Source: an uncultured Candidatus Saccharibacteria bacterium
GTDB taxonomy: Bacteria > Patescibacteriota > Minisyncoccia > Phycocordibacterales > UBA9973
Direction of reading: 5' to 3'
Length of the DNA: 64,000 bases
NCBI GenBank assembly: GCA_964527235.1
Contig: CAZGNC010000001.1
Span: 170,344-234,343, forward strand
Shown: positions 1 to 64,000 of the stretch, one piece after another
Layout of the letters: each line of letters starts with the position of its first letter
Position numbering within the stretch: the first letter of the stretch is position 1
Translations under genes and position numbers: made by a program
Notes under the pieces: generated by a model
Databases searched by the model: none
The model's input: the letters and a program-made list of their open reading frames with translations, nothing else
Told to the model about the DNA's origin: nothing

Positions 1-608
1 GTGCTCACATTGAACAAGGCTTAACTGGTGTTGCCAATAAGCTTTCCGTCGAAAAAGAAAAATTAGGACAAGAACGCCACGTGGATTCTTTGACCGGACT
101 TTCTAACGACGTAAAGCCCACACTCGATAGATTAATTAAAGAATTAAGTTTCTCTAAAACAGGGGAAGGCCAACGCCCCTCAAGGCTAGCTGCTGTTATG
201 GTTGTAGCTATGGACTTGAATCGTTTTAAAGAGCTAAACGATACACACGGCCACCAAGCCGGGGATAATGCTCTTGTATTATTTGCTGACAGGGTAAGGT
301 CTTCAACAAGAGAAGGGCATGATATGGTATTTAGGTCCAACAAAAAAGGAGATGAATTTTTAGTAGTTTTACCGATCGAGACAGATCAAGACATCGATCT
401 TCAAAGCTTAGAAGCACTTTTTCAAAAATTAAAACGTGAAATCAATTCTGGGCTTTTCCTTGAGATAGATGACAAGACAACATTTGATTTTTCTGCTGCT
501 ATGGGATATTCAGTTCTTACAAGAAGTGGCCGAGAAAAATCAGTAGAAGACCTACTAGTAAAGGCTGATGAGGAGATGTATAAAGATAAAAGATCATCTA
601 AAAAATAA
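1..608 (+). CDS. GGDEF-domain protein (diguanylate cyclase-like), 5'-partial; signature reads KKGDEF rather than GG(D/E)EF
   Basis: Reading frame is open from the window start; motifs DLNRFKELNDTHGHQAGDNAL and RSNKKGDEFLVVLP match the GGDEF fold; a GTG at 81 is only an internal start. Confidence 0.6.
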   Translation, partial: AHIEQGLTGVANKLSVEKEKLGQERHVDSLTGLSNDVKPTLDRLIKELSFSKTGEGQRPSRLAAVMVVAMDLNRFKELNDTHGHQAGDNALVLFADRVRSSTREGHDMVFRSNKKGDEFLVVLPIETDQDIDLQSLEALFQKLKREINSGLFLEIDDKTTFDFSAAMGYSVLTRSGREKSVEDLLVKADEEMYKDKRSSKK

Positions 609-646
609 ACCTTTTATTTTATTAAATATTGTGATATAAATATACC

Positions 647-886
647 GTGGATCCACAATCCAAAAAGTTATTAGAGGACACTTATGCTCTTGTAGAAGAG
701 AATAATAAGATATTGCAGGGTCTACGTCGCCACATGCGAACTCAGCGTGTGATTAGTGTGATTTACTGGGTATTCATCATAGGTTCTGCAGTTGGCGCGT
801 ATTACTTTATACAGCCTTATGTGGACCACTTGATAACACTGTACAAGAACGCTGGTGACGTACTAAAAAACTTGAAACCTTTATAG
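647..886 (+). CDS. small hypothetical membrane protein (79 aa, one TM helix)
   Basis: ORF with host-like AT-rich composition; hydrophobic segment VISVIYWVFIIGSAVGAYYFI; no recognisable family. Confidence 0.35.
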   Translation: MDPQSKKLLEDTYALVEENNKILQGLRRHMRTQRVISVIYWVFIIGSAVGAYYFIQPYVDHLITLYKNAGDVLKNLKPL

Positions 887-908
887 ATTTCTGTTTAAAT
901 ATAAATTC

Positions 909-981
909 GCTCAGGTAGCTCAGTTGGTAGAGCATTCCCCTGAAGAGGGAAGGGTCCCCAGTTCGATCCTGGGCCTGAGCA
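909..981 (+). tRNA. tRNA-Phe (anticodon GAA)
   Basis: Cloverleaf folds by hand: acceptor GCTCAGG/CCTGAGC, D-arm AGTTGGTA, anticodon loop CTGAAGA, T-loop TTCGATC. Confidence 0.85.
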
Positions 982-992
982 CATCGATATAA

Positions 993-1469
993 CTAGATAG
1001 ACTTTACCTTAATGGTATTCTTTTTCCCTTTGTCTACTTTCTGAAGTCGTATAGTTAGAAGTCCGTGTCTTTCTGTAGCTTCTGCTTCCTCGGGTTCTAC
1101 TTCTTGAGGTAGGAGTATAGTGCGAGAGAATTTGCCCCAGTAGAGTTCTTGGGTAAAGTAGTTGTCTTCATCGATATTTTTATTCTCATCTCTTTTGCCG
1201 TGTATAGTTATTACGTCTCTAGCGATACTAAGATCCAAGTCCTCAGGTTTTACTCCTGCTACCATGGTTTGTATGACTATATCAGTTGGAGTTTGATATA
1301 CATCCACAGCAAGCTCAGCTTCATTTGATTCTTCTTCCATCCAAGCGCCCTTGTCTTTCTTCTCTCCTTTAACTGGAAGCTTGATAGACTCTTCTTCGGT
1401 GTTGTCATCGTCATTTATACTACCTGTGATTCTTCCCCAAAACCCCATTTTTTTATTTTGTGAACTCAT
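993..1469 (-). CDS. Hsp20/alpha-crystallin family small heat shock protein
   Basis: 158 aa; alpha-crystallin domain pattern (DVYQT..., GLLTIRLQK) with acidic N-terminal tail. Confidence 0.75.
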   Translation of the reverse strand: MSSQNKKMGFWGRITGSINDDDNTEEESIKLPVKGEKKDKGAWMEEESNEAELAVDVYQTPTDIVIQTMVAGVKPEDLDLSIARDVITIHGKRDENKNIDEDNYFTQELYWGKFSRTILLPQEVEPEEAEATERHGLLTIRLQKVDKGKKNTIKVKSI

Positions 1470-1492
1470 ATTTTTTAAAATTATTCTTTTAA

Positions 1493-2176
1493 TTAAGTCA
1501 TTCTTCTTAGTTTTTCAAAAAGTAGCATGATGATTATGGTGACTACCCATAAAAAACTGAACACTCTCAAAAAGTCATTACCGTTGTCTCTAATTATAAA
1601 AAAATTAAACGCACTATGCAAGGCGATTGCTATTATAAGTCCCATTAACAGGTAGAATTTTTGCTTCCAAGCTCCAAGATGAAACGAAAGTCCTAGCATC
1701 ATTCCAACCATACCACTAGCAACAGTGTGTAGTAGTGTTGAACCCAAGAATCTAAGCTGTCCTGTGAGTAGTCCTACTGTTGTTTGGTTGGTTGCAAATG
1801 GTTCTCGTAGGAATAGTGCATTTTCTAGTGCTGCAAAGCCAAGTGCTGAGGTGATCATATATATAGGCCAGTCGATAGGTTCGTCTATCTGGGAAGTACC
1901 TAAAAGTATTATTAATACGGCTATGTATTTTATTACCTCTTCGGCGCTAGCCCACAGTACAAGCTGGACAGATTCAGAAACAAATAGCTCTCTTATGAGC
2001 TTCTGAATTGGCAAGACGAACATCACTGTTATCATACCCATGATAAACACGATAGCGAGGAGGCCTCTAGGTTCAGGTCGTTTCTTGTCTTCTTTTAGCC
2101 AAAACCACAACCACAAAAATGATGGAATTATTCCCGCGACTAAAGATATGGCTAAAACTTCTGGGTCGTTAATCAT
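1493..2176 (-). CDS. PrsW-family intramembrane metalloprotease
   Basis: 227-aa polytopic membrane protein with PrsW signature motifs EEvxK (AEEVIKY), FxxxE (FAALENALF) and HxxxN (HSAFNF). Confidence 0.6.
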   Translation of the reverse strand: MINDPEVLAISLVAGIIPSFLWLWFWLKEDKKRPEPRGLLAIVFIMGMITVMFVLPIQKLIRELFVSESVQLVLWASAEEVIKYIAVLIILLGTSQIDEPIDWPIYMITSALGFAALENALFLREPFATNQTTVGLLTGQLRFLGSTLLHTVASGMVGMMLGLSFHLGAWKQKFYLLMGLIIAIALHSAFNFFIIRDNGNDFLRVFSFLWVVTIIIMLLFEKLRRMT

Positions 2177-4312
2177 TTAAAATTTAGGCCATTTCTCTAT
2201 TATTAATAAATTTTTCCTGTTAGGTATCATTGACCAGATTTCTTCTGTTACAAATGGCATAAAGGGATGCAGAACTGTAAGTAGGGTAGTCAGATGAGAA
2301 AAGAGCAGGGTCTTTGCAGAATCCGCATTTTTGCCTTCTATTATTTTTTTCTTCGACCTCTCTATTATAACATCTGCGAAGGTGTGCCAGAAATAATGAT
2401 ATGTTTTCTCAGCAACAATATAGAATTTGAATTCATCCATCTCTTTGGTTATTTCCTCGACGAAATTTCTTAATTCTTCGTCTGACTTAGCATCTTCTTC
2501 ATCATAAGTTGCAGGAGTGAAGTCTTTGGTTTGTTCTAGGACGAAACGCGTCGCATTCCAGATTTTATTTGCGAATTTTCCATAGCCTCTAATTCTATCT
2601 TCGGCGAGTGCTAGTGATGTGCCAGGAGTGTTGCCTACAACCATCCCGAGGCGGAAGGCGTCGGTGCCGTATTTCTCAGTGAGAACTATCGGGTCTATCA
2701 CGTTACCTTTACTCTTGCTCATCTTTTGTCCTTTAGCATCGAGCACCATGCCATGTAGGTATACGTTTTTAAAAGGAATCTCGCCAGTTACATATAGCCC
2801 GAGCATTATCATGCGAGATACCCAAAAGAATATGATATCTCCTGCTGTCTCCATGACGTCGGTTGAGTAGAATGTCTTGAAGTCTTTAGAGTCTGGGTAG
2901 CCTAGGGTTGCAAACGGCCACTGGCCCGAAGAGAACCATGTGTCGAATGTGTCTTGGTCTTTTACCACGTCGCCTCCGCATTTAGCGCAGGAAGATATTT
3001 TATTTTCTAGATCTGCCATGCCGTGTCCGCATTTGGTGCAGAGTTTAGCTGGTATTGGGATACCCCAGACTATTTGTCTCGAGATATTCCAGTCCATTAT
3101 GTTTTCTAACCAATAAGTAGTTATTTTCTTGAAATGTTCTGGGATGTATTTTATTTCTTCTGCCTGTATTTTCGCTAAAGCTTTCTCGGCGAGGGGCTTC
3201 ATTTTGACGAACCACTGATTTTTAATCTGAGGCTCTATGATAGTGCCACACTTGTAGCATGTTCTGACTACGTGTTTGTAATCCTCTTCTATTTTTTCTA
3301 CCAAGCCTTTTGCCTGCAGTTTCTCTATTATCAATGGTCGAGCTTTCTTGATGTGTAGTCCTGCGAATTCTCCAGCGATAGGTAAGAGCTTGCCGTTCTC
3401 GTCTATTATTTGTTCTTTCTCTAGGTTGTGTCTTTCTGCGATATCAAAGTCAGCATTGTCGTGCCAAGGAGTGATAGTCATCACTCCTGTACCGAATTCC
3501 ATCTCAACACATTCGTCTTTTATAACTGTTGCGGTTAGTGGGCCGTTGATCCATTCTAGTTCTATTTTCTGTCCATCGGTGTATTCTTTATAGCGTTCGT
3601 CTTTAGGATGCATGACTACGTACTTGTCGCCGAATTTTGTCTCAGGTCGGGAGGTTGCAATAGTGAATGGCCCGTATTTTAGATAATAAAGACTTTCTAC
3701 GCGTTCTTCGTCTTTGATTTCTAGGTCAGAGAAAGAAGTCTGATGTTTCGAACACCAAGATACAATTCTGTTGCCTCGATAAATGAGGTCGTCTTTGTAC
3801 ATGCGGTCGAAAGTTTGGTGCACGGTTTTAACTATGTCCTGGTCTAGGGTAAATTTCTCTCGAGACCAATCGCAAGATGCTCCCATTTTTCTAATCTGGG
3901 ATTTTATGTGAGTGGAGTTGGTGAGAGTGAAGTCTAGAATTTCTTTATAAAGTTCGTCTCTGTCCATGCCGAATCTTGTGCGACCTTCTTTCTCTAATTT
4001 CTTTTCGTAAACTACTTGAGTCTCGAATCCTGCATGGTCGAGTCCTGGGAGCCAGAGAGTTTTAAATCCCTGCATTCTTTTATATCGGACCATTATGTCT
4101 TCTATAGTCATCACCAGCCCGTGTCCTGCGTGGAGTGAGCCGTTGGCGTTTACCGGAGGCATAATCATAGTGAAAGTTTCTTTTCTCTCGCCGGGTAGTG
4201 TGTCAGGATTAAAAAAACCGCTCTCTTCCCAGAGCTTGTATATTTTCTCTTCAGTTGCTTTCGGGTCGTAAGGTTTCAGTAACTTCTCATCCATACACCC
4301 CAATAATATCAC
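2177..4312 (-). CDS. valS: valine--tRNA ligase (class I aminoacyl-tRNA synthetase)
   Basis: 711 aa; HIGH-like NANGSLHAGHG and KMSKS (KMSKSKGNV) motifs; editing-domain-like insert; abuts the PrsW gene on the same strand. Confidence 0.7.
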   Translation of the reverse strand: MILLGCMDEKLLKPYDPKATEEKIYKLWEESGFFNPDTLPGERKETFTMIMPPVNANGSLHAGHGLVMTIEDIMVRYKRMQGFKTLWLPGLDHAGFETQVVYEKKLEKEGRTRFGMDRDELYKEILDFTLTNSTHIKSQIRKMGASCDWSREKFTLDQDIVKTVHQTFDRMYKDDLIYRGNRIVSWCSKHQTSFSDLEIKDEERVESLYYLKYGPFTIATSRPETKFGDKYVVMHPKDERYKEYTDGQKIELEWINGPLTATVIKDECVEMEFGTGVMTITPWHDNADFDIAERHNLEKEQIIDENGKLLPIAGEFAGLHIKKARPLIIEKLQAKGLVEKIEEDYKHVVRTCYKCGTIIEPQIKNQWFVKMKPLAEKALAKIQAEEIKYIPEHFKKITTYWLENIMDWNISRQIVWGIPIPAKLCTKCGHGMADLENKISSCAKCGGDVVKDQDTFDTWFSSGQWPFATLGYPDSKDFKTFYSTDVMETAGDIIFFWVSRMIMLGLYVTGEIPFKNVYLHGMVLDAKGQKMSKSKGNVIDPIVLTEKYGTDAFRLGMVVGNTPGTSLALAEDRIRGYGKFANKIWNATRFVLEQTKDFTPATYDEEDAKSDEELRNFVEEITKEMDEFKFYIVAEKTYHYFWHTFADVIIERSKKKIIEGKNADSAKTLLFSHLTTLLTVLHPFMPFVTEEIWSMIPNRKNLLIIEKWPKF

Positions 4313-4328
4313 AAAAAATAAGTGTTTT

Positions 4329-5456
4329 CTAGCCGAGTTTCAGGTCGCCTTGGGCTTTAAGCTTTGAGGGTTTTATGATGTTTTTCTTGTTTTGGCTGTA
4401 TCTCAAGTACCCGACCATGCCAATCATTATAGAGTTGTCGCGGGAGAGTTCTTTGGTGGGTATTAGTAGGCTTTTGCCTTTAGTTATTTTCTTGAGCTCT
4501 CTTTTTAAATGCTTATTCGCCGAGACTCCACCTCCGACTATAAGAGTTTCTGCCTTGTACTCGTCGATTGCTTTCTTGGTTTTGTAAACTAGTGTTTCTA
4601 CTACCGCATTTTCGAATTCCATTGCAACTTTAGATTTATCTACACTTGGGTTATCTTTTAGAAAATACAGTACAGCCGTCTTGAGCCCAGAGAAAGAAAA
4701 GTCCAAGTTTTTACTTTTTAGCATTGGGCGGGGAAAAGTAAAAGAAAAATCTTGCGTTTCAAGAGTACGGATATTTTTCTGCTGAAAAATTCCTCGTGCT
4801 CGCGCCGTCGCGCTCCCAAGTCTCTTGAAACGCAAGATTTTTCTCTGAGATTCAGCTAGACGTGAAATATGTGCTCCGCCTGGGTAGGGTAGTCCCAACA
4901 TGCGTGCCACCTTGTCATAGGCTTCACCCGCAGCGTCGTCTAGGGTCTTGCCTATGATTTTGTGTTTTAGGTTTTTCTCAGTGAGTACGAGCTCTGTGTG
5001 GCCTCCAGATACAAGCAGAGAAAGAACAGGGAGCTTCATCTTGTTGATAGTGAAGGAGCCTTTATTTTTGCCAAAAACTGAGAAGATGTGACCTTCCATA
5101 TGGTTGACTGGGATTATCGGGACACCCCACTTCTTCGAAAGTTCTTGAGCGAACACTATACCGGTCCAGAGTGCGGGCTCGAGACCTGGGCCATAAGTCA
5201 CAGCTATTAGATCAACTGGTTTAGATTTTTTGTTCAGCTTGCTTTGTTTGAGAACTTTTTCGAGAAGTATCGGTAGATTCTTCGTATGTTCCTTTTTAGC
5301 CAAAGCAGGGAAGACTCCACCGTACTCTGCGTGGATTGTTTGAGACGCTAGTGAGTCGGCAAGAACTTTATAAGAAGGCTTCGTGAGCCCACCCTTTGCT
5401 TCTAGTATTGTTATGCCTGTATCATCACAGGAGGTTTCTATTGAAAGTATTTTCAT
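4329..5456 (-). CDS. tsaD: tRNA N6-adenosine threonylcarbamoyltransferase TsaD (Kae1/Gcp), carrying a ~33-aa in-frame insertion
   Basis: 375 aa; Kae1/TsaD motifs HMEGH, GGVSANK and DFSFSGLKTAV; extra segment between ISRLA and FPRPM coincides with the palindromic element at 4745-4842. Confidence 0.85.
   Translation of the reverse strand: MKILSIETSCDDTGITILEAKGGLTKPSYKVLADSLASQTIHAEYGGVFPALAKKEHTKNLPILLEKVLKQSKLNKKSKPVDLIAVTYGPGLEPALWTGIVFAQELSKKWGVPIIPVNHMEGHIFSVFGKNKGSFTINKMKLPVLSLLVSGGHTELVLTEKNLKHKIIGKTLDDAAGEAYDKVARMLGLPYPGGAHISRLAESQRKILRFKRLGSATARARGIFQQKNIRTLETQDFSFTFPRPMLKSKNLDFSFSGLKTAVLYFLKDNPSVDKSKVAMEFENAVVETLVYKTKKAIDEYKAETLIVGGGVSANKHLKRELKKITKGKSLLIPTKELSRDNSIMIGMVGYLRYSQNKKNIIKPSKLKAQGDLKLG
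4745..4842. repeat. ~98-bp palindromic element, copy A, in-frame inside tsaD; perfect 21-bp terminal inverted repeats flank a ~58-bp conserved core
   Basis: IRs aaaaatcttgcgtttcaagag (4745-4765) / ctcttgaaacgcaagattttt (4822-4842); core acggatatttttctgctgaaaaattcctcgtgctcgcgccgtcgcgctcccaagtctc recurs near 48289. Confidence 0.6.
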
Positions 5457-5458
5457 TG

Positions 5459-5531
5459 TGGGCGATACAGGATTCGAACCTGTGGCCTACCCCACGTCAA
5501 GGGGTCGCTCTACCAACTGAGCTAACCGCCC
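5459..5531 (-). tRNA. tRNA-Val (anticodon GAC)
   Basis: Reverse complement folds as a cloverleaf: acceptor GGGCGGT/ATCGCCC, anticodon loop TTGACGT, T-loop TTCGAAT. Confidence 0.85.
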
Positions 5532-5561
5532 GGTTATTAAATGATATTACATTTTTTAGAA

Positions 5562-6305
5562 TTATCTGGCAAATTTCTCTAGTGTTTCTAGCTCTTCTTT
5601 TGTGTTAGCGCCGAGGGCTTCATGAGGTTTGATTTTAACTGTTTCTATTTTTTCACGATTTTCGAACGCGATATGAAATAGGTCAGTGAGGTAGTATTCT
5701 TTCTGAGAATTTTCGTTTTTGATTTTACCTAGATTGTGCCATAGCCACTTCGCATCGAAAATATAGCATCCTGTATTTACCTCTTTAATATTTTTCTCTT
5801 CTTCGCTAGCGTCTTTGTATTCACGGATGCCGACGACTTCGCCATCTTCGCGTAGAATTCTGCCGTAGGCCATGAAAGCCTTTCTCCAGTCGAAGAAGTC
5901 AGGTAAGTCTGTGGTAGTGAAAGTTATTTTTGCGCGTGATCGGATGTGCTTGTCGATTAAATTCTTTATTGTATTAAGTTCTATGAAAGGCTGATCCCCA
6001 GAGAGCACCACTATGTGTTCAGCATCTTTGCATTCTTCTTTCGCACAAGATACTGCATGCCCTGTGCCGAGGAGCTCTTTCTGCACAGCGTAGACGCATA
6101 GATCTCCGAGCTCGCCCTGAACTAGCTCCTTTTTATGCCCGACTATGGCTATAGGCTTATCATTGAAGACCCCTACCAACGGCTCTAGTACGTGCCTAAT
6201 CATAGGCTTGCCAGCAAGTGGCATAAGTACTTTCGGCAGGTCGCTACCCATTCTTTTACCTTGCCCTGCGGCCAATATAACTATTTTTATTCCTTCGTTT
6301 TCCAT
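5562..6305 (-). CDS. sugar-1-phosphate nucleotidyltransferase (GlmU N-terminal uridyltransferase-like domain only)
   Basis: 247 aa; N-terminus VILAAGQGKRMGSDLPKVLMPLAGKPMI matches the pyrophosphorylase P-loop of GlmU/RmlA-type enzymes; no acetyltransferase LbH domain. Confidence 0.65.
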   Translation of the reverse strand: MENEGIKIVILAAGQGKRMGSDLPKVLMPLAGKPMIRHVLEPLVGVFNDKPIAIVGHKKELVQGELGDLCVYAVQKELLGTGHAVSCAKEECKDAEHIVVLSGDQPFIELNTIKNLIDKHIRSRAKITFTTTDLPDFFDWRKAFMAYGRILREDGEVVGIREYKDASEEEKNIKEVNTGCYIFDAKWLWHNLGKIKNENSQKEYYLTDLFHIAFENREKIETVKIKPHEALGANTKEELETLEKFAR

Positions 6306-6327
6306 GTCACGAAATTATACATTAAGT

Positions 6328-6909
6328 TTAACGTTTTTCAATTTCTTTTAAAATTTTAGGTATCTTCTTAAAGTCTGTTATTAGCGTCTCACGCATACCG
6401 CCGTTGTATAGCGCTGCTGCGGGGTGATAGAGTGCGAAGAAATATTTGGTAGGCATTCCTGCGAATTGTTTGATTAGGAGTTTGCCATGAGCTTGAGAAA
6501 TTTGTTCAGCAGGGAAGAAGTTGTTCATTGCGTGTCGTCCTAGGAATACTATAAGCTTGGGTTCTATCATCTTCAGTTCTTCTAGAAGCCATTCTCGACA
6601 ATCAGTCTTTTCTTGGGGTAATGGATCGCGATTATTTGGAGGGCGGTATTTTACTATGTTGGTGATGTATATATCTTCACGTTTTAATTTTATTTCTGCG
6701 AGCATTTCTCCCAAGAATTTCCCCGCAGCGCCGACGAAGGGTATACCTTTCTCATCTTCGTTTCGGCCAGGTGCTTCACCGATGAAAACAATTTCAGCCT
6801 CGGCACTACCATCTCCGGGGACTGCTTGCTTGGCAGTTTTCCTAAGTTCGCATTTGCATTCTGCAATCCATTTCTGATTTAGTTGATCGAGTTTTTCTTT
6901 TTTAGTCAC
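6328..6909 (-). CDS. uracil-DNA glycosylase, family 4; probable GTG start, leaderless
   Basis: Motifs ECKCEL (Fe-S Cys pair), GEAPG and HPAAALY; the upstream 90 codons of the 291-aa track ORF are read-through into the GC-rich island; TATAAT sits 7 nt upstream of the GTG. Confidence 0.65.
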   Translation of the reverse strand: MTKKEKLDQLNQKWIAECKCELRKTAKQAVPGDGSAEAEIVFIGEAPGRNEDEKGIPFVGAAGKFLGEMLAEIKLKREDIYITNIVKYRPPNNRDPLPQEKTDCREWLLEELKMIEPKLIVFLGRHAMNNFFPAEQISQAHGKLLIKQFAGMPTKYFFALYHPAAALYNGGMRETLITDFKKIPKILKEIEKR

Positions 6910-6947
6910 GTGATAAATTATACCAATTTCTGTATATAAAAGACGTA

Positions 6948-6976
6948 GCCCCGCGGTAGCAGGGCTACGCGCGGGG
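6948..6976 (-). terminator. GC-rich hairpin plus T-run on the minus strand (terminator of the 56-aa island gene)
   Basis: gccccgcggtagc-agg-gctacgcgcgggg followed on the minus strand by cgtctttta. Confidence 0.45.
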
Positions 6977-6988
6977 CTGGTGATCAGA

Positions 6989-7159
6989 TCAACGCCAGTG
7001 TGCCTGGCCGTTGTAGCCACGGCGTTCGAGCGCGCGGCCTTCGTCTGGGGGCATCTTGAATGCGCCGAGGCTGGTGTAGGCGGTTGCCACTTCAGGTCGT
7101 GGCTGTTCGCCTGGGATGGTTGGCACGACCTTGTTTTCGGATGTGGTGCTGTCGGACAT
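6989..7159 (-). CDS. hypothetical small protein (56 aa) in GC-rich island 1
   Basis: SD GGAGGA 6 nt upstream of ATG; TTGACA-N18-CATAAT promoter upstream; hairpin terminator downstream; no family recognised (MSDSTTSENKVVPTIPGEQPRPEV...). Confidence 0.4.
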   Translation of the reverse strand: MSDSTTSENKVVPTIPGEQPRPEVATAYTSLGAFKMPPDEGRALERRGYNGQAHWR

Positions 7160-7202
7160 TGTGATCCTCCATGGGGAACGGGGTGGGGGTGTTCTGTGCT
7201 CA

Positions 7203-7262
7203 ATTATGCATATATAAGTACATATTGTCAAAGCTTGCCAAGTGGCGAAAAGAGTGTATAAA
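7203..7262. promoter_or_regulatory. divergent promoter region of island 1 (minus: TTGACA-N18-CATAAT; plus: TTGCCA-N16-TATAAA)
   Basis: AT-rich 60-bp gap between two divergent GC-rich ORFs; overlapping -35 elements tgtcaa/ttgcca. Confidence 0.35.
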
Positions 7263-7308
7263 TAAAAAAGGCGCAGGTGGGGTTCACTCTGACTTAGGAG
7301 GCGATTTC

Positions 7309-7617
7309 ATGTATGTATTGCTGAGGCAACCAGCGTTCGCGTTGGTGCAACACCCGAAGGGTATCGGGGATCCTGAAACTGCGAGGATCATCGAGTTCTT
7401 TCAGGCTCACCCGGGCGTAATGGTGATCCTGGTCAGGATCGGGTCTGTTCAGGAGAAAGAGCTTCGGAGTGTTTCTGAACAGACAGGCAAAGGGACGTTG
7501 GTTGTCGTACTCGAGTACAGTATGATTGGCAAGTCTCAGTACGTGACTAGCGCAATCAACCCAAGTGACGAAGTCCTCGCACAATACCTCCGAGACTATT
7601 TCGAGGGTGGGATGTAG
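7309..7617 (+). CDS. hypothetical protein (103 aa) in GC-rich island 1
   Basis: SD TAGGAGG 7 nt upstream of ATG; internal start of the 148-aa track ORF; MYVLLRQPAFALVQHPKGIGDPETARIIEFF...; no family recognised. Confidence 0.45.
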   Translation: MYVLLRQPAFALVQHPKGIGDPETARIIEFFQAHPGVMVILVRIGSVQEKELRSVSEQTGKGTLVVVLEYSMIGKSQYVTSAINPSDEVLAQYLRDYFEGGM

Positions 7618-8054
7618 TCTGGGCTTCTGCGTACCTCCCGTCGTCGAAGTAAGACGGCGGGAGGGGAAGGGAATGGTTCTTTTGTAAAAGTTAAATAGTG
7701 TGTTATCGCGGCCTCGGGAATTTATTCTCGGGGTTTTTTGGTGGAAAAATTTTGTACGCTGTTTGTGTGGTCTGGAAACAATCAAAAAGCGCCACTCCGA
7801 GGAGCGGCGCCGTACGACCGTTTGAAGGCTGGTCGTCTTACCTTTGCGCGAGCTTGTCAGCGCCATCGCCCGGTGAGGTATGGGAGACTCATACCCAGCA
7901 ACCGACCATAGGAGTAGTAGTAGTCGTGGGCATATTCCACCTCGCGGTTGCCCCTGACTTGCCAACTACGCAATGTGACAATCATTGTTACTTCCCACAC
8001 CACTATCATTCTTGCCTCCGGGTAGGGGGGGGTGAGTGAGAGTTCGCTACTGGC

Positions 8055-8252
8055 TCATTGAGCGATGAGGCCCCACAGACGAGTCAGAGCGAAATAGAAG
8101 ATACCAACCACCACGACAATGATGAGCAGTACTGCTAAACCCGCAGTCATGTCTTTGGCGGCCCTCTCGGCATCTTCTCCACAGAACCCCAGCATGCCGG
8201 GAATAAGTAAGGCGGGACATCCCGCCATCGCGAAAACCCAGAACCAGTACAT
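8055..8252 (-). CDS. small membrane protein (65 aa, two hydrophobic helices) in GC-rich island 1
   Basis: SD GGAGGG 4 nt upstream of ATG (MYWFWVFAMAGCPALL...LAVLLIIVVVVGIFYFAL); TTGACT-N17-CAATAT promoter at ~8290-8330. Confidence 0.45.
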   Translation of the reverse strand: MYWFWVFAMAGCPALLIPGMLGFCGEDAERAAKDMTAGLAVLLIIVVVVGIFYFALTRLWGLIAQ

Positions 8253-8381
8253 TAGCCCTCCAGGTAGATTAGTGGGATTGGGATGCACTACAATCTAGTT
8301 CATATATTGTCACATTTATACATAAAAGTCAAGTTAAACGAAACTGCAGGGGGCGCGAGAAAGCTTGCGGGGATTTGCATG

Positions 8382-8426
8382 CTTCGTACGCTGAGTTTAC
8401 GTGGGCCACAAAAGCCCTACAGAGAA
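8382..8426. repeat. partial third copy of the tRNA-Glu-associated conserved block, fused to a 12-nt tRNA-Glu 3'-end-like fragment
   Basis: cttcgtacgctgagtttacgtgggccacaa matches copies at 8970 and 30749 with 4 mismatches; ccctacagagaa matches the tRNA-Glu 3' region at 30913-30924. Confidence 0.4.
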
Positions 8427-8457
8427 ACGCGAGTACGCTTTCGGGAGGCTGGGTACG

Positions 8458-8853
8458 CTATAGGGTTACCTCTTTTTTGACTGCTTGCTCAACTTTTTGA
8501 AGAAAACCCTCGGGGATTTCTTCTGCAGTATCAATTTCTGAGAAAACATGTTTGAGGCGTTCTATTTTTTCTCTAACTTCTTGTGCCTTTTGGGCCTCTC
8601 CAGCTTCTTCGTAGTATGTAATGTTAACTTTCAACAGACGCAAAATAGAATCAAGTGATGCCTTTACATCTTTTATAGGCCAAGGTTTATATTCGTCGGG
8701 AATAGCAATGATCATTCCTCTTACTAATACTTTCATGCTTGTTAATACAGCACCATTAGTATCTCTAACGTACTCAGCTAGTTTGTCTGGTGTGTAGTCA
8801 GGAATGTGTTCAGATTTTTGCGGGGTCATCGGAGGTCTTTCGAATTTATCCAT
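8458..8853 (-). CDS. hypothetical protein (131 aa)
   Basis: AT-rich host-like ORF with no recognisable domain; flanked by copies 1 and 3 of the conserved block. Confidence 0.5.
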   Translation of the reverse strand: MDKFERPPMTPQKSEHIPDYTPDKLAEYVRDTNGAVLTSMKVLVRGMIIAIPDEYKPWPIKDVKASLDSILRLLKVNITYYEEAGEAQKAQEVREKIERLKHVFSEIDTAEEIPEGFLQKVEQAVKKEVTL

Positions 8854-8969
8854 AAATTTAGTGTTATTTAATTTATTATTAATAAATAATTTTATAATAT
8901 GTAAAAAATGATGTCAATTTATCTAAACACCAGTAGAAGTCAGAATGTTGCAAGATACAATAAAATTTT

Positions 8970-9047
8970 GAGTGCTTCGCACGCAGAGTTTGTGTGGGCC
9001 ACAATAATTTGCTCGTCGTCACTCGCAAATTTTCCAGCCCCGGACTC
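8970..9047. repeat. conserved 78-nt block, copy 1 (3' side of tRNA-Glu-TTC)
   Basis: gagtgcttcgcacgcagagtttgtgtgggccacaataatttgctcgtcgtcactcgcaaattttccagccccggactc; 77/78 identical to 30749-30826; further similarity at ccgtcttcacaaa. Confidence 0.5.
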
Positions 9048-9096
9048 AGTTGTTTTTCTTGCTAGAAAAACATACTTCCGTCTTCACAAAGCACAG

Positions 9097-9124
9097 AAAA
9101 AGAGCACAGCAGTGTGCTCTTTTT
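9097..9124 (-). terminator. bidirectional intrinsic terminator hairpin after tRNA-Glu
   Basis: aaaaa-gagcaca-gcag-tgtgctc-ttttt: perfect 7-bp stem with A/T runs on both sides. Confidence 0.6.
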
Positions 9125-9139
9125 CATGTACGTGCTTTG

Positions 9140-9211
9140 TGACCCCACAGAGAATCGAACTCTGATTACCGCCTTGAAAAGGCGATGTCCTAACCGTTAG
9201 ACGATGGGGCC
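9140..9211 (-). tRNA. tRNA-Glu (anticodon TTC)
   Basis: Reverse complement GGCCCCATCGTCTAACGGTTAGGACATCGCCTTTTCAAGGCGG...TTCGATTC...TGGGGTCA folds as a cloverleaf with anticodon loop TTTTCAA. Confidence 0.85.
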
Positions 9212-9279
9212 GTATGGCCAAGTGTTTTACTTAGCAGAAATATAATAACATTTTTTATCTAAATTGCAAAAATGCGAAA

Positions 9280-9309
9280 CCCCCACCCGGCGTATTGCGC
9301 GGGCGGGGG
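9280..9309 (-). terminator. hairpin plus T-run terminating the CheY/2-TM operon on the minus strand
   Basis: cccccacccg-gcgtattgcg-cgggcggggg (9 of 10 bp paired), followed on the minus strand by tttcgcattttt. Confidence 0.45.
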
Positions 9310-9329
9310 CTGTGATGATTCCTGCTTGG

Positions 9330-9704
9330 CTAGCAGGGGGGTTGAGGGTTGATGATCGCCTCGATCTTCTCCTTGAGCAGATGTGGTGTGAACGGCTTGA
9401 CGATGTAGTTGTTCACGCCTGCCTGGACCGCCGCGATGATGTCTTCTTTCGCGCTGCTGGTAGTTACCAGCAGTATGGGTACCGACTTGCCGTCGGGACG
9501 AGCACGGAGCTTGCGAATGCACTCGATGCCGGACATGACTGGCATGTTCCAGTCGACGATGACGAAATCAATCGTCTTGTCGAACTTCGTGAGTGCTTCG
9601 AAGCCATTGCTGGCCTCGACGAAATCGACGTAGCCGATCTTCTCGAGCGAGGTGGTGATGATTCGGCGCATTGTGGCGGAATCATCAACGACGAGGAATT
9701 TCAT
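9330..9704 (-). CDS. CheY-like single-domain response regulator receiver protein (GC-rich island 2)
   Basis: 124 aa; canonical receiver residues DD (7-8), phospho-acceptor D in VIVDWNMP, T in LLVTT, K in IVKPF; no output domain. Confidence 0.75.
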   Translation of the reverse strand: MKFLVVDDSATMRRIITTSLEKIGYVDFVEASNGFEALTKFDKTIDFVIVDWNMPVMSGIECIRKLRARPDGKSVPILLVTTSSAKEDIIAAVQAGVNNYIVKPFTPHLLKEKIEAIINPQPPC

Positions 9705-9729
9705 GTTCTTCTCCTGTTGATGAGTGGCC

Positions 9730-9933
9730 TCAGCTCTTCTTCTTGAACAAACCCCATGCGGTCAGTCCAATCGCGATTACCGCCATGACGGTGAACAAGA
9801 TCGCTAGATCGACGGCGGGCTCTTTTTTGGTCTTGATTGCAAGGTGCCAAATCAATGCTGCCGTCGCCACGAGACATCCCGCAATCCATCCCATCAATAG
9901 AACACTGATGTTCTTGTTCGTCAATTTCGGCAT
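9730..9933 (-). CDS. small 2-TM membrane protein (67 aa), co-transcribed upstream of the CheY gene
   Basis: SD AGGAGG 7 nt upstream of ATG (MPKLTNKNISVLLMGWIAGCLVATAALIW...VMAVIAIGLTAWGLF); internal start of the 99-aa track ORF. Confidence 0.45.
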   Translation of the reverse strand: MPKLTNKNISVLLMGWIAGCLVATAALIWHLAIKTKKEPAVDLAILFTVMAVIAIGLTAWGLFKKKS

Positions 9934-10000
9934 GAATACTCCTCCTGGTTGTCGAAGGGGACAGGTCAGGGTGACCAATTCCCAGGTGCTTCCGATGTAA

Positions 10001-10029
10001 AGTATAGCACATTTTGACCCTTTTGTCAA
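10001..10029 (-). promoter_or_regulatory. sigma70-like promoter TTGACA-N17-TATACT (minus strand) with a palindrome over the -35 element
   Basis: Minus-strand TTGACAaaagggtcaaaatgtgcTATACT; inverted repeat TTGAC-aaaaggg-GTCAA overlaps the -35. Confidence 0.4.
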
Positions 10030-10136
10030 AGGGTATTTTATGGAAAAATTATAACCTTATGGTATAAAGAAAGTGAGTATTAGATAGTTCTGTTGGTGTA
10101 GGCAATCACCCCGCACAAGCATGGAGGTATTACGTC

Positions 10137-10322
10137 ATGCATCACGATCTTCCGGCAGGGCAAGAACACAAACGTTGCGAGCGTTGCGCTCGCAGTACTT
10201 TGCACGACGAGAATGTCTGCCAGGAGTGTGGACTTTCTGCCCCTTCAGGGCAAGTGCATGGGGCATCAATTTCCGGTGGCCAGGCGACTGCCTGGTCAAA
10301 TGGATCCGCAACCGACCAATGA
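10137..10322 (+). CDS. small zinc-ribbon-like protein (61 aa; CxxC...CxxC)
   Basis: SD GGAGGT 8 nt upstream of ATG; CERCARSTLHDENVCQECG. Confidence 0.4.
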   Translation: MHHDLPAGQEHKRCERCARSTLHDENVCQECGLSAPSGQVHGASISGGQATAWSNGSATDQ

Positions 10323-10332
10323 GGAAGAGAAG

Positions 10333-10527
10333 ATGGCTGACAGCAAGAATTCCGAAGGCGATGCGGTGAGAGGAGAGATCGAATCTTTGCGTGCAGATCT
10401 AGCGTCGTCTCCCAAGGATCCGATCGTGATTCCATCGCTCGATATCATTGGGCGATCACACCCTTTGCACCCTGATTTTGAGCCGACGGCTGTGTCGCTC
10501 ACCAATGATCGTCGTCTCACCAAGTGA
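10333..10527 (+). CDS. hypothetical acidic small protein (64 aa)
   Basis: SD GAGGAAGAG upstream of an internal ATG of the 104-aa track ORF; MADSKNSEGDAVRGEIESLRADL... Confidence 0.3.
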   Translation: MADSKNSEGDAVRGEIESLRADLASSPKDPIVIPSLDIIGRSHPLHPDFEPTAVSLTNDRRLTK

Positions 10528-10536
10528 GGTGATCGC

Positions 10537-10743
10537 ATGCCCCCACATTCGCACAAGAAAGGCAATAAGCCTCGCCGCGGAAAGAGGGAGCGCAGAGAGG
10601 CGAAACTGCAGGCCAAGCGATATGAAGAAGCAGCTCGGCGTCTTCGTGAACAAGGCCACAGCGGGAATATGAACGACGGCAGTCGGACGTACCAGGGTCC
10701 CACCTGGGGTCATCAAAGCCGGCGAAGGAGTAATTCGAAGTAG
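10537..10743 (+). CDS. highly basic small protein (68 aa, Lys/Arg-rich)
   Basis: SD GAGGTGA 5 nt upstream of ATG; MPPHSHKKGNKPRRGKRERREAKLQAKRYEEAARRLRE... Confidence 0.4.
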   Translation: MPPHSHKKGNKPRRGKRERREAKLQAKRYEEAARRLREQGHSGNMNDGSRTYQGPTWGHQSRRRSNSK

Positions 10744-10756
10744 AGGGAGAATCGAA

Positions 10757-10800
10757 GCGAGGGGCGTCAAACAACCGACGCCACCTCGCTTTTCCTTTTT
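10757..10800 (+). terminator. intrinsic terminator of the island-2 plus-strand operon
   Basis: gcgaggggcgtc-aaacaacc-gacgcc(a)cctcgc followed by ttttcctttttt. Confidence 0.55.
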
Positions 10801-10827
10801 TATGTGGCGTGTTAGTTTTATTAATAC

Positions 10828-10914
10828 GGAGGCGTGGCTGAGTGGTTGAAGGCACCGGTTTCGAAAACCGGCATTGGGGAAACCTAATCGTGAGTTCAAA
10901 TCTCACCGCCTCCG
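10828..10914 (+). tRNA. tRNA-Ser (anticodon CGA)
   Basis: GGAGGCG...CGCCTCC acceptor; anticodon stem-loop CCGGT-TTCGAAA-ACCGG; long variable arm; T-loop TTCAAAT. Confidence 0.85.
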
Positions 10915-10917
10915 CTT

Positions 10918-11844
10918 TTATTTCGTATGTATCGCCAGATATATATCTTCTAGCGCACGAACTGCATCACCTGCGGCTATGTTGTTCTGGTGATACAGGA
11001 TATCTGTGCAGTCACCAGCGGCCCAGATGCCTGGGGTTTCTGTCTTCTGATTCAAGGGGTTTATTTTTATGCGATTTTGTTCGTCCATAGGTACTACACC
11101 TTTCGCAAATCCTGTGTTCGGTATTTGCCCGATTTCTACGAATATTCCAGTAGCTTGCAGCTCTACAGTCTCGCCGGTGGTTTTGTCTTTATAGATTATA
11201 CCGTTGACGAATTGATCTCCAGTGACTTCTAGAATATCTACATTCTTTACTGCTTTCATTTTTGGATTCTTGAGAACTTTCTCAACAGTGACTTCGTCTG
11301 CTCTAAATTCTTCACTGCGATGAAGTAGTGTTACAGAATTGCAGTATGCTAGTAGTTGCGCAGCGCTTTCAAATCCTGCATTGCCTCCACCGATCACAAC
11401 TACGTCTTGCCCGTCGAAAAGTGGCCCATCACAAGAAGCACAGTAAGTTAGTCCCTTGTGTTCGAATTTATCTGCATTCTTAGCTTCAAGTTTGCGACGT
11501 CCACTACCGGCAGCTATGAGTATGGTTTTTGTATCAAAAGTTTTCCCTGATTCGATGCCCACAGTAAAAAGCTCACCATTCTTAGTGATAGAAGTGGCTT
11601 TCTCTCCTTGCTGTATTTCTAGGCTTTCTCCTGCGTTGGCTTCTACGTGTTTTCTTAAGTTCTCGGCGAGTTCGTTACCAGCGATAGATACCGAGCCTAT
11701 CCAGTTATATATCTTCTCAGACACGACAGATTGCCCACCCCATTCAGAAGTGATGAGTAATGTTTTTAGCTTTTTACGTGCAGCATAAACCGCCGCAGAA
11801 GTGCCGGCAGGTCCACCGCCAACTATTATCAAATCATGGGTCAT
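10918..11844 (-). CDS. trxB: thioredoxin-disulfide reductase
   Basis: 308 aa; FAD motif GGGPAG; redox-active CASCDG (CxxC); NAD(P)-binding GGGNAG. Confidence 0.85.
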   Translation of the reverse strand: MTHDLIIVGGGPAGTSAAVYAARKKLKTLLITSEWGGQSVVSEKIYNWIGSVSIAGNELAENLRKHVEANAGESLEIQQGEKATSITKNGELFTVGIESGKTFDTKTILIAAGSGRRKLEAKNADKFEHKGLTYCASCDGPLFDGQDVVVIGGGNAGFESAAQLLAYCNSVTLLHRSEEFRADEVTVEKVLKNPKMKAVKNVDILEVTGDQFVNGIIYKDKTTGETVELQATGIFVEIGQIPNTGFAKGVVPMDEQNRIKINPLNQKTETPGIWAAGDCTDILYHQNNIAAGDAVRALEDIYLAIHTK

Positions 11845-11883
11845 TTCTGTATTATAGCAGATACGTCAAGAACGTAGAAATTT

Positions 11884-13125
11884 TTATTTTTTATTTCTGC
11901 GTAGAAAAGCAGGTACAGCGCTCCAGTCGCCACCATCGTCATCGATTATTATTTCCTCGATAGGTTCTGGCTTTTTCTCAGTTCTCTTTATGAATTCGTT
12001 GTTTAGGTTTGTGGTGGTGTTGATTGTAGGGGTAGGGGTGACAGGTGCTGAAGTGTTTTGCTGGATAGTGTTATGAATTTCTTTTTTGATTACTGCAGGG
12101 GCTTCGTCTTTAACTAGTGTCTGAGTAGCTATAGTGCCGTTGCCTCCAAATAGGTTCTTGCGAGGAGCCTCACCGCCGAAACTTGTAGCGATGACAGTAA
12201 CGCGTAGTTCACCCTTCTTTAATTTCTCATCGCGGATAGTACCGAATATAACTTTCGCATCTTTGTCGATTGACTCGGTTATTATTTTCGCAGCTTCTTG
12301 AATTTCGTGAATTGTTACATCGTCGCCACCAGATATTGCGAATAGTACGCCCTTAGCGCCGTGGATAGAGACTTCAAGTAGGGGAGAATTGATAGCTTGC
12401 AATGCTGCTTTCTCTGCGCGCTTCTCACCTGAAGCAGAGCCTACACCCATGAGTGCGCTACCTGCGTCAGCCATGATGGCCTTGATGTCAGCGAAGTCTA
12501 CGTTGATAACACCCGGAGTAGTAATAAGGTCTGAAATTCCTTCTACAGCTTGGCGTAATACGTCGTCGCATCTTGAGAAAGCGTCTTTGAAGTTGGTGTC
12601 TTTGTCTGCGAGCTGTATTAGCTTGTCGTTAGGTATGGTGATGATAGCGTCGACTTCCTTGGCAAGTTCTTCGATGCCTTTCTCAGCGATTCGCATTCTC
12701 TGAGTACCTTCGAAGAAGAAAGGTTTAGTAGTAACTGCGACAGTAAGTATACCTTGTTCTTTTGCAGCGCGAGCAACTATCGGGGATGCTCCAGTTCCTG
12801 TACCTCCGCCCATTCCGCACGCGATGAATATCATATCAGCACCCTTTATAACGTCTTGAATTTCTGCTTTAGTTTCTTCTGCAGCTTTTTTACCAATCTC
12901 AGGATTCATACCAGCACCGAGACCTTTGGTTAGGTTTTTTCCGATATGAATTTTCTTTTCAGCGAGTGAGTGATGCAAGTCCTGAGTATCTGTGTTCATA
13001 CAGATAAAAGATATGCCTTTTACTTTAGAATTGATCATGTGGTTGACCGCGTTTTTGCCTGATCCACCGACACCGATGACCACAATTCGAGCGAAGCTTT
13101 CTATTACTGGATTTACTTTTGGCAT
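11884..13125 (-). CDS. ftsZ: cell division GTPase FtsZ
   Basis: 413 aa; tubulin signature GGGTGTG in ACGMGGGTGTGASPIVA; GVGGSGKNAVN N-terminal motif. Confidence 0.9.
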   Translation of the reverse strand: MPKVNPVIESFARIVVIGVGGSGKNAVNHMINSKVKGISFICMNTDTQDLHHSLAEKKIHIGKNLTKGLGAGMNPEIGKKAAEETKAEIQDVIKGADMIFIACGMGGGTGTGASPIVARAAKEQGILTVAVTTKPFFFEGTQRMRIAEKGIEELAKEVDAIITIPNDKLIQLADKDTNFKDAFSRCDDVLRQAVEGISDLITTPGVINVDFADIKAIMADAGSALMGVGSASGEKRAEKAALQAINSPLLEVSIHGAKGVLFAISGGDDVTIHEIQEAAKIITESIDKDAKVIFGTIRDEKLKKGELRVTVIATSFGGEAPRKNLFGGNGTIATQTLVKDEAPAVIKKEIHNTIQQNTSAPVTPTPTINTTTNLNNEFIKRTEKKPEPIEEIIIDDDGGDWSAVPAFLRRNKK

Positions 13126-13234
13126 AGTTTTTATGTGAAATTAATGACTAAACTTGTATATTTTATACACTACCACCCAGGGGTAAAAAAAGCAAAATTT
13201 CGTTTTTTAAGACGAAATACTATAGTACAACAGT

Positions 13235-14398
13235 CTAGGGCATTAGCTGTTTTATGCCTGCTTTTATTGTACTTTTTAGGTCTTTTAGCATATTTGCGAA
13301 GGATCCCGTAGGTACACCTTCACTATCTATATTGGAATTAATCAAGCCCAGGGTGGTGAACCATGCTGGGTCTCTAAGTTTGGTCTTGTTGTTGCCGAAC
13401 ATGTCAGTAGTAGCGACTCTTGATGGTAATTTCAATGATTCTTTAGAATAAGTTGCCAGTCCTGGGATATTTGCACTACCACCGATGAATACTATACCCG
13501 CTGGTAGGAGTTCGTTCCTTTTTATTTTCTTTAAATGATTTTCTATTAGTTCGAAAATATCAGAAAGTCTTGCTTCGATTATTTCATCCAATTTTTTCTT
13601 AGAATAATCTTCTACACCATTTCCTAGTTTTAGATTCTCTGCTTCTTCTAGTGAAATCTTGAGTCCAAGCGCGATGTCGTTGGTGACGTCACCACCTCCG
13701 ATAGAGAAAGTGTGAAGCGATACCAATGAACCGTTTTCAAATACCGCAAGCGATACTGTCTCAGAACCGATGTTTACTAATGCAGAGCCAGCAATCTTTT
13801 GTTTTGGAGAGAGCGCAATGTGGCTAGAGGCAATAGGGGAAGGTATCACATCTATGGGCTTTACTCCGGCCTCGGTAATGACTGAAAGTAGGTCATCTAG
13901 GTGCTGGCTAGAGCAGGTTACGAAAAGGGTTTTGACCTCGAGCTTGGTGCCCTTCATGCCCTCTGGTCGGCCTAGGATTTCCTTGCCGTCGAGTTTAAAC
14001 GACATAGGGAATACTTGGATAACTTTCTTATTATTTAAGCTTAAATTGTCTTCTGAGTCTTCTATGGCTCTCTCTATATCTAGGTGGGTGACTTCGCCGT
14101 CGGCCTTAGAAACTATCGCTTCACCGGTGCTGAGGTCTCCTCGTAGTGTTACTCCACCTACTGCCACGAAGGCGCGTCTAATTTTAATATCTGAAGTTTT
14201 CTCTGCGATAGCGACTGCTTGTTTGACTGAATGTACTGCGAGTGATGAGTCTACGATATAGCCATGGCGCATGCCCTCGGTTGGAGCTTCTCCAACGCCA
14301 ATAACTTTAGGATCTTTTTCTCCCTTTAGAAATTCTGCTACCACTACTCTCGTTACCGAGGACCCCACGTCGATCCCGATAGAAATATTTCTTATCAT
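13235..14398 (-). CDS. ftsA: cell division protein FtsA (actin-like ATPase)
   Basis: 387 aa; N-terminus IGIDVGSSVTRVVVAE and actin-fold motifs; lies directly upstream of ftsZ on the same strand. Confidence 0.85.
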   Translation of the reverse strand: MIRNISIGIDVGSSVTRVVVAEFLKGEKDPKVIGVGEAPTEGMRHGYIVDSSLAVHSVKQAVAIAEKTSDIKIRRAFVAVGGVTLRGDLSTGEAIVSKADGEVTHLDIERAIEDSEDNLSLNNKKVIQVFPMSFKLDGKEILGRPEGMKGTKLEVKTLFVTCSSQHLDDLLSVITEAGVKPIDVIPSPIASSHIALSPKQKIAGSALVNIGSETVSLAVFENGSLVSLHTFSIGGGDVTNDIALGLKISLEEAENLKLGNGVEDYSKKKLDEIIEARLSDIFELIENHLKKIKRNELLPAGIVFIGGSANIPGLATYSKESLKLPSRVATTDMFGNNKTKLRDPAWFTTLGLINSNIDSEGVPTGSFANMLKDLKSTIKAGIKQLMP

Positions 14399-14741
14399 AT
14401 TTTTGTTCTGCTCTTTCCATTATACTGCCATGTTGCATTCCTTTCAAATGAAGCATTCCGTGGATAACTAAAAATCCTAAAAGTTCATCGTAATTTTTAT
14501 CAAATTTTTTTTCTTTTACTTCTTTTTTTACAACTTCGGGGCAGATGATAAGTTCGCCTTCTTTTTTAGAAAAATAAAAAGACAGAACGTTGGTAGGTTT
14601 GTCTTTCTGGCGGTACTGTTTATTTATTTTGCGAGACTGTGTAGGGGAGACGAAGGCAAAGGATAAATCATAATCCTTGCCTAGGATATCGTTCTTGAGA
14701 GTTTCGATAAGACTATTCCATTTTTTACTTAATCTTTCCAA
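14307..14741 (-). CDS. ybeY: rRNA maturation endoribonuclease YbeY
   Basis: 144 aa; zinc motif HGMLHLKGMQHG (HxxxHxxxxxH); the 3' end overlaps the ftsA start by ~92 nt in a different frame. Confidence 0.7.
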   Translation of the reverse strand: MERLSKKWNSLIETLKNDILGKDYDLSFAFVSPTQSRKINKQYRQKDKPTNVLSFYFSKKEGELIICPEVVKKEVKEKKFDKNYDELLGFLVIHGMLHLKGMQHGSIMERAEQKYDKKYFYRDRRGVLGNESSGSRISKGRKRS

Positions 14742-14952
14742 GTTTGCGGAGCTTTTCGATTTCCTTGCGATGGCCCATTCTCTTTAGAGCACTTTTCTTT
14801 ACTTTAAGCTTAGATTCTTTTCTTTCGTTATATCGGGAGTTCTTTACTTTGTGGATTATGCCTGATTCCTGAATTCGGCGAGAAAAACGGCGCAATACGC
14901 TTGCGTTGTTTTCATTGTTGTTCTTCTTTACTTCGATTACTGTTTTTGCCAT
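14725..14952 (-). CDS. rpsU: 30S ribosomal protein S21 (bS21)
   Basis: 75 aa, very basic; MAKTV...VLRRFSRRIQESGII...ALKRMGHRKE matches bS21. Confidence 0.8.
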   Translation of the reverse strand: MAKTVIEVKKNNNENNASVLRRFSRRIQESGIIHKVKNSRYNERKESKLKVKKSALKRMGHRKEIEKLRKLGKIK

Positions 14953-15121
14953 ATAGTTTAATTCGCCCCTCGGGAACTCCTAGGGACTAGAATAGAATAT
15001 CATAAAAAAAATTTATAGCAAGCCGAGGAATTGCTATAACGACGTACTGAGCAAAGCTCTGCGATCGTGCATGGGTGCTCTAAAATTGACTATTGGCCTA
15101 AAAAAAGATAAAATTTCCTTT

Positions 15122-15595
15122 ATGAAACAAGACAAAACTGTGAATTATATAACGGCGGAAAAGAAAAAAGAGCTTGAAGCAGAACTTACAGACCTAAAAG
15201 GACCTAAAAGGAAGGCTATATTAGAAGCCCTAGAATATGCGAAGTCTCTTGGCGATTTGTCTGAAAACGCTGAATACCACCAGACTCGAGAGGATCAGGG
15301 CAAGCTCGAAGAGCGTATCGCGAAAATAGAGAATGTCCTACAGTCTTCTCTGGTAGTATCTTCCAAAGGTGGCGACGAGATAGGCGTTGGCTCTAAGGTA
15401 GTTGTGCAGAAAGTCGGCACTAAAGAAGAAAAGTCATATCAGATCGTAGGTAGTGAAGAAGCAGACATGGCTCAAGGTAAAATTTCTAACCGCTCTCCAT
15501 TCGGCGAGGCAATCTTCGGCAAGAAAAAGGGAGAAAGTTTCTCTTTCAAAACTCCAAGTGGAACTGTTGATTACAAAATAATAAGTGTTGCTTAA
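15122..15595 (+). CDS. greA: transcription elongation factor GreA
   Basis: Coiled-coil N-terminus (ITAEKKKELEAELTDLKG) and C-terminal FKBP-like domain (SPFGEAIFGKKKGESFSFKTPSGTVDYKI); start chosen at the internal Met of the 174-aa track ORF. Confidence 0.8.
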   Translation: MKQDKTVNYITAEKKKELEAELTDLKGPKRKAILEALEYAKSLGDLSENAEYHQTREDQGKLEERIAKIENVLQSSLVVSSKGGDEIGVGSKVVVQKVGTKEEKSYQIVGSEEADMAQGKISNRSPFGEAIFGKKKGESFSFKTPSGTVDYKIISVA

Positions 15596-15605
15596 ATTAA
15601 TTTAA

Positions 15606-17090
15606 ATGTCTTCAATTGATGAAATTAGAGATGTTAGACTCGCAAAATTAGAAATTCTAAAACAGAAAGGTGTGAATCCTTACCCGTCCGAGTCTAAGAG
15701 AGAGATGTCTCTGATTGATGCTATAAAAGATTTTGAAAAATTAGAAAAAGAAGGTGTAGATAAATGGGTCTCTGGGCGTGTGATGTCTATCCGTGGGCAA
15801 GGAGCCATAGTTTTCATTACTCTATATGATGGTACTGCGTCCTTTCAGGCATTACTCAAGAAAGATGTTTTAGGAGAAGATAAGCTTGCATTCTGGGGTG
15901 AGGTTGCCGATATCGGAGACTTCGTAGAAGTGCAGGGTAAATTCTTCACTACTCAAAGAGGCGAGAAGACAGTCGAGGTCAAGGATTGGCGTATGTTATC
16001 TAAGAGTTTGCGACCATTGCCTGAGAAATGGCATGGGCTTGTTGACGAAGAAACTAAATTCCGCAAAAGATATCTCGATATCCTAACTGATCCTAAGACT
16101 AAAGAAATTTTCATACAGAAAAATATTTTCTGGGCATCCTTTAGAGACTTCATGGTTCGTAAAGGATTCCTAGAACTCGAAATGCCCGTACTCGAGTCGA
16201 CTCCTGGTGGAGCAGAGGCGGAACCATTCAAGACCCATCACAACGCTCTCGATGAAGATTTCTATTTGCGTATATCTTTAGAGCTACCACTTAAGAAAAT
16301 GCTAGTGGCGGGTTATGAGAAAGTTTTTGAAATAGGAAGAATCTTTCGTAACGAAGGAATATCTGCAACACATTTGCAAGACTATACTCAGATGGAATTT
16401 TACTGGGCTTATTCAGACTTCGATGAGTTGATGAGTTTCTCTGAAGAGATGTATCAATACGTAATAGAGAAGACCTTCGGCACCCTAACCATAACCGCTA
16501 AAGACGAGACCATAGACTGGAGTGGTAAATGGGATAGAGTGAACTACGTAGATTTGTTTAAGGAAAATACAGGTATCGACCTTGAGACTGCCAGCGACAA
16601 GGATTTGAAAGATTACTTAGACAAGAATCATGTGAAGTACGAAGACTTCGTGAAGCGCGGACGATTGATAGATCTAGTTTTCAAAGATATTCGCAAGAAG
16701 GGTATCAAGTGGCAGGGTGCGAAACCAAACAAGCCGTTCTTCTTGATCAATCAACCAATAGAGCTTGAGCCACTTGCGAAGAAAGATGAAAAGAATCCAA
16801 AGCTCGTGCAGAGAATGCAGATTATTGCTTATGGCACAGAACTCGGTAAAGGTTTCGGTGAATTAAATGATCCTATTGATCAACGCGATAGATTTGAATC
16901 TCAAATGAAACTTCGTGAAGCAGGGGACGTAGAGGCGCAGATTCTTGATGAGGACTATGTAGAGGCTATGGAATACGGCATGCCACCATGCGTAGGCTTT
17001 GGCGTAAGTGAAAGACTATTTAGTGTACTTAAAGATATATCAGTTAGGGAAGGAGTGATATTCCCAACGATGAAGTCTAGGAAGGATTAG
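15606..17090 (+). CDS. lysS: lysine--tRNA ligase (class II)
   Basis: 494 aa; N-terminal OB anticodon-binding domain plus class II motifs (FRNEGISATHLQDYTQMEFY..., GFGVSERL). Confidence 0.9.
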   Translation: MSSIDEIRDVRLAKLEILKQKGVNPYPSESKREMSLIDAIKDFEKLEKEGVDKWVSGRVMSIRGQGAIVFITLYDGTASFQALLKKDVLGEDKLAFWGEVADIGDFVEVQGKFFTTQRGEKTVEVKDWRMLSKSLRPLPEKWHGLVDEETKFRKRYLDILTDPKTKEIFIQKNIFWASFRDFMVRKGFLELEMPVLESTPGGAEAEPFKTHHNALDEDFYLRISLELPLKKMLVAGYEKVFEIGRIFRNEGISATHLQDYTQMEFYWAYSDFDELMSFSEEMYQYVIEKTFGTLTITAKDETIDWSGKWDRVNYVDLFKENTGIDLETASDKDLKDYLDKNHVKYEDFVKRGRLIDLVFKDIRKKGIKWQGAKPNKPFFLINQPIELEPLAKKDEKNPKLVQRMQIIAYGTELGKGFGELNDPIDQRDRFESQMKLREAGDVEAQILDEDYVEAMEYGMPPCVGFGVSERLFSVLKDISVREGVIFPTMKSRKD

Positions 17091-17539
17091 ATAAATATCC
17101 TTCTCCTCGTTGCTTCAAAAATCATCGCAAGCCATAGAGCTTTGTCTTTTTCCCTGTTTTCTTTTATGGAAGACAAAAACCAGCTTCTTATCTGCTCGTC
17201 ATTGTATGTTTCTATTAGTTCTTTCTTATACTCCGCTACTTTTCTAGCTTCGCTTTCTGATAGGGGAGTTTTGAGTAGGATATCTTCGAGTTCTTGAAAT
17301 ATTTGTAAGAAAATTTTAGATTCTATTTGTTTTTGTTGGTATGTGTAAAAATTACCACCCTCGAATCTACCTTCACCTCTTTTATTTCTTTCATCTATTT
17401 TTTTTCTTAAATCAATTACCCCCTCAAGGTCTTCAGGGGTGGGTTTTTCCTTAGGAGTTTTATCTTCAGGTTTTTCTTCATTTTTATGGTTGCCAGGAAA
17501 CTTTATTTCATTGTCTCTTTCTCCACCGTTTTCTTTCAT
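17087..17539 (-). CDS. hypothetical protein (150 aa, charged, Lys/Glu-rich N-terminus)
   Basis: ORF with host-like composition; no recognisable domain; stop overlaps the lysS stop by 4 nt (convergent). Confidence 0.4.
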   Translation of the reverse strand: MKENGGERDNEIKFPGNHKNEEKPEDKTPKEKPTPEDLEGVIDLRKKIDERNKRGEGRFEGGNFYTYQQKQIESKIFLQIFQELEDILLKTPLSESEARKVAEYKKELIETYNDEQIRSWFLSSIKENREKDKALWLAMIFEATRRRIFI

Positions 17540-17686
17540 GGGTAAATTTTAGCATAAAGTAAAACAAACCAACACTAAAAGGGTTAAATCCTGTTTATTT
17601 TTCAGGATTTTTGTCTGTTTCTAATATTTCTGAGAAAGTCTTAAGTTATCCACACATTTTGTTTGGTGGCGGGGGAATGATTAGCG

Positions 17687-17728
17687 TATAATATACCAAG
17701 TGGGAAAAAGTGGGAAATGAAGTGGTAA
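17687..17728 (+). promoter_or_regulatory. mraZ promoter region with three GTGG(G) direct repeats spaced ~10 bp apart (MraZ-box-like)
   Basis: cgTATAATatacc -10 element, then caaGTGGGaaaaaGTGGGaaatgaaGTGGtaat directly upstream of the mraZ ATG. Confidence 0.45.
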
Positions 17729-17737
17729 TAAAATTTT

Positions 17738-18172
17738 ATGCTCATCGGCGAATATATTCACACAATTGATGAAAAGAACAGAATTTCCTTGCCGGCAAAA
17801 TTCCGAAAGGAAATGGGTAAAAAAGTTATCATCACTCCAGGTCTTGATAACTGTTTGTTCGTTTTCACAATTGCAGAATGGAAGAAAGTTTCTGAGAGAC
17901 TTGCGGGAAGTGGGGCTGACCTATCATTCCTAAAAGCAGATCAGAGAACATTCAGCAGAAATATGTTCGGTCAGGCTATGGATGTCGATGTTGATTCCAT
18001 CGGTAGAATTTTGATCCCGGATTATTTGAAAGAAAGAGTGAAGCTTTCAGGCTCTGCTGCACTCATCGGGGTTCAGGATCGAGTCGAGGTGTGGAATGAC
18101 AAGGTGTGGAAGGAGACCAAGGCTAAAGCCGAGAGACAAGCAGAAGAATTAGCAGAGAAATTGGCAAGATAG
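17738..18172 (+). CDS. mraZ: transcriptional regulator MraZ
   Basis: 144 aa; tandem MraZ domains, each with a DxxxR motif (IDEKNRISLP..., VDSIGRILIP...). Confidence 0.85.
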   Translation: MLIGEYIHTIDEKNRISLPAKFRKEMGKKVIITPGLDNCLFVFTIAEWKKVSERLAGSGADLSFLKADQRTFSRNMFGQAMDVDVDSIGRILIPDYLKERVKLSGSAALIGVQDRVEVWNDKVWKETKAKAERQAEELAEKLAR

Positions 18173-18178
18173 CCCATT

Positions 18179-19075
18179 ATGAAAAGCGTCCATCAGTCAG
18201 TTCTTTTAAATGAAACCATAGAAGGCTTGAACTTGAGAGATGGTTCTGTCGTGGTTGATGGCACATTCGGTGGAGGTGGGCACAGTGCCGAAGTTTGTCG
18301 TCGGTCTAAGGGAGTGAAGATTATCGCCATAGATCAGGACAAGAGTGCGCTTGCGAAAGCCGAAGATAAGTTCGAGGGGTTAGAGTGTGATTTGAATTTT
18401 GTAAACGGTAACTTCAGAGAGATTGCAGAAATTTTACAAAAGGAGAAGGTGGAGAAAGTGTCTGGAATTATTTTAGACTTAGGACTTTCTTCAGATCAGT
18501 TAGAGAATTCCGGTCGGGGATTTTCTTTTATGAAATCGGAGCCATTGCTCATGACCATGAAAGAAAATCCGCGCCCAGAAGATTTAACGGCGCAGGACAT
18601 CGTAAATACTTGGGGCGAGCAGAGTCTCGCTGACATTATCTACGGTTATGGTGAGGAGAGGTATGCCAAGAGGATAGCCAGAGGCATCATCGAGGCAAGG
18701 AAGAAGGTAAAGATAGAGACGACTTTCGACTTGGTGCAAATCATAAAGGATTCTGTGCCAGGCTCATATGCGAAAGGTCGCATCAGTCCCGCTACCAAGA
18801 CTTTTCAAGCACTGCGCATAGCAGTCAACGACGAGTTGGGGGCCTTAGAGATGGGGCTTAGGGAAGGTTTCAAAGTTTTAGAGAAAGGTGGCAGGATGTG
18901 CGTTATTTCTTTTCATAGTCTAGAAGACAGGATAGTGAAAAGATTTTTTAAAGAATTGGCGACAGAGGGCAATGCGAAGCTCGTAAACAAGAAACCGATT
19001 ACAGCTTCTGCGGAAGAATTAAAAGCAAACCCAAGAGCACGAAGTGCAAAGTTAAGAATTTTAGAAAAAATATGA
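18179..19075 (+). CDS. rsmH: 16S rRNA (cytosine1402-N4)-methyltransferase RsmH
   Basis: 298 aa; SAM-binding VVDGTFGGGGHS and the conserved FHSLEDRIVK motif. Confidence 0.85.
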   Translation: MKSVHQSVLLNETIEGLNLRDGSVVVDGTFGGGGHSAEVCRRSKGVKIIAIDQDKSALAKAEDKFEGLECDLNFVNGNFREIAEILQKEKVEKVSGIILDLGLSSDQLENSGRGFSFMKSEPLLMTMKENPRPEDLTAQDIVNTWGEQSLADIIYGYGEERYAKRIARGIIEARKKVKIETTFDLVQIIKDSVPGSYAKGRISPATKTFQALRIAVNDELGALEMGLREGFKVLEKGGRMCVISFHSLEDRIVKRFFKELATEGNAKLVNKKPITASAEELKANPRARSAKLRILEKI

Positions 19076-19428
19076 AACACGTAGGATTACAAATAAAGAC
19101 ATATGCAGGAAGTGTAAGCATAGTTGATAGTGGCAACCTCGAGAAGAGGGCGTTGTCTTTGATGTTGATGTCCTTCGGCGTGTTGGCGGTTTTCTATATG
19201 TTGATTTTAGGTAACATGGTTTGGAACATTATTGAGCGTAAGTCATTAGAGGCTAATGCCCGAGTACTGCTTTCTGAGATAGGGGAGCTAGAGCTTAATT
19301 ACTTAACTCTGTCTTCTAAGATAGATCCTAATCTAGGGCTCTCGATGGGCTTCAAAGAAGCTGAGACAAAACAGTTCGCTACACGCCGATCTGTGGGAAG
19401 TTTAAAACTAGTTAAAAATGAATTATAG
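19072..19428 (+). CDS. ftsL: FtsL/septum-formation-initiator-like single-pass membrane protein
   Basis: 118 aa; one TM helix followed by a coiled-coil; position between rsmH and ftsI in the dcw cluster. Confidence 0.45.
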   Translation: MKHVGLQIKTYAGSVSIVDSGNLEKRALSLMLMSFGVLAVFYMLILGNMVWNIIERKSLEANARVLLSEIGELELNYLTLSSKIDPNLGLSMGFKEAETKQFATRRSVGSLKLVKNEL

Positions 19429-21148
19429 TTTTTCGCATTCTCCTTCTAGGGTAAAGATTGTATCTTTTTTTATTATTTCGTTTGCTCTTGTTTTAGTATT
19501 AAAACTTTTTTTCGTACAAGTAGTACACAGTAGTTCGTACAGCGAACGTGCAGATCGTCAGTATGCGACACCGTCTTCTAGTATTTTCGAAAGAGGTACT
19601 ATATTTTTTGAGCGTAAGGACGGGCACTTGGTTTCTGCCGCGACCCAAGTATCCGGATTCAAGCTTACCATAGATGCTACTAAAATTTTAAACAAAGAAG
19701 ATGTCTACAACAACTTAGCCGACATCGTCGACTTAAATCAGGAGGATTTTCTAACTAAAGCTAGTAAGTCTAAAGACGTTTATGAAGAAGTTGCACACAG
19801 ACTTACCAAAGAGCAGGCAGATGCGATTTCAGCTCTCAAGATTCCTGGCGTTTCTATATTTAAAGAAAAATGGCGATTCTATCCAGGGGAGAATCTTGCC
19901 TCCCATGTGCTCGGCTTCGTGGGTTATAACGGCAACGAACTCGACGGCCGTTACGGGCTCGAGAGGCAATTCGACGTGAATTTATCGCAAGACAAGAACA
20001 GTCCTTATGTTAACTTCTTTGCTGAAGTTTTCTCAAATATTCGTGATACGTTATTTAAAAGTGAAGAGCAGAGCGGGAATATCGTGACTACTATCGAACC
20101 AGTGGTGGCAGATATTCTAGAGAAGAAGCTTGAAGAAGTGAAGGCGAAATATAATGCATCCTCAGTGGGCGGTATCATTATGAATCCTAAAGACGGCTCT
20201 ATATATGCGATGTCAGTAAAGCCCGACTTTGATCCCAATAATTTCTCGAAAGTTGATAAGACTTCTGTTTTCTCAAACCCAATAGTAGAAAACGTTTTCG
20301 AATTCGGTTCGGTGGTCAAGCCTCTGGTTATGGCCGCGGGGCTAGATACTGGGGTGGTGACTGCAGGGACAATGTATGACGATAAGGGCTCAGTGACTGT
20401 GGAGAAAAAAATAATAAACAACTTCGACAAGAAAGCTCGTGGGGTAGTAGATATGCAAGAAGTTCTCGGGCAGTCACTCAACACAGGTATGGTATTCGTA
20501 TATCAGAAACTTGGCAAACAGAGAATGCATGACTACATGATGGCATATGGCATTGGGGAGAAAACAGGAATAGATTTACCTAACGAGACTAGTGGCCTGG
20601 TATCTAACCTTACTTCGAATTTAAAAAATGCACGTGCGATAGAATACACCAACGCTTCTTTCGGTCAGGGTATCGCACTCACTCCTATCGAGATGGTGCG
20701 AGCACTGGCTTCACTCGGGAACGGTGGCAACCTGGTAACTCCGCACGTAGTAAAGTCTATCAAGTATGATACGGGTCTAGAAAAAAAGTTTACCTATGAG
20801 ACAAAGCCCACCAAGATCTCTCCTGCAACTTCTGAAGAAATTACCCGCATGCTGGTGAAAGTTTTAGATAAATCTCTTTCAGAAGGTAAACAGAAGATGG
20901 AGCATTATTCTATCGCAGTAAAAACCGGAACAGCGCAAGTTGCGAAAGACGGTGGCGGAGGATATTATGAAGACAAGCATATGCATTCGTTCTTCGGATA
21001 TTTCCCAGCACATGACCCGAAGTTCATCGTTTTCCTTTATGCTATTGACCCGAGAGGTGTGCTGTATGCGTCGCAGACTTGGACTACACCGTTTATGGAC
21101 ATTACTAAATTCCTGCTCAACTATTACGAAGTTCCTCCTGACAGATAG
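19418..21148 (+). CDS. ftsI: penicillin-binding protein (class B transpeptidase, FtsI/PBP2-like)
   Basis: 576 aa; N-terminal TM; transpeptidase motifs SVVKP (SxxK), SLN (SxN) and KTGTA (KTG). Confidence 0.8.
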   Translation: MNYSFSHSPSRVKIVSFFIISFALVLVLKLFFVQVVHSSSYSERADRQYATPSSSIFERGTIFFERKDGHLVSAATQVSGFKLTIDATKILNKEDVYNNLADIVDLNQEDFLTKASKSKDVYEEVAHRLTKEQADAISALKIPGVSIFKEKWRFYPGENLASHVLGFVGYNGNELDGRYGLERQFDVNLSQDKNSPYVNFFAEVFSNIRDTLFKSEEQSGNIVTTIEPVVADILEKKLEEVKAKYNASSVGGIIMNPKDGSIYAMSVKPDFDPNNFSKVDKTSVFSNPIVENVFEFGSVVKPLVMAAGLDTGVVTAGTMYDDKGSVTVEKKIINNFDKKARGVVDMQEVLGQSLNTGMVFVYQKLGKQRMHDYMMAYGIGEKTGIDLPNETSGLVSNLTSNLKNARAIEYTNASFGQGIALTPIEMVRALASLGNGGNLVTPHVVKSIKYDTGLEKKFTYETKPTKISPATSEEITRMLVKVLDKSLSEGKQKMEHYSIAVKTGTAQVAKDGGGGYYEDKHMHSFFGYFPAHDPKFIVFLYAIDPRGVLYASQTWTTPFMDITKFLLNYYEVPPDR

Positions 21149-21194
21149 TCTGTGATGAGAAAGAGTGAACCATTAATTTTAACTTTAACTATTC

Positions 21195-22490
21195 ATGAGG
21201 ACAGCAACCAAAAAAATACTTTCATATGTTTTGCAATTAGAATCACGTTTGATACTTTGGAGATATAAGCCGAAGATAGTAGCTATTACTGGCTCAGTCG
21301 GCAAGACTTCAACCAAAGATGCAGTCTATGCTGTGCTCTCTAAGGTAACTTATGTCCGCAAGAGCGAGAAGAGCTACAACAGCGAGCTTGGGTTGCCACT
21401 GACAGTAATGGGTTGTCCTAATGGTTGGAATAGCCCTACGCTATGGGCACGCAATCTTCTACGAGGATTGTGGATTTTCATATATCCTCATAAATACCCT
21501 AAATGGCTAGTTCTCGAGGTGGGAGTTGGCAAACCTGGAGATATGGATATTACTGCATCTTGGCTTAAGACTGATGCGGTTATTATAACTGCGATAGGTG
21601 AAACCCCAGCACACATAGAATTTTTCGAATCCAAGAAGCATGTTATCGAAGAGAAGAGTAAACTCATCAAGACTTTGAAGCCTGACGGATTCCTGATTTT
21701 AAATGCTGATGACCCGAACGTTATAGGACTTAAATCTAAAACTAAAAATCGCCTAGTAACTTTCGGATTCACGGAGAATTCTGACGTATGTGCTTCGACT
21801 GAGAGTATTCTGTATGAGAAAGACGGGACGCCGGCTGGTATGGCTTTTAGGGTTGATGAGGACGCGCGCAGTCTGCCAGTGATAATAGAAGGCGTGTTCG
21901 GGACAAACCACATATATGCTTCGCTTGGGGCGCTGGCTTTTGCCTCAGGATTGAAATTAAATATTCTAAACGCTATCGATGCACTCAAGAACTATGATGT
22001 GCCACCAGGACGCATGCGATTACTCAAGGGTATCAATCAGACACTCATTCTCGATGATACTTATAACTCTTCACCGACAGCTTCGAGGTCTGCGCTCTTC
22101 ACACTCGGAGGGGTAAAGTCCAAAGGACGCAAGATTGCAGTCTTAGGCGACATGCTTCAGTTGGGCAAACACACAGAAGAAGCACACAAGAGTATCGGCA
22201 CCGCCGTGAAAGATATTGCTGACGTGCTTATGGTGGTAGGTATGCGTGCGAAGTCTATAGCGCTAGGAGCGCATGAGGCGGGCATGGATGCAAAAAATAT
22301 TATTGAATTCACAAACTCCAAAGAAGCGGGGGAATTCTTGAAAAACTTTATACATAAAAATGATTTTATTTTAATAAAAGGCTCGCAGGGTATGCGCATG
22401 GAGCGAGCAGTCGAAGCCATACTAGAAGATCAAGCACACAAGAGCACGCTACTAGTCAGACAAGATGCCGAGTGGCTCAAAAAGGCGTAA
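21195..22490 (+). CDS. murF: Mur ligase family protein (MurF-like UDP-MurNAc-peptide ligase)
   Basis: 431 aa; P-loop ITGSVGKTSTKD; Mur ligase middle and C-terminal domains; dcw position after ftsI. Confidence 0.6.
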   Translation: MRTATKKILSYVLQLESRLILWRYKPKIVAITGSVGKTSTKDAVYAVLSKVTYVRKSEKSYNSELGLPLTVMGCPNGWNSPTLWARNLLRGLWIFIYPHKYPKWLVLEVGVGKPGDMDITASWLKTDAVIITAIGETPAHIEFFESKKHVIEEKSKLIKTLKPDGFLILNADDPNVIGLKSKTKNRLVTFGFTENSDVCASTESILYEKDGTPAGMAFRVDEDARSLPVIIEGVFGTNHIYASLGALAFASGLKLNILNAIDALKNYDVPPGRMRLLKGINQTLILDDTYNSSPTASRSALFTLGGVKSKGRKIAVLGDMLQLGKHTEEAHKSIGTAVKDIADVLMVVGMRAKSIALGAHEAGMDAKNIIEFTNSKEAGEFLKNFIHKNDFILIKGSQGMRMERAVEAILEDQAHKSTLLVRQDAEWLKKA

Positions 22491-22510
22491 AAGGTTTTCC
22501 ACATTTTGTT

Positions 22511-22539
22511 TTGACTAAAATTTTCTAAATATACATAAT
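22511..22539 (+). promoter_or_regulatory. sigma70-like promoter TTGACT-N17-CATAAT driving GC-rich island 3
   Basis: ttgactaaaattttctaaatatacataat, followed by a 5'-UTR hairpin tctccag...ctggaga (22546-22579). Confidence 0.4.
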
Positions 22540-22604
22540 TAAAGTTCTCCAGCATTCTCGAACTGGTTGAGACTGGAGATTCGCTCTTTCGTCGGAGGTT
22601 TCTC

Positions 22605-22703
22605 ATGGCCGCGAAGCTGAAGATGAGTCGGAAACACGGTGTCATCACCTGTGGCCGGAACCATCAGTGCGTCGGCGCCAAGCGCAATCGCCGCAACCGC
22701 TGA
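22605..22703 (+). CDS. basic 32-aa peptide with two Cys (MAAKLKMSRKHGVITCGRNHQCVGAKRNRRNR)
   Basis: SD GGAGGT 8 nt upstream of ATG; strong GC3 bias; followed by a 9-bp-stem hairpin agaccaccg...cggtggtct (22776-22805). Confidence 0.3.
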   Translation: MAAKLKMSRKHGVITCGRNHQCVGAKRNRRNR

Positions 22704-22831
22704 TGCCGCGGATCAACCAAAGGGAACGTTCGCCCCCGAACGCTCCGCCCTGGTAAGGGGAATCATGGGGGGTACAGACCACCGTCGCTTCGGCGCCGGT
22801 GGTCTCTCTCATTTATGGGAGATTTTAAATA

Positions 22832-22863
22832 TAAAAACAAACGCCGGCTCGAGGTGAGCCGGC
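22832..22863 (-). terminator. hairpin plus T-run terminator of the island-3 minus-strand gene
   Basis: gccggctc-gaggt-gagccggc with, on the minus strand, gtttgttttt downstream. Confidence 0.45.
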
Positions 22864-22894
22864 GGGACGCGATGGGGTTCGGTAGGCGTGGTGC

Positions 22895-23083
22895 CTACTT
22901 TTTTTTGTGGACAAACGACACGATCCACATGAGCCCTCCTAGGATCGCAAGGATTCCCAGGAGGAAAAAGTGCCAGAATGTGCCCAATGAGAACTTCGTC
23001 GGGCCGGGGATTGGGCTGTGCGGGCCCTGGTTGAGCTTTGAGTTGATGTTCTCAAACGGCACGTGATCCAGACGCATGTTCAC
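22895..23083 (-). CDS. small C-terminally anchored membrane protein (62 aa) in GC-rich island 3
   Basis: SD GAGGTGA 4 nt upstream of ATG; ...TFWHFFLLGILAILGGLMWIVSFVHKKK; terminator immediately after the stop. Confidence 0.45.
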   Translation of the reverse strand: MNMRLDHVPFENINSKLNQGPHSPIPGPTKFSLGTFWHFFLLGILAILGGLMWIVSFVHKKK

Positions 23084-23168
23084 CTCAGGTTGGGGTGCGA
23101 GTCTTTTCTTACTTTGACATAAAAAGCTTAAAAATCAAAACCCTTAGAGGTTTTCCACAGCTGACTAG

Positions 23169-23206
23169 TTGACTCTAGATACCCTATACCCTATAGTATA
23201 GGGTAT
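23169..23206 (+). promoter_or_regulatory. csoR promoter (TTGACT-N17-TATAGT) overlapping a perfect CsoR-type operator palindrome that reaches the start codon
   Basis: ATACCCTATA-g-TATAGGGTAT (23186-23206; 10-bp arms) preceded by a partial repeat ataccctat; the ATG follows ~8 nt after the -10, so likely leaderless. Confidence 0.55.
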
Positions 23207-23492
23207 GAAACACATACATAAACATAGTGCACAGAAGCATGGTGAGCCGAACGACAAGGCTCGTAAAGTTATAAATATGGCTAGTGGTAGTTTGGCGAAG
23301 ATTCCAGGAATGGTAGATGAGAATCGTTATTGCCCAGACATTATTCAGCAGATCGATAGTGTTGTCGGCCTACTTCACAGTGCTCGCAAAGAACTTCTCA
23401 AGGGTCATCTTGATTCTTGTATTGTTGAACAACTAAAAAGTGACAAAGATGGCGCGGTGAAAGAGCTATTGAAAATTTATAATATGCAATAA
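23205..23492 (+). CDS. csoR: copper-sensing transcriptional repressor CsoR (CsoR/RcnR family)
   Basis: 95 aa; NRYCPDIIQQIDSVVGLLHSARKELLKGHLDSCI contains the Cys-His-Cys Cu(I) ligand pattern of CsoR. Confidence 0.8.
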   Translation: MKHIHKHSAQKHGEPNDKARKVINMASGSLAKIPGMVDENRYCPDIIQQIDSVVGLLHSARKELLKGHLDSCIVEQLKSDKDGAVKELLKIYNMQ

Positions 23493-23493
23493 T

Positions 23494-25797
23494 TTGAAAC
23501 CTATGAATAATCCCAAGATTTTTAAAATAAAAGGAATGCATTGTGCCTCATGCGCTGGGATAATAGAAAGAACTTTCAAGAAAGAAGATGGTGTTATTTC
23601 TGCTGAGGTGAATTATGGAACCGAGACAGCTAAAGTCTCTTATGATGAATCCAAAACTGATCCGCACACACTGTCTTCTCATATAGAACACCTAGGATAC
23701 TCTTTAGTGATGCCTTCTGCTAGTGAAATGGGAATGTCTCAAGATGAGCATAGTGCACATCTAGGTTTAAGCCAGTCCAAAGAAGAAAAACTTGCTGAGC
23801 TTAAAGAAATGCGAACCAAGATACTCACCGCTATACCTTTGGCTATTGTGAGTATTTTAATGATGACGTATGAAATTTTAGCGAAATATCAGAAAGTTCC
23901 AGAAATGAGTATGGTGTTTGAAGAATTTTTCCATCATCTTTTACCTTTGTTCGCGACCTATATGCTTTTCGTGGTGGGTAAGCCTTATCTCTTAGGGTTT
24001 TATAGATTTTTGCGTTATGGCAAGGCCAATATGGATACACTCATAGGTATCGGTACAGTCTCTGCATATTTATATAGTTTTCTTATCTCAGCTTTTGAAG
24101 GACCACTGAGTAAATTTATAAATGTTGAAGCATCGTATTACGATGTGACTATAGTTGTTATTACTTTCATTGCTCTCGGTAAATATTTAGAAACAAAATC
24201 AAAAATAAAGACAGGAGATGCGATAGAAAAGTTGCTAAATCTACAGGCCAAGACCGCACTCGTTAGGAGGGATGGTAGAGAAATAGAAATCTCTATCACT
24301 GAAGTCGTGCATGGAGATCTGATTATCATCAAGCCCGGGGCGAAAATCCCTGTAGATGGAGTTATCACCGAAGGAGAGTCTTTTGTTGATGAAGCTTTAG
24401 TTACAGGGGAGCCGATGCCAGTAAAGAAGAAATCTGGAGACAGTGTGGTGGGAGGAACTATCAATACTAGTGGCGCATTTGTGTTCAAGGCGACCAAGGT
24501 AGGCGATGAGACTTTACTTGCTCAGATAATAACTATGGTAGAAGAAGCACAAGGAAGCCGAGCCCCTATTCAAGCACTAGCAGATAAGATTTCTGCGATT
24601 TTCGTACCGATAGTTATCGGCATCGCGTTTGTTGCGTTGGCTTTGTGGCTTGTGTTGGGAGCTGGCTCGCTTGGATTTGCTCAAGCTCTATCTTATGGTC
24701 TTGTATCTTTCGTGGGAGTGTTGGTTATTGCTTGTCCATGTGCGCTCGGTCTCGCTACTCCGACAGCTATTATCGTTGGAGTAGGCAAGGGAGCGAAAGA
24801 AGGAATCCTTATTAAAGACGCAGCGACACTACAAAAATTACATAAAGTAGATACTGTTGTTGTTGATAAGACGGGGACCATTACCATAGGCAAGCCAACT
24901 CTGGTGGATATAGAGAATTTCTCTTCGCTCGAAGATCAACAGCTGATATCGATTCTCGCTTCACTTGAAAGAAAATCCGAACATCCTATCGCGCACGCTA
25001 TTTTGAATTATGCAGAGGCCAAGAATATCACGACACAAGATGTTTTAAATTTCGAAGGCCTACAAGGTAAGGGGCTTAAAGGCAAGATTGATGGGCAAGA
25101 ATATTTCGCTGGCAATCTAAAACTCGTCCAGGATTTAGGTATTGCTTTCGATATCAAAGAAATCGAAAAATATACCATGGAAGGTAAAACCCCGGTTATT
25201 ATTGCTACAACAACGAAAGTCCTGGGCTTTGTAACAGTATCTGATGAAATAAAAACTGAGTCCAAGAAAGCTGTAGTAGATTTGCAGAAACTCGGAATCA
25301 ACGTCGTCATGTTAACCGGGGATGATGAAAAAGCTGCGAAGTACATGGCGTCACTGGTTGGGATTTCTGATGTGGTGCCGAATGTTCTACCCCAAGATAA
25401 ATTAGAAAAAATTAAAAAATTGCAGGCTCAAGGACGGGTAGTGGCGATGGCGGGAGACGGTGTCAACGACGCCCCAGCGCTTGCCCAAGCAGATGTGGGC
25501 GTGGCGATGTCTACTGGGACTGATGTTGCCATAGAGTCTGCGGGGATTACGTTGCTTCATGGCGACATTTCTAGATTAGTTAAAGCCATCAAGTTGTCCA
25601 AGATGACTATGCGAGGCATCAAGCAAAATCTCTTCTGGGCTTTCGTGTACAATATAGTCGGCATACCTTTAGCTGCGGGATTGTTTTACCCGATATTTGG
25701 CTGGTTGCTCTCTCCGGTATTTGCTGGTTTCGCTATGGCAATGTCTAGTGTTTCAGTTGTCGGAAATTCACTTCGTATTAAAAGTAAAAAATTATAA
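23494..25797 (+). CDS. copA: copper-translocating P1B-type ATPase
   Basis: 767 aa; N-terminal HMA GMHCASCAG; TM CPC motif (ACPCALG); DKTGTIT phosphorylation site; GDGVNDAPAL hinge. Confidence 0.9.
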   Translation: MKPMNNPKIFKIKGMHCASCAGIIERTFKKEDGVISAEVNYGTETAKVSYDESKTDPHTLSSHIEHLGYSLVMPSASEMGMSQDEHSAHLGLSQSKEEKLAELKEMRTKILTAIPLAIVSILMMTYEILAKYQKVPEMSMVFEEFFHHLLPLFATYMLFVVGKPYLLGFYRFLRYGKANMDTLIGIGTVSAYLYSFLISAFEGPLSKFINVEASYYDVTIVVITFIALGKYLETKSKIKTGDAIEKLLNLQAKTALVRRDGREIEISITEVVHGDLIIIKPGAKIPVDGVITEGESFVDEALVTGEPMPVKKKSGDSVVGGTINTSGAFVFKATKVGDETLLAQIITMVEEAQGSRAPIQALADKISAIFVPIVIGIAFVALALWLVLGAGSLGFAQALSYGLVSFVGVLVIACPCALGLATPTAIIVGVGKGAKEGILIKDAATLQKLHKVDTVVVDKTGTITIGKPTLVDIENFSSLEDQQLISILASLERKSEHPIAHAILNYAEAKNITTQDVLNFEGLQGKGLKGKIDGQEYFAGNLKLVQDLGIAFDIKEIEKYTMEGKTPVIIATTTKVLGFVTVSDEIKTESKKAVVDLQKLGINVVMLTGDDEKAAKYMASLVGISDVVPNVLPQDKLEKIKKLQAQGRVVAMAGDGVNDAPALAQADVGVAMSTGTDVAIESAGITLLHGDISRLVKAIKLSKMTMRGIKQNLFWAFVYNIVGIPLAAGLFYPIFGWLLSPVFAGFAMAMSSVSVVGNSLRIKSKKL

Positions 25798-25799
25798 TT

Positions 25800-26807
25800 A
25801 TGAAAAATTACACATTTCACGTTTCCGGTACGCATTGCGCATCTTGTAAAATCTTAATCGAGGATGTATTAGGCGAGCAGGATTTTGTAAAGAAAGTTAA
25901 GGTTGACCTAGAAAATAAAGTTGTTGAAGTTGTCTCAGAGATGGAACACACTCCAGAAGAGTTAGCTCAAATGCTTACAGACAAAATCAAGAACAACGGA
26001 TATGTTCTTTCTATTGAAAAAAAATTAGGGTTAAAAAAAGACGAAGAAGTTATCTGGACGGCTTTGCCTATCGGTCTTGCTGTTTTGGCGCTTTTCTTTT
26101 TACTTCAGAAGTCTGGCTTGCTTAGTTTAGGTATCAACGGTAAAGCTACCCCGACTACGAGCTTTATCATAGGTTTAGTAGCTTCAGTTTCGAGTTGCTT
26201 GGCAATCGTTGGGGGGTTGGTGCTTTCTATATCTGCGAAAATTTCTCAAGATGAAAAAAGTGATACTCGCACTTTCATTTTATTCCATATCGGGAGACTT
26301 GCGAGCTTTGCATTGCTAGGTGGAGTTCTCGGGATGTTGGGTGGAGCTATCGGGATCAATTTCACGTTGGCTACTATTTTAGGGATACTAGCTTCAGTCG
26401 TTATGATAATCTTGGGGCTAAACCTAGTAGGTGTTTTTGAGAAAAATAAAATCACCCTACCATCAGGTATATTTAGTTTCTTTCGCAAGGTAGAACATCA
26501 GACTTTCACTCCGCTGCTAGTTGGTTTCGGTACTTTCTTCCTGCCTTGTGGATTTACTCAGTCAATGCAGATTGCAGCTCTAAGTAGTGGGTCTTTCATC
26601 TCAGGATTCTTGATTATGTTTGCTTTCGCGTTAGGTACTTTGCCGGTGTTGTCTCTGCTTTCTTTCGGCTCATCATCTTTCGCGGGGAGTAAGCATGCGC
26701 CACTTTTCTTCAAATCTTCTGGTATAGTAGTTATAGGGCTAGGACTCTTTGCTTTATTCTCTGCGCTAGTCGCTCTTGGAATTATTAATCCCATTTTTAG
26801 CATTTAA
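25800..26807 (+). CDS. heavy-metal-associated (HMA, CxxC) domain fused to a polytopic membrane protein; putative metal permease or chaperone-linked transporter
   Basis: 335 aa; N-terminus GTHCASCKILIE (MxCxxC), then ~6 TM helices with conserved Cys (ASVSSCLAIV, FFLPCGFTQSM); co-operonic with copA. Confidence 0.55.
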   Translation: MKNYTFHVSGTHCASCKILIEDVLGEQDFVKKVKVDLENKVVEVVSEMEHTPEELAQMLTDKIKNNGYVLSIEKKLGLKKDEEVIWTALPIGLAVLALFFLLQKSGLLSLGINGKATPTTSFIIGLVASVSSCLAIVGGLVLSISAKISQDEKSDTRTFILFHIGRLASFALLGGVLGMLGGAIGINFTLATILGILASVVMIILGLNLVGVFEKNKITLPSGIFSFFRKVEHQTFTPLLVGFGTFFLPCGFTQSMQIAALSSGSFISGFLIMFAFALGTLPVLSLLSFGSSSFAGSKHAPLFFKSSGIVVIGLGLFALFSALVALGIINPIFSI

Positions 26808-26822
26808 AATAATATTTAAATT

Positions 26823-27230
26823 ATGAATAAATCAGTTTTAATCATTATAACTTTTGGACTTATCGTTGCTCTGGGAATTATTTTCTCGAGTAGTTCTCGT
26901 CCTGGTGGTTCTCAAGCAGGGGCGAACCTGAAAGAAGGACAAAATGTTGAAATACGAGAAGACGGTATTCAGTATATTACTGTGAATGCTGTGGGTGGCT
27001 ACTGGCCCGAGGTCTCTAATGCGAAAGCGGGGATTCCTACTAAACTTGTGGTGAAGACAGAAGGCGCTTTTGATTGCTCTTCATCTCTCATAATTCGCTC
27101 GATAAATTACCAGAAAGTTTTAGATCAAAATAGTGAAGAGGTGATAGACCTAGGCACACCCAAAGTCGGTCAGGTAACTCAGGGAGTCTGCAGTATGGGG
27201 ATGTATAGTTTCAAACTTAATTTTAACTAA
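26823..27230 (+). CDS. secreted/membrane-anchored small protein with a cupredoxin-like fold (putative copper-binding)
   Basis: 135 aa; N-terminal signal/TM; beta-rich; Cys/Met cluster GVCSMGMYSF; last gene of the cop operon. Confidence 0.4.
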   Translation: MNKSVLIIITFGLIVALGIIFSSSSRPGGSQAGANLKEGQNVEIREDGIQYITVNAVGGYWPEVSNAKAGIPTKLVVKTEGAFDCSSSLIIRSINYQKVLDQNSEEVIDLGTPKVGQVTQGVCSMGMYSFKLNFN

Positions 27231-27258
27231 AACGAAAACCCCACGATCGACTGTGGGG
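27231..27258 (-). terminator. hairpin plus T-run terminator (minus strand) of the island-4 gene
   Basis: aaaacgaaaa-ccccac-gatcgact-gtgggg; on the minus strand the stem is followed by ttttcgtttt. Confidence 0.45.
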
Positions 27259-27276
27259 TCTCTCGTGGGGAGAGGT

Positions 27277-27471
27277 TTACTTTGAGTAATCCTCACCACT
27301 GATGGTGCTTTGGTGCGAGTGGTTTCTTCTCCACTCTACAGCGAAGATCGAAATGACCGCCAGGAGGCCAATTTCTATCAACCCAACACTGCCAATCATC
27401 CTGGCTATTAGAACCCAGGAGCCAATCGTCGCAGCCACGAAGAGCACGTATACAACAACTGCGGAGATCAT
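27277..27471 (-). CDS. small 2-TM membrane protein (64 aa) in GC-rich island 4
   Basis: SD AGGAGG 6 nt upstream of ATG; MISAVVVYVLFVAATIGSWVLIARMIGSVGLIEIGLLAVISIFAVEW... Confidence 0.45.
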   Translation of the reverse strand: MISAVVVYVLFVAATIGSWVLIARMIGSVGLIEIGLLAVISIFAVEWRRNHSHQSTISGEDYSK

Positions 27472-27504
27472 GAGAGCCTCCTGGATGTGAAGGACGTTTA
27501 TATA

Positions 27505-27533
27505 ATTATATTCTTGTGCTTTTTGCGCGTCAA
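27505..27533 (-). promoter_or_regulatory. sigma70-like promoter TTGACG-N17-TATAAT (minus strand) for the island-4 gene
   Basis: Minus-strand TTGACGcgcaaaaagcacaagaaTATAAT; the -35 abuts the nitroreductase stop codon. Confidence 0.4.
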
Positions 27534-28184
27534 TTAGACAAACTCTATAACCTCGTTGAAAGCTCTGCGGACTTTAGGTCGAGCGCTGGCAGGGTCTTCG
27601 CCTCGGTAGCCGAGGGCGAGCATCGTCACTGATTTTAAATTTTTTTCTTTGAGTCCCAGTATTTCGTCTACCTTTTCTGGCGTGAAGCCCTCCATTGGCC
27701 CAGCATCAACGTGAAGCAGTGCTGCCGTCTCTAGCATGATACCGAGCGGTATGTATGCCTGGTGAGCCACCCAGCTCTCTAGGGTGCCGTTATCTAGCTT
27801 TTTTGCTACAGTGGCTTCTAATGACTTTTTCAAACCTTCAAGATCTTTAGGGTCTTGATTTTGGATTTTGGCGGTACGATCGACTCGTTCTTTAGCTAAG
27901 CTTTCGATAGCGTCAGTGCGGTATGCTATGACTATCAAGTGTGAAGCGTCGGTTATCTTAGGTTGGTTGTCTCCGACTGCGCGGATCTTAGCTCTGATTT
28001 CGGGATTTTGAACAACAATGAACTTCCACATCTCACTGCCGTTGGCGCTAGGGGATAGGCGAGCAGATTCGAGTATCGTATGTAAGTCATTTTCGGATAC
28101 ATTCTTTTCAGGGTTGAAAACTTTCACAGCATAACGCCAGTTTAATGCTTTTATTATTTCTTCGTTTATGGTGTGATTTTTCAT
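27534..28184 (-). CDS. nitroreductase family protein (NAD(P)H-flavin oxidoreductase)
   Basis: 216 aa; nitroreductase fold motifs (RYAVKVF, SPSANGSE, MLALGYRGE). Confidence 0.7.
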   Translation of the reverse strand: MKNHTINEEIIKALNWRYAVKVFNPEKNVSENDLHTILESARLSPSANGSEMWKFIVVQNPEIRAKIRAVGDNQPKITDASHLIVIAYRTDAIESLAKERVDRTAKIQNQDPKDLEGLKKSLEATVAKKLDNGTLESWVAHQAYIPLGIMLETAALLHVDAGPMEGFTPEKVDEILGLKEKNLKSVTMLALGYRGEDPASARPKVRRAFNEVIEFV

Positions 28185-28280
28185 AAATTTGACTTTAATT
28201 AATTATGGGTATATATTCATAATATACTAGGTCGAGGTTAAAAGCAAGTTTTTTTGTGTATAATTATAGGAATAATATTT

Positions 28281-28562
28281 ATGGTCAGACCAAAATGCGA
28301 CAAGAAGGTAGACTTTTGTCCTAAATTCACTGAATTTAAGCCAGAAGGTTGCCCGACTAAAATGAAACTGGTTGAGATAGAGCCCGAAGAAGCCGAAGCG
28401 CTTCGGCTGAAGAATATCGAGAATCTCGATCAGAACTCCGCTGCTAAGAAAATGGGAATTTCCCAGAGTACCTTTCAGCGTATTTTGTCTTCTGCCTATA
28501 AAAAAGTTTCGCATGCGTTAATCGCGGGAAACATTATTAAGTTAAAAGAAAATAATAAATAA
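28281..28562 (+). CDS. DUF134/UPF0251-family small DNA-binding protein (sigma-70 region-4-like HTH)
   Basis: Starts at MVRPKC; CxxC...C pattern then a HTH-like segment (LDQNSAAKKMGISQSTFQRILSSAYKKV). Confidence 0.55.
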   Translation: MVRPKCDKKVDFCPKFTEFKPEGCPTKMKLVEIEPEEAEALRLKNIENLDQNSAAKKMGISQSTFQRILSSAYKKVSHALIAGNIIKLKENNK

Positions 28563-28568
28563 AATCAT

Positions 28569-28928
28569 ATGGAAAATACAAAAGATTTAGTTTTGGATTT
28601 ATTGAAGATGGTTGGTGAAGGCAAAATGTTAGAAGCATTTGAGAAGTACTATGCTGACAACGTAACTATGCAGGAGAACGAGACTGCGCCAAGAGTTGGT
28701 AAAGATGCCAATCGTGCATTTGAGCAGGCTTTCGTCGGAGGTATCACTGAATTTCGAGAATCTAAGGTTCTAGGTGTTACTTGGGGAGATAATATCTCTA
28801 TGTATGAGTCATACATGGATGCTACTCATAAGGACTGGGGAGTTATGAAGAAGACTCAAGTTGCGGTGCAGAGATGGGAGAACGGCAAAATCGTAAGTGA
28901 GAAGTTCTATTACGATACAGCGAAATAA
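28569..28928 (+). CDS. SnoaL-like/NTF2-fold small protein
   Basis: 119 aa; alpha+beta cone pattern typical of ketosteroid-isomerase-like proteins; low confidence. Confidence 0.4.
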   Translation: MENTKDLVLDLLKMVGEGKMLEAFEKYYADNVTMQENETAPRVGKDANRAFEQAFVGGITEFRESKVLGVTWGDNISMYESYMDATHKDWGVMKKTQVAVQRWENGKIVSEKFYYDTAK

Positions 28929-28949
28929 AATTTCATAGTATGAATAATC

Positions 28950-28975
28950 AAAAAGCCCCATTGTTGGGGCTTTTT
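28950..28975. terminator. bidirectional intrinsic terminator
   Basis: aaaaa-gcccca-ttgt-tggggc-ttttt. Confidence 0.6.
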
Positions 28976-28988
28976 GATTGGGATGATC

Positions 28989-29546
28989 TTAATTTAATTC
29001 TTTCCTTTCGATGATCAGTGCTACGAATACACCGAAGGCGATTATAGCTAGGTATGAGGCGATTATGAATTGGTAGCTCATCGCTAGTCTGTTTAACACA
29101 CCCAGAGTGCAGACTGCGACCCATGAGATAACCGAGACAGCCCCGCAAGCGAAAGCCACTCTGCGAGTATTGCGTTCTGCAACAGATGTAAAGAATTCTT
29201 CACGAAGCATTCGAGGCCAGACGTATTTGTTCAAGATGTAGCCGTTCACTAGGAGAACTAGCAAGATGCTCATCTTGGCTAGGAATTTTTCAGAACTTGC
29301 GTACTTCTCTACATCAGAGAGGAATATTACTCCTCCTGAGAGTACGATAAGTATCAAACCGTAGAAGACTATGTTTTTAAGAATAGAAAGGGTGGAGATT
29401 TCGGTTTCATTTAGCTTTTTATCTTTGCTAAAGAAATTGAAAAGTATATCAGATACCAGTGCTGCACCCATCCCTAAGACCACAGAGAGCACATGCACCA
29501 CTATCGCGGGATTTTTAATGTATTGAAATATGTCGATGGTTTCCAT
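28989..29546 (-). CDS. hypothetical polytopic membrane protein (185 aa, ~5 TM)
   Basis: Host-like AT-rich ORF with multiple hydrophobic helices and no recognisable family. Confidence 0.45.
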   Translation of the reverse strand: METIDIFQYIKNPAIVVHVLSVVLGMGAALVSDILFNFFSKDKKLNETEISTLSILKNIVFYGLILIVLSGGVIFLSDVEKYASSEKFLAKMSILLVLLVNGYILNKYVWPRMLREEFFTSVAERNTRRVAFACGAVSVISWVAVCTLGVLNRLAMSYQFIIASYLAIIAFGVFVALIIERKELN

Positions 29547-29644
29547 GGGTATATTCTAGCATACCGACTAAAATAAATTTCTTTGCTGACATCGTGTGGA
29601 GTTAATTGTGGAGGATTGGGGGAGGATTTTGAAGAGGAGGGGTT

Positions 29645-30682
29645 TTACTTTTTAAATACTCTAATTATTTCAGAAAGAAGGGTGTCCATGTTCGGTTGAA
29701 AGCTTACTTGTGTTTTACTTGGAAGTATCTCTTTATTGCGTATAGGGGTGTGAAGATATGAATCAGATATTTTTCTAGATGAAACATCCAAGGGTAAAAT
29801 TATATCTCTAAAACTCTTAGTGCCATAATTGTTGACAACTTCTGTAAATGTTTTTTTCTCAAAGATAGGTGGTATATGGTCTAAAATTGACCGAATAAGC
29901 ATTCCGCTGGCTAAGTAGTTACCTAAACTATAATTATCGTTGAGCTCCTTACACATTTGTATAAGTTTGGTTAAATCATATTTCTCAGATTTTATTTGAG
30001 ACAATCCAAGTATTATTGAGCTCTCAATGTAATAAGATTCTTTTGCAGTTTCACTCGTAAAACTTTTTTTGTTTTTAGGTTTACTTATTTCTTTTTCAAA
30101 CTCAAAAGAGAAACTCTTTAACTGACTAGGCATACTTATAATATATTTTGATATAGATTCCCAATAAATATGGGGTGCGATATAATATCCTGAAGCAGAT
30201 TCCGTATCCCTAGTCATGAACTTTGTTGGAAATAAGTCATGAAAATAATCAGTTGCACTTTTAAGAGTAAATTTTTCAATTCTTGAAATATCTGAAGAAC
30301 TTTCTTTTGATAGATATATAATTATTTCTCTTTGAATATCTTGAAATTCAGTTTCTAATTCTAATGCAAAAACTTTAGCCTTATCTAGAGATACACCAGA
30401 ATCTTTTTCAATCTTTGCTCGCACCTCTTCTTCACTTTTTTCTCCCCAGCCATCTGGGATTCCGTGAATTAAACCCCACTCAATACTAAAACGATTCATG
30501 GCACTTGGTTCTCGAAAATCCTCATAAAAAAACTTTGCATGTCCAACAAAGGATGAACCACTCCATGCCTTCGCTATTTCATGGCAAACGTCAGTAACTT
30601 TTTCGGCCTCTGATTTAAAACTACTGGCTTTCTTGACAAGCTCATTAAGTTTTTCTCTGAAGTTCTCAATTTCCGTACTCAT
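29645..30682 (-). CDS. hypothetical protein (345 aa) next to the tRNA-Glu and conserved block
   Basis: Host-like composition; no recognised domain; C-terminal R-x7-H segment (RKISDSYLH) is only loosely HEPN-like. Confidence 0.45.
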   Translation of the reverse strand: MSTEIENFREKLNELVKKASSFKSEAEKVTDVCHEIAKAWSGSSFVGHAKFFYEDFREPSAMNRFSIEWGLIHGIPDGWGEKSEEEVRAKIEKDSGVSLDKAKVFALELETEFQDIQREIIIYLSKESSSDISRIEKFTLKSATDYFHDLFPTKFMTRDTESASGYYIAPHIYWESISKYIISMPSQLKSFSFEFEKEISKPKNKKSFTSETAKESYYIESSIILGLSQIKSEKYDLTKLIQMCKELNDNYSLGNYLASGMLIRSILDHIPPIFEKKTFTEVVNNYGTKSFRDIILPLDVSSRKISDSYLHTPIRNKEILPSKTQVSFQPNMDTLLSEIIRVFKK

Positions 30683-30748
30683 GACCGAATTGTATCACAA
30701 TCATTAAAAATAGAAGATTTAGAAATTGGGGTCAGGTACTATTTATTT

Positions 30749-30826
30749 GAGTGCTACGCACGCAGAGTTTGTGTGGGCCACAATAATTTGCTCGTCGTCA
30801 CTCGCAAATTTTCCAGCCCCGGACTC
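30749..30826. repeat. conserved 78-nt block, copy 2 (3' side of tRNA-Glu-CTC)
   Basis: 77/78 identical to 8970-9047; same orientation and same position relative to its tRNA-Glu. Confidence 0.5.
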
Positions 30827-30909
30827 GGCTATTCACGTACTCGTGAATTATGCCTCCGTCTTCACAAAACGCTCATAAATAAAGCAGTTTATTTACTTTG
30901 CGCGTTTTG

Positions 30910-30981
30910 TGACCCTACAGAGAATCGAACTCTGATTTGATCCTTGAGAAGGATCCGTCCTAGCCGTTAGACGATAGGGCC
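30910..30981 (-). tRNA. tRNA-Glu (anticodon CTC)
   Basis: Reverse complement GGCCCTATCGTCTAACGGCTAGGACGGATCCTTCTCAAGGATC...TTCGATTC...TAGGGTCA; anticodon loop TTCTCAA. Confidence 0.85.
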
Positions 30982-31087
30982 ATATAAAACATCTAGACCT
31001 ATCGTCCTGAAAACCTGAACGGGCGATAGGCCCAATAAGGAAAAGATAACATTTTTAAAATAAAAATCAAAAGCAGGGAAGGTGTGT

Positions 31088-31116
31088 TTGACTTTTGGGT
31101 AATATACTATATAATA
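31088..31116 (+). promoter_or_regulatory. sigma70-like promoter TTGACT-N16-TATAAT driving the island-5 plus-strand operon
   Basis: ttgacttttgggtaatatactatataat ~80 nt upstream of the first island ORF. Confidence 0.45.
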
Positions 31117-31197
31117 TTATACAGTATATGTAGGTACATTGTAAGACCAGTCGGCCACAAACGGTTGATTGGAACCTGAACACAGGAGTCGCACCGC

Positions 31198-31386
31198 ATG
31201 ATGAGGGTTGTTATGAAGCCGAGAAAGACAACTCAAGAAACAATCACGTTTCTTCGAGAGGGGGTAGAAATCACTTTATCCTCTCCGGTTGTTGCCATCG
31301 TTCCCGACGAGGAACGGCTGGAGTTTCTTTCTGACTCGCGCGTCGTTATCAGTCCCCGCGTCGATATTGCGACGCTTGTGAGTTGA
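31198..31386 (+). CDS. hypothetical small protein (62 aa) in GC-rich island 5
   Basis: SD AGGAG 9 nt upstream of ATG; MMRVVMKPRKTTQETITFLREGVEITLSSPVVAIVPDEERLEFL... Confidence 0.4.
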   Translation: MMRVVMKPRKTTQETITFLREGVEITLSSPVVAIVPDEERLEFLSDSRVVISPRVDIATLVS

Positions 31387-31396
31387 ATCGCCACCT

Positions 31397-31420
31397 GGCC
31401 CCCGCGACGTCGCGGGGGCC
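31397..31420. repeat. perfect 24-nt palindrome GGCCCCCGCGACGTCGCGGGGGCC in the intercistronic gap (operator or RNA hairpin candidate)
   Basis: Self-complementary over all 24 nt; no T-run follows; sits 23 nt upstream of the next SD. Confidence 0.5.
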
Positions 31421-31443
31421 TCACTGCTTAAGGAGGATATCAC

Positions 31444-31689
31444 ATGCAGACCAGGATTGAAGTAACTATCCTCAGTGACGGGCGGGTGCAGGTGGATGAG
31501 AACGGGCAGAAGTCCGTGATCACTCCACAGTCGAATGGGTTCATGTTCGCGATGAATATCAACGGGGACTACTCCCTGACCATCAGCGATCCGAAGCCGG
31601 AGCCGGCGATCCTTCCACGTGTGCCCTTGTCGAGTCTCAGTTGCTTCGACGGGGGGTTGCTTTTTCCGGAGGGAGGTGGCAACCCATGA
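31444..31689 (+). CDS. hypothetical protein (81 aa) in GC-rich island 5
   Basis: SD AAGGAGGA 7 nt upstream of ATG; MQTRIEVTILSDGRVQVDENGQKSVITPQSNGFMFAMNINGDYSL...; stop overlaps the next start (ATGA). Confidence 0.45.
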   Translation: MQTRIEVTILSDGRVQVDENGQKSVITPQSNGFMFAMNINGDYSLTISDPKPEPAILPRVPLSSLSCFDGGLLFPEGGGNP

Positions 31690-31775
31690 TCCTGCTCTTG
31701 ATGTGGGTCATCGTGGCAATCTTCGGCGGGTGGCTCGTCATGCACTCTGCCGAGTGCAAGTGGGCCGACGAGTAG
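31686..31775 (+). CDS. 29-aa hydrophobic membrane peptide (MILLLMWVIVAIFGGWLVMHSAECKWADE), translationally coupled to the upstream gene
   Basis: ATGA start/stop overlap with the upstream ORF; single TM helix; below the 60-aa threshold of the ORF track. Confidence 0.35.
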   Translation: MILLLMWVIVAIFGGWLVMHSAECKWADE

Positions 31776-31791
31776 GTGTCGGCATGCAGTA

Positions 31792-31829
31792 GGGGTCTCG
31801 CGTTCGCGCGAGGCCCCGTTTTTGTTTTT
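31792..31829 (+). terminator. intrinsic terminator of the island-5 plus-strand operon
   Basis: ggggtctcgcg-ttcg-cgcgaggcccc followed by gtttttgttttt. Confidence 0.6.
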
Positions 31830-31884
31830 ATTTATTTTATATTAAAATTAATTTGGAACAATCAACCACCAACGGAGGTGCCAC

Positions 31885-32013
31885 ATGTTGGAGACGATAG
31901 TTGGTGTCCTGTTCGTGGCATCCTTGTGTGCCATTGTCCTGTATTTTCTGAGACGTGGTTGGCAGTTACTGAAAGAGATTGGGGATGCTCTTGAGCATCC
32001 GTTCAATGAATGA
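31885..32013 (+). CDS. 42-aa membrane peptide (MLETIVGVLFVASLCAIVLYFLRRGWQLLKEIGDALEHPFNE)
   Basis: SD GGAGGT 7 nt upstream of ATG; one TM helix; a weak hairpin plus T-rich stretch follows near 32036-32075. Confidence 0.35.
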   Translation: MLETIVGVLFVASLCAIVLYFLRRGWQLLKEIGDALEHPFNE

Positions 32014-32191
32014 CATCTTGAGGAATCGGCCCTGGCGCAAGCTAGGGCTTTCTCGTATAAAAATAAAACGCCTCACAGCTCAGAGAGCGCGAGGTGTTCT
32101 TGTGACGTAGTAAGACGTCGGCTTGATCTTGCCCGCCGAGCAATGGCTACGACGGGGTTGCGCGAGGTGCAAATAGCTTGCGAGATGTGAA

Positions 32192-32500
32192 CTATCCCAA
32201 GGCTTTCTTTACGAGAGCGCTCAAGATGATCACACCTGCGGCGACAATGAAGATCAGAGTCAGTGTTGCCGTTTCCGAAGCCTTGGGCTTGGTTTGGTTC
32301 ACAGGCTCCGGCTCTTTGTCTTCGCCGTTCCACCAGTCGTTTCCGAACACTGGTGCCTCCTTCTTGTCAGGGGTCTTCGTTACACGGTGTTCACCTGTAC
32401 TCCGCAGATGTTCTTCGAAGCCTTTCGGTCTGAGGTTCGTAACTTCAAGACCGAACGGTATTCTTCTTCTTTTTACCTTTCCCTTCTTCCTTTTTTTCAT
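32192..32500 (-). CDS. 102-aa protein with a Lys/Arg-rich N-terminus and a C-terminal TM anchor (tail-anchored)
   Basis: SD GGGAGGGA upstream of an internal ATG of the 118-aa track ORF; MKKRKKGKVKRRRIPFGLEV...ATLTLIFIVAAGVIILSALVKKALG. Confidence 0.4.
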   Translation of the reverse strand: MKKRKKGKVKRRRIPFGLEVTNLRPKGFEEHLRSTGEHRVTKTPDKKEAPVFGNDWWNGEDKEPEPVNQTKPKASETATLTLIFIVAAGVIILSALVKKALG

Positions 32501-32580
32501 CTGTATCCCTCCCGGCAGGGATGCGATTGACTTGCCCCGTCGGTACACGATTCGCCGGCGGGGTTGCTATGTCGGTGTGT

Positions 32581-32712
32581 TCATACTGAGCAACTTTGCA
32601 TCCACACCACGATGCAAACCACGACCAGAAGTCCGATCACGTACCCTGTGCTCACCGGCATGTTGTTGTACATCCATGAGAATGCTTTCTGGGCTTTCTG
32701 GATCTGAGTCAC
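32581..32712 (-). CDS. 43-aa TM peptide, GTG start (VTQIQKAQKAFSWMYNNMPVSTGYVIGLLVVVCIVVWMQSCSV)
   Basis: SD AGGAG 9 nt upstream of GTG; GC3-rich frame; preferred over the overlapping 113-aa Arg/Ser-rich track ORF. Confidence 0.3.
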   Translation of the reverse strand: MTQIQKAQKAFSWMYNNMPVSTGYVIGLLVVVCIVVWMQSCSV

Positions 32713-32742
32713 AATTCCTACTCCTGGTGTCTAGTGAAGGAG

Positions 32743-32811
32743 TCAGGACAGCAGACTGAAAAGTAGCCCTACTCCTAGGCCGACGGCCACCACGGTTCCG
32801 AGAATCTTCAT
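32743..32811 (-). CDS. 22-aa hydrophobic peptide (MKILGTVVAVGLGVGLLFSLLS); may extend to a 41-aa form starting at 32868
   Basis: Hydrophobic ORF between two TM-peptide genes on the minus strand; no clear SD; tentative. Confidence 0.2.
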   Translation of the reverse strand: MKILGTVVAVGLGVGLLFSLLS

Positions 32812-32904
32812 CAACGGTGTCTTGGTATTGACGCGGGTCTGCTGGAGTCTGTCTTGTGGCAACCTCATTCGGCGCCGGGGGGGCGCCCTCTTGGAGTGGT
32901 TCGG

Positions 32905-33069
32905 TCATGACTTCCTCTCCTTTGTTGAAGTGGTCCCAAAGAAGGCGCTAGGTGCCTCTCCGGGGTGGAGCACTTGCCACGAACCGTAGATCGTGGCGAA
33001 GCACAGCGTGATGAGCGCAATCGCGGTGAGAGCGCTCCTGAACAGGAACCCGCCAATCTGTTCTTTCAT
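32905..33069 (-). CDS. 54-aa TM protein (MKEQIGGFLFRSALTAIALITLCFATIYGSWQVLHPGEAPSAFFGTTSTKERKS)
   Basis: Strong GC3 bias; TTGACA-N16-TAATCA promoter-like sequence upstream; weak SD; ATGA overlap with the next downstream frame. Confidence 0.35.
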   Translation of the reverse strand: MKEQIGGFLFRSALTAIALITLCFATIYGSWQVLHPGEAPSAFFGTTSTKERKS

Positions 33070-33137
33070 TGGAAGGTGCTCGCTTTTTTGGATTCAATAA
33101 AATGATTACGTTTTCAACGCCTTTTGTCAATAGCTGG

Positions 33138-34214
33138 CTAATCTTCGAGTTTGGTCTTCTCAGTCTCGAGAAGTGAGAATTCTGGGGAGCTACCAGATAT
33201 ACGCAAGACGTCTTTGTCTATTTTCTTTAATTCTTTGTTCGAAGAGTTGTAGTGGTTGCTGACTGTATTTATCGCGTTGCCGAGTTTGGTGTGATATTCG
33301 CTGTAGGCATTGAGGTGTTTGCCCAGGTCTTCGACTTTTTTGATTATTTCTTTTGCAGATTCTTCTATTTTGAAAGCTTTAAATCCATAGAGTACTGACT
33401 GCAGATACGCCATGAAGGTCGTAGGGGAGATGATTATGACTTTCTTCTCGTTGTAGGCGTAGTCTATGAGGTTCCTAGTGTTTACTTTTATCGAGCCGAC
33501 TTCGTTGACTAGTAGATCGTAATATATCGCCTCTGCTGGGATATACATAAATGCGAATGGCAAAGTGTTCTCATCAGGGCGAACGTATTTCGCAGTTTCG
33601 TCGATGCGTTTCTTGAGATCGTTTTTAAATTCTTTTTCTAATTCTTCTCTCTGTCTGTCGTCCATAGCGTGCACAACTCGGTCGTAGTTGTCGAGAGAGA
33701 ATTTCGCATCTATCGGGATGATGCCTTCTTTAGTGATGATGACAGCGTCGACGACTTCTTTGTTTTTAAATTCATACTGCATCTTGTACTGGCCGGGCGC
33801 AAGAGTGTTCGAAAGTATGAGCTCAAGCGATGCTTCACCCCAGTTGCCTCGTTGTTTCTGGTGCTTGAGAGTCTTCTCGAGACTGCCGAGCTTCTCGGCA
33901 ATGTTTACGAATTCACGAGTGGCTTCGTTCGCCTTGGTTTGCTCGCGGGTGACGTCGATGAGGCTCTTGTTCATCTGCTCATTTATATCTTTAATTAATT
34001 TCTGCGAATCAGAGAACTGCGCACGCACAGCGTCCTGCATGTCACGGCGAGACTCTGTGAGTTTAGAGTCGAGCGCTCGAGCGAGCTCAGACATTTGTTG
34101 CTGAAGTAGGGAGAAGGATTGGTCCCCAGTAGAACTTTTCCCTTTATTTAGAAAAAGGTAAACAATAACACCACCTACCGCTACTCCTAAAATTATATAA
34201 ATTATGTTTTCCAT
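33138..34214 (-). CDS. rmuC: DNA recombination protein RmuC
   Basis: 358 aa; N-terminal TM then coiled-coil; RmuC C-terminal nuclease-like region (YIPAEAIYYDLLV...). Confidence 0.75.
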   Translation of the reverse strand: MENIIYIILGVAVGGVIVYLFLNKGKSSTGDQSFSLLQQQMSELARALDSKLTESRRDMQDAVRAQFSDSQKLIKDINEQMNKSLIDVTREQTKANEATREFVNIAEKLGSLEKTLKHQKQRGNWGEASLELILSNTLAPGQYKMQYEFKNKEVVDAVIITKEGIIPIDAKFSLDNYDRVVHAMDDRQREELEKEFKNDLKKRIDETAKYVRPDENTLPFAFMYIPAEAIYYDLLVNEVGSIKVNTRNLIDYAYNEKKVIIISPTTFMAYLQSVLYGFKAFKIEESAKEIIKKVEDLGKHLNAYSEYHTKLGNAINTVSNHYNSSNKELKKIDKDVLRISGSSPEFSLLETEKTKLED

Positions 34215-34266
34215 TTAGTAGATATTTTAGCATTTTTTTATAAGAAAAACTTTTATAAAACGAAAG

Positions 34267-34303
34267 AGCCACACGATGGTCGGTGTGACTCAATCGTGTG
34301 GCT
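34267..34303 (-). terminator. 11-bp-stem hairpin terminator downstream of the island-9 gene (minus strand)
   Basis: agccacacgat-ggtcggtgtgactca-atcgtgtggct with a T-rich run following on the minus strand (cttt cgttttat). Confidence 0.5.
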
Positions 34304-34324
34304 TTGTTTCTTTGTGAAGATGCC

Positions 34325-34639
34325 CTAGTTGTCGTCGGGCGTCTGGAGGGGGGCGTCGTGTTCGACGTCCTCCTTCTGCTTGGCGAGGGCGATTACTTCC
34401 GCCCACTTTTCGCCGAATTCACCATCTGCTTCGAGGCCCTCGACGGGAACCTCGAACTTGATGGCTGTCTTGATGTACACGTTGACCTGCGATGGGTCAA
34501 CCTCGGCGAGCTCGACCGTCTTGTCGAATTGTTCTCCGGCGACTCCATCCAGCTCGATGTCTTCCCACTCGATGTCGTCGTACGACGCTCCAAGTACGAG
34601 AACGGCGTTGACGAACTCCTTCCTTCTTGCCCAGTTCAT
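34325..34639 (-). CDS. acidic hypothetical protein (104 aa) in GC-rich island 9
   Basis: TTGACA-N17-TAATTT promoter inside the 3' end of the upstream exonuclease gene; MNWARRKEFVNAVLVLGASYDDIEWEDIELDGVAGEQ...; no family recognised. Confidence 0.4.
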   Translation of the reverse strand: MNWARRKEFVNAVLVLGASYDDIEWEDIELDGVAGEQFDKTVELAEVDPSQVNVYIKTAIKFEVPVEGLEADGEFGEKWAEVIALAKQKEDVEHDAPLQTPDDN

Positions 34640-34705
34640 GCGGGTTCCTGTGTTGAGGGTGAGGTACTTCAAAAACAAATTAACATACCATTGTGAGTCT
34701 GTCAA

Positions 34706-35422
34706 TTACCTATTTAAAAAATGTTTAAGCGTATAAATCCAGTCTTCGTCGATGCCGTCGCCGTTGAGTTTCTGCTCTAGGAGCCAGTCCAAGTAGCCAC
34801 GATCGGTCTTTACGACTTCCTCTATTCTTTTTCCGTTGTATTTACCAAATTTAAATGTGTGAAGTATCGAAGGGTGTGAAGATATCTCCATCATACGCTC
34901 GAGTGCGTCGCTTTCTTCTATGTTTTCTTTCTCCATGATTTTCTTCTTCAAGCGTTCGAAGAGCTTCTCGAGTACCAGCACGTCGCCGAGAGCGTCGTGG
35001 GCTTGAGCCTCGACTTCTATCTCGAGTAAGTAACGAAGGTATTGCAGGTTGTATTTTGCTATTTTCTCTTCAGGGTCGAGATGTCTGACGACGCGAAGTG
35101 TGCAGATGAAGTTCTTGGGCTCGATGCCTTCTTTTTTAAACATTACTAAATCAAATGGTGCGTTGTGGGCGACGACTATAGAGTTGGTATCTTCGAAAAG
35201 TTCTTTGATTTTTTCCTTGTCGCCACTTTCGGCAAATGATGGTTTATCCGCGATCATCTTGTTTGAGATGTGGTGCACAGCTGATGCTTCGGGTGGGATT
35301 TTAATCGGGGGTTTGTATAGTGCTTCGAAAGTTTCTTCGCCCGTCTTGTAAGCTATCTGACATAGGAAATCTTTTTCCGTGTTTCCGGTGGTTTCTGTAT
35401 CAAAAAAGATTATTTTTGGCAT
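34706..35422 (-). CDS. DnaQ-like 3'-5' exonuclease (DEDDh family)
   Basis: 238 aa; Exo I FFDTETTG, Exo II VVAHNAPFD, Exo III HDALGDV. Confidence 0.7.
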   Translation of the reverse strand: MPKIIFFDTETTGNTEKDFLCQIAYKTGEETFEALYKPPIKIPPEASAVHHISNKMIADKPSFAESGDKEKIKELFEDTNSIVVAHNAPFDLVMFKKEGIEPKNFICTLRVVRHLDPEEKIAKYNLQYLRYLLEIEVEAQAHDALGDVLVLEKLFERLKKKIMEKENIEESDALERMMEISSHPSILHTFKFGKYNGKRIEEVVKTDRGYLDWLLEQKLNGDGIDEDWIYTLKHFLNR

Positions 35423-35457
35423 TTCATTATTTTATCATAATTTGTTACAATCTGTGT

Positions 35458-35907
35458 ATGTTGCACGAACAAATAAAAAACCAAATAAAAGAAGCCATGA
35501 TGGCGAAAGACACAGTAAGACTCGAGACTCTTCGAGGTATGTCTGCAGCTTTTACTAACGACCTGGTGGCTAAAGGCAAGAAGCCCAACGAGATGCTCTC
35601 TGATGAGGAAGCTCTCGCGGTTATCACTCGACTTTCAAAGCAACGCAAAGACTCTATCGAGCAGTTCAAAAATGGCGGTCGCGAGGATCTCGTAGCCGAA
35701 GAGAGCGCTCAGCTTGCGATACTCGAGACTTATTTGCCTAAGATGATGGATAAATCTGAGGTAGAGAAAATAGTAAAAGCCAAGAAAGAAGAACTTGGCA
35801 TAACTGATGCAACTAAAAAGGGTATGCTGATGGCGGGTGTTATGAAAGACCTCAAGGGTAAAGCAGACGGCACCGTGGTTAAAGAAGTGGTAGATTCTCT
35901 ATTCTAA
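35458..35907 (+). CDS. GatB/YqeY-domain protein
   Basis: Starts at MLHEQIKNQIKEAMMAKD; YqeY-like helical domain (DLVAEESAQLAILETYLPKMM); track ORF extended upstream spuriously. Confidence 0.65.
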   Translation: MLHEQIKNQIKEAMMAKDTVRLETLRGMSAAFTNDLVAKGKKPNEMLSDEEALAVITRLSKQRKDSIEQFKNGGREDLVAEESAQLAILETYLPKMMDKSEVEKIVKAKKEELGITDATKKGMLMAGVMKDLKGKADGTVVKEVVDSLF

Positions 35908-36809
35908 TGTTTTCGTTTAAGAAGAAAATAAAATTAGTTACACACAATGGGTCATTTCACACAGATGATATTTTTGCTTGTGCGTCTTTGTCTTTGCTTT
36001 TAGAAAAAAGAGGTGAGAAATTCGAAATCGTGCGTACTCGTGATGCAGAAATTATAAAATCTGGAGATTTTGTTTTCGATGTTGGGGGCGTGTATGATGC
36101 AGGTAGCAATAAGTTCGATCACCATCAGAAAGATTTCGCCGAGAAGAGGGAAAACGGCATAACTTATTCTTCTTTTGGTTTAATTTGGAAGAAATTTGGC
36201 GTAGAAATTTGTGGTAGAGATAAGGTTGCCGAGTTTCTAGATAAGAAATTAGTTGCTCCAGTAGACGCCGGAGACAACGGCATAGACTTGATAAGTAGCA
36301 CTCACGAGGTGGCGCCGTATTTGTTGCACAATTTCTTTTATGCAATGCATCCGACATGGAAAGAAACAACCAACGACGATGTGGTATTTAAAAAATGTGT
36401 TGAATTAGCCAAAACTGTCCTTCTAAGAGAGATAAAACAATCAGAAGATGCTCTCTCGGCTGAAGAATCTATAAATAATATTTACAACAATGCGTTAGAC
36501 AAGAGAATTATCGTGCTTGATGACAATTATCCGTTTGAATATTTTCTGCATAATTTTCCCGAGCCATTGTTTGCGATATATCCCAGGAAGACTGATGGCT
36601 CTTGGGGAGTGAAGGCTATTCGTGAAGATATGAAGACTTTTAAAAATCGAAAAGATCTTCCATCTGCCTGGGGAGGACTAGATAAAGAAGCATTACAAAA
36701 AGTTTCTGGCGTAGACGATGCAGTCTTCTGCCATCGGGGACTTTTCTTGGCGGCGGCTAAGTCTAAGGAGGGGGCTATCAAATTAGCTCAAATTGCGGTA
36801 GAATCCTAA
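35907..36809 (+). CDS. MYG1/UPF0160-family metal-dependent hydrolase
   Basis: 300 aa; N-terminal THNGSFHTDD and DHHQ motifs typical of the MYG1 family. Confidence 0.6.
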   Translation: MFSFKKKIKLVTHNGSFHTDDIFACASLSLLLEKRGEKFEIVRTRDAEIIKSGDFVFDVGGVYDAGSNKFDHHQKDFAEKRENGITYSSFGLIWKKFGVEICGRDKVAEFLDKKLVAPVDAGDNGIDLISSTHEVAPYLLHNFFYAMHPTWKETTNDDVVFKKCVELAKTVLLREIKQSEDALSAEESINNIYNNALDKRIIVLDDNYPFEYFLHNFPEPLFAIYPRKTDGSWGVKAIREDMKTFKNRKDLPSAWGGLDKEALQKVSGVDDAVFCHRGLFLAAAKSKEGAIKLAQIAVES

Positions 36810-36813
36810 ATAT

Positions 36814-37827
36814 ATGGCTTTTATAGATGAAATGACAATAGAAGCTTCGGCTGGCCGAGGCGGTGATGGCGTGGTCAGATGGCGACAGGAAAAATTTGTT
36901 CCGAAAGGTGGTCCTGCGGGGGGAGACGGCGGACGCGGAGGGGATTTCTACGTGAAAGCTGTTCGTGACATACATATACTTTCTAAATATAGTGGCAAGA
37001 AAAGTTTCGATGCGGGTCGTGGTGAGGACGGCGGTAAGAAAAGTCTGCATGGCAAGAAGGGTGATGATTTCTTCTTGGAGCTTCCTATTGGCTCTATCAT
37101 CACCAACCTAAATACCGAAGAAAAATGGCAACTCAATACTGAAGGTGAGCAGATAATGTTGCTTAAAGGTGGTTACGGAGGATTCGGTAATGAGCATTTC
37201 AAAAGTTCAGTAAACACTACTCCGAAAGAATCACGTCCTGGCCAAGACGGCGAGACTGCACGTTTCAAAATCGAGCTCGAGCTTTTCGCAGATATCGGTC
37301 TTATTGGTTTGCCGAATGCAGGTAAGTCATCACTACTTAACTCTATTACAAATGCTGAAGCTAAAGTTGGAGATTATGCCTTCACTACTCTTGATCCTAA
37401 CTTGGGGAATTTCTATGGCTACACTATCGCTGACATCCCAGGACTTATCGAAGGCGCGAATACTGGTAAAGGCTTGGGAGTGAAATTCTTAAGACACATT
37501 AAGCGCACCAAGATGCTTGCGCATTTAGTTTCGTTTGAGAATCTTTCTACTAGCAAGCTCGGTATGATGAAAGTCTACAAACAGATTCGTAAAGAATTAG
37601 AAAAGTATGACAAGAAGTTAGGAGTTAAGGGTGATGGGCTCGCAGATAAAGAAGAAATAATAATCCTCACAAAGTCTGACGTCGTACAAGATCCCAAGGT
37701 TGTAAAAAAGCTCGTTGCTGATTTTAAGAAATTAAAGAAAAAAGTTTTCGTGTTGTCGCTTTTTGATGATAAATCTATCAAAGAACTTCAAGACGGCTTC
37801 ACCAAACTGCTCGCAAAAAGTAAGTAA
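36814..37827 (+). CDS. obg: GTPase Obg/CgtA
   Basis: 337 aa; glycine-rich Obg fold N-terminus (AGRGGDGVVRWRQEKFVPKGGPAGGDGGRGGD); G1 GLPNAGKSS; G3 DIPG. Confidence 0.9.
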   Translation: MAFIDEMTIEASAGRGGDGVVRWRQEKFVPKGGPAGGDGGRGGDFYVKAVRDIHILSKYSGKKSFDAGRGEDGGKKSLHGKKGDDFFLELPIGSIITNLNTEEKWQLNTEGEQIMLLKGGYGGFGNEHFKSSVNTTPKESRPGQDGETARFKIELELFADIGLIGLPNAGKSSLLNSITNAEAKVGDYAFTTLDPNLGNFYGYTIADIPGLIEGANTGKGLGVKFLRHIKRTKMLAHLVSFENLSTSKLGMMKVYKQIRKELEKYDKKLGVKGDGLADKEEIIILTKSDVVQDPKVVKKLVADFKKLKKKVFVLSLFDDKSIKELQDGFTKLLAKSK

Positions 37828-37832
37828 TTAAA

Positions 37833-39314
37833 GTGTTTGGTTTACTAGGTTTTTCGTGCTATAATATGCGTAATATGATGAATAAAATAAGTGATTTGTA
37901 TACAAAATACAAGAAGTATTTCTGGATTGGCTTGGGAATTCTGATTCTCGTGCTTATCTTGTCAGGGGTTTTCTCTAAAAATGCCAGCAAAACAGGCAAT
38001 GAGTACATAGTTGCTAAGGCTAATATTGAGCAATCTGTTGAACTTTCTGGAAAAGTAGAGACCAGTGATCGCGCAGACCTCGGATTTGCCGCTTCTGGAC
38101 GTCTAGAAAGAATTTACGTTAAAAATAATGAAAAGGTAACCACAGGTAGGGCGCTCGCTCAGCTTGAAATAGGGGACTTACTGGCTGAATTAAAGATTAA
38201 ACAGGCCAATTCACAGACTTCTAGTATAGACCTTCAATCAGCAAAAGATGAATTGTCTAAAGTAACAAAACAAGAAGATACCAAAGTTGCCAATGCTTTC
38301 CGAACAATGCTTTCTGAGGGTTTAGAATTAGTACCAAGTTCTAGTATTTATGATGTTGAGCCACCTACTTTGGGTGGGATTTATGATGGCGCTCCGGGAC
38401 AATATAAAATCCGCATACTCAAGAAATCAGTTACGTCTTCGGATTTTGAAATTCTTACTTTCAATCTCGAAACAACAAAAACAGTGATTGATGAAGAAGG
38501 CCAGACTCCTCTCGGCACAAGGGGGCTCTATATCTCTTTCGGCGGTGCAGATCTAAATGATTACGATGATACAGTTTGGTATCTTGATATTCCTAATAAA
38601 GCTAGCTCATCATATCTAGCTAACTTGAATGCTTACAATGAAGCCAAGAATGCTAGAGACCTCGCCATTAAAGATGCACAGTCTGCTTATGACAAGCTTC
38701 TTGCTGAAGACGGTGGAGGATCTTCTGTGGCTCAAGCTGAAATTCAGAAAATAAATGCAGAGATAAGAAAGAATACAATATACGCGCCTTTCTCTGGCAT
38801 AGTGACCAACATAGAGAAAGAAGTCGGAGAAAATGCTTCTACCGGTGAAACTATTATTTCTATCTTAGGTGAAGAGCAACTCGAAGTAGTTCTGCAAGTA
38901 TCTGAGCTTGATGTTTCGAAATTAATTCCAGGTATGAGTATTAAGGTAAATCTTGATGCTTTCCCGGGAGAGGATTTCTATGGAACTTTGAAAACTGTAA
39001 ACTCAAAAGAGACTACCATCGACGGAGTGCCTGTGTATGAAGCATTTGTCGAGCTTTCTTCAAGCGAGCGAATCAAGACCGGCATGAGTGCTAGTGGGTC
39101 TGTGGTTTTAGACAAGAGAGAAAATGTGTTGGTTATACCATCTTATTTCGTTAAGAAAGTAGATGGCAAGGATGTTGTAGATATTGTAGATGAAAAAGGT
39201 AAAACTACTGAAAAACAAGTTACTCTTGGCCTCCTAGGTTCTGACAACATGGTTGAAGTACTTTCTGGGCTTACAGAAGGAGATAAAATAATGTCTACGA
39301 CTGTTAAGAAATAA
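37833..39314 (+). CDS. efflux periplasmic adaptor (HlyD/MacA-like membrane fusion protein)
   Basis: 493 aa; N-terminal TM; long coiled-coil; beta-barrel/lipoyl-like C-terminal region; precedes the ABC permease and ATPase. Confidence 0.6.
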   Translation: MFGLLGFSCYNMRNMMNKISDLYTKYKKYFWIGLGILILVLILSGVFSKNASKTGNEYIVAKANIEQSVELSGKVETSDRADLGFAASGRLERIYVKNNEKVTTGRALAQLEIGDLLAELKIKQANSQTSSIDLQSAKDELSKVTKQEDTKVANAFRTMLSEGLELVPSSSIYDVEPPTLGGIYDGAPGQYKIRILKKSVTSSDFEILTFNLETTKTVIDEEGQTPLGTRGLYISFGGADLNDYDDTVWYLDIPNKASSSYLANLNAYNEAKNARDLAIKDAQSAYDKLLAEDGGGSSVAQAEIQKINAEIRKNTIYAPFSGIVTNIEKEVGENASTGETIISILGEEQLEVVLQVSELDVSKLIPGMSIKVNLDAFPGEDFYGTLKTVNSKETTIDGVPVYEAFVELSSSERIKTGMSASGSVVLDKRENVLVIPSYFVKKVDGKDVVDIVDEKGKTTEKQVTLGLLGSDNMVEVLSGLTEGDKIMSTTVKK

Positions 39315-39316
39315 TA

Positions 39317-40624
39317 ATGCAAGAAAAAATAGAAAGTTCACATAAAAATAAGACATCTGGCCTTAAGAAATGGATCAATGTTTTTTCTGTCGGTTGGTTC
39401 TTGGCTAAAAGGCAAATCAAAGGCTCCAGCAAGGCCACGACTTTTCTTATTGTTTTCATCATGATGCTGACTTTCCTAAACCTGGTTGTTGTGTCTGGTA
39501 TTTTGATTGGTCTTATAGAAGGAGGTAATAGAGCAAATAAAGAACAGTACACTGGAGATGTAATTATCACTACTTTGGCTGGTAAAAATGGTATAGAGAA
39601 TACTTATGAAATAGAAAACACTCTAAGAAAGATGCCTGGCGTTTCTAATATTAGTATTCGATATGCTGAGTCCGGGCAAGCAGAGGCTAACTACAAAACT
39701 CGTAGAGATTTCAGTATCTTACAAGATATAGTTGGTACACAGATGGTGGGGATAGACCTTGAAGAAGAAAACCAACTATCAGGATTAAAGAAATTCGTTG
39801 TAGAAGGAGAGTTCTTAGATGAAAAAGAAAGTGGTTATATATTGATGGGAGCAAATCTTCTGCGTAGATATTCTTCTGGTTTTGGAGATTTCTTCGCTTC
39901 TCTTGAAGGAGTGTATCCTGGAGAGGAGGTCAAGATAACTCTCGATGGTAAAACAAAAACATTTATCGTAAAGGGGATAGTCGATACAAAAGTAGATGCG
40001 GTGTCGATGAGAATTTTCATGACTAAGGCAGATTTCTGGAGGCTTGTAGATCGTCCGACATTAAGTGCAAACGAGATATCAATTAGACTAGATTCTAACA
40101 CCTTAGTAACTCCTGACGATGTGAAGGCGAATTTAGTAAAAGCAGGATTTGCGACAGATGGTAAAATACAAACTGCGACAGAGGCTATCCCAGAATTTCT
40201 AAATCAAATTAAAATAGCGTTCGGGCTTCTCGGGAACGTCATTGGGCTTATCGGTATCGTTGTGGCATCTATTACTATATTTATCGTCATTTTCATCAAC
40301 GCTGTGACTCGCAGGAAGTATATCGGCATCATGAAGGGTATCGGCATCTCAGAGAAAGCCATTGAAATATCTTATATATTGCAGTCTATCTTCTACGCTT
40401 CGTTTGGAGGACTACTTGGCACGTTGATTATTTACACTATGTTGGTCCCTCTCTTTAATGCGCATCCCTTAGACTTTCCTTTCTCTGACGGTATTCTAGT
40501 GGCTCCAATCCAAGGAACTTCTATTAGATTTTTCTTACTTCTCATTGTTACACTGATTGCTGGATATATTCCTGCGAGGATGATTGTTAAGAAGAATACA
40601 CTGGATAGTATTTTAGGAAGATAA
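39317..40624 (+). CDS. ABC transporter permease (FtsX/MacB-like)
   Basis: 435 aa; N-terminal TM, large extracytoplasmic domain, C-terminal 3-TM FtsX-like module. Confidence 0.7.
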   Translation: MQEKIESSHKNKTSGLKKWINVFSVGWFLAKRQIKGSSKATTFLIVFIMMLTFLNLVVVSGILIGLIEGGNRANKEQYTGDVIITTLAGKNGIENTYEIENTLRKMPGVSNISIRYAESGQAEANYKTRRDFSILQDIVGTQMVGIDLEEENQLSGLKKFVVEGEFLDEKESGYILMGANLLRRYSSGFGDFFASLEGVYPGEEVKITLDGKTKTFIVKGIVDTKVDAVSMRIFMTKADFWRLVDRPTLSANEISIRLDSNTLVTPDDVKANLVKAGFATDGKIQTATEAIPEFLNQIKIAFGLLGNVIGLIGIVVASITIFIVIFINAVTRRKYIGIMKGIGISEKAIEISYILQSIFYASFGGLLGTLIIYTMLVPLFNAHPLDFPFSDGILVAPIQGTSIRFFLLLIVTLIAGYIPARMIVKKNTLDSILGR

Positions 40625-40628
40625 ATTT

Positions 40629-41297
40629 ATGATAAAGATCAAAGATTTAAAAAAGTCATTCGTAACTAAGGATACTGAAACTCACGTTCTGCGTGGGATT
40701 GATTTAGAAGTTAAGTCTGGAGAATTCTTGGGCATAATGGGTAAATCTGGCGCGGGTAAATCGACTCTGATGTATCAGATCAGTATGCTAGACCACCCAA
40801 CCAGTGGGGAAATTATTTTGAATGGCATAAATACCGAAGAACTGTCCATGGAAGAGCGTACTCAGATGAGACTATTTGAGCTTGGATATGTTTTCCAAGA
40901 CTATGCACTTATCCCAGAGCTTACTGCAGTCGAGAATGTAATGATACCTCTTTTGATGCAAGATAATTCTTTCGCTGAAGCGAGGAAAATCGCCGAAGGT
41001 GTGCTTGAGAGAGTGGGACTGCTTCACCGTAAAGATAACAAGCCAAGCCAGCTTTCTGGTGGAGAACAGCAGAGAGTGTCTATCGCTCGAGCTATTGCTC
41101 ACAATCCAAAGATTTTATTTGCTGACGAACCAACCGCGAACCTCGACAGTGTTTCTGGTAGATCTATCATTGAACTTTTCGAAGAATTACACAAAAAAGG
41201 GCAGACCATCGTAATGGTGACCCACGAGCCTGAGTATGCGAAATACTGCAACCGTATCGTGTATCTAGAAGATGGAAAAATCGTGAGGGAGAGTTAA
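40629..41297 (+). CDS. ABC transporter ATP-binding protein (MacB/LolD-like)
   Basis: 222 aa; Walker A GKSGAGKST; signature LSGGEQQRVSIARA; Walker B ILFADEPT. Confidence 0.85.
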   Translation: MIKIKDLKKSFVTKDTETHVLRGIDLEVKSGEFLGIMGKSGAGKSTLMYQISMLDHPTSGEIILNGINTEELSMEERTQMRLFELGYVFQDYALIPELTAVENVMIPLLMQDNSFAEARKIAEGVLERVGLLHRKDNKPSQLSGGEQQRVSIARAIAHNPKILFADEPTANLDSVSGRSIIELFEELHKKGQTIVMVTHEPEYAKYCNRIVYLEDGKIVRES

Positions 41298-41307
41298 GAT
41301 AGAAGAT

Positions 41308-41335
41308 TTGACAGTATTTTTTTATATAGTAATCT
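41308..41335 (+). promoter_or_regulatory. sigma70-like promoter TTGACA-N16-TAATCT upstream of the island-6 gene
   Basis: ttgacagtatttttttatatagtaatct in the AT-rich gap after the ABC ATPase stop. Confidence 0.35.
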
Positions 41336-41382
41336 CAGATTAGGTTTCAAGTCCCTTTACTCAATGACACGGAGCGTGGGTT

Positions 41383-41826
41383 ATGAATGGCATCGTCCGC
41401 ATCGACAGAGAGCTTGTGGTGTCTGTTCACCCAATCGTCGTAGAGTTTCTTTCCCCCGAGATACAGAATACTGGGCCGGCAGAGTATCGTGTTGCATCTC
41501 TGTGGGGGGAGCTCGGTTTCGGTCGAGAGAGGTTGTCTGGAGATGATATACTGAAGATGTTGACCGAACTAGGGCTGATCAACTCCTGTCTTCGGTATCG
41601 TGATTTGCTTTTGATACAAAATACGGGCCCTGCATTCTTTCGACATGTGGCGCCCAAGGACCAAGAGCAAATCTCGGCTTGGGCATCTGCGTTTCGTGGC
41701 AAAGGTGGTCACACGTACGTTCCGTATTTGAGGTTGGATCGTGGCCCCGAGTTGCGTATTGGCTTCATGGACAGCAAGGTGAAGATATGGAACCAGGAAC
41801 GAGGGATCCATCGTTTCCGGGGGTGA
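41383..41826 (+). CDS. hypothetical protein (147 aa) in GC-rich island 6, with an internal sequence repeat
   Basis: SD GGAGCG ~10 nt upstream of ATG; repeat EIQNTGPAEYR vs LIQNTGPAFFR; no family recognised. Confidence 0.45.
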   Translation: MNGIVRIDRELVVSVHPIVVEFLSPEIQNTGPAEYRVASLWGELGFGRERLSGDDILKMLTELGLINSCLRYRDLLLIQNTGPAFFRHVAPKDQEQISAWASAFRGKGGHTYVPYLRLDRGPELRIGFMDSKVKIWNQERGIHRFRG

Positions 41827-41859
41827 ACCTCCTTATCTGTGAATAGTAGTTTGTAGTCA

Positions 41860-41900
41860 GACCCGGACAGGCGATAGCTTGTCCGGGTCGCTGTTTTATT
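41860..41900 (+). terminator. intrinsic terminator of the island-6 gene
   Basis: gacccggacagg-cgatag-cttgtccgggtc (11-12 bp stem) followed by gctgttttatt. Confidence 0.6.
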
Positions 41901-41930
41901 AATTATGGTTTGTATGATAAAATCCAAATT

Positions 41931-43358
41931 ATGTCGAAAACATATTACCCGACAATAGGTTTAGAAGTTCACGCAGAGCTCAAGACAAACACTAAGATGT
42001 TTTGTGCTTGCAAGAACGATCCTGACGAAGAGAATCCTAATACCAATATCTGCCCAGTCTGCATGGCGCATCCTGGGGCTTTGCCTGTTATCAATAAAAG
42101 GGCAGTGGAGAATGTTATCAAAGTCGGTCTTGCTATAAATGGCAAGATTGCAGACTTTACTGAATTTGATCGTAAGAATTATTTCTACCCTGATATACCT
42201 AAGGGCTATCAGATTTCTCAATACAAGTATCCTATAGTTTCTGTTGGGCGATTGGCGAACTTCGATGTGACCCGAGTGCATTTAGAGGAAGATACTGCTA
42301 ACAACAAACACGAAGCAGATGCTTCACTTATAGATTTCAATCGCGCAGGCGTGCCGTTGATGGAGCTTGTGACCGAGCCTCACACCTTCGACAACGCTGA
42401 GACTACAGCGAAAGCGGCTACGAATTTCGCGAAAGAGCTACAGCTTGTGCTCTGGTATCTAGGAGTTTCTGAAGCGAACATGGAGAAAGGTGAGATGCGT
42501 GTAGAGGCAAATATTTCTGTGTCTCCAGATAAGAGTAAATTTGGCACAAAAGTTGAAGTTAAAAATTTAAATTCTTTTAGAAGTGTAGAACGTGCTATCA
42601 AATACGAACTCGAGAGAATGATTGAGTTATGGGAAGAAGGCAAGGAAAGTGAAATAGTCCAGGAGACTCGTGGTTGGGATGAAGGCAAGCAGAAGACTTT
42701 CTCTCAGAGAAAGAAAGAATCAAGCGAAGACTATCGATATTTCCCAGATCCAGACTTACCGAAGCTCAAGCTTCACCAGGCTTTTAACCTAGATGAAATG
42801 AAGCAGGCCTTGCCTGAACTTCCAGAAGCCAAACGTGCTAGGTATAAAAATGATTTTGGAATCAAAGATGAAGACGTCGAAGTCTTCGTGAATGATGTTG
42901 GGTTGGGTGAGTGGTTTGAAAGTGTGGCAAATATTCTTAAAGATACCGAAAAGATAAAAACTGCTTCAAATTATACTACTTCTGATTTTATCGGGTTACG
43001 AAAAGCAAATCCTGATGCGAAGATGCCAATCGATAAGAATTTCGCTGAACTAATAAATCTAGTGGCGGGTGGAGATATTTCTTCTCGCGCCGCGAAAGAC
43101 ATACTTGCGATGATTGTGGTCAAAGATGAGTCTCCTGAGAAAATTGCAAAAGAGAAGAATCTTCTACAGAGTAACGACGAAGGAGCGCTGAAAGCTATTG
43201 TTGAGAAAATAATAAACGAAAACCCTGAAGTCGTCGCTACTTACAAGGGTGGTAAAGAGAACGCTATCATGTCGCTTGTTGGTAAAATAATAAAAGAGTC
43301 CAACGGCTCTGCTAACCCGCAGATAGTTATTAAATTGCTCAAAGAAATGTTAAAATAG
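41931..43358 (+). CDS. gatB: aspartyl/glutamyl-tRNA(Asn/Gln) amidotransferase subunit B
   Basis: Starts MSKTYYPTIGLEVHAELKTNTKMFCACKN, the canonical GatB N-terminus; C-terminal YqeY-like helical domain. Confidence 0.85.
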   Translation: MSKTYYPTIGLEVHAELKTNTKMFCACKNDPDEENPNTNICPVCMAHPGALPVINKRAVENVIKVGLAINGKIADFTEFDRKNYFYPDIPKGYQISQYKYPIVSVGRLANFDVTRVHLEEDTANNKHEADASLIDFNRAGVPLMELVTEPHTFDNAETTAKAATNFAKELQLVLWYLGVSEANMEKGEMRVEANISVSPDKSKFGTKVEVKNLNSFRSVERAIKYELERMIELWEEGKESEIVQETRGWDEGKQKTFSQRKKESSEDYRYFPDPDLPKLKLHQAFNLDEMKQALPELPEAKRARYKNDFGIKDEDVEVFVNDVGLGEWFESVANILKDTEKIKTASNYTTSDFIGLRKANPDAKMPIDKNFAELINLVAGGDISSRAAKDILAMIVVKDESPEKIAKEKNLLQSNDEGALKAIVEKIINENPEVVATYKGGKENAIMSLVGKIIKESNGSANPQIVIKLLKEMLK

Positions 43359-43364
43359 TCACAT

Positions 43365-44240
43365 ATGACAAATGTGAAAACACTGCGTGAGTGTGTGAGA
43401 GATGCTGAGGAGAGAGGTGTGGCTATAGGCCACTTTAATATTTCAAATTTAGAAGGGCTCCACGCTATCTATAGTGCTGCTAGTAAATTAAATGTGCCAG
43501 TAATCATTGGTCTCTCTGAAGGTGAAGAGTCTTTTGTAGGGCGAAGTGAGGCTGTTGCACTAGTGCGGGCTATTCGTGAGCGAGATAGCTACCCAATATT
43601 TCTAAATGCTGATCATCATGGTAGTTTTGAGTCTGTGAAAAAGGCTATAGATGAAGGATTTGATTCTGTAATTATCGATGTTGCGAAATTAAGCTTCGAA
43701 GAAAATGTAAAAATTACAAAAGAGTGTGTGGACTATGCACGAAAAGTTTCGAAAGAAACCGGACGCGATATCTTAGTCGAAGGCGAGCTTGGGTATATTG
43801 GTTCAGGATCAAATATCAAAGACACTATCCCCGAAGGTGCCGGAGTCCTTACCAAGCCCGAGGAAGCACAGAAATTCGTAGAGCTTACGGGTATAGATAT
43901 GCTAGCTCCGTCTGTAGGGAGCATCCACGGGCTCATAAAGAGCGGTAAACCGCATATTAATGCAGAACTGGTCAAAGAGATCAGGCAGACCGCTGGCGTG
44001 CCCCTAGTGCTCCACGGTGGCTCTGGGCTACGAGATGTAGATTTCACCAATGCGATCTCTGCAGGTATCGGTATCGTGCACATAAACACAGAGATAAGGA
44101 TTGCATTTGCTGATGGAGTGAAGGAATCAATATCAAAAAATCCTGATGAAGTTGTTCCGTATAAAATTATGCAACCTGCTCAAGACGCTATCGAGAAAGT
44201 TGTAGAAGAGAGGTTAAAGTTATTTAATAACTTGCAATAG
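43365..44240 (+). CDS. fba: class II fructose/tagatose-bisphosphate aldolase
   Basis: 291 aa; HFNISNLEG, LNADHHGS (zinc ligands), LVLHGGSG. Confidence 0.8.
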   Translation: MTNVKTLRECVRDAEERGVAIGHFNISNLEGLHAIYSAASKLNVPVIIGLSEGEESFVGRSEAVALVRAIRERDSYPIFLNADHHGSFESVKKAIDEGFDSVIIDVAKLSFEENVKITKECVDYARKVSKETGRDILVEGELGYIGSGSNIKDTIPEGAGVLTKPEEAQKFVELTGIDMLAPSVGSIHGLIKSGKPHINAELVKEIRQTAGVPLVLHGGSGLRDVDFTNAISAGIGIVHINTEIRIAFADGVKESISKNPDEVVPYKIMQPAQDAIEKVVEERLKLFNNLQ

Positions 44241-45911
44241 ATGAAAGAAGAAATACAGAAAATATTTAAAGGAGACGTTGAGGATTCTGAAGAAGTTCTG
44301 ACGAAATACTCTCGTGATGCGAGTCTTCTTTTGATACGTCCACAGGTTGTGGTTTTTCCGAAAGACAGTGCTGATGTGCAGAGTTTAGTGAAATGGGTAA
44401 ATGACAATAAAGAAAAGTATCCTGAACTAGCCATAACTGCGAGATGTGCCGGCACCGATATGTCGGGGGCGGCGATAGGTGAATCCATAATTATGGATTT
44501 TTCGCGTTACATGAACAAACTCATAAAGTTCGAAGGTGATGTGATAACAGTCGAGCCGGGGATGTTCTATCGAGATTTTGAGAAGATAACATTAGAGAGA
44601 GGTTTGATTCTGCCTTGCTATACAGCTTCTAAGAGCCTAAATGCTATGGGTGGTATGTATGGTAATAACTCGGCAGGTGAGAAGACTTTAAAGTATGGTA
44701 AGACAGAAAGATATATAGAGGAAGCCAAGGTGGTGTTCGCTGATGGTAACGAATATATAGTTAAGAATTTATCTCTTGATGAATTGGCTGAAAAGAAAAA
44801 GAAAAGAAATTTCGAAAGCAAAATGTATAAAGGTGTTTTTGATTTAATAGAAAAAAACAAAGAAGAGATCACACATGCTAAACCTCAAGTTAGCAAAAAC
44901 GCAGCCGGGTATTATGTTTGGAATGTTCTCGATGAGAATAATTTTGACCTCAACAAGCTTCTTGTTGGTTCTCAGGGATCTCTCGGCATCGCTACTGAGA
45001 TCAGCTTCAAGCTTTTACCCAATCCGAAATACTCCAAGCTCGTTGCGGTTTTTATAAATGATCTCTCACCTCTAGGCTCATTAGTGGATTCCATACTAGA
45101 ATTAAAGCCAGAAACACTCGAAGCATACGACGACAAGACCATGAAGCTGGCGGTGCGGTTTTTCCCGGATTTCTTAAAGAACAAAGGTGTGATAGGTATG
45201 ATTAAGTTCTTGCTGAGTTTCTTACCAGAAGCATTCTTGATGGCACTCTCTGGAGGATTCCCTAAGCTCATTCTCTTGGTTGAGTTTGCTGGATATGATA
45301 ATGCTGATGCTGACAAAAAGTGCCTAGAATTAGTTCAGAAAATTGCTAATTTCAAACTTAAAACCCATATCACTGAGAGCCAAGAAGAAGCTAACAAGTA
45401 TTGGGATATTCGTAGAGAAAGTTTCAGTCTTTTGCGCAAGCATGTGAACAAGAAGCACACTGCTCCATTTATCGACGACATAATAGTTCGCCCAGAATTC
45501 CTGCCCAAATTTATTCCAGAACTCAATGCAATTCTTGGTAAATATAAACTTACCTATACTATTGCCGGGCATGCTGGTGATGGCAATTTTCACATTATTC
45601 CGCTCATGGATTTCTCTCGAGATGATACTGCGAGAATAATAATGGAACTTTCCGAGTCCGTGTATGATTTAGTGGCACGATACCAGGGGTCAATCACAGC
45701 AGAGCATAATGACGGCATTATTCGCACACCGTTTCTACCCAAAATGTATAATCCCAAAGTCATATCAATATTCAAAGATATCAAGGAAATATTTGACCCA
45801 AAGAATATATTTAATCCTGGTAAAAAGGTAGCACTAGAAAAGGGTGCAGGAACTAAAGAGTATATAACCCTTCACGTTGCTCGAGAGCATACCCTAACTC
45901 ACAAGGTTTAA
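44241..45911 (+). CDS. FAD-linked oxidase (GlcD/D-lactate dehydrogenase-like)
   Basis: 556 aa; FAD_binding_4 N-terminal domain (VVFPKDSADVQSLVKW..., CAGTDMSGAAIG); C-terminal FAD-oxidase domain (GSITAEHNDG). Confidence 0.65.
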   Translation: MKEEIQKIFKGDVEDSEEVLTKYSRDASLLLIRPQVVVFPKDSADVQSLVKWVNDNKEKYPELAITARCAGTDMSGAAIGESIIMDFSRYMNKLIKFEGDVITVEPGMFYRDFEKITLERGLILPCYTASKSLNAMGGMYGNNSAGEKTLKYGKTERYIEEAKVVFADGNEYIVKNLSLDELAEKKKKRNFESKMYKGVFDLIEKNKEEITHAKPQVSKNAAGYYVWNVLDENNFDLNKLLVGSQGSLGIATEISFKLLPNPKYSKLVAVFINDLSPLGSLVDSILELKPETLEAYDDKTMKLAVRFFPDFLKNKGVIGMIKFLLSFLPEAFLMALSGGFPKLILLVEFAGYDNADADKKCLELVQKIANFKLKTHITESQEEANKYWDIRRESFSLLRKHVNKKHTAPFIDDIIVRPEFLPKFIPELNAILGKYKLTYTIAGHAGDGNFHIIPLMDFSRDDTARIIMELSESVYDLVARYQGSITAEHNDGIIRTPFLPKMYNPKVISIFKDIKEIFDPKNIFNPGKKVALEKGAGTKEYITLHVAREHTLTHKV

Positions 45912-45968
45912 GGTATCGGTGGAAAGCCTTAGGTTGCATTTTTTATTTTTTCCTATATAATATCCCTC

Positions 45969-46619
45969 ATGTTTGTAATTAAAGCAAAAAAGCGAGATCC
46001 TAGTATAAAACTAGATGTTCTAAGAAAAGGGGGAGAAATCCCTGCTGTTTTTTACGGGGCAGGAAAGGCTTCAACCCCTATCTCTATCAACAACGTTGAA
46101 TTCAAGAAAATCTGGTACAAATCAGGTGAATCTTCTACTGTTAAAATCTCTACTCCAGACGGAGAAATAGATGCTCTTATTCACGAAGTGCAAGTCGATC
46201 CTGTTACTGATGAGCCTATACACGTAGACTTACTAGCTATCGACATGACCAAGAAACTTCGCGTAGGAGTGAGTCTTGAATTTACTGGAGTTTCAAATGC
46301 TGTGAAAAGTGGCGTTGGTACTTTGGTTAAAGTTCTCCACGAAATCGAAGTTGAAGCTTTGCCGAAAGACCTCCCTCACGGATTGACTGTTGATATCTCC
46401 ACATTGCAAAATATTAAAGATCAAATTCTTGTTTCTGACATCAAGCTTCCTGAAGGTGTTGTTGCTATCACAGGCCCTGAAGAAGTAGTCTGCTCTATCG
46501 CTGAACAAAAAGAAGAAAAAGAAGAAGAGGCCGCTCCAGTTGACCTATCTGCTATCGAAGTAGAGAAGAAAGGTAAGAAAGAAGAAGAAGGAGCTCCTAC
46601 AGCAGAAGCTGCTGCTTAA
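45969..46619 (+). CDS. rplY: 50S ribosomal protein L25/general stress protein Ctc (bL25)
   Basis: 216 aa; N-terminal L25 beta-barrel (IPAVFYG...), Ctc-type C-terminal extension, acidic tail. Confidence 0.75.
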   Translation: MFVIKAKKRDPSIKLDVLRKGGEIPAVFYGAGKASTPISINNVEFKKIWYKSGESSTVKISTPDGEIDALIHEVQVDPVTDEPIHVDLLAIDMTKKLRVGVSLEFTGVSNAVKSGVGTLVKVLHEIEVEALPKDLPHGLTVDISTLQNIKDQILVSDIKLPEGVVAITGPEEVVCSIAEQKEEKEEEAAPVDLSAIEVEKKGKKEEEGAPTAEAAA

Positions 46620-46661
46620 AGATAGAATTCTCCTAAAAGAATATGCTATAATACTAATTCC

Positions 46662-48017
46662 ATGAAAGGAAGAATTTTTTTATTTTTATTTTTGATAATT
46701 TTTAGTGTATTTGGATTTCAGCCTTATAGATTAGAGGCTTTTGATTGTTTAACTATTAGCACTTCATCACCCCAGAGCGATAAAGATTACTGCAAGAAAG
46801 AGCTCTCTCAGATTGAAGCTGAGCTTGCAAAGCTTATAGAACTTCAGAAAGAACAGCAGAAGAAAACAGGCACCATCGCCGGAGATGTTAATTATTTGAC
46901 CAGCCAGATAAACGCGCTAAAGACGAAAGTCAAAGCTCGGTCTTTGGCTATTGCTCAGCTCAAGGTGGCTATAGTCGAGAAGAACTCAACCATTAAGTCT
47001 CTTAATCAAAAGATAGATCGCGAATACGAGTCTATCGCTCAGCTTCTTCGTGATACCAATAGGTATGACAATGAAACTTTAGTGCATATGATGCTTTCTG
47101 ACCAGAGTATCTCGAATTTCTATAATGACTTAGAAGCTTATGCATCAATAAAAGCAGCCGTTAAGGAATCAGTTGATAGAATTCGTGGCATCAAGACTCT
47201 TACCGAAACCCAGAAGCAAGATTTAGAAAAGAAACAAAACGCTGAGACTGATGCCAAGGTAGAGCTTGAGAACGCGCAGAAAAAAGTCGCCCAGACAGAA
47301 GCAGAGAAGAAGCAACTTCTTGCTGTTTCAAAACAAGCCGAAAGCGCATACCAGAAATTAGCTGCTGAGAAGAAAGCTCGAGCAGATAGAATTCGTAGCG
47401 CTCTTTTCCCACTAGCAGGAACAACTCAAAAGATAGAATTCGGTACAGCACTTCAGTACGCGAACGAAGTGAGTAAACTCACAGGAGTAGAGCCCGCATT
47501 TCTTCTAGCAATATTAACTCAAGAGAGTAACCTAGGCGCCAACGTTGGTCAGTGTTATCTAACTAACCCAGATACTGGTGCTGGTGTGGGTAAAAATACA
47601 GGTACGCCTTTCTGGAATGTGATGAAGCCTACTCGTGACGTGGGTCCGTTTTTGGAAATAACTACAGCTTTGAAATTGAATGCCTTCCAGACCGCGGTGT
47701 CTTGTCCTATTGCTGGAGTTGCGGGTTGGGGAGGTGCGATGGGTCCTGCACAGTTCATTCCTTCTACTTGGAAAATCTTTGAGAAGCGTTTGGAGAGCGC
47801 TTTGGGACACTTTGCTAACCCTTGGGCTCCTAAAGACGCATTCTTGGCTTCTGCTATGTACCTTACCGACCTTGGGGCTGTTGGTACCAGTGCCACAGCT
47901 CAGAGTATCGCGGCATGTAGGTACTATGGTTCGGGTGGGGCGACTTGTCAGTACGGTAAAAGTGTTGCTAACTTGAAGAACACCATACAGGCAAACATAG
48001 ATTTGCTTTCCAATTAA
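46662..48017 (+). CDS. secreted coiled-coil protein with a C-terminal MltB-like lytic transglycosylase domain
   Basis: 451 aa; signal/TM; long coiled-coil; catalytic-region motifs ILTQESNLG and GAMGPAQFIPSTW. Confidence 0.55.
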   Translation: MKGRIFLFLFLIIFSVFGFQPYRLEAFDCLTISTSSPQSDKDYCKKELSQIEAELAKLIELQKEQQKKTGTIAGDVNYLTSQINALKTKVKARSLAIAQLKVAIVEKNSTIKSLNQKIDREYESIAQLLRDTNRYDNETLVHMMLSDQSISNFYNDLEAYASIKAAVKESVDRIRGIKTLTETQKQDLEKKQNAETDAKVELENAQKKVAQTEAEKKQLLAVSKQAESAYQKLAAEKKARADRIRSALFPLAGTTQKIEFGTALQYANEVSKLTGVEPAFLLAILTQESNLGANVGQCYLTNPDTGAGVGKNTGTPFWNVMKPTRDVGPFLEITTALKLNAFQTAVSCPIAGVAGWGGAMGPAQFIPSTWKIFEKRLESALGHFANPWAPKDAFLASAMYLTDLGAVGTSATAQSIAACRYYGSGGATCQYGKSVANLKNTIQANIDLLSN

Positions 48018-48040
48018 AATCGTGTTAATCTACCCTAGTT

Positions 48041-48259
48041 ATGAAAAAAGAGATACACCCAGAATTTAATACTAAAACTACAGCTACCTGTGCTTGCGGA
48101 GCTACTTTTCTAGTTGGTTCTACTGCAAAGGAAATAAAGATGGAAATCTGCAGTAACTGCCACCCTTTCTATACAGGAAACGAAAAAATAATGGATACTA
48201 CAGGACGAGTTGAGAGATTCAACAAGCGTAAGGCTGCAACTGCTAAGGCTAAGAAGTAG
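48041..48259 (+). CDS. rpmE: 50S ribosomal protein L31 (zinc-ribbon type A)
   Basis: 72 aa; MKKEIHPEF...CACG...CSNCHPFYTG. Confidence 0.85.
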   Translation: MKKEIHPEFNTKTTATCACGATFLVGSTAKEIKMEICSNCHPFYTGNEKIMDTTGRVERFNKRKAATAKAKK

Positions 48260-48265
48260 ATACCT

Positions 48266-48364
48266 TCTAGATATACTTTTCTGGAGCACGGATATTTTTC
48301 TGGTGAAAAATTCCTCGTGCTCGCGCCGGTCGCGCTCGCAAGTCTCCCAAAAAGTATATCTAGA
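48266..48364. repeat. ~99-bp palindromic element, copy B, intergenic between rpmE and prfA; perfect 15-bp terminal inverted repeats flank the same ~58-bp core as in tsaD
   Basis: IRs tctagatatactttt / aaaagtatatctaga; core acggatatttttctggtgaaaaattcctcgtgctcgcgccggtcgcgctcgcaagtctc (about 55/59 identical to the tsaD copy). Confidence 0.6.
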
Positions 48365-48376
48365 GAATACTTATAC

Positions 48377-49342
48377 ATGGATTTAGACGCACTTAAAAAA
48401 GATCATCGTACAAGCTATCTCGCAGAAATGTTGGAGAAACTTTTGCGTGAAGAAGCAGAAGTGCGTGAGATGCTTGCAAGTGACGACACTCTACACGAAA
48501 TGGCTGCCAAAGAGCTCAAGTATATCCAAGAGCAAAAGGACGGAGTAGAGAAACAAATCCAAGATATTTTAGATAAAGATAAAGAGGAGGAAGAATTCCC
48601 CAATGAAATAGTGCTCGAAGTTAGAGCAGGCGCTGGCGGAGACGAGGCCTCGCTTTTTGCATGGGAGATAGCTCACATGTACGAGAAATATGCTGAAAAG
48701 CAGAAGTGGGACTGGAAGACCAACTATGAGTCCAAGAGCGACATCGCTGGCTACAAAGAGGCGAGTTTTGAAATACGAGGCAAGGACGTTTATAAAAAGA
48801 TGCGTTACGAGACTGGCGTGCATCGCGTGCAGAGAATCCCTGCAACTGAGAAGAATGGTAGAGTCCATACCTCGACTGCGTCTGTGGCTGTACTACCGAT
48901 AAAGAAGAAAGTAAACTTTGAAATAAATCCTGCTGATATAGATATGGAGTATTCTCGTTCTGGTGGTAAGGGCGGGCAGAACGTGAACAAAGTCGAGACT
49001 GCAGTTCGCCTGATTCACAAGCCTACTGGCATAGATGTGCGTTCTACTAATCAACGCAGTCAGATGGCGAACCGCGAACAAGCTATGAATATTCTATTAG
49101 CCAAACTTTCGGCTTTAAAAGAAGAAGAGGAGGCGAAGAAGTATGCCGGTGAACGAAAAGGCCAGATCGGCACAGGGGACAGATCAGAGAAGATTCGAAC
49201 CTATAACTTCCCCCAAGACCGTCTAACCGACCACAGAATCAAGAAATCTTGGCATAACCTACCTAAAATCATGGAAGGCGATATGGGTGAAATCATAGCT
49301 TCTGTTGAGTCTGGCGAAGTAGGTAGTGAAGACGAGGAGTAA
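48377..49342 (+). CDS. prfA: peptide chain release factor 1
   Basis: GGQ motif ([11 protein letters not shown]); PAT tripeptide (RF1-type PxT); start at MDLDALKK, downstream of the palindromic element and not at the track's 48317. Confidence 0.85.
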
Positions 49343-49518
49343 GATTGCTTTTTTCGCTACTTTGTGCTATACTACTAGGGTAGGTTTCTCCAAGAGCTTT
49401 TTTGTTTCCATTGTGAGTTTCGATTTCTATGCATCAAGAAGACTTCGAGCGGTAAGAGCATCTACGCATTATAATTAGTTTTTGCCCGGTTTTTCAAAAA
49501 CGGGAGAAGTAAAATAAT

Positions 49519-49842
49519 ATGGCTACAAAGCTATATGTAGGGGGACTCCCTTACAGTACACAGGAAGATGCTCTACGTGAGTATTTTTCAACAGCAGGAA
49601 ACGTTACATCTGCTGTAATTATTATGGACAAGATGTCTGGTCGCTCAAAGGGTTTTGGATTCGTTGAAATGGCCTCAGATGAGGAAGCACAAAATGCTAT
49701 TTCTATGTTTAACGACAAAGAATTTGAAGGACGCAAATTGACCGTTAATGAAGCTCGTCCTATGGAAGCTCGCCCACCTCGAACAGGAGGCAGCAACGGA
49801 GGATACGGAGGTGGTTCACGTGGTGGACGCCGAGAATACTAA
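49519..49842 (+). CDS. RRM-domain RNA-binding protein with a Gly/Arg-rich C-terminal tail
   Basis: 107 aa; RNP2 LYVGGL; RNP1 KGFGFVEM; C-terminal GGSNGGYGGGSRGGRREY. Confidence 0.75.
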   Translation: MATKLYVGGLPYSTQEDALREYFSTAGNVTSAVIIMDKMSGRSKGFGFVEMASDEEAQNAISMFNDKEFEGRKLTVNEARPMEARPPRTGGSNGGYGGGSRGGRREY

Positions 49843-50018
49843 TTTCTTAAATTAGATATTAAAACAAAAAATCGCTCTAAGTTTCGGCTTGGGCGATTTT
49901 TTGTTTGCTCAAATCAAGATTTTTTGGTATAGTTTTTTGACTGCGTTTGTAGTTCCCTCGGCCGTAGCCTATGGGCGAGGCAGTGGTAGTATTTGAGTTT
50001 TTATCGAAAAATAAGTTT

Positions 50019-50090
50019 GCGTCTGTAGTTCAGTGGTAGAACGCTGTCCTGATAAGACAGAGGTCGATGGTTCGATTCCATCCAGACGCA
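50019..50090 (+). tRNA. tRNA-Ile (anticodon GAT)
   Basis: Acceptor GCGTCTG/CAGACGC; anticodon stem-loop CTGTC-CTGATAA-GACAG; T-loop TTCGATT. Confidence 0.85.
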
Positions 50091-50094
50091 CTAT

Positions 50095-50123
50095 TTGCAT
50101 CGTTTTAGTCTTTCGCATATAAT
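50095..50123 (+). promoter_or_regulatory. sigma70-like promoter TTGCAT-N17-TATAAT upstream of the ATP synthase operon
   Basis: ttgcatcgttttagtctttcgcatataat immediately after tRNA-Ile. Confidence 0.45.
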
Positions 50124-50162
50124 ACCTGAAAGCCTCAAGGGTGCATTTTTGGCTTTATTTTT

Positions 50163-50438
50163 GTGGATGAAGACAAGAAAAACTTGAAAGAAGCTTGGTG
50201 GAAGCAGGGTGTAACCTTGTTTTCTGAAGTTTCTTCTTGGATTGTCGGACCGATTATCTTGGCTCTTATCTTCGGTAAGATGCTTGATAATCATTATGGT
50301 ACCAAACCCTGGATATTTTTAGGTTTGACCGGATTGAGTTTCCTGGTTTCTTGTTACGGTATTTTCAAGATTGTTAGTAGGTATATGAAATCCATAGAAG
50401 AGTCGCAAAAATCAGATCAAGGAAAAAATATAGAATAA
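50163..50438 (+). CDS. ATP synthase protein I/AtpZ-like small membrane protein
   Basis: 91 aa with two TM helices; first gene of the atp operon. Confidence 0.4.
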   Translation: MDEDKKNLKEAWWKQGVTLFSEVSSWIVGPIILALIFGKMLDNHYGTKPWIFLGLTGLSFLVSCYGIFKIVSRYMKSIEESQKSDQGKNIE

Positions 50439-50441
50439 TTT

Positions 50442-51368
50442 ATGGCAACGCAAGAAAAAGTATTAGAAAAGGAAATAGAACATGAGGCTTCGACTCAAGA
50501 AGTTCATGAAAAAGCAGAAGGACACGAAGAGCTGGTTCACGAGGTGACTCTTTTTGCTGAGCCTGTTTTGCATTTTGGTAATTTTACAGTTACTAATGCA
50601 CTTTTGACTTCTTGGGTTGTGGTTCTGATAGTAATAATAATTTCAGGAGTGTTGCGTTCGAAGCTGAAAGAAGTTCCAGGTAAATTTCAGCACTTGTTTG
50701 AGATAGTTTTAGAAGGGGCACTGTCTTTATGTGACCAGGTTACCAATAGCCGAGCACTCACTTTGAGAATATTCCCTGTGGCTATTTCTGCTTTCTTTTT
50801 TATACTATTAAACAACTGGCTAGGCATCATGCCAATAGGTGGATTCGGCTTGATTGAGAACACCGAACACGGTAAGGCATTTATACCTTATTTCAGAGGG
50901 GGAACTGCAGATATAAATACAACAATTGCGCTTTCTGTGATGGCGGTTGTAGGGGCGAATCTATTCGGGATATTTTCTATCGGTGTCTGGAAAACCTTTA
51001 ATAAATATGTTAATATAAAGGCGCTCGGGGGGATATTTACCAAGGTAAAACATGATCCAACCGTGATTATCGTAGCTCCGATAACGTTTTTTGTGGGCTT
51101 GATAGAAATAGTTGGTGAATTTGCTAAGATAGCCTCTCTTTCTTTCCGTCTATTTGGTAACGTTTTTGCTGGGGAAGTACTGCTTGCATCTATGGCAGCA
51201 CTTATGGCTTACGTTGTTCCTATACCGTTTCTCTTCTTAGAAATACTTGTAGGAGTAATTCAGGCTCTCATATTCTCGATATTGCTTGTGGTTTACTTTA
51301 CGATTTCGGCGAGTGACCACGATGAGCATGAAGAGCATGGGGAAAGTCATGAGGTGGCCCATGCTTAA
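50442..51368 (+). CDS. atpB: F0F1 ATP synthase subunit a
   Basis: 308 aa; conserved Arg in LSFRLFGNVFAGE; hydrophilic acidic N-terminal extension and His-rich C-terminal tail. Confidence 0.85.
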   Translation: MATQEKVLEKEIEHEASTQEVHEKAEGHEELVHEVTLFAEPVLHFGNFTVTNALLTSWVVVLIVIIISGVLRSKLKEVPGKFQHLFEIVLEGALSLCDQVTNSRALTLRIFPVAISAFFFILLNNWLGIMPIGGFGLIENTEHGKAFIPYFRGGTADINTTIALSVMAVVGANLFGIFSIGVWKTFNKYVNIKALGGIFTKVKHDPTVIIVAPITFFVGLIEIVGEFAKIASLSFRLFGNVFAGEVLLASMAALMAYVVPIPFLFLEILVGVIQALIFSILLVVYFTISASDHDEHEEHGESHEVAHA

Positions 51369-51472
51369 AACATAGAAGCATACCTCTTTTGTATATGAAG
51401 AGTTTAGTCATTCGTATATAAAAGAGATCTGCTCCCGAAGAGAAGATCATTATTATTAATTATGCCGTGTAA

Positions 51473-51694
<222 letters not shown>

Positions 51695-51785
51695 TAGCAA
51701 TAGCTACTAGCTTCTCCTAGCTATCTTTTTAGCTGAGAGAAGCTAGTTGCTATGTCACTAGTAAATTTAAAATAAAATTATATTT

Positions 51786-52277
51786 ATGGAGTCAATCATT
51801 GAAACATTTCACATAGATTGGAAAATAATTGTAGCTCAGGCAGTGAACTTCGCTGTGGTTTTCCTCGTTCTGTATGTTTATGCGCTTAAACCACTCAGTA
51901 AGCTTATGGCTGAAAGAGGAGATAAGATTGCTAAAGGTTTAGACGATGCAAAGTCTAGTGCACTAAGACTTAAAGAAGCTGAAACAATAAAAGAAGAAAT
52001 GCTTACCAAGGCCCGCGCAGAAGCACAAACTATTTTTATGACTGGCAAGAAAGAAGCTGAAACCAAAAAAGCCGAAATGATGGAAGAAGCAAAGGCTGAG
52101 TTCGACAAGATAGTAAACAATGGTAAGAAAATCCTAGAAGCTGAAAAGGTGAAGATCTTGGAAGATGCCAAGAAAGAAATAGTCGCATTATCTATGGCCT
52201 CTGTAGAGAAATTGCTTGGACATAAAGCCGAAGGACTTTTCGACGAAAAGGCGATAAAAGATCTGCATAATATTTAA
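51786..52277 (+). CDS. atpF: F0F1 ATP synthase subunit b
   Basis: 163 aa; N-terminal TM then a long charged helix. Confidence 0.75.
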   Translation: MESIIETFHIDWKIIVAQAVNFAVVFLVLYVYALKPLSKLMAERGDKIAKGLDDAKSSALRLKEAETIKEEMLTKARAEAQTIFMTGKKEAETKKAEMMEEAKAEFDKIVNNGKKILEAEKVKILEDAKKEIVALSMASVEKLLGHKAEGLFDEKAIKDLHNI

Positions 52278-52282
52278 AATAT

Positions 52283-52693
52283 ATGGCTACAACATCCAAC
52301 AACACCATAGCGCACGCAATCTACGAAGTCACTAAAGGTAAATCTGGTGGCGAGCTAACGAGTGCGATGGGGGATGTTATGAAATTTTTAGTAAGAAAAA
52401 GGTTGCTTTCTAGGTCACCCGGTATAGTAACTTCTTTAGAGAAAATAATAAATAAAGAAGAAGGTGTGGTGAAAGCAAAAGTTCTAAGCGCCAGAAAACT
52501 AGATCACGATATCAAAACAAAGATAATTCAAGATTTAGAAAAACGATACGGAGCTAAAAAGATAATCTTAGAAGAAGAAATAAATGAAAAGTTGTTAGGC
52601 GGAGTAAAGATAGAGATAGGGGATGAAGTAATAGATTTAACACTGAAAAATAAAATTAACAAATTACAAGAACACTTAACCAGAATCAAATGA
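52283..52693 (+). CDS. atpH: F0F1 ATP synthase subunit delta (OSCP), short form
   Basis: 136 aa; operon position between atpF and atpA; ATGA overlap with atpA. Confidence 0.6.
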
Positions 52694-54186
52694 GTAACCA
52701 CATTGTAGACAATTTAAAAAAGGAGATAGAGAGCTTTACTTTGGCGAGCAAGATTGAAAAAGTCGGAAAGGTAGTAGAAGTTTTCGACGGTATTGCTAAG
52801 GTCACCGGTCTTGCTGATGTGCGTTCTTCTGAAATGGTTACTTTCGCTAATGGCGAGAGAGGTGTGGCGCTAAACCTCGAAGATGATATGGTTGGTGTTA
52901 TTATTCTCGGAGATTTCTCTAAGATTAAAGAAGGCGATGAAGTGAAAGCTACTGGTAGAATTCTCGAAGTTCCAGTTTCTGATAAAATCTTAGGCCGAGT
53001 GGTGAATGCGCTTGGTATGCCTATCGACGGCAAGGGGGCTATAGCAACTGAGAAAACTTATCCGATAGAAAAAGTTGCTCCTGGAGTCGTTACTCGTCAG
53101 GGAGTAGATCAGCCAGTTTCAACTGGTATCAAAGTTATTGATGCCATCATTCCTGTTGGCCGTGGTCAGCGTGAGCTTATCATCGGAGATCGTCAGACTG
53201 GTAAGACTGCTATCGCTATCGATACTATCCTAAATCAGAAAGGTCAGAATATGATTTGTGTGTATGTATCTATTGGTCAGAAAGATTCTAAATTAAGAAA
53301 ACTCCAAGTTCGCCTTGAAGAAGGTGGAGCTATGGATTATACCGTTATCGTTTCTGCTGGAGCATCAGAACCTGCACCGATGAGTTATATCGCTCCTTAC
53401 ACTGGAGTTGCTATTGCAGAATACTTCATGGATCAAGGCAAAGATGTTCTTATCGTTTACGATGATCTTTCTAAGCACGCAGTTGCTTACCGTGAAATCT
53501 CGCTTCTTCTTCGCCGTCCACCAGGTCGTGAAGCATACCCTGGAGACGTTTTCTACCTACACTCAAGATTACTAGAGCGTGCTTGCCGAAGAAATAAACA
53601 ATACGGTGGAGGCTCTATAACAGCTTTGCCTATCATTGAAACTCAAGCAGGCGACATCTCAGCATATATTCCTACTAACGTCATCTCTATTACTGATGGA
53701 CAGATATTCCTAGAGACTGATCTATTCTACAAAGGTATCCGTCCTGCTATCAGTGTCGGCGCATCTGTTTCTCGTGTGGGTTCTAGTGCACAGATTAAAG
53801 CTATGAAGAAAGTTGCAGGAACACTTAAGCTCGACTTGGCGCAGTATCGTGAGCTTGAAGCTTTCGCTCAGTTCGGCTCAGATTTGGATGAAAGTACCAA
53901 GAAACAACTTGAGAGAGGAAAACGTTCTGTGGAAATGCTCAAGCAGTTACAATACGCTCCTATCAAGACTGAGCACCAAGTTGTTGCTCTATATGCTCTT
54001 GTTAAGGGTTATATGGATGATGTGCCTGTTGAGAAGATCAAAGAGTTCGAGCAGGGGCTAGTTGATTATTCAGAAAATCATGCAAAGAAATTCCACAAGG
54101 AAGTACGAGAGACCAATATGTGGACTGACGCTGGAGAAGCAGAGCTTAAGAAAGCTATTGAAGATTTCAAAACGTCTTTTAAATAA
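52690..54186 (+). CDS. atpA: F0F1 ATP synthase subunit alpha
   Basis: 498 aa; P-loop GDRQTGKT; family-typical conservation throughout. Confidence 0.95.
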
Positions 54187-54192
54187 TTATTT

Positions 54193-55098
54193 ATGGCAGG
54201 AACCAAAGAAATTAAAAGAAGAATAAAGAGTATAAAAAACACCAAGAAAATCACGAAAGCGATGGAATTGGTGGCGGCTTCTAAGATGAAGCGCGCAGTT
54301 TCTTCTACTTTGGCATCACGCCTGTACGCAGAATATTCTTGGCAAGTTCTTACATCTATCGCGAAAAATATTGAAGAAAATAAATCCCCATTATTTGAGG
54401 CTCGTGAGATAAAGAATATCTTGCTTGTGCTGATAACTTCTAACCGTGGACTTTGCGGAGCGTATAATGCGCAGATAATAAAAAAAGCCCTAGCGTTATT
54501 TAAGGAAAATACGAATGCCAATATCAATGTCATAGCGATAGGTAAGAGAGGAGATTCTGGCATGCGTAGAATCGGTCGCAATGTGGTTGCGACATTTGTC
54601 GAACTCCCAGACAGCATAGAGCTCTCTGACGTGTTGCCGATATCTAAGCTAGTGAATGATGAGTATATCAACAAAACTTATGATCAGGTGTTAGTCGCTT
54701 ACACTGATTTCAAATCTGCCCTAGTCCAGAAACCGAACATTAAACAAATCCTTCCAGTCTCCAAAGAAGTGATAGAAGAATTAAAGACGATGGCTTTCGA
54801 AGAAAGTATTGATAAAGGAGAAGACATTAAAGAAAATAAAATAGATTATGTTTTCGAAGGAGATGTGGATAGGTTGACTGAGATGCTGGCAGAGAAGATT
54901 ACTAGAATGCAGATGTACCAGATGATACTTGAGTCGAATGCTTCTGAACAATCTGCTCGAATGATAGCTATGAAGAATGCTAGTGAGGCTTCAGGAGAAA
55001 TGATTGACGACTTAACACTGGTATTTAACAAAGCAAGACAGAGTAATATTACCAGAGAGATTTCAGAGATAAGTGCGGGTATGGCAAGTGTGACTTAA
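54193..55098 (+). CDS. atpG: F0F1 ATP synthase subunit gamma
   Basis: 301 aa; N-terminus MAGTKEIKRRIKSIKNTKKITKAMELVAASKM; C-terminal ITRE...EI helix. Confidence 0.85.
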   Translation: MAGTKEIKRRIKSIKNTKKITKAMELVAASKMKRAVSSTLASRLYAEYSWQVLTSIAKNIEENKSPLFEAREIKNILLVLITSNRGLCGAYNAQIIKKALALFKENTNANINVIAIGKRGDSGMRRIGRNVVATFVELPDSIELSDVLPISKLVNDEYINKTYDQVLVAYTDFKSALVQKPNIKQILPVSKEVIEELKTMAFEESIDKGEDIKENKIDYVFEGDVDRLTEMLAEKITRMQMYQMILESNASEQSARMIAMKNASEASGEMIDDLTLVFNKARQSNITREISEISAGMASVT

Positions 55099-55119
55099 AT
55101 TTATTATAAAAATTATTAA

Positions 55120-56490
<1,371 letters not shown>

Positions 56491-56499
56491 AAAACTTAG

Positions 56500-56943
56500 A
56501 TGACCAAAAAATTGAAATTAAAAATCGTTACCCCTGAAAGGCTGATCCTAGAGGATTGGGTTGATCAGGTGAGTATCCCCACTACTAAGGGTGAAATAAC
56601 CGTTCTGCCAGACCATATACCGCTTATAGCCGAGGTTGCTTCGGGTGATGTGGTGGCAGTGTCATTAGGAGAATCTATTCCTATGGCTATTTCGGGTGGC
56701 TTTTTGGAAATTAAGAAAAATGCTGAAACTACAGAAGTCGCAATCCTGGCTGACTTCGCAGAGCATATGCGCGAACTCTCTGACGAGAAGATTGCACAAG
56801 CTAAAGCTCGCGCAGAAGAACTTCGCAAGCAGATGGAGAACAAAGAAATCGTGGACTTCGAACATTTCGCTACAGAGCTAGAACGCTCACTAACTAGAGT
56901 CAAAGTTGCTGATAAGTGGAGAACTAAGAAATATAGAAAGTAG
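56500..56943 (+). CDS. atpC: F0F1 ATP synthase subunit epsilon
   Basis: 147 aa; N-terminal beta-sandwich plus C-terminal helical hairpin; last gene of the operon. Confidence 0.8.
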   Translation: MTKKLKLKIVTPERLILEDWVDQVSIPTTKGEITVLPDHIPLIAEVASGDVVAVSLGESIPMAISGGFLEIKKNAETTEVAILADFAEHMRELSDEKIAQAKARAEELRKQMENKEIVDFEHFATELERSLTRVKVADKWRTKKYRK

Positions 56944-56975
56944 TATGAAGAGGTGTTTGTAATTCAAAGTTTTAC

Positions 56976-57005
56976 TTGACTTTTAAGTATTTAGTATGGT
57001 ATACT
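56976..57005 (+). promoter_or_regulatory. sigma70-like promoter TTGACT-N18-TATACT upstream of the island-7 gene
   Basis: ttgacttttaagtatttagtatggtatact in the AT-rich gap after atpC. Confidence 0.35.
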
Positions 57006-57052
57006 GAAAAAGAAGTAGAACCACCTTCACCACCACAACTTGCGAGGTGATT

Positions 57053-57298
57053 ATGCCAGATGAGAATGAGGTCAACCACAACCCACCACTCCGACTGGAG
57101 AGCGGCACGGACGACTCGGTGGGATTTTCCGAGCTGATGGAGCTCTCGTACGGCTTAGATGAAAGAGAGTTCGTCACGTTGCTTGAGGTAACGGGAATTG
57201 TTCCTCCTCTGCCGGCCGGCATTTCCGAAGACGACGTGCTCGCGCTGGGCAGGCGCGCCGGTGAAGCAGCGCTGAAGAGAGTGAACAGACAGCGTTAA
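57053..57298 (+). CDS. acidic hypothetical protein (81 aa) in GC-rich island 7
   Basis: SD GAGGTG 3 nt upstream of ATG (MPDENEVNHNPPLRLESGTDDSVGFSELMEL...); a GTG at 57047 is an alternative start. Confidence 0.4.
   Translation: MPDENEVNHNPPLRLESGTDDSVGFSELMELSYGLDEREFVTLLEVTGIVPPLPAGISEDDVLALGRRAGEAALKRVNRQR
57086..57106 (+). repeat. 21-bp direct repeat, copy 1 (within codons ~12-18 of the island-7 ORF)
   Basis: ccactccgactggagagcggc; 20/21 identical to 57302-57322, which lies 4 nt after the ORF stop. Confidence 0.5.
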
Positions 57299-57301
57299 CT
57301 G

Positions 57302-57322
57302 CCACTCCGACTAGAGAGCGGC
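57302..57322 (+). repeat. 21-bp direct repeat, copy 2 (immediately after the island-7 ORF stop)
   Basis: ccactccgactagagagcggc; the two copies bracket almost exactly the ORF body. Confidence 0.5.
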
Positions 57323-57346
57323 TGTGGGGTGCTGTTAGTCACATAA

Positions 57347-57385
57347 AAGCCCGCATGACGATGTCTAGCGGGCTTCTGCTTTTCT
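57347..57385 (+). terminator. intrinsic terminator of the island-7 gene
   Basis: aagcccgc-atgacgatgtcta-gcgggctt followed by ctgcttttct. Confidence 0.6.
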
Positions 57386-57417
57386 AAAATTAAAAATATG
57401 CTAGAGTTTAAACCATT

Positions 57418-58092
57418 ATGTCTAAATTTTATGTCGTGGCGACGCCAATAGGAAACCTGGGAGATATAACTCTGCGGGCTATCGACACGCTCAAAAGTGT
57501 CGATGTTATTTTGTGCGAAGACACACGCGAGACGAAAAAGCTTTTAGATAAATACAATATCAAAAAAGAAACAATGAGCTATCATGCTCAGAGCAAGCTT
57601 TCTAAAACCGATAAAATTTTTGAGTTATTGAGAGATGGTAAAGACTTGGCATTAGTTTCAGATGCGGGTACTCCTACAATATCAGACCCTGGAGCTATGC
57701 TCGTGTCTAAAATACGCGAAGAATTTGGAAGTGAAGTCGAAGTAATGCCTGTGCCTGGTGCCTCGGCGGTTATAGCTGCACTTTCGGCTTCGGGGTTGCC
57801 AACTCATGAATTTACTTTCTTAGGATTTCTACCACACAAAAAGGGAAGAGAAACACTTTTTAAAGAAATAGCATCGTCTGACCGCACTATGGCGTTCTAT
57901 GAGTCACCACATAGAATACTAAAGACACTAGAATCACTGGTTAAATTTTGCCCAGAGAAAAAGGTTTGCATTGCTCGTGAACTTACAAAAATATACGAAG
58001 AATTTAAAACCGGTTCTCCAGCGGAAGTTTTGCAATACTTAGAAACAAATAAAGAAAAGCAAAGAGGGGAGTTTGTGGTTTTGGTAGCATAA
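57418..58092 (+). CDS. rsmI: 16S rRNA (cytidine1402-2'-O)-methyltransferase RsmI
   Basis: 224 aa; tetrapyrrole-methylase fold; N-terminus MSKFYVVATPIGNLGDITLRAIDTLKSVDVILCEDTR. Confidence 0.85.
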   Translation: MSKFYVVATPIGNLGDITLRAIDTLKSVDVILCEDTRETKKLLDKYNIKKETMSYHAQSKLSKTDKIFELLRDGKDLALVSDAGTPTISDPGAMLVSKIREEFGSEVEVMPVPGASAVIAALSASGLPTHEFTFLGFLPHKKGRETLFKEIASSDRTMAFYESPHRILKTLESLVKFCPEKKVCIARELTKIYEEFKTGSPAEVLQYLETNKEKQRGEFVVLVA

Positions 58093-58134
58093 AAGAGAAA
58101 CCGCCTAAAGAAGCGCGGTCGCTTCTCTAGGCGG
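58093..58134 (-). terminator. hairpin terminator oriented for the minus-strand island-8 gene (its stop codon lies inside the stem)
   Basis: ccgcctaaagaagcg-cggtc-gcttctctaggcgg (one mismatch); on the minus strand followed by tttctctttt. Confidence 0.5.
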
Positions 58135-58372
58135 TGGTACGATTCCCCAAGTTGGTGGGGTATTCCTCGTCTGAGGTGCCAACCCAGACGAAGAGCTTTC
58201 CTTCGAGCCGGTAGCGTTGGGTTCTACCCAACACTCTGCTGTCTTCTCCTCCGCGGGGTTGAGCGCCTGCTCTGAGCAATGTCAGAGCTTCAGCGGTGGA
58301 GACTTCCACCGCGCCGTCCAAGGTTTCTTGGGCGGCTAGCAGCTCATTCAAAGATCGATGGCCTTTCTGCAC
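58127..58372 (-). CDS. hypothetical protein (81 aa, GTG start) in GC-rich island 8
   Basis: SD AGGAGC 6 nt upstream of GTG; VQKGHRSLNELLAAQETLDGAVEVSTAEALTLLRAGAQPRGGEDSRVLG...; no family recognised. Confidence 0.4.
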   Translation of the reverse strand: MQKGHRSLNELLAAQETLDGAVEVSTAEALTLLRAGAQPRGGEDSRVLGRTQRYRLEGKLFVWVGTSDEEYPTNLGNRTTA

Positions 58373-58430
58373 GTTTAGGCTCCTGGCTGTAATTTACAGG
58401 TAGAGTACCACAAAAATATTAAAAAGTCAA

Positions 58431-59963
58431 TTACACAAAACCTGGGAAGAAATCAGTCTTTATATGGCTTCCTGGTACGCCCATTTTTGAAAGTGTTTCT
58501 TGGAATATGGTGACCATTATGTGTGGGCCTGAGATATAGAAAATTCTTTCTTTGAAGTCCGGCATGTGTTTCTTGATCATATCTGCCGTTACGAATCCCT
58601 TTTCGCCTTGCCAATTCTCTGGTACGGTCTTTTCCTCAGAGAGAACATAAACAGTTTTCATACCTAATTCTTTTTCGGCGTTTTCGAATGTTTCTTTATA
58701 GGCAATATCTTTTTCTGTGCGACAGGAATAAAACATAACAATATCCCTTTTTTGTTTTTTGGTGAGCATGTAGTTGGTCATACTTTCGAAAGGAGTAACA
58801 CCGATACCACCGGCGATGAAGCATAATTTCGTGTTTTTATTTTCAGGCATGGTGAAATCTCCTGCTCTCTGTGATGCTACTACCACATCACCAGGCTCCA
58901 TCGAGAGAAGTTTTTTCTTAAAACTACTAGAATTGGGATAGAATTTTACTCCCATACGCAAATATTCTTCTATCGGGCTAGAAGCGATAGTGAAATACCT
59001 TCGATTGCCTCTGTTGTCCGGTTTGTCATGTTCAAGAGTCCATTCTAAGTATTGTCCTGGTTTAAATGCGAAATCAGTCTTGTTGGCTTCAAAAGAAAAG
59101 TCGTATACGCCATCAGCTATTTCTTTTTTCTCTTTTAGTTTCAGTATGTATTTTTCTTTAGGGCTGACCATATATGAAAACAAATTACCTACTACCAAAG
59201 CGAGCTCAGGAGTTGAGTATACTGAACCGATACGAATCATCGGGTCAAACAAAACTCCAACGATAGCACCGTAATACATTCGTAGTTTTTTTGTCGGTGG
59301 AGTGGTGAGAGGTTCTGTGAGCATTACAAAGGAGAAGAACAATGTAGGTGAGCTAACCAAAGAACTCCATATAAGTTGTGGGATTTGAGATATCCCATTG
59401 AAGTGGTTTATGACCGTTCCAACAAGAGAAACAGCGATGAAAGAAAGCGCCATATCAAATCTTCTAATTTTGCGAACTATCAGGAGACCGCCTACTAGGA
59501 TGAAAGGTGTCATAACTGTGGTGCTTATCCACCAGCTGGCGCTTTGGTTGATAGAAAACGCTGTTATGACTACTGCGATAGCTACTGGGTTAAAGATATG
59601 CTTCTTGCCTATAGCCATTATGTACTTTGAAGCCATAGCCCATATAGCAACCCAGAGTATAAAAAAGAAGTAGCTTAAGTCGTTAAATGATTCAGGCGGG
59701 GTGACTATCAGAGCTAGAATTAGAGCAGTAATATATAGAGATTCGTTGTTGGTCGGCGCGTTAAATGCTTTTGAGAAAGCCCAGTTTACTACGAAACACA
59801 CTAGAAGAATTATCGCAGTTGAGAGAAGCAACATACTGGGATCATAATGTAATATATCAAGATAGGAAAAGATGCTGGCGATTATAACTAGAGAGAAAAG
59901 GAAGTATAGCACCAAGCGATACATAGTTATCTGATTTAAAAAGTTGTCTATATGTTTAAGCAT
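58431..59963 (-). CDS. polytopic membrane protein fused to a C-terminal ferredoxin-NADP reductase-like FAD/NAD(P)-binding oxidoreductase domain
   Basis: 510 aa; ~8-10 N-terminal TM helices; C-terminal FNR-like motifs (RRYFTIASSP flavin-binding RxYS/T-like; FIAGGIGVTPFESM NAD-binding). Confidence 0.6.
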   Translation of the reverse strand: MLKHIDNFLNQITMYRLVLYFLFSLVIIASIFSYLDILHYDPSMLLLSTAIILLVCFVVNWAFSKAFNAPTNNESLYITALILALIVTPPESFNDLSYFFFILWVAIWAMASKYIMAIGKKHIFNPVAIAVVITAFSINQSASWWISTTVMTPFILVGGLLIVRKIRRFDMALSFIAVSLVGTVINHFNGISQIPQLIWSSLVSSPTLFFSFVMLTEPLTTPPTKKLRMYYGAIVGVLFDPMIRIGSVYSTPELALVVGNLFSYMVSPKEKYILKLKEKKEIADGVYDFSFEANKTDFAFKPGQYLEWTLEHDKPDNRGNRRYFTIASSPIEEYLRMGVKFYPNSSSFKKKLLSMEPGDVVVASQRAGDFTMPENKNTKLCFIAGGIGVTPFESMTNYMLTKKQKRDIVMFYSCRTEKDIAYKETFENAEKELGMKTVYVLSEEKTVPENWQGEKGFVTADMIKKHMPDFKERIFYISGPHIMVTIFQETLSKMGVPGSHIKTDFFPGFV

Positions 59964-60708
59964 TTATTTTTTGATAGTTTTTAAAACCTTGGGTCATAGT
60001 AGCAGTTCCGTTTTTATCCACTACATAGCCTTCGAAACCAGGTAGATTCTCTATAAAGAATATACCATTTTCTCCCATCGCAAAAGCAGCGGTAGCAAAT
60101 CTATCTGCTTCGTAAATATTAGGACCTATGACCGTTAAACTCACAATGTCCGCGACTGCATCTTTTTTATTGAGAGGGTCGTATATGTGATTGCCTCTTA
60201 TATAGTTGCCAGAAGTCGCGACACCTTTGTTTTCTACTTCTAAGATTTTTATTAATTCATCGGTATTGAATGGATTTCTGATGCCTATAGTCCAGGGCTT
60301 TCCTTCTTTATTTTTGCCAAAAGTTTCTATATCACCCCCAGCTTCAATATAAAAATTTTTATATCCTTTCTCTTTTAAAATATTTGAGGCATTGTGTATA
60401 GCCCAGCCTTTAACTAGACCAGAAGGGTCGAACAATCCATTGGGCTTCTTGATATCGAAATAGTCGTCAGTTTCGCGTTTGGTTTTTTCTGAGAGCGCAA
60501 AGACCTCCTGCATTTCTTTGCTGTATTTTTCCTCGTTAATTAACCCCATATTTATTTGGGATATTTCGCTTTCTTTTTTATACGTGCTGAATTTGTTATC
60601 AATATATGTAAAGTACTCAAAGATTACATCAAGAGATTCCTGATCTGCGCCAGCGTCAACTATCTCAACTGTAATGGGCATACCCATTATGATTCGAGTT
60701 TCTTTCAT
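59956..60708 (-). CDS. apbE: FAD:protein FMN transferase (ApbE family), short form
   Basis: 250 aa; ApbE-family pattern (GMPITVEIVD..., GIRNP..., SGNYIRGNHIYDP); stop overlaps the downstream gene start. Confidence 0.7.
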   Translation of the reverse strand: MKETRIIMGMPITVEIVDAGADQESLDVIFEYFTYIDNKFSTYKKESEISQINMGLINEEKYSKEMQEVFALSEKTKRETDDYFDIKKPNGLFDPSGLVKGWAIHNASNILKEKGYKNFYIEAGGDIETFGKNKEGKPWTIGIRNPFNTDELIKILEVENKGVATSGNYIRGNHIYDPLNKKDAVADIVSLTVIGPNIYEADRFATAAFAMGENGIFFIENLPGFEGYVVDKNGTATMTQGFKNYQKINA

Positions 60709-60718
60709 TGCTTTAGAT

Positions 60719-61297
60719 TTAAGTTCTAGCCTTCGATAGAGCAGAGGTTAAGGATTTCATAAAAGCTCTACTGGTATATGTTGCCCCAGAAACTATGTCG
60801 ACTTGGGAGCTCTGAGTACTGATTGCTTCAGAGATGAGAATTGGCATTGCGTGCTTACTTTTCTGGAGGGATGTCGATCTATCGTTAGGATAAGATAGGA
60901 AAACAATATCTACGATTTTCCCGTTTGAGATTTTAGCTTGTACCTGGACATCTCCATATGAAGCATCAGTTACGTTCCCTGTAAAAGTTCCATCCTTAAG
61001 ACCATTGGTGGTTTTGGGAGTGCTTGTTGTGGGTGTGGTGGTTGCAGGGGGTTTTACAACAGGTTTTACGGGAGTAGTGGTTGTAGGGGTAGTTGGTTTA
61101 GGCTTTACAGTCGTTGTGGTCGGCTTAGGTTCTGTAGTCGGCACTTCTTCTACAACAGTAGTGGTTTGCTTCTCTTCAGTGTTAGATGCAATTATCGGGG
61201 CAGGGTCTTTTTGAGCCAGTTCTTCGCTGGATTTTATAAGAAATGTATAAAATGCAAACAAAACAATAACTGCACCAGACAGTAAATATTTTTTCAT
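60719..61297 (-). CDS. membrane-anchored FMN-binding-domain protein (NqrC/RnfG/PplA-like), predicted flavinylation substrate
   Basis: 192 aa; N-terminal TM; Thr/Pro-rich linker; FMN_bind domain with the flavinylation-site-like motif DIVSGATYTSRAF. Confidence 0.65.
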   Translation of the reverse strand: MKKYLLSGAVIVLFAFYTFLIKSSEELAQKDPAPIIASNTEEKQTTTVVEEVPTTEPKPTTTTVKPKPTTPTTTTPVKPVVKPPATTTPTTSTPKTTNGLKDGTFTGNVTDASYGDVQVQAKISNGKIVDIVFLSYPNDRSTSLQKSKHAMPILISEAISTQSSQVDIVSGATYTSRAFMKSLTSALSKART

Positions 61298-61344
61298 ATT
61301 ATACTCTGTATTATACCATGAAAATTCAAATAGGTTACAAACAG

Positions 61345-63306
61345 CTAAAGTAGATCTTCAGGATCTACAGATACCTCGAATTCTCTAGGTAAAGATTTTA
61401 TTTTCGATAATAGTTTTTCATCCACAGAAGATGCGTATAAAAGCTCAGGGGTAGACCACTTAGTCGTTTCGACTTTTATCAGAGCATTTGTGACGTATTT
61501 GTTTTTGAGCTTAGAAACAAATCCGCTAAATATATCTGGATTATACTCTGCGAACATTTCTTCTAGCATTGTTTTGACTTGTGCGACGTCTTCTTTTTCT
61601 CCTAGATGGGTTATTTTTATAAACCTTACGTAGGGTGGGTATCCTAGAGTTAGTCGGTCTCTTAATTCTTCTCGAATGAAGGATATCAGATCATCTCTTT
61701 GAATAGCGAGTATTGCTTTGTTTCTTAGATTCTTGGTTTGAATTATTAAATTCTCGCTGGTTCTACTAATTATAGAGATTAGAAGTTGTATAATTTTCTC
61801 ACCCATTTTAAAGTTTGGAATACTCCACAACGAATCAAATGATGCGATAATCGAAGTGTGGACTTTTTCTTTGAGATAAAATAATGCCATTTCTGTGCCG
61901 ACGAGAATAGCTCGATGGCTGTTCTCAAATTCTTCTATTATTTTCTCGGCCTCTTTGGCGTTTCGAGCGGACTCTTTATCTAGGCGGAAAATCTTTACCT
62001 TTTCTTCTGAGTTTTCAAGGATTTCTTTGAGTTCAGATAGGACTGTTTCCGTACCGATGCCAAATGGCATTAGATTCCAACTACCGCATCGGCTACAAAT
62101 TGTGTTCGGGTCTTTCTCAGTGCTACATCTATTGCAAATAAACATTCTCTTTTTGCCATCCCTAGAAGAGTACAGCACAACAGGGGATAAGCAGTTATCA
62201 CACATTACGGTTTCGCCACAATCTCTACAGATTGTCATTGTGGCTAATCCTTTCCTTAAAGCGAAAACAAAAATATTTTTACCTTTCGATAATGTTTCGC
62301 GGATTTTATGTGTATTTTCTGTGGTGAATATTTTGAAACCATTTCTAATTTCAGGCAATTTCTTGTTGCCATCACTTTCACCCTCTATGTGTATGTCTCC
62401 ATCGAAGTTTACCTTGAAAGACATCGATCGGACCAAGGATAACCCCTCACTTTCTTTTCGGTTTATTGTTTCAAAGCGTAGCAGGGTGTCAGCCAGAATC
62501 AATCTAGTGCCAGTCTTGGCTGCGAATACTTCTACGAATATTCGAAGATCAAAGTATGGCCTGCTTAAAGTTTTATATGCGCTGCTACTTTCGTTCTCTA
62601 ATATAATCGTGCCTAGGTCTTTACGGGGAATAGCAAGAAATGGTGCCGTCCCAATGATAAGTACTGGATGATCGCATCCGAGCATTTTCTCTATTTTTTC
62701 TAGATTTTTCTTTGGGCTCAATCCGCCATGCATTAGAAAGGAGAAATTTTCAATACCCTTGGAAAGTGATTGGTGGAATATGTCGATACTGTGTTCTGTT
62801 GGCAAGATCACGAATACAGACTTCTTCTGGGCAAATGATCCGCGGATTAATGTTTTATAGTATGAAATACGCTCTTCTGTCGGTGCCTGAAAAAGCAATT
62901 TCTCTGCTTTAGCATTGTTCGTTTGATTTACGAATGTTTCAGTTTCGTTTTTAAAGTTTGCTACTTTATCATATTCATCTCTTAGTATTGATGGAATGAG
63001 TGATGGGATTACTCCAGCTCCAGCTTGGGCGAAATACTTATTGACTATGAAAACTGAGTCCCAAAATTCTTTTCGAAAAATAGAATTTTTTTTCTTTTCA
63101 ATAACTTTCTTTAAATTAAATTGCATATTCTTGATGTCGGATTTCATCGAAGATGCATCTTGTACTGAAGCAACCAAACCAAGGATTTTTTTATTTCTTA
63201 TGGGTATTTCTACTACGTCACCGCTGTCCATTTCTTGGCTAGTAAAATAGGTCAAATCACCGTTAAAGACTCCCTTTTTTAGAGGCATGACCGTCACAAT
63301 TTTCAT
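61345..63306 (-). CDS. priA: primosomal protein N' (replication restart helicase PriA)
   Basis: 653 aa; superfamily-2 helicase motifs; paired Cys4 zinc-binding insert (CRDCGETVMCDNC...CNRCSTEK...CSRCGS). Confidence 0.85.
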   Translation of the reverse strand: MKIVTVMPLKKGVFNGDLTYFTSQEMDSGDVVEIPIRNKKILGLVASVQDASSMKSDIKNMQFNLKKVIEKKKNSIFRKEFWDSVFIVNKYFAQAGAGVIPSLIPSILRDEYDKVANFKNETETFVNQTNNAKAEKLLFQAPTEERISYYKTLIRGSFAQKKSVFVILPTEHSIDIFHQSLSKGIENFSFLMHGGLSPKKNLEKIEKMLGCDHPVLIIGTAPFLAIPRKDLGTIILENESSSAYKTLSRPYFDLRIFVEVFAAKTGTRLILADTLLRFETINRKESEGLSLVRSMSFKVNFDGDIHIEGESDGNKKLPEIRNGFKIFTTENTHKIRETLSKGKNIFVFALRKGLATMTICRDCGETVMCDNCLSPVVLYSSRDGKKRMFICNRCSTEKDPNTICSRCGSWNLMPFGIGTETVLSELKEILENSEEKVKIFRLDKESARNAKEAEKIIEEFENSHRAILVGTEMALFYLKEKVHTSIIASFDSLWSIPNFKMGEKIIQLLISIISRTSENLIIQTKNLRNKAILAIQRDDLISFIREELRDRLTLGYPPYVRFIKITHLGEKEDVAQVKTMLEEMFAEYNPDIFSGFVSKLKNKYVTNALIKVETTKWSTPELLYASSVDEKLLSKIKSLPREFEVSVDPEDLL

Positions 63307-63343
63307 GTTTTTATTCTAACATAACTTGTGATATATTTACTTT

Positions 63344-64000
63344 ATGGGGCTTTTTTCCAAAAAACTAGGAATCGATTTAGGGACTGCGAATACTTTGGTT
63401 TTTCTACCCGGAAAAGGCGTAGTACTAAACGAGCCATCTGTGGTAGCGGTATCAGAGCAAACGAATAAAATCTTAGCTATCGGATTCGAAGCCAAAGACA
63501 TGATAGGCAAGACCCCAGAATCTATCATCACTTACTGCCCCATGAAAGATGGGGTTATTGCTGATTACAGAGTGACCGAGGCAATGCTCCACTATTTCAT
63601 CAGTAAGGCAATGGGTAAATGGAATATTTTCAAACCTGATGTGATGATATCTGTACCAGCAGGTGTAACTTCGACCGAGCGACGTGCTGTCGTAGAGGCG
63701 GCAGTTCGCGCTGGGGCTAGGAATGCATACGTGGTTAAAGAGCCCATTCTAGCGGCCATTGGTGCAGGTATTCCTATTAATGAATCTAAGGGTCACATGG
63801 TGGTTGATATCGGTGGTGGTACTACAGACGTTGCAGTGATTTCTCTTGGAGGGATAGTTGCTTCCACCTCGGTGAAATGTGCAGGTACTAAGATAGACCA
63901 ATCTATCGCGGACTATATTAAGAAAACATTCAACTTAGCTATTGGAGATAAAACAGCCGAAGAGGTTAAAATCAAAATAGGTGCCGCTGTGCCTCTCGAA
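63344..64000 (+). CDS. mreB: rod shape-determining protein MreB (3'-partial, runs off the window end)
   Basis: Actin-fold motifs LGIDLGTANTLV, GVITSTERRAVVEA, MVVDIGGGTTDVAV; the ORF is still open at position 64000. Confidence 0.85.
   Translation, partial: MGLFSKKLGIDLGTANTLVFLPGKGVVLNEPSVVAVSEQTNKILAIGFEAKDMIGKTPESIITYCPMKDGVIADYRVTEAMLHYFISKAMGKWNIFKPDVMISVPAGVTSTERRAVVEAAVRAGARNAYVVKEPILAAIGAGIPINESKGHMVVDIGGGTTDVAVISLGGIVASTSVKCAGTKIDQSIADYIKKTFNLAIGDKTAEEVKIKIGAAVPLE

Follow-up and report, generated by a model that had tools for sequence, protein, structure and literature searches.

Gene content and boundaries of the islet

The window analysed here is a 64-kb stretch of a Paceibacteria-type Patescibacteria genome (GC content of 0.42). 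About 2 kb of it (~31080-33137) formed an islet of higher GC content (0.53, versus 0.42 for the window), limited by the stop codon of rmuC on one side and by the native promoter of tRNA-Glu(CTC) on the other. The islet harbored very small genes arranged in two convergent transcription units, as had been proposed earlier; the sequence and a second strain (contigs L089 and L101) bore this out. Host genes and islet features were distributed as follows.

30909-30981, minus strand: tRNA-Glu(CTC), detected with ARAGORN and Rfam (57.7 bits); host gene, left flank, outside the islet
30996-31056, minus strand: native host-derived spacer, carrying an extended -10-like remnant of the tRNA promoter, AAAAATGTTATCTT, at 31043-31056
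31088-31115, plus strand: plus promoter TTGACT-N16-TATAAT, matching 11 of 12 consensus positions; 0.91 identity in L089
31147-31172, plus strand: leader hairpin of 10 bp, CCAGTCGGCC-ACAAAC-GGTTGATTGG, part of the minimum-free-energy fold in both strains
31198-31386, plus strand: p62, 62 aa, supported by homologue, dN/dS and codon score (+0.12)
31397-31420, plus strand: perfect 24-nt palindrome GGCCCCCGCGACGTCGCGGGGGCC, between p62 and the Shine-Dalgarno (SD) sequence of p81
31444-31689, plus strand: p81, 81 aa, soluble; strong SD (AAGGAGG), codon score +0.21
31686-31775, plus strand: p29, 29 aa, predicted single-pass membrane micro-protein; ATG overlapping the p81 TGA, codon score +0.41
31792-31829, plus strand: intrinsic terminator of the plus unit, 11-bp stem (31792-31817) and T-run
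31830-32056, plus strand: 227-nt cassette with AT-rich leader, SD, 42-aa ORF and its own terminator hairpin (32029-32053)
31885-32013, plus strand: 42-aa ORF for a predicted membrane peptide; GGAGG SD, codon score +0.13
32056-32191, minus strand: terminator of the minus unit and structured 3' UTR of p102 (stem 32094-32071, U-tract 32069-32056)
32192-32500, minus strand: p102, 102 aa, predicted tail-anchored, with a Lys/Arg-rich N-terminus and a C-terminal transmembrane segment; codon score +0.18
32581-32712, minus strand: candidate p43, 43 aa; GTG start, AGGAG SD, C-terminal transmembrane segment, codon score +0.20
32743-32908, minus strand: candidate p41, tail-anchored; start at ATG 32868 (41 aa), 32811 (22 aa) or 32908
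32905-33069, minus strand: candidate p54, 54 aa, first gene of the minus unit; N-terminal transmembrane segment, codon score +0.15
33130-33102, minus strand: minus promoter TTGACA-N17-AATCAT, 8 nt past the rmuC stop codon; right edge of the islet
33138-34214, minus strand: rmuC (Pfam RmuC, E = 9e-51); host gene, right flank, outside the islet

All elements originally described for the plus unit (promoter, 62-aa ORF, palindrome, 81-aa ORF, ATGA-coupled 29-aa ORF and terminator) were recovered at their positions, as were the TTGACA-type promoter and the 54-, 22-41-, 43- (GTG) and 102-aa ORFs of the minus unit.

A variable slot between rmuC and tRNA-Glu

In 80 Patescibacteria genomes, rmuC had orthologues with 61-92% identity, and the gene order from rmuC to tRNA-Glu(ctc) was kept in 16 relatives. 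The gap between the two genes ranged from 29 to 2168 nt in these relatives and held unrelated cargo, encoding XRE-type HTH proteins, 8xMP, NUDIX, a GreA/B-C-like protein and ORFan secreted proteins. As its size and cargo differ from one relative to another, the gap is a variable hot spot; together with the second strain, it substantiates the tRNA-linked hot spot of the original prediction. A motif, AAAATG(C/T)TATATT, lay 7-10 nt upstream of the tRNA in all relatives and was kept at 31043-31056 in the islet locus, where the host spacer also displayed a hairpin, in which a repeat of the tRNA 5' end at 31020-31033 pairs with a second, inverted one at 30996-31007. Homology between the window and its closest relative (L004) stopped at 33137, at the rmuC stop codon. 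Of 83 loci searched, the 80 related ones, the window's own contigs being set aside, encoded none of the islet ORFs, and neither a mobility gene nor flanking direct repeats were found at the islet.

Contigs L089 and L101, assigned to one strain by 100% identity across 617 nt, encoded the same module in the order promoter, p59, hairpin, p79, p29 and terminator, followed by a facing terminator and p96. There, the module occupied a different tRNA-Glu-linked position and followed immediately on a tRNA-Glu-type trailer element. Homology between L089 and the window started at the -35 element of the plus promoter, and sequences upstream of it were unrelated (0.33 identity), which places the left edge of the islet at this promoter. 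On its structural and evolutionary side, we are highly confident that the islet represents horizontally acquired, GC-rich DNA in a variable chromosomal slot, with real small genes. Like tRNA-linked strain-specific islets, it showed a slot beside a tRNA, varying cargo, foreign composition and ORFan genes; unlike them, it spanned only 2 kb, lacked an integrase and a direct repeat of the tRNA 3' end, and lay 5' of the tRNA, ahead of its promoter.

Conserved genes and signals of the plus unit

Promoter, leader hairpin, palindrome block and terminators were 0.84-0.91 identical between the window and L089/L101, compared with 0.60-0.77 for coding DNA, and these regulatory elements folded as predicted in both strains. 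Promoter-like and terminator-like sites were not in excess by count (4 versus 2.4 and 5 versus 3.5 in shuffled sequences); individual sites of both kinds were nevertheless kept in the second strain. The leader hairpin block reached 0.85 identity in L089 within adjacent sequence of 0.14-0.50, with one G-U pair replaced by G-C, and the plus-unit terminator (-25 kcal/mol, z = -4.0) reached 0.88.

The genes had been described as lacking any recognisable homolog, which did not hold for half of them: p62, p81, p29 and p102 all had homologues in the second strain. A full HMMER search matched p62 over its full length with a 59-aa protein (P0008, 54% identity), whose start aligned with the second ATG of p62 (31201); 32 of 61 differences fell at third codon positions (dN/dS 0.25). 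The p81 homologue in L089 was 79 aa long (60-62% identity, dN/dS 0.44). That of p29 was equal in length, with 22 of 29 residues identical (dN/dS 0.07), and p29 itself was called by a gene caller on one Logan contig. In L101, p102 corresponded to a 96-aa protein with 41-44% identity, matching architecture and stop position (dN/dS 0.33), and a conserved core (RPxGFxEHLRxTGEHRVxxTPDKxExP). Lengths, stop positions and the ATGA overlap were kept between the strains, so the translational coupling of p81 and p29 read from the sequence stands. The dN/dS values of 0.07-0.44, obtained with one strain as comparator and with saturated dS (>1) for p62, p29 and p102, indicate that these four genes are real, and sequence comparison showed purifying selection on each. 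A small soluble all-beta protein is predicted for p62; AlphaFold models for islet proteins were unusable (pLDDT 50 and 54).

The palindrome half-site occurred at a single place in the window, a count reached by 0 of 100 shuffled sequences. Folded as RNA, as had been suggested, the palindrome gave a functional-looking structure, a G+C stem of 10 bp capped by an ACGU loop and lacking a U-tract, located 23 nt before the start codon of p81. One outer base was changed in L089, and the surrounding block (31365-31432) was 0.84 identical, versus 0.60-0.74 for the flanking coding DNA. Intercistronic stem-loops, such as the REP in malEFG and the hairpins of the puf operon, set differential mRNA stability in operons. 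The islet palindrome resembles them as a very stable G+C intercistronic hairpin without U-tract, conserved above coding DNA, and differs from REP elements in being a single copy and not part of a dispersed repeat family, its effect on RNA being putative. It may act as a stem-loop that ends or protects the p62 transcript and thereby would control how much p62 is made relative to p81 and p29. Alternatively, the palindrome may serve at the DNA level as a protein-binding or recombination site, and the conservation of its block could instead stem from recent recombination.

An optional cassette between the two units

The 42-aa gene, originally counted within the plus operon, proved to be an ORF driven by its own SD, as described, in a separate indel cassette outside that operon: the cassette was missing from the second strain, leaving a clean gap of 227 alignment columns. 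The ORF was annotated as a gene by pipelines on two contigs.

The minus unit and its small reading frames

At the distal end of the minus unit, the SD of p102 sat inside a small hairpin (32505-32522). The terminator and 3' UTR were strongly structured (-47.4 kcal/mol, z = -3.5) and 0.89 identical in L089/L101 across 32057-32141; indels of 1 and 18 nt in the 3' UTR alignment indicate that the region 32056-32191 is non-coding. The comparison with the second strain reached as far as p102, its contig ending before the 113-aa frame discussed below.

The codon model used to score coding potential was trained on 240 long ORFs taken from Patescibacteria loci with a GC content of 0.49-0.60. The eight proposed ORFs scored +0.12 to +0.41 per codon, while every overlapping alternative scored +0.03 or less. 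The 113-aa ORF (-0.11) and the 193-aa ORF (-0.18) thus scored as non-coding, and the length of the 193-aa antisense ORF was not kept in the second strain; on this evidence, the long frames that had been named as counter-evidence to the small ORFs, if conserved, did not hold up. The 54-, 41- and 43-aa peptides are candidates, codon statistics being the support that favours them over the 113-aa ORF. By exact look-up, the 29-, 41-, 43- and 54-aa sequences were absent from a collection of 15 billion proteins.

Automatic pipelines (NCBI, Logan) instead annotated the 113-aa ORF (32567-32908) in place of the 41- and 43-aa peptides, and this annotation would be correct if the two peptides were chance ORFs. 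The 113-aa ORF is the longest on its strand; it has a good SD (AGGAGAGGA), and its start overlaps the stop of the 54-aa ORF as ATGA. Its codon score, however, corresponded to the 5th percentile of real coding chunks, against +0.17 and +0.20 for the 41- and 43-aa frames, and its GC content by codon position (0.64/0.54/0.44) was the reverse of the pattern in the validated genes of the islet. The product would be of low complexity, without a hydrophobic segment. A sliding six-frame scan gave p43 as the best frame in its region and backed the 113-aa frame only over its first 10-20 codons, with a frame switch close to a C7 homopolymer. This limited support agrees with translation that begins at 32908 and changes frame at the C7 run (32877-32883). 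For p41, ATG 32868 has no SD, whereas ATG 32908 has a good SD and overlaps the p54 stop; starting there would require a -1 shift at the C7 run and yield a 54-aa product. Taken together, we regard the pipeline reading as unlikely and retain the small peptides as candidates.

The 54-, 41- and 43-aa ORFs share one reading frame, broken by a TGA and then by a TGA and a TAG, and two of them (54 and 41 aa) lack a clear SD. They could accordingly be read as pieces of one nonsense-broken gene in a minus half made of decaying foreign DNA. Each piece nevertheless contains a hydrophobic segment of its own, and an SD precedes the 43-aa ORF. A p54-p41 stretch read through its two TGA codons has no family match, as neither piece gave one. 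Moreover, p102, its SD hairpin, the terminator and the 3' UTR were kept in the second strain, from which we conclude that the minus unit is maintained. Decay thus appears very unlikely.

Membrane character and functional readings

Six of the eight products contained a 19-residue stretch with a mean Kyte-Doolittle hydropathy of 1.9-2.7 (p102, 2.71; 42-aa peptide, 2.61; p29, 2.58; p43, 2.45; p41, 2.40; p54, 1.93), a hydropathy calculation in which 15% of random small ORFs in the window reached similar values. By the same measure, p62 and p81 showed neither a hydrophobic segment nor a signal peptide-like N-terminus. No match for the islet products was found in Pfam, NCBIfam, PHROGs, PADLOC, PDB sequences or Rfam, nor in phage, plasmid and IMG/VR collections; the functional analogies first drawn for the locus, rightly flagged there as inference, gained no family match in Pfam, NCBIfam, PHROGs or PADLOC.

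The size and hydrophobicity of the peptides would suit a toxin-antitoxin or addiction module whose toxins are small and hydrophobic. In a type I-like form, a 42-, 43-, 41- or 29-aa membrane toxin would be silenced by antisense RNA, for which a possible source would be the conserved, structured 3' UTR together with the convergent arrangement of the units; the 42-aa gene is also monocistronic and present or absent between strains. A consensus scan, however, detected no antisense promoter opposite any peptide gene, and most peptides lie within multi-gene operons, unlike type I toxins. In an operon-type form, p81 would be a soluble neutraliser and p29, coupled to it downstream, the membrane toxin, an arrangement known from the type V ghoS-ghoT system. 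The p81-p29 order and ATGA overlap recall antitoxin-then-toxin operons, and p29 is the most constrained product. GhoT has two transmembrane segments. The islet shares with ghoS-ghoT and type I systems a hydrophobic product coupled just 3' of a small soluble one in a compact mobile locus, but it lacks homology to them and a detected antisense RNA promoter, and p29 has a single predicted transmembrane segment. Its products were unrelated in sequence to GhoS and GhoT and matched no toxin-antitoxin or defence model, and we consider such a module quite unlikely.

Foreign GC content, self-contained promoters and terminators, the tRNA-linked hot spot, small bitopic membrane products (six of eight by hydropathy) and phage-type XRE/CI-like HTH genes in the equivalent slot of relatives would all suit a prophage remnant or a phage-derived lysis or superinfection-exclusion cassette with holin, antiholin, spanin-like or Sie-like proteins. 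Yet no endolysin, integrase, capsid or other phage gene was present in or adjoining the islet, and p102, with its basic N-terminus and C-terminal transmembrane segment, has a polarity opposite to that of holins. PHROGs gave nothing at E <=0.1 save two marginal matches (0.07-0.09) for the 43-aa peptide, and neither 50,697 phage records nor IMG/VR showed any similarity. A phage origin of this kind is, in our judgment, decidedly improbable.

The holin and bacteriocin analogies of the original prediction each miss a defining feature, and no endolysin, transporter or double-glycine leader was found. A bacteriocin and immunity locus, with secreted peptides and small membrane immunity proteins, would be in line with small hydrophobic peptides clustered in a variable acquired locus. 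No double-glycine or Sec leader of normal length was found, however; p62 and p81 had no signal peptide-like N-terminus, and neither an ABC transporter with a C39 peptidase nor a modification enzyme was encoded in the islet or its flanks. With family matches also lacking, this explanation is extremely improbable. The islet is a well-built case of a common accessory-islet type and could not be recognised as a toxin, bacteriocin or lysis system.

A probable moron-like module of small membrane proteins

Phage "morons" are autonomous promoter-gene-terminator units located between conserved genes, often with deviant GC content (lambdoid phage genomics). The islet units similarly have their own sigma-70-type promoter and intrinsic terminator, lie between conserved neighbours and deviate in GC content; homology between strains starts exactly at the -35 element, and the 42-aa cassette is present or absent. 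Unlike morons, the islet is found in a Patescibacteria chromosome with no phage genes nearby and comprises two multi-gene operons, not a single gene. A moron-like, horizontally acquired module of small membrane proteins, including a suggested role at the envelope, is the best reading and one that we hold to be reasonably probable.

The islet is composed of self-contained promoter-to-terminator units with no recombinase of their own. The first, on the plus strand, comprises the near-consensus sigma-70 promoter, leader hairpin, p62, G+C hairpin, p81, coupled p29 and intrinsic terminator. The convergent second unit runs from its promoter through three candidate single-pass peptides (54, ~41-54 and 43 aa) to p102, predicted to be tail-anchored with its polybasic head facing the cytoplasm, and a terminator. 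The 42-aa membrane-peptide cassette is an optional third unit between the two facing terminators. Products may assemble in or at the cytoplasmic membrane, where coupled translation could bring p81 and p29 together as a pair, and p102 and the peptides of the minus strand could form a set of bitopic subunits. Their putative accessory envelope function, of a sort that such cassettes commonly carry, might be to exclude phage or other invaders or confer immunity to them, or to act as an addiction system in which a membrane toxin is paired with its neutraliser. Such a membrane-defence or addiction role is offered tentatively, as possible but doubtful; a role as housekeeping subunits is unlikely.

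AcrZ, MgrB, KdpF and CydX are bacterial membrane proteins of less than 50 aa that modulate larger membrane complexes. The single-pass peptides of the islet (29-54 aa) resemble proteins of this type in that some are translationally coupled to a neighbouring gene and in being easily missed by annotation; they differ in having no sequence relationship to them and no adjacent large membrane complex, and in being encoded on acquired DNA.

Four other loci in the window displayed the same build (8332-7790 and 7225-6950 on the minus strand, 56976-57380 on the plus strand and 58430-58095 on the minus strand): in each, a small ORF is preceded by an AT-rich TTGACTTTT-type promoter, a GC-rich leader and an SD, and is followed by a GC-rich terminator.

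Gene content and borders of the islet

All features listed in the original prediction were recovered where it had placed them, in the interval between the rmuC gene and tRNA-Glu(CTC).

Features of the islet and its tRNA border
31088-31115, plus strand: promoter TTGACT-N16-TATAAT, followed by the 62-aa ORF
31397-31420, plus strand: perfect 24-nt palindrome
plus strand: 81-aa ORF, its stop overlapping the ATG of the 29-aa ORF
31792-31817 plus T-run, plus strand: strong intrinsic terminator
plus strand: 42-aa ORF with an SD upstream
33130-33102, minus strand: promoter TTGACA-N17-AATCAT, followed by ORFs of 54, 41 (or 22), 43 (GTG start) and 102 aa
30909-30981, minus strand: tRNA-Glu(CTC)

A strongly hydrophobic 19-mer (Kyte-Doolittle 1.9-2.7) was present in six of the products and in neither the 62- nor the 81-aa product. 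Judged from anatomy alone, two of the encoded products would be small, soluble and beta-rich, and the other six would be mini-proteins crossing the membrane once, several with a tail anchor; two or three autonomous units would express this set.

GC content was 0.53 over 31151-33200 and 0.42 over the window. The bordering rmuC product (33138-34214, minus strand; Pfam RmuC) had orthologues 61-92% identical, solely in Paceibacteria/Nomurabacteria-type MAGs; the genome of the window is itself a Patescibacteria (CPR) genome of this type. In 16 relatives, tRNA-Glu(ctc) came next after rmuC, in the same orientation, at a distance of 29 to 2168 nt. Short gaps consisted of an AT-rich spacer that ended, 7-10 nt before the tRNA, in a conserved motif resembling an extended -10, AAAATG(C/T)TATATT; longer gaps held unrelated cargo, none of it encoding anything that resembled an islet ORF.

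Cargo of the rmuC/tRNA-Glu slot in relatives
XRE-type HTH proteins: L009, L012
8xMP membrane protein (PF24838): L036
NUDIX protein: L014
Protein with a GreA/B C-terminal-like domain: L005
GC-rich segments with ORFan secreted proteins (GC 0.50-0.54 vs 0.40-0.45 for the locus): L013 9036-10951; L020 8979-10309; L036 8931-11098

Comparison of ORF lists by eye suggested one protein in common to L013 and L020 (about 233 aa, with a signal peptide) and another in common to L013 and L036 (about 95 aa, a membrane protein).

The native spacer and the tRNA promoter motif were retained in the window at about 31043-31075, and similarity to the closest relative (L004) ended at the rmuC stop codon (33137). 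The inserted DNA therefore spans about 31080-33137, which the predicted limits (31085-33100) had matched almost exactly. The locus is a clean case of a tiny Patescibacteria genome acquiring lineage-specific small genes, which arrive as complete transcription units of foreign GC and settle between two conserved genes.

No recombinase family matched any ORF within 31080-33137 or any neighbouring gene scanned, and no direct repeats were found flanking the islet. A direct repeat of the tRNA was absent from the distal (rmuC) end, tRNA-like fragments being confined to 30996-31033, no more than 60 nt from the 5' end of the tRNA. An integrase-mediated tRNA-targeting island did not fit, given the missing recombinase and att repeat. 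An integron cassette array did not fit either, as there was no IntI or attC array and the units had their own promoters; in contrast to integron attC sites, which are imperfect palindromes closing the 3' end of each promoterless cassette, the palindrome occurred as one perfect copy between two genes of one operon.

The promoter motif of tRNA-Glu(CTC) was displaced by about 60 nt from the tRNA in the window (30996-31056), compared with 7-10 nt in relatives. The interval contained a copy of the tRNA 5' end, GGGCCTATCGCCCG (31020-31033), and an inverted copy (30996-31007), together forming a hairpin; these copies look like a scar left by some earlier rearrangement. Short reads of the window's own strain, assembled independently (L001, L002, L003), gave contigs that broke near the right edge of the islet (33085 and 32919) and inside a repeated element trailing the tRNA-Glu genes (30757), as would fit repeats or heterogeneity of the strain there.

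Conservation of the islet in a second strain

In a full HMMER search, the 62-aa protein retrieved P0008, a 59-aa protein 54% identical over its full length and encoded on a 986-nt contig (L089); an overlapping contig of the same strain (L101) was 100% identical to it over 617 nt. These contigs carried the plus-strand unit as in the window: promoter, 59-aa homologue, palindrome, 79-aa homologue of the 81-aa protein, 29-aa peptide (in L089, 22/29 residues identical and ATGA-coupled) and terminator. Facing that terminator were the terminator and 3' UTR of the minus unit and a homologue, 96 aa long, of the 102-aa protein, the two proteins having in common a basic N-terminus, a C-terminal hydrophobic anchor, the stop position and a conserved core (RPxGFxEHLRxTGEHRVxxTPDKxExP). 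Several repeat proteins of 1,100-3,500 aa (P0006, P0007, P0009) were rejected as relatives of the 62-aa protein, their scores being sums of weak tandem-repeat matches.

The second-strain contig stopped before the 43-, 41- and 54-aa ORFs, and the comparison covered the 62-, 81-, 29- and 102-aa genes, with dN/dS values of 0.25, 0.44, 0.07 and 0.33, respectively. Differences in the 62- and 29-aa genes were concentrated at third codon positions. As judged from this two-strain comparison, these four genes are real, and at least four islet genes, including that of the 29-aa membrane peptide, are under purifying selection. The 42-aa gene lay within a 227-nt segment (31830-32056) missing from the second strain, and is a separate cassette between two convergent terminators.

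DNA identity between strains, computed segment by segment (window vs L089/L101)
Upstream of -35: 0.33
Promoter: 0.91
Leader hairpin block, 31148-31186: 0.85
62-aa coding DNA, first 165 nt (31201-31364): 0.60
Palindrome block, 31365-31432: 0.84
81-aa coding DNA: 0.74
29-aa coding DNA: 0.77
Terminator: 0.88
Minus-unit 3' UTR: 0.89

Folded as RNA, the palindrome gave a stable stem-loop in both strains, with a 10-bp G+C stem, an ACGU loop and no U-tract. It was located 23 nt ahead of the 81-aa start codon, was single-copy in the window and had one outer mismatch in the second strain. The palindrome that the original prediction had presented as a control element is read here as an RNA stem-loop ending or protecting the upstream transcript; an alternative role at the DNA level is also conceivable. 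Exact copies of its 20-nt core in 11 JGI contigs were attributed to chance: their contexts were unrelated and mostly GC-rich, with no flanking or protein similarity to the islet. On the minus strand, the SD of the 102-aa gene lay inside a small conserved hairpin (32505-32522).

Reading frames of the minus-strand unit

Gene callers annotated a 113-aa ORF (32567-32908) in place of the 41- and 43-aa peptides. A codon model was trained on long ORFs (n = 240) taken from Patescibacteria loci whose GC resembled that of the islet. All eight predicted ORFs had positive scores per codon (+0.12 to +0.41), which lay in the range given by real coding chunks and ranked among the top 0.1-9% when set against shadow ORFs. 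Scores for the 113- and 193-aa ORFs were -0.11 and -0.18, no other alternative exceeded +0.03, and GC by codon position agreed with this choice of frames. The 193-aa antisense ORF, whose conservation would have counted against the original prediction, did not keep its length in the second strain. Automatic annotation probably mis-calls this part of the locus, reporting the 113-aa ORF instead of the two membrane peptides favoured by codon statistics.

The start of the 113-aa ORF had a good SD and an ATG overlapping the stop of the 54-aa ORF, and the 41-aa ORF had no SD. In a sliding six-frame scan, the 113-aa frame was best for its first 10-20 codons only, followed by the 41-aa frame, and a C7 run (G7 on the plus strand, 32877-32883) was located at this switch. 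Deletion of one C would join the SD-bearing start to the 41-aa frame and produce a 54-aa tail-anchored peptide. Phase variation is possible at the C7 run, the alternatives being a frameshift mutation or coincidence; four assemblies of the window's strain were identical and showed no polymorphism. Only two G/C homopolymers of at least 7 nt were present in the 64-kb window (32877-32883 and 8025-8032), both in GC-rich small-gene cassettes.

The 54-, 41- and 43-aa ORFs were in one reading frame, interrupted by a TGA and then by a TGA plus a TAG, which leaves room for their being pieces of one broken gene rather than separate membrane peptides. Translation of TGA as a sense codon across this frame was rejected, since a TAG also intervened and host genes stop at TGA; the GC-rich DNA was also at odds with known TGA-recoding lineages.

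Database searches

None of ten candidate products matched a family in Pfam, PHROGs, PADLOC or NCBIfam. PDB sequence profiles gave no match for the 62-, 81- and 102-aa proteins, and Rfam gave none for the islet at the gathering cut-off or at E <=1. Islet DNA had no match in phage and plasmid collections, nor did the 81- and 102-aa proteins in phages (tblastn). IMG/VR, scanned with proteins, with profiles built from two sequences and with the conserved blocks of DNA, returned no match, nor did a JGI metagenome scan with the 81-aa profile. The claim that the eight genes had no recognisable homologue no longer holds for the 62-, 81-, 29- and 102-aa products, given their counterparts in L089/L101.

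A word-index protein search retrieved only the query itself for the 81- and 102-aa proteins and the 113-aa ORF. It overlooked the 79-aa homologue of the 81-aa protein (about 60% identical, with several shared exact 5-mers), which was present in the same collection, so that its negatives are weak for very short proteins. The 29-, 41-, 43- and 54-aa products were absent from an exact-sequence look-up. Patescibacteria have tiny genomes with a large share of uncharacterised genes, and products missing from look-up, together with probable mis-annotation, bear on small-protein counts in this group.

Two AlphaFold models had pLDDT values of 50-54, too poor for use. Islet ORFs were paralogous neither to one another nor to GC-rich segments elsewhere in the window, and a literature search found no usable description of such cassettes in Patescibacteria.

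Comparison with known small-membrane-protein systems

In their build, the islet's autonomous units matched phage morons and, more generally, accessory islets. Its promoters and terminators (predicted, and kept in the second strain), GC of 0.53 vs 0.42 and conserved neighbours (rmuC and tRNA-Glu, adjacent in relatives) are those of a moron-like unit, which is a descriptive class and not a protein family.

Among the analogies raised by the original prediction, type I toxin-antitoxin systems held up for peptide size and hydrophobicity: the 29-, 42-, 43-, 41- and 54-aa products (19-residue hydropathy 1.9-2.6, size <60 aa) would match known toxins in these predicted properties. As to an antisense RNA gene with its own promoter, a consensus promoter scan gave no site opposite any peptide gene; antisense read-through from the convergent units is still conceivable. 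For type V systems, the 81- and 29-aa products had no Pfam or NCBIfam match to the GhoS and GhoT families, even at E 0.1-1.

The analogy with holins and lysis cassettes failed. Holins have a highly charged C-terminal cytoplasmic tail, whereas the 102-, 43- and 41-aa products had the opposite arrangement, with a transmembrane segment at the extreme C-terminus and the charged part N-terminal; a charged C-terminal tail was found in the 42- and 54-aa products only. No endolysin (muramidase, amidase or peptidase) was matched in Pfam or PHROGs among islet ORFs, the flanks being rmuC and the tRNA. A class II bacteriocin with its immunity protein did not fit either, without a double-glycine or Sec leader or a transporter: only the 54-aa ORF had a 'GG' near its N-terminus, and at residue 7 this would leave too short a leader, and no ABC transporter or C39 peptidase was found in the islet or its flanks.

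The islet is a well-documented ORFan accessory islet with small membrane proteins and no new kind of system; at present the locus is interesting yet ordinary. The favoured assignment, though of low confidence, is an accessory role at the membrane, for instance in exclusion, immunity or addiction.

tRNA-Glu trailer elements and other cassettes of the window

The module was located 5' of tRNA-Glu(CTC) in the window and 3' of a tRNA-Glu-type trailer element in L089. Its presence in different tRNA-Glu-linked slots in two strains hints at, without proving, cassette exchange.

The trailer element was a structured stretch of about 120 nt found 3' of both tRNA-Glu genes in the window, 88 nt of it being 95% identical. 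Copies were located at 30746-30865, 8967-9100 and 8374-8411 (all minus strand) and at 1-160 of L089 (plus strand), every copy just upstream of a promoter; in L089, the same terminator and the element directly preceded the islet promoter. Its 38-nt 3' part, containing TTGTGGCCCACACAAACT, was repeated, forming direct repeats around an AT-rich 131-aa gene (8458-8853). One hairpin of the element showed compensatory changes (TTCACG/CGTGAA vs TTCTTG/CAAGAA), and Rfam gave no match. It could be an RNA of no known family, a regulatory region or a recombination site.

At least four more GC-rich, strain-specific promoter-to-terminator mini-cassettes built like the islet were observed in the window. They opened with an AT-rich promoter (TTGACTTTT or TTGACA), continued with a leader rich in GC, an SD and an ORF of 50-95 aa, and closed with a terminator that was again GC-rich; each of the four TTGACTTTT sites of the window stood at the start of such a mini-cassette.

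Mini-cassettes in the window
8332-7790, minus strand: 62-aa two-helix membrane peptide and a second small ORF
7225-6950, minus strand
56976-57380, plus strand
58430-58095, minus strand

The islet might be one of a pool of GC-rich promoter-to-terminator cassettes that are exchanged among a few slots without a cis-encoded recombinase. Cells might take up DNA and recombine it at structured sites that are conserved, for which the tRNA-Glu trailer element or the G+C hairpins would be candidates. The cassettes would then be swappable sets of tail-anchored micro-membrane proteins for ultra-small episymbionts facing hosts or phages, one protein being rendered phase-variable by the C7 tract. This scenario is supported by the differing tRNA-Glu-linked positions of the module, the 38-nt direct repeats around the 131-aa gene, the similar cassettes (at least four) in the 64-kb window and the position of both G/C runs of at least 7 nt inside cassettes. 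Taken as one, that is, micro-gene cassettes traded among tRNA-Glu-linked slots of Paceibacteria as swappable membrane sets with a phase-variable C7, it seems improbable; if true, the swapping of cassettes between such slots would be a route of accessory-gene turnover in Patescibacteria.

Two further GC-rich segments were observed in the window. A lineage-specific insert between rmuC and the exonuclease gene (34218-34712) contained a 104-aa ORFan (34325-34639, minus strand); rmuC and the exonuclease gene were 8 nt apart in L017, and the insert was also unmatched in the L008 and L010 alignments. The segment at 9264-10900, adjoining tRNA-Glu(TTC) and tRNA-Ser, encoded a stand-alone response-regulator receiver protein of 124 aa (9330-9704, minus strand; Pfam E = 6e-27) and more small ORFs, one of which (99 aa) looks hydrophobic.

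What the first reader, a model, noticed from the sequence alone, without database searches (positions are those of the whole stretch)
58431..61297. Flavinylation-type extracytoplasmic redox module: FMN-binding anchored protein + ApbE flavin transferase + membrane FNR-like reductase
Seen in sequence. Three co-directional, partly overlapping genes are present. The first is a TM-anchored protein with a Thr/Pro-rich linker and an FMN_bind domain carrying an ApbE-substrate-like motif (SGATYTS). The second is a short ApbE FAD:protein FMN transferase. The third is a 510-aa polytopic membrane protein whose C-terminus is a ferredoxin-NADP-reductase-like FAD/NAD(P) module (RRYFTIASSP, GGIGVTPF). By established knowledge of NQR/RNF complexes and the Listeria PplA/FmnB extracellular-electron-transfer system, ApbE-dependent flavinylation marks extracytosolic electron-transfer proteins. 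In a streamlined genome that otherwise shows only F-type ATPase and fermentative genes, a membrane NAD(P)H-linked flavin electron conduit is a notable respiratory-like capability. The specific fusion of a large TM domain to an FNR-like domain is not one I can assign to a characterised family.
Basis: partly seen in the sequence, partly recalled or inferred. Interest (0 to 1): 0.55.

Follow-up and report, generated by a model that had tools for sequence, protein, structure and literature searches.

The report
Known flavin electron conduit, leaderless ApbE
These three genes encode an already described but never experimentally tested "NQR/RNF-like" system, predicted to carry electrons from NAD(P)H inside the cell to a flavin-carrying protein outside; the one unusual feature is that its flavin-attaching enzyme has no export signal.

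Summary
In detail: three co-directional minus-strand genes encode an anchored FMN_bind protein (192 aa), a 250-aa ApbE, and a 510-aa membrane::FNR fusion.

It is an NqrB/RnfD-like domain, shown by Pfam PF03116, a 93.8% profile match to E. coli RsxD, and a modelled fold that hits only RnfD and NqrB chains. The trio therefore matches the "NQR/RNF-like" class defined by Méheust et al. 2021 (eLife) and modelled in a 2024 follow-up. That class is known only from bioinformatics.

- **Lost flavin site.** The RnfD loop that carries the flavinylated Thr187 has no counterpart in the fusion.
- **Prevalence.** The trio is syntenic in at least 582 species genomes of Patescibacteria and Chloroflexota, so the 127 clusters in the survey are probably an undercount.
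- **Leaderless ApbE.** All 69 orthologues analysed are short and lack a signal peptide, yet keep the catalytic Ser/His/Asp. Their substrate looks exported, which is unexplained.
- **No acceptor.** No electron-acceptor gene recurs near the trio. An ECF sigma factor flanks it in 19 of 72 loci.

Verdict: a new member of a known kind, of modest interest.

The parts
60719..61297 (-). NqrC/RnfG-like FMN_bind protein (192 aa). It has an N-terminal signal anchor (residues 5-23, nt 61229-61285), a Pro/Thr-rich linker (residues 24-100) and an FMN_bind domain (residues 115-187).
   Evidence: Pfam PF04205 E 2e-10 and a weak TIGR01947 rnfG match. Hydropathy shows one TM segment. Anchor charge bias predicts N-in/C-out in 57 of 61 orthologues.
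60779..60781 (-). Codon of Thr173, the predicted FMN phosphoester attachment site in D167-I-V-S-G-A-T173.
   Evidence: It matches the ApbE motif D-x-x-[ST]-G-A-[ST] (review PMC12052999). 72 of 75 orthologues keep x-x-x-[ST]-G-A-[ST] at this position.
59956..60708 (-). Leaderless mini-ApbE (FAD:protein FMN transferase, 250 aa). Catalytic residues are S166, H174 and D202.
   Evidence: Pfam PF02424 E 5e-42. PDB sequence matches to ApbE structures 6nxi, 4xgw and 2o18. The triad is invariant in 69 of 69 orthologues. There is no N-terminal extension or TM segment, whereas the E. coli control shows a 36-residue hydrophobic leader.
59154..59963 (-). NqrB/RnfD-like membrane domain of the fusion protein (residues 1-270). 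It lacks the flavinylated loop of NqrB/RnfD.
   Evidence: PF03116 E 2.4e-12. Family profile vs PDB hits only A. vinelandii RnfD 8ahx_D. hhalign vs E. coli RsxD gives 93.8% probability. The AF2 model (pLDDT 82.6) hits only RnfD and NqrB chains in Foldseek, TM-score 0.58-0.72. The loop deletion is shown.
58431..59150 (-). NqrF-like FAD/NAD(P)H (FNR-type) cytoplasmic module of the fusion protein (residues 272-510, plus the stop codon). It has no 2Fe-2S domain.
   Evidence: PF00175 E 5e-21 and PF00970 E 8e-4. The best PDB sequence and fold matches are NqrF FAD domains, cytochrome b5 reductase and flavohaemoglobin. No Cys is invariant in 65 family members.
58100..58135 (-). Terminator-like hairpin (16-bp stem, 9 GC pairs, T-tail), the probable 3' end of the trio's transcript.
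   Evidence: Consensus scan; a pattern match only.
58136..58430 (-). GC-rich structured spacer between the fusion stop codon and the terminator. It may be a 3'-UTR or a separate unknown RNA, and whether it belongs to the system is uncertain.
   Evidence: GC 0.54 in a ~41% GC window. RNA folding z-score is -6.4. It is absent from the closest relative L007 and from L001/L004. No Rfam match.

Best explanation
The three genes form an operon for an 'NQR/RNF-like' two-subunit, all-flavin transmembrane electron conduit plus its dedicated flavin transferase. Shown: the domain architecture, the motifs and the conservation. Inferred: the pathway below. NAD(P)H is oxidised in the cytoplasm at the NqrF-like FAD module of the 510-aa protein. 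Electrons then cross the membrane through non-covalently bound flavin(s) in the NqrB/RnfD-like domain, which has lost its own covalent-FMN loop. They reach FMN held covalently on Thr173 of the NqrC/RnfG-like protein. That protein sits outside the membrane on an N-terminal anchor and a 76-residue Pro/Thr leash. It can probably dock into the outward-facing pocket of the NqrB-like domain and swing out to an acceptor. ApbE uses FAD and Mg2+ to attach the FMN. The final acceptor is not encoded in the cluster. The likely physiological role is an electron sink that regenerates NAD(P)+, or that supplies reducing power to the envelope (for example to Fe(III), free flavins or oxidants) in a fermentative Patescibacteria cell. 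Where flavinylation takes place is unresolved, because ApbE has no export signal.
For: The domain set is PF04205, PF02424, and PF03116+PF00970+PF00175. This is exactly the operational definition of the NQR/RNF-like system in PMC8238504, and the two-subunit model in PMC10979944. The membrane half has the NqrB/RnfD fold. The FNR half is closest to NqrF. RsxD residues ~143-216, which include the flavinylated T187, have no counterpart, and the membrane half contains no [ST]GA[ST]. The FMN_bind motif and the ApbE catalytic triad are conserved. The anchor is predicted N-in/C-out in 57 of 61 orthologues. K/R-rich loops at residues 116-125, 163-170 and 224-229 place the shortened loop 139-151 on the outside and the FNR module on the inside; this is an inference from the sequence and the AF2 helices. 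No Cys is invariant across 65 family members, which argues against Fe-S centres and fits an all-flavin path. Gene order is conserved across Patescibacteria and Chloroflexota.
Against: No member of this class has been tested biochemically in the papers read here. ApbE lacks any signal peptide, lipobox or TM segment in all 69 orthologues, which fits poorly with an extracytosolic substrate. No acceptor, quinone or cytochrome gene is linked to the trio. The direction of electron flow, the choice between NADH and NADPH, and flavin occupancy of the NqrB-like domain are all inferred. Only 64 kb of the genome was visible.
Confidence: 0.68

Rival explanations
1. The system faces inward. The FMN_bind domain is cytoplasmic and is flavinylated there by the cytosolic ApbE. 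It relays electrons between the FNR module and the cytoplasmic face of the NqrB-like domain, which then passes them to a membrane or external acceptor.
For: ApbE has no export signal or TM segment in 69 of 69 orthologues, while the E. coli control does. Cytosolic ApbEs that modify cytosolic FMN_bind domains are known, for example the Klebsiella fumarate reductase (review PMC12052999).
Against: The anchor charge bias gives N-in/C-out in 57 of 61 orthologues, and only one carries a Tat-like motif. The Pro/Thr/Ser-rich linker is typical of exported proteins. NqrC and RnfG are periplasmic, and the published AF-multimer model places the subunit outside. The residual loop of the NqrB-like pocket is predicted to face outward (inference).
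Confidence: 0.1
2. The conduit is ion-coupled or runs in reverse. The NqrB/RnfD-like domain keeps the ion path of NQR/RNF. Electron passage would then either move Na+/H+ or be driven by the membrane potential that the adjacent ATP synthase could maintain, possibly reducing NAD(P)+ from an external donor.
For: The NqrB/RnfD fold is retained. The acidic residue of the RnfD 'TDP' motif is kept as an invariant E217 in 'TEPLTTPP'. The ATP synthase operon is adjacent in the window.
Against: ATP-synthase adjacency occurs only in the seven closest loci, so it is lineage synteny. The NqrD/E or RnfA/E partners of the pumps are absent from the cluster in about 70 loci. No ion-site residues could be tested here.
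Confidence: 0.08
3. The ApbE-like protein is mainly an FAD pyrophosphatase or flavin-trafficking enzyme (like Treponema Ftp) that supplies FMN in the cytoplasm. The FMN_bind protein would then bind flavin non-covalently or be modified by another enzyme.
For: Some ApbE homologues hydrolyse FAD (PMC12052999). This one is atypical: it lacks a ~51-residue internal segment and an 8-residue loop between the catalytic Ser and His. Asn replaces the motif's 'strictly conserved' Asp in 25 of 75 substrates.
Against: ApbE is tightly linked to FMN_bind, usually by a short gap or overlap. The acceptor [ST]-G-A-[ST] is kept in 72 of 75 substrates and the transferase triad is invariant. The window's own motif is the full consensus D-I-V-S-G-A-T.
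Confidence: 0.05
4. The genes are a degenerate fragment of a canonical six-subunit Na+-NQR or RNF pump.
For: All three redox parts have NQR counterparts: NqrB-, NqrC- and NqrF-like.
Against: No NqrA/D/E or RnfA/B/C/E genes lie in the cluster. The fusion architecture and its ~505-aa length are conserved across about 586 clusters at 50% identity and at least 582 species genomes. The 2Fe-2S domain of NqrF and the flavinylated loop of NqrB are absent throughout.
Confidence: 0.02

Closest known systems
NQR/RNF-like flavinylation-associated system (Méheust et al. 2021, eLife, PMC8238504; AlphaFold-multimer model of the Ktedonobacter racemifer complex, PMC10979944)
   Same: The definition matches exactly: an NqrB/RnfD (PF03116)::NAD_binding_1 (PF00175) fusion next to FMN_bind and ApbE genes. 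There are two apparent subunits. The NqrB/RnfD flavinylation site is not conserved. The reported hosts include the candidate phyla radiation.
   Different: Nothing differs in architecture. The family is far more common in Patescibacteria and Chloroflexota than the 127 clusters reported, probably because the survey required a predicted signal peptide or lipobox.
Na+-translocating NADH:quinone oxidoreductase (Vibrio cholerae NqrA-F; e.g. PDB 7xk3, 8a1t)
   Same: Homologous modules: an NqrB-like membrane fold, an NqrC-like FMN_bind subunit with a Thr-linked FMN motif, an NqrF-like FAD/NADH module, and ApbE-dependent maturation.
   Different: NqrA, NqrD and NqrE are absent. There is no 2Fe-2S domain. 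There is no covalent FMN site in the NqrB-like part. The NqrB- and NqrF-like parts are fused into one chain. Electron flow is presumed to be one-way outward rather than semicircular to quinone. Ion pumping is unproven.
RNF complex (RnfD/RnfG; PDB 8ahx, 7zc6, 9eri; E. coli RsxD/RsxG)
   Same: RnfD gives the best fold and profile matches for the membrane domain. The FMN_bind protein gives a weak rnfG match.
   Different: RsxD residues ~143-216, which include the flavinylated T187, are missing. RnfA, B, C and E are absent. The predicted donor is NAD(P)H through an FNR module rather than ferredoxin/NADH through RnfB/C.
Listeria monocytogenes flavin-based extracellular electron transfer (FmnB, PplA, Ndh2, EetA/B)
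   Same: It works alike in outline: ApbE-type flavinylation of a surface-anchored FMN_bind protein that takes NADH-derived electrons out of a monoderm, fermentative cell.
   Different: The membrane components are unrelated (Ndh2, quinone and EetA/B versus the NqrB-like::FNR fusion). FmnB is an exported lipoprotein supplied with FAD by an ECF transporter (PMC9973259), whereas the ApbE here has no export signal.
NOX/FRE-type and MsrQ-like::NAD_binding or PepSY-like::NAD_binding transmembrane reductases
   Same: The design logic is the same: a membrane electron-transfer domain fused to a cytoplasmic FNR-type NAD(P)H module. Streptococcus NOX appears among the full-length fold matches.
   Different: Those proteins use bis-haem membrane domains. 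Here the membrane domain has the NqrB/RnfD fold and no conserved Cys. This is analogy, not homology, for the membrane half.
Cytoplasmic ApbE of Klebsiella pneumoniae (flavinylates a soluble fumarate reductase; review PMC12052999)
   Same: It is an ApbE without a signal peptide.
   Different: Its substrate is a cytoplasmic enzyme, whereas the substrate here has a signal anchor and an exported-type linker.

Membership tests
NQR/RNF-like flavinylation system (Méheust 2021) | [quoted passage not shown] | tested here: met
   PF03116 E 2.4e-12 and PF00175 E 5e-21 in the 510-aa protein. The fold of residues 1-270 matches only RnfD and NqrB chains.
NQR/RNF-like flavinylation system (Méheust 2021) | Encoded within five genes of an ApbE or FMN_bind gene | tested here: met
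   FMN_bind and ApbE lie directly upstream in the same orientation. The same order is seen in almost every related locus with full flanks.
NQR/RNF-like flavinylation system (Méheust 2021) | [quoted passage not shown] | tested here: inconclusive
   FMN_bind has an N-terminal hydrophobic anchor (KD 1.9-2.3) that a predictor may or may not call a signal peptide. ApbE has none. SignalP was not available.
NQR/RNF-like flavinylation system (2024 follow-up) | The flavinylated Thr of NqrB/RnfD is not conserved in the -like subunit | tested here: met
   Fusion residues 64-144 align to RsxD 66-142, and fusion 141-266 to RsxD 217-334. The loop holding T187 is absent and the membrane half has no [ST]GA[ST].
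ApbE FAD:protein FMN transferase | ApbE domain with the catalytic Ser/His/Asp (V. cholerae S241/H257/D285) | tested here: met
   PF02424 E 5e-42. S166, H174 and D202 align to the triad and are invariant in 69 of 69 orthologues.
ApbE FAD:protein FMN transferase | N-terminal lipoprotein or secretion signal (typical of characterised exported ApbEs, though not universal) | tested here: not met
   There is no extension before the first beta-strand and no TM segment. The E. coli control shows a 36-residue leader with a lipobox.
ApbE FAD:protein FMN transferase | Mg2+- and FAD-dependent transfer of FMN to the target Thr/Ser | not testable with these tools
   This needs co-expression or an in vitro assay.
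NqrC/RnfG-type FMN_bind flavinylation substrate | FMN_bind domain carrying D-x-x-[ST]-G-A-[ST] | tested here: met
   PF04205 E 2e-10. The window has D167-I-V-S-G-A-T173. 72 of 75 orthologues keep [ST]-G-A-[ST].
NqrC/RnfG-type FMN_bind flavinylation substrate | N-terminal membrane anchor with the domain outside the cytoplasm | tested here: inconclusive
   The anchor is present and charge bias gives N-in/C-out in 57 of 61 orthologues. This is a prediction only, and the leaderless ApbE argues the other way.
Canonical Na+-NQR | Six subunits NqrA-F, including NqrD/E and the 2Fe-2S domain of NqrF | tested here: not met
   Only three genes are in the cluster. The neighbours are a PriA-like helicase and rsmI. 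No Cys is conserved in the fusion. No such neighbours recur in 72 loci. The rest of the genome was not visible.
Canonical RNF | RnfA, B, C and E subunits together with a flavinylated RnfD | tested here: not met
   Same evidence as for NQR. The loop of RnfD that carries the flavinylated Thr is also absent.

The most novel reading that the evidence does not exclude
The leaderless mini-ApbE is a family-wide trait. That would mean the FMN is attached in the cytoplasm, to the short C-terminal motif, before or during Sec-dependent export of the anchored protein. An extracytosolic flavoprotein would then mature without any exported ApbE or FAD exporter, which suits minimal CPR genomes. It would also mean that surveys filtered on signal peptides have under-counted flavin-based surface electron transfer in Patescibacteria and Chloroflexota.
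Probability: 0.3. Interest if true: 0.55.

Novelty: new member of a known kind. Interest (0 to 1): 0.3.

Why it matters
Patescibacteria are generally regarded as fermenters without electron-transport chains. A widespread, self-contained NAD(P)H-to-surface flavin conduit would give them a way to dispose of reducing equivalents or to reduce external substrates such as iron, flavins, oxidants, or something on a host cell. The class has been published but never tested, so this locus adds no new concept. The analysis does give three practical leads. First, the family is large and compact: two subunits of about 190 and 510 aa plus a 250-aa transferase, which makes it a good target for reconstitution. 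Second, its ApbE is always leaderless, which questions where flavinylation happens. Third, the 2021 statement that CPR are "strikingly underrepresented" for extracytosolic flavinylation may partly reflect the signal-peptide filter used in that survey.

Tried and rejected
- **'QSAS' as a cryptic flavinylation site.** I considered residues 140-143 of the fusion as a degenerate flavinylation site. hhalign places the SASWW segment that contains it opposite RsxD 217-222, downstream of the flavinylated loop, and one family member has Asn at that Ser position. Rejected.
- **Functional link to the ATP synthase operon.** The adjacency occurs only in the seven closest relatives, L007-L013. It is lineage synteny.
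- **FMN_bind-ApbE read-through or frameshift fusion supplying an export signal.** The spacing between the two genes varies between loci: a 10-nt gap, a 1-nt gap, a 4-nt overlap. No conserved fusion exists.
- **ApbE as a truncated pseudogene.** Its length is about 241-262 aa throughout and the catalytic triad is invariant. Rejected.
- **Full-length fold search.** It was dominated by the FNR half and said nothing about the membrane half. A separate model of residues 1-270 solved this.
- **Sequence-only PDB search.** The family profile reached only one RnfD, and only over its C-terminal half.
- **eLife supplementary tables.** The copies held as text did not contain the per-cluster rows for NQR/RNF-like systems.
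- **Rfam on the GC-rich spacers.** Scans at gathering and at E<=1 found nothing credible.
- **Literature search for CPR-specific discussion of this module.** It returned nothing beyond the two flavinylation papers and the ApbE review.
Full report
**Observation**

The three ORFs are on the minus strand exactly as described: 60719-61297 (192 aa), 59956-60708 (250 aa) and 58431-59963 (510 aa). A 10-nt gap separates the first two genes, and the last two overlap by 8 nt. Pfam gives FMN_bind (E 2e-10) for the first protein and ApbE (E 5e-42) for the second. NCBIfam agrees, with weak rnfG, rnfD/RsxD and nqrF matches. All the quoted motifs are present.

**What the 510-aa protein is**

The C-terminal half is an FNR-type module. 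Its best solved relatives by sequence and by fold are NqrF FAD/NADH domains, cytochrome b5 reductase and flavohaemoglobin.

The N-terminal half is NqrB/RnfD-like:
- A 16-sequence family profile hits only Azotobacter RnfD in the PDB.
- hhalign against E. coli RsxD gives 93.8% probability, aligning fusion 141-266 to RsxD 217-334.
- An AlphaFold model of residues 1-270 (pLDDT 82.6, pTM 0.81) matches only RnfD and NqrB chains in Foldseek. The top 15 hits have TM-scores of 0.58-0.72, and the next hits fall to E of about 1.

A weak but collinear BLASTP alignment links fusion 64-144 to RsxD 66-142, including the shared FNP motif. Together with the hhalign result, this leaves RsxD residues ~143-216 without a counterpart. 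That stretch contains the flavinylated Thr187 (…GISQAT187PLD). The membrane half has no [ST]GA[ST] motif. No Cys is invariant across 65 family members, so the protein has no NqrF-type 2Fe-2S centre and the electron path is presumably all-flavin.

**Known class**

Méheust et al. 2021 (PMC8238504) define an "NQR/RNF-like" system by exactly this PF03116::PF00175 fusion inside a flavinylation gene cluster. They report 127 clusters, mainly in Actinobacteria and the candidate phyla radiation (CPR). [quoted passage not shown]

The 2024 follow-up (PMC10979944) models the Ktedonobacter complex with AlphaFold-multimer. It notes that the NqrB/RnfD flavinylation site is not conserved. It suggests that the FMN on the NqrC/RnfG-like subunit samples the flavin pocket of the NqrB-like subunit. 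No biochemical test of this class appears in those papers. The window's trio is therefore a member of a published, experimentally uncharacterised class.

**Distribution and synteny**

The fusion protein has more than 7,800 database relatives. The closest are all about 505-510 aa and carry Patescibacteria, Paceibacteria or Minisyncoccia labels. A profile search of 1.8 billion cluster representatives finds 586 clusters at E<=1e-30. These cover many Patescibacteria lineages and, at 51-55% identity, Chloroflexota including Ktedonobacteria, Anaerolineae and Chloroflexia.

Across the 80 fetched loci the order FMN_bind, ApbE, fusion holds almost everywhere the flanks are long enough. The 2021 survey kept only clusters in which a target gene had a predicted signal peptide or lipobox. 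That filter probably explains both its low count and its remark that CPR are under-represented.

**Flavinylation machinery**

The window's FMN_bind protein carries the full consensus D167-I-V-S-G-A-T173. Of 75 distinct orthologues, 72 keep x-x-x-[ST]-G-A-[ST] near the C-terminus. The first position is Asp in 44 and Asn in 25.

The three residues that the ApbE review names as conserved in V. cholerae ApbE are S241, H257 and D285. They map to S166, H174 and D202 here and are invariant in 69 of 69 orthologues. The short ApbE is therefore not a pseudogene.

It is nevertheless atypical:
- Every orthologue starts directly at the first beta-strand.
- Where a maximal ORF extends 20-51 residues further upstream, the extra stretch is hydrophilic.
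- The protein has no TM segment.
- Compared with E. coli ApbE it lacks the lipoprotein leader, a ~51-residue internal segment, and an 8-residue loop between the catalytic Ser and His.
- The same method detects the E. coli leader as a 36-residue extension with KD 2.0, so the negative result is real.

**Topology**

The FMN_bind anchor is predicted N-in/C-out in 57 of 61 orthologues with a strong TM segment, and only one has a Tat-like motif. Linkers range from 3 to 194 residues (median 55) and are about 40% Pro/Thr/Ser.

In the fusion, K/R-rich loops at residues 116-125, 163-170 and 224-229, together with the cytoplasmic FNR module, put the shortened loop 139-151 on the outer face. This is an inference from the sequence and the helices of the AF2 model (pLDDT 88.3). 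The pocket and the FMN_bind domain are therefore both predicted to lie outside, while ApbE looks cytosolic. This mismatch is the one unexplained feature, and the text of the two flavinylation papers does not discuss it.

There are three possible resolutions:
- Flavinylation happens before or during export. The review states that a seven-residue motif is enough for ApbE.
- ApbE is exported by an unconventional route.
- The FMN_bind domain actually faces inward.

**Context and acceptor**

Downstream, rsmI and then a complete F1Fo ATP synthase operon converge on the trio. Upstream lies a PriA-like helicase. The ATP-synthase adjacency is limited to the seven closest relatives, so it is lineage synteny rather than a functional link.

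Clustering the neighbour ORFs of 72 non-redundant loci shows no recurrent reductase, iron transporter or cytochrome. The only recurrent real neighbours are an ECF-type sigma-70 factor and small membrane proteins. The sigma factor is present in 19 loci, always co-directional with the trio, and either directly flanking it or one small gene away. The window has no such sigma factor.

The rest of the window is housekeeping genes plus a TrxR-like flavoprotein, a nitroreductase, an FAD-linked oxidase, a class II FBP aldolase, and a CopA-like ATPase next to an HMA::DsbD_2 membrane protein. No quinone or cytochrome genes were seen. The window holds only one ApbE.

**Mechanism proposed**

NAD(P)H reduces FAD in the NqrF-like module in the cytoplasm. 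Electrons cross through non-covalent flavin(s) in the NqrB-like domain to FMN on Thr173 of the tethered NqrC-like domain outside, and from there to an unknown acceptor. This runs the NqrB part of the NQR pathway in reverse. The architecture, motifs and conservation are shown. The direction of flow, the cofactor occupancy, the acceptor and the physiological role (NAD(P)+ regeneration or reduction of envelope substrates) are inferred.

**Verdict**

The "unassignable" domain can be assigned, and the system has already been described. It is a new member of a known kind. The residual interest lies in the family-wide leaderless mini-ApbE and in the under-appreciated prevalence of the system in Patescibacteria and Chloroflexota.

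Noticed in passing
window 58095-58430: A GC-rich (0.54) spacer lies between the convergent stop codons of rsmI and the fusion gene. It is absent from the closest relative (L007, 91% identity) and from L001/L004, where the two genes abut or overlap. It folds far better than shuffled controls (z -6.4 on either strand) and ends in a strong minus-strand terminator hairpin at 58135-58100. No Rfam family matches. It may be an unknown structured RNA or a 3'-UTR.
   Followed up: partly
window 56944-57417: A second GC-rich spacer (overall 0.49; core 57051-57400 at 0.585) lies between atpC and rsmI. It is absent from relatives L008 and L009, where those genes are adjacent. It shows no sequence similarity to the other spacer and has no Rfam match.
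   Followed up: partly
window 6901-7250, 7701-8250, 9251-9700, 10101-10850, 22551-23100, 31251-31850, 32501-33100, 34251-34650: There are further GC-rich patches (0.53-0.645) in a window that averages about 41-42% GC. Rfam finds only tRNAs among them. Several lie between genes, for example 22551-23100 between a Mur ligase and the P-type ATPase. They may be unannotated structured RNAs or inserted elements.
   Followed up: no
related loci, e.g. L014:5542-7053, L024:2050-2616, L046:5585-7115, L070:2118-2714: An ECF-type sigma-70 factor lies co-directional with the trio in 19 of 72 related loci, directly flanking it or one gene away. It is often accompanied by small membrane proteins without Pfam matches (134 aa, 159 aa) and one of 234 aa with a weak DUF5818 match. 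This hints at envelope-stress regulation. The window has no such sigma factor.
   Followed up: partly
window 23494-26807: A CopA-like heavy-metal P-type ATPase (HMA + E1-E2 ATPase) is followed directly by a protein that fuses an HMA metal-binding domain to a DsbD_2 membrane domain. This is an unusual pairing that could move metal ions or reducing equivalents across the membrane.
   Followed up: no
FMN_bind orthologues in L007-L086 (motif in the last 45 residues): The review calls the first Asp of the ApbE motif D-x-x-[ST]-G-A-[ST] strictly conserved. In this family it is Asn in 25 of 75 orthologues and His, Arg or Ala in three more. This suggests that the mini-ApbE has a relaxed or shifted motif preference.
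   Followed up: partly
record titles (e.g. L035, L044, L046, L056, L061, L077; L007, L017, L019): Several MAG contigs that carry this typically Patescibacteria/Chloroflexota trio are labelled 'uncultured Gammaproteobacteria' or 'Candidatus Saccharibacteria' in the public records. These labels look unreliable and should not be used for taxonomic conclusions.
   Followed up: no
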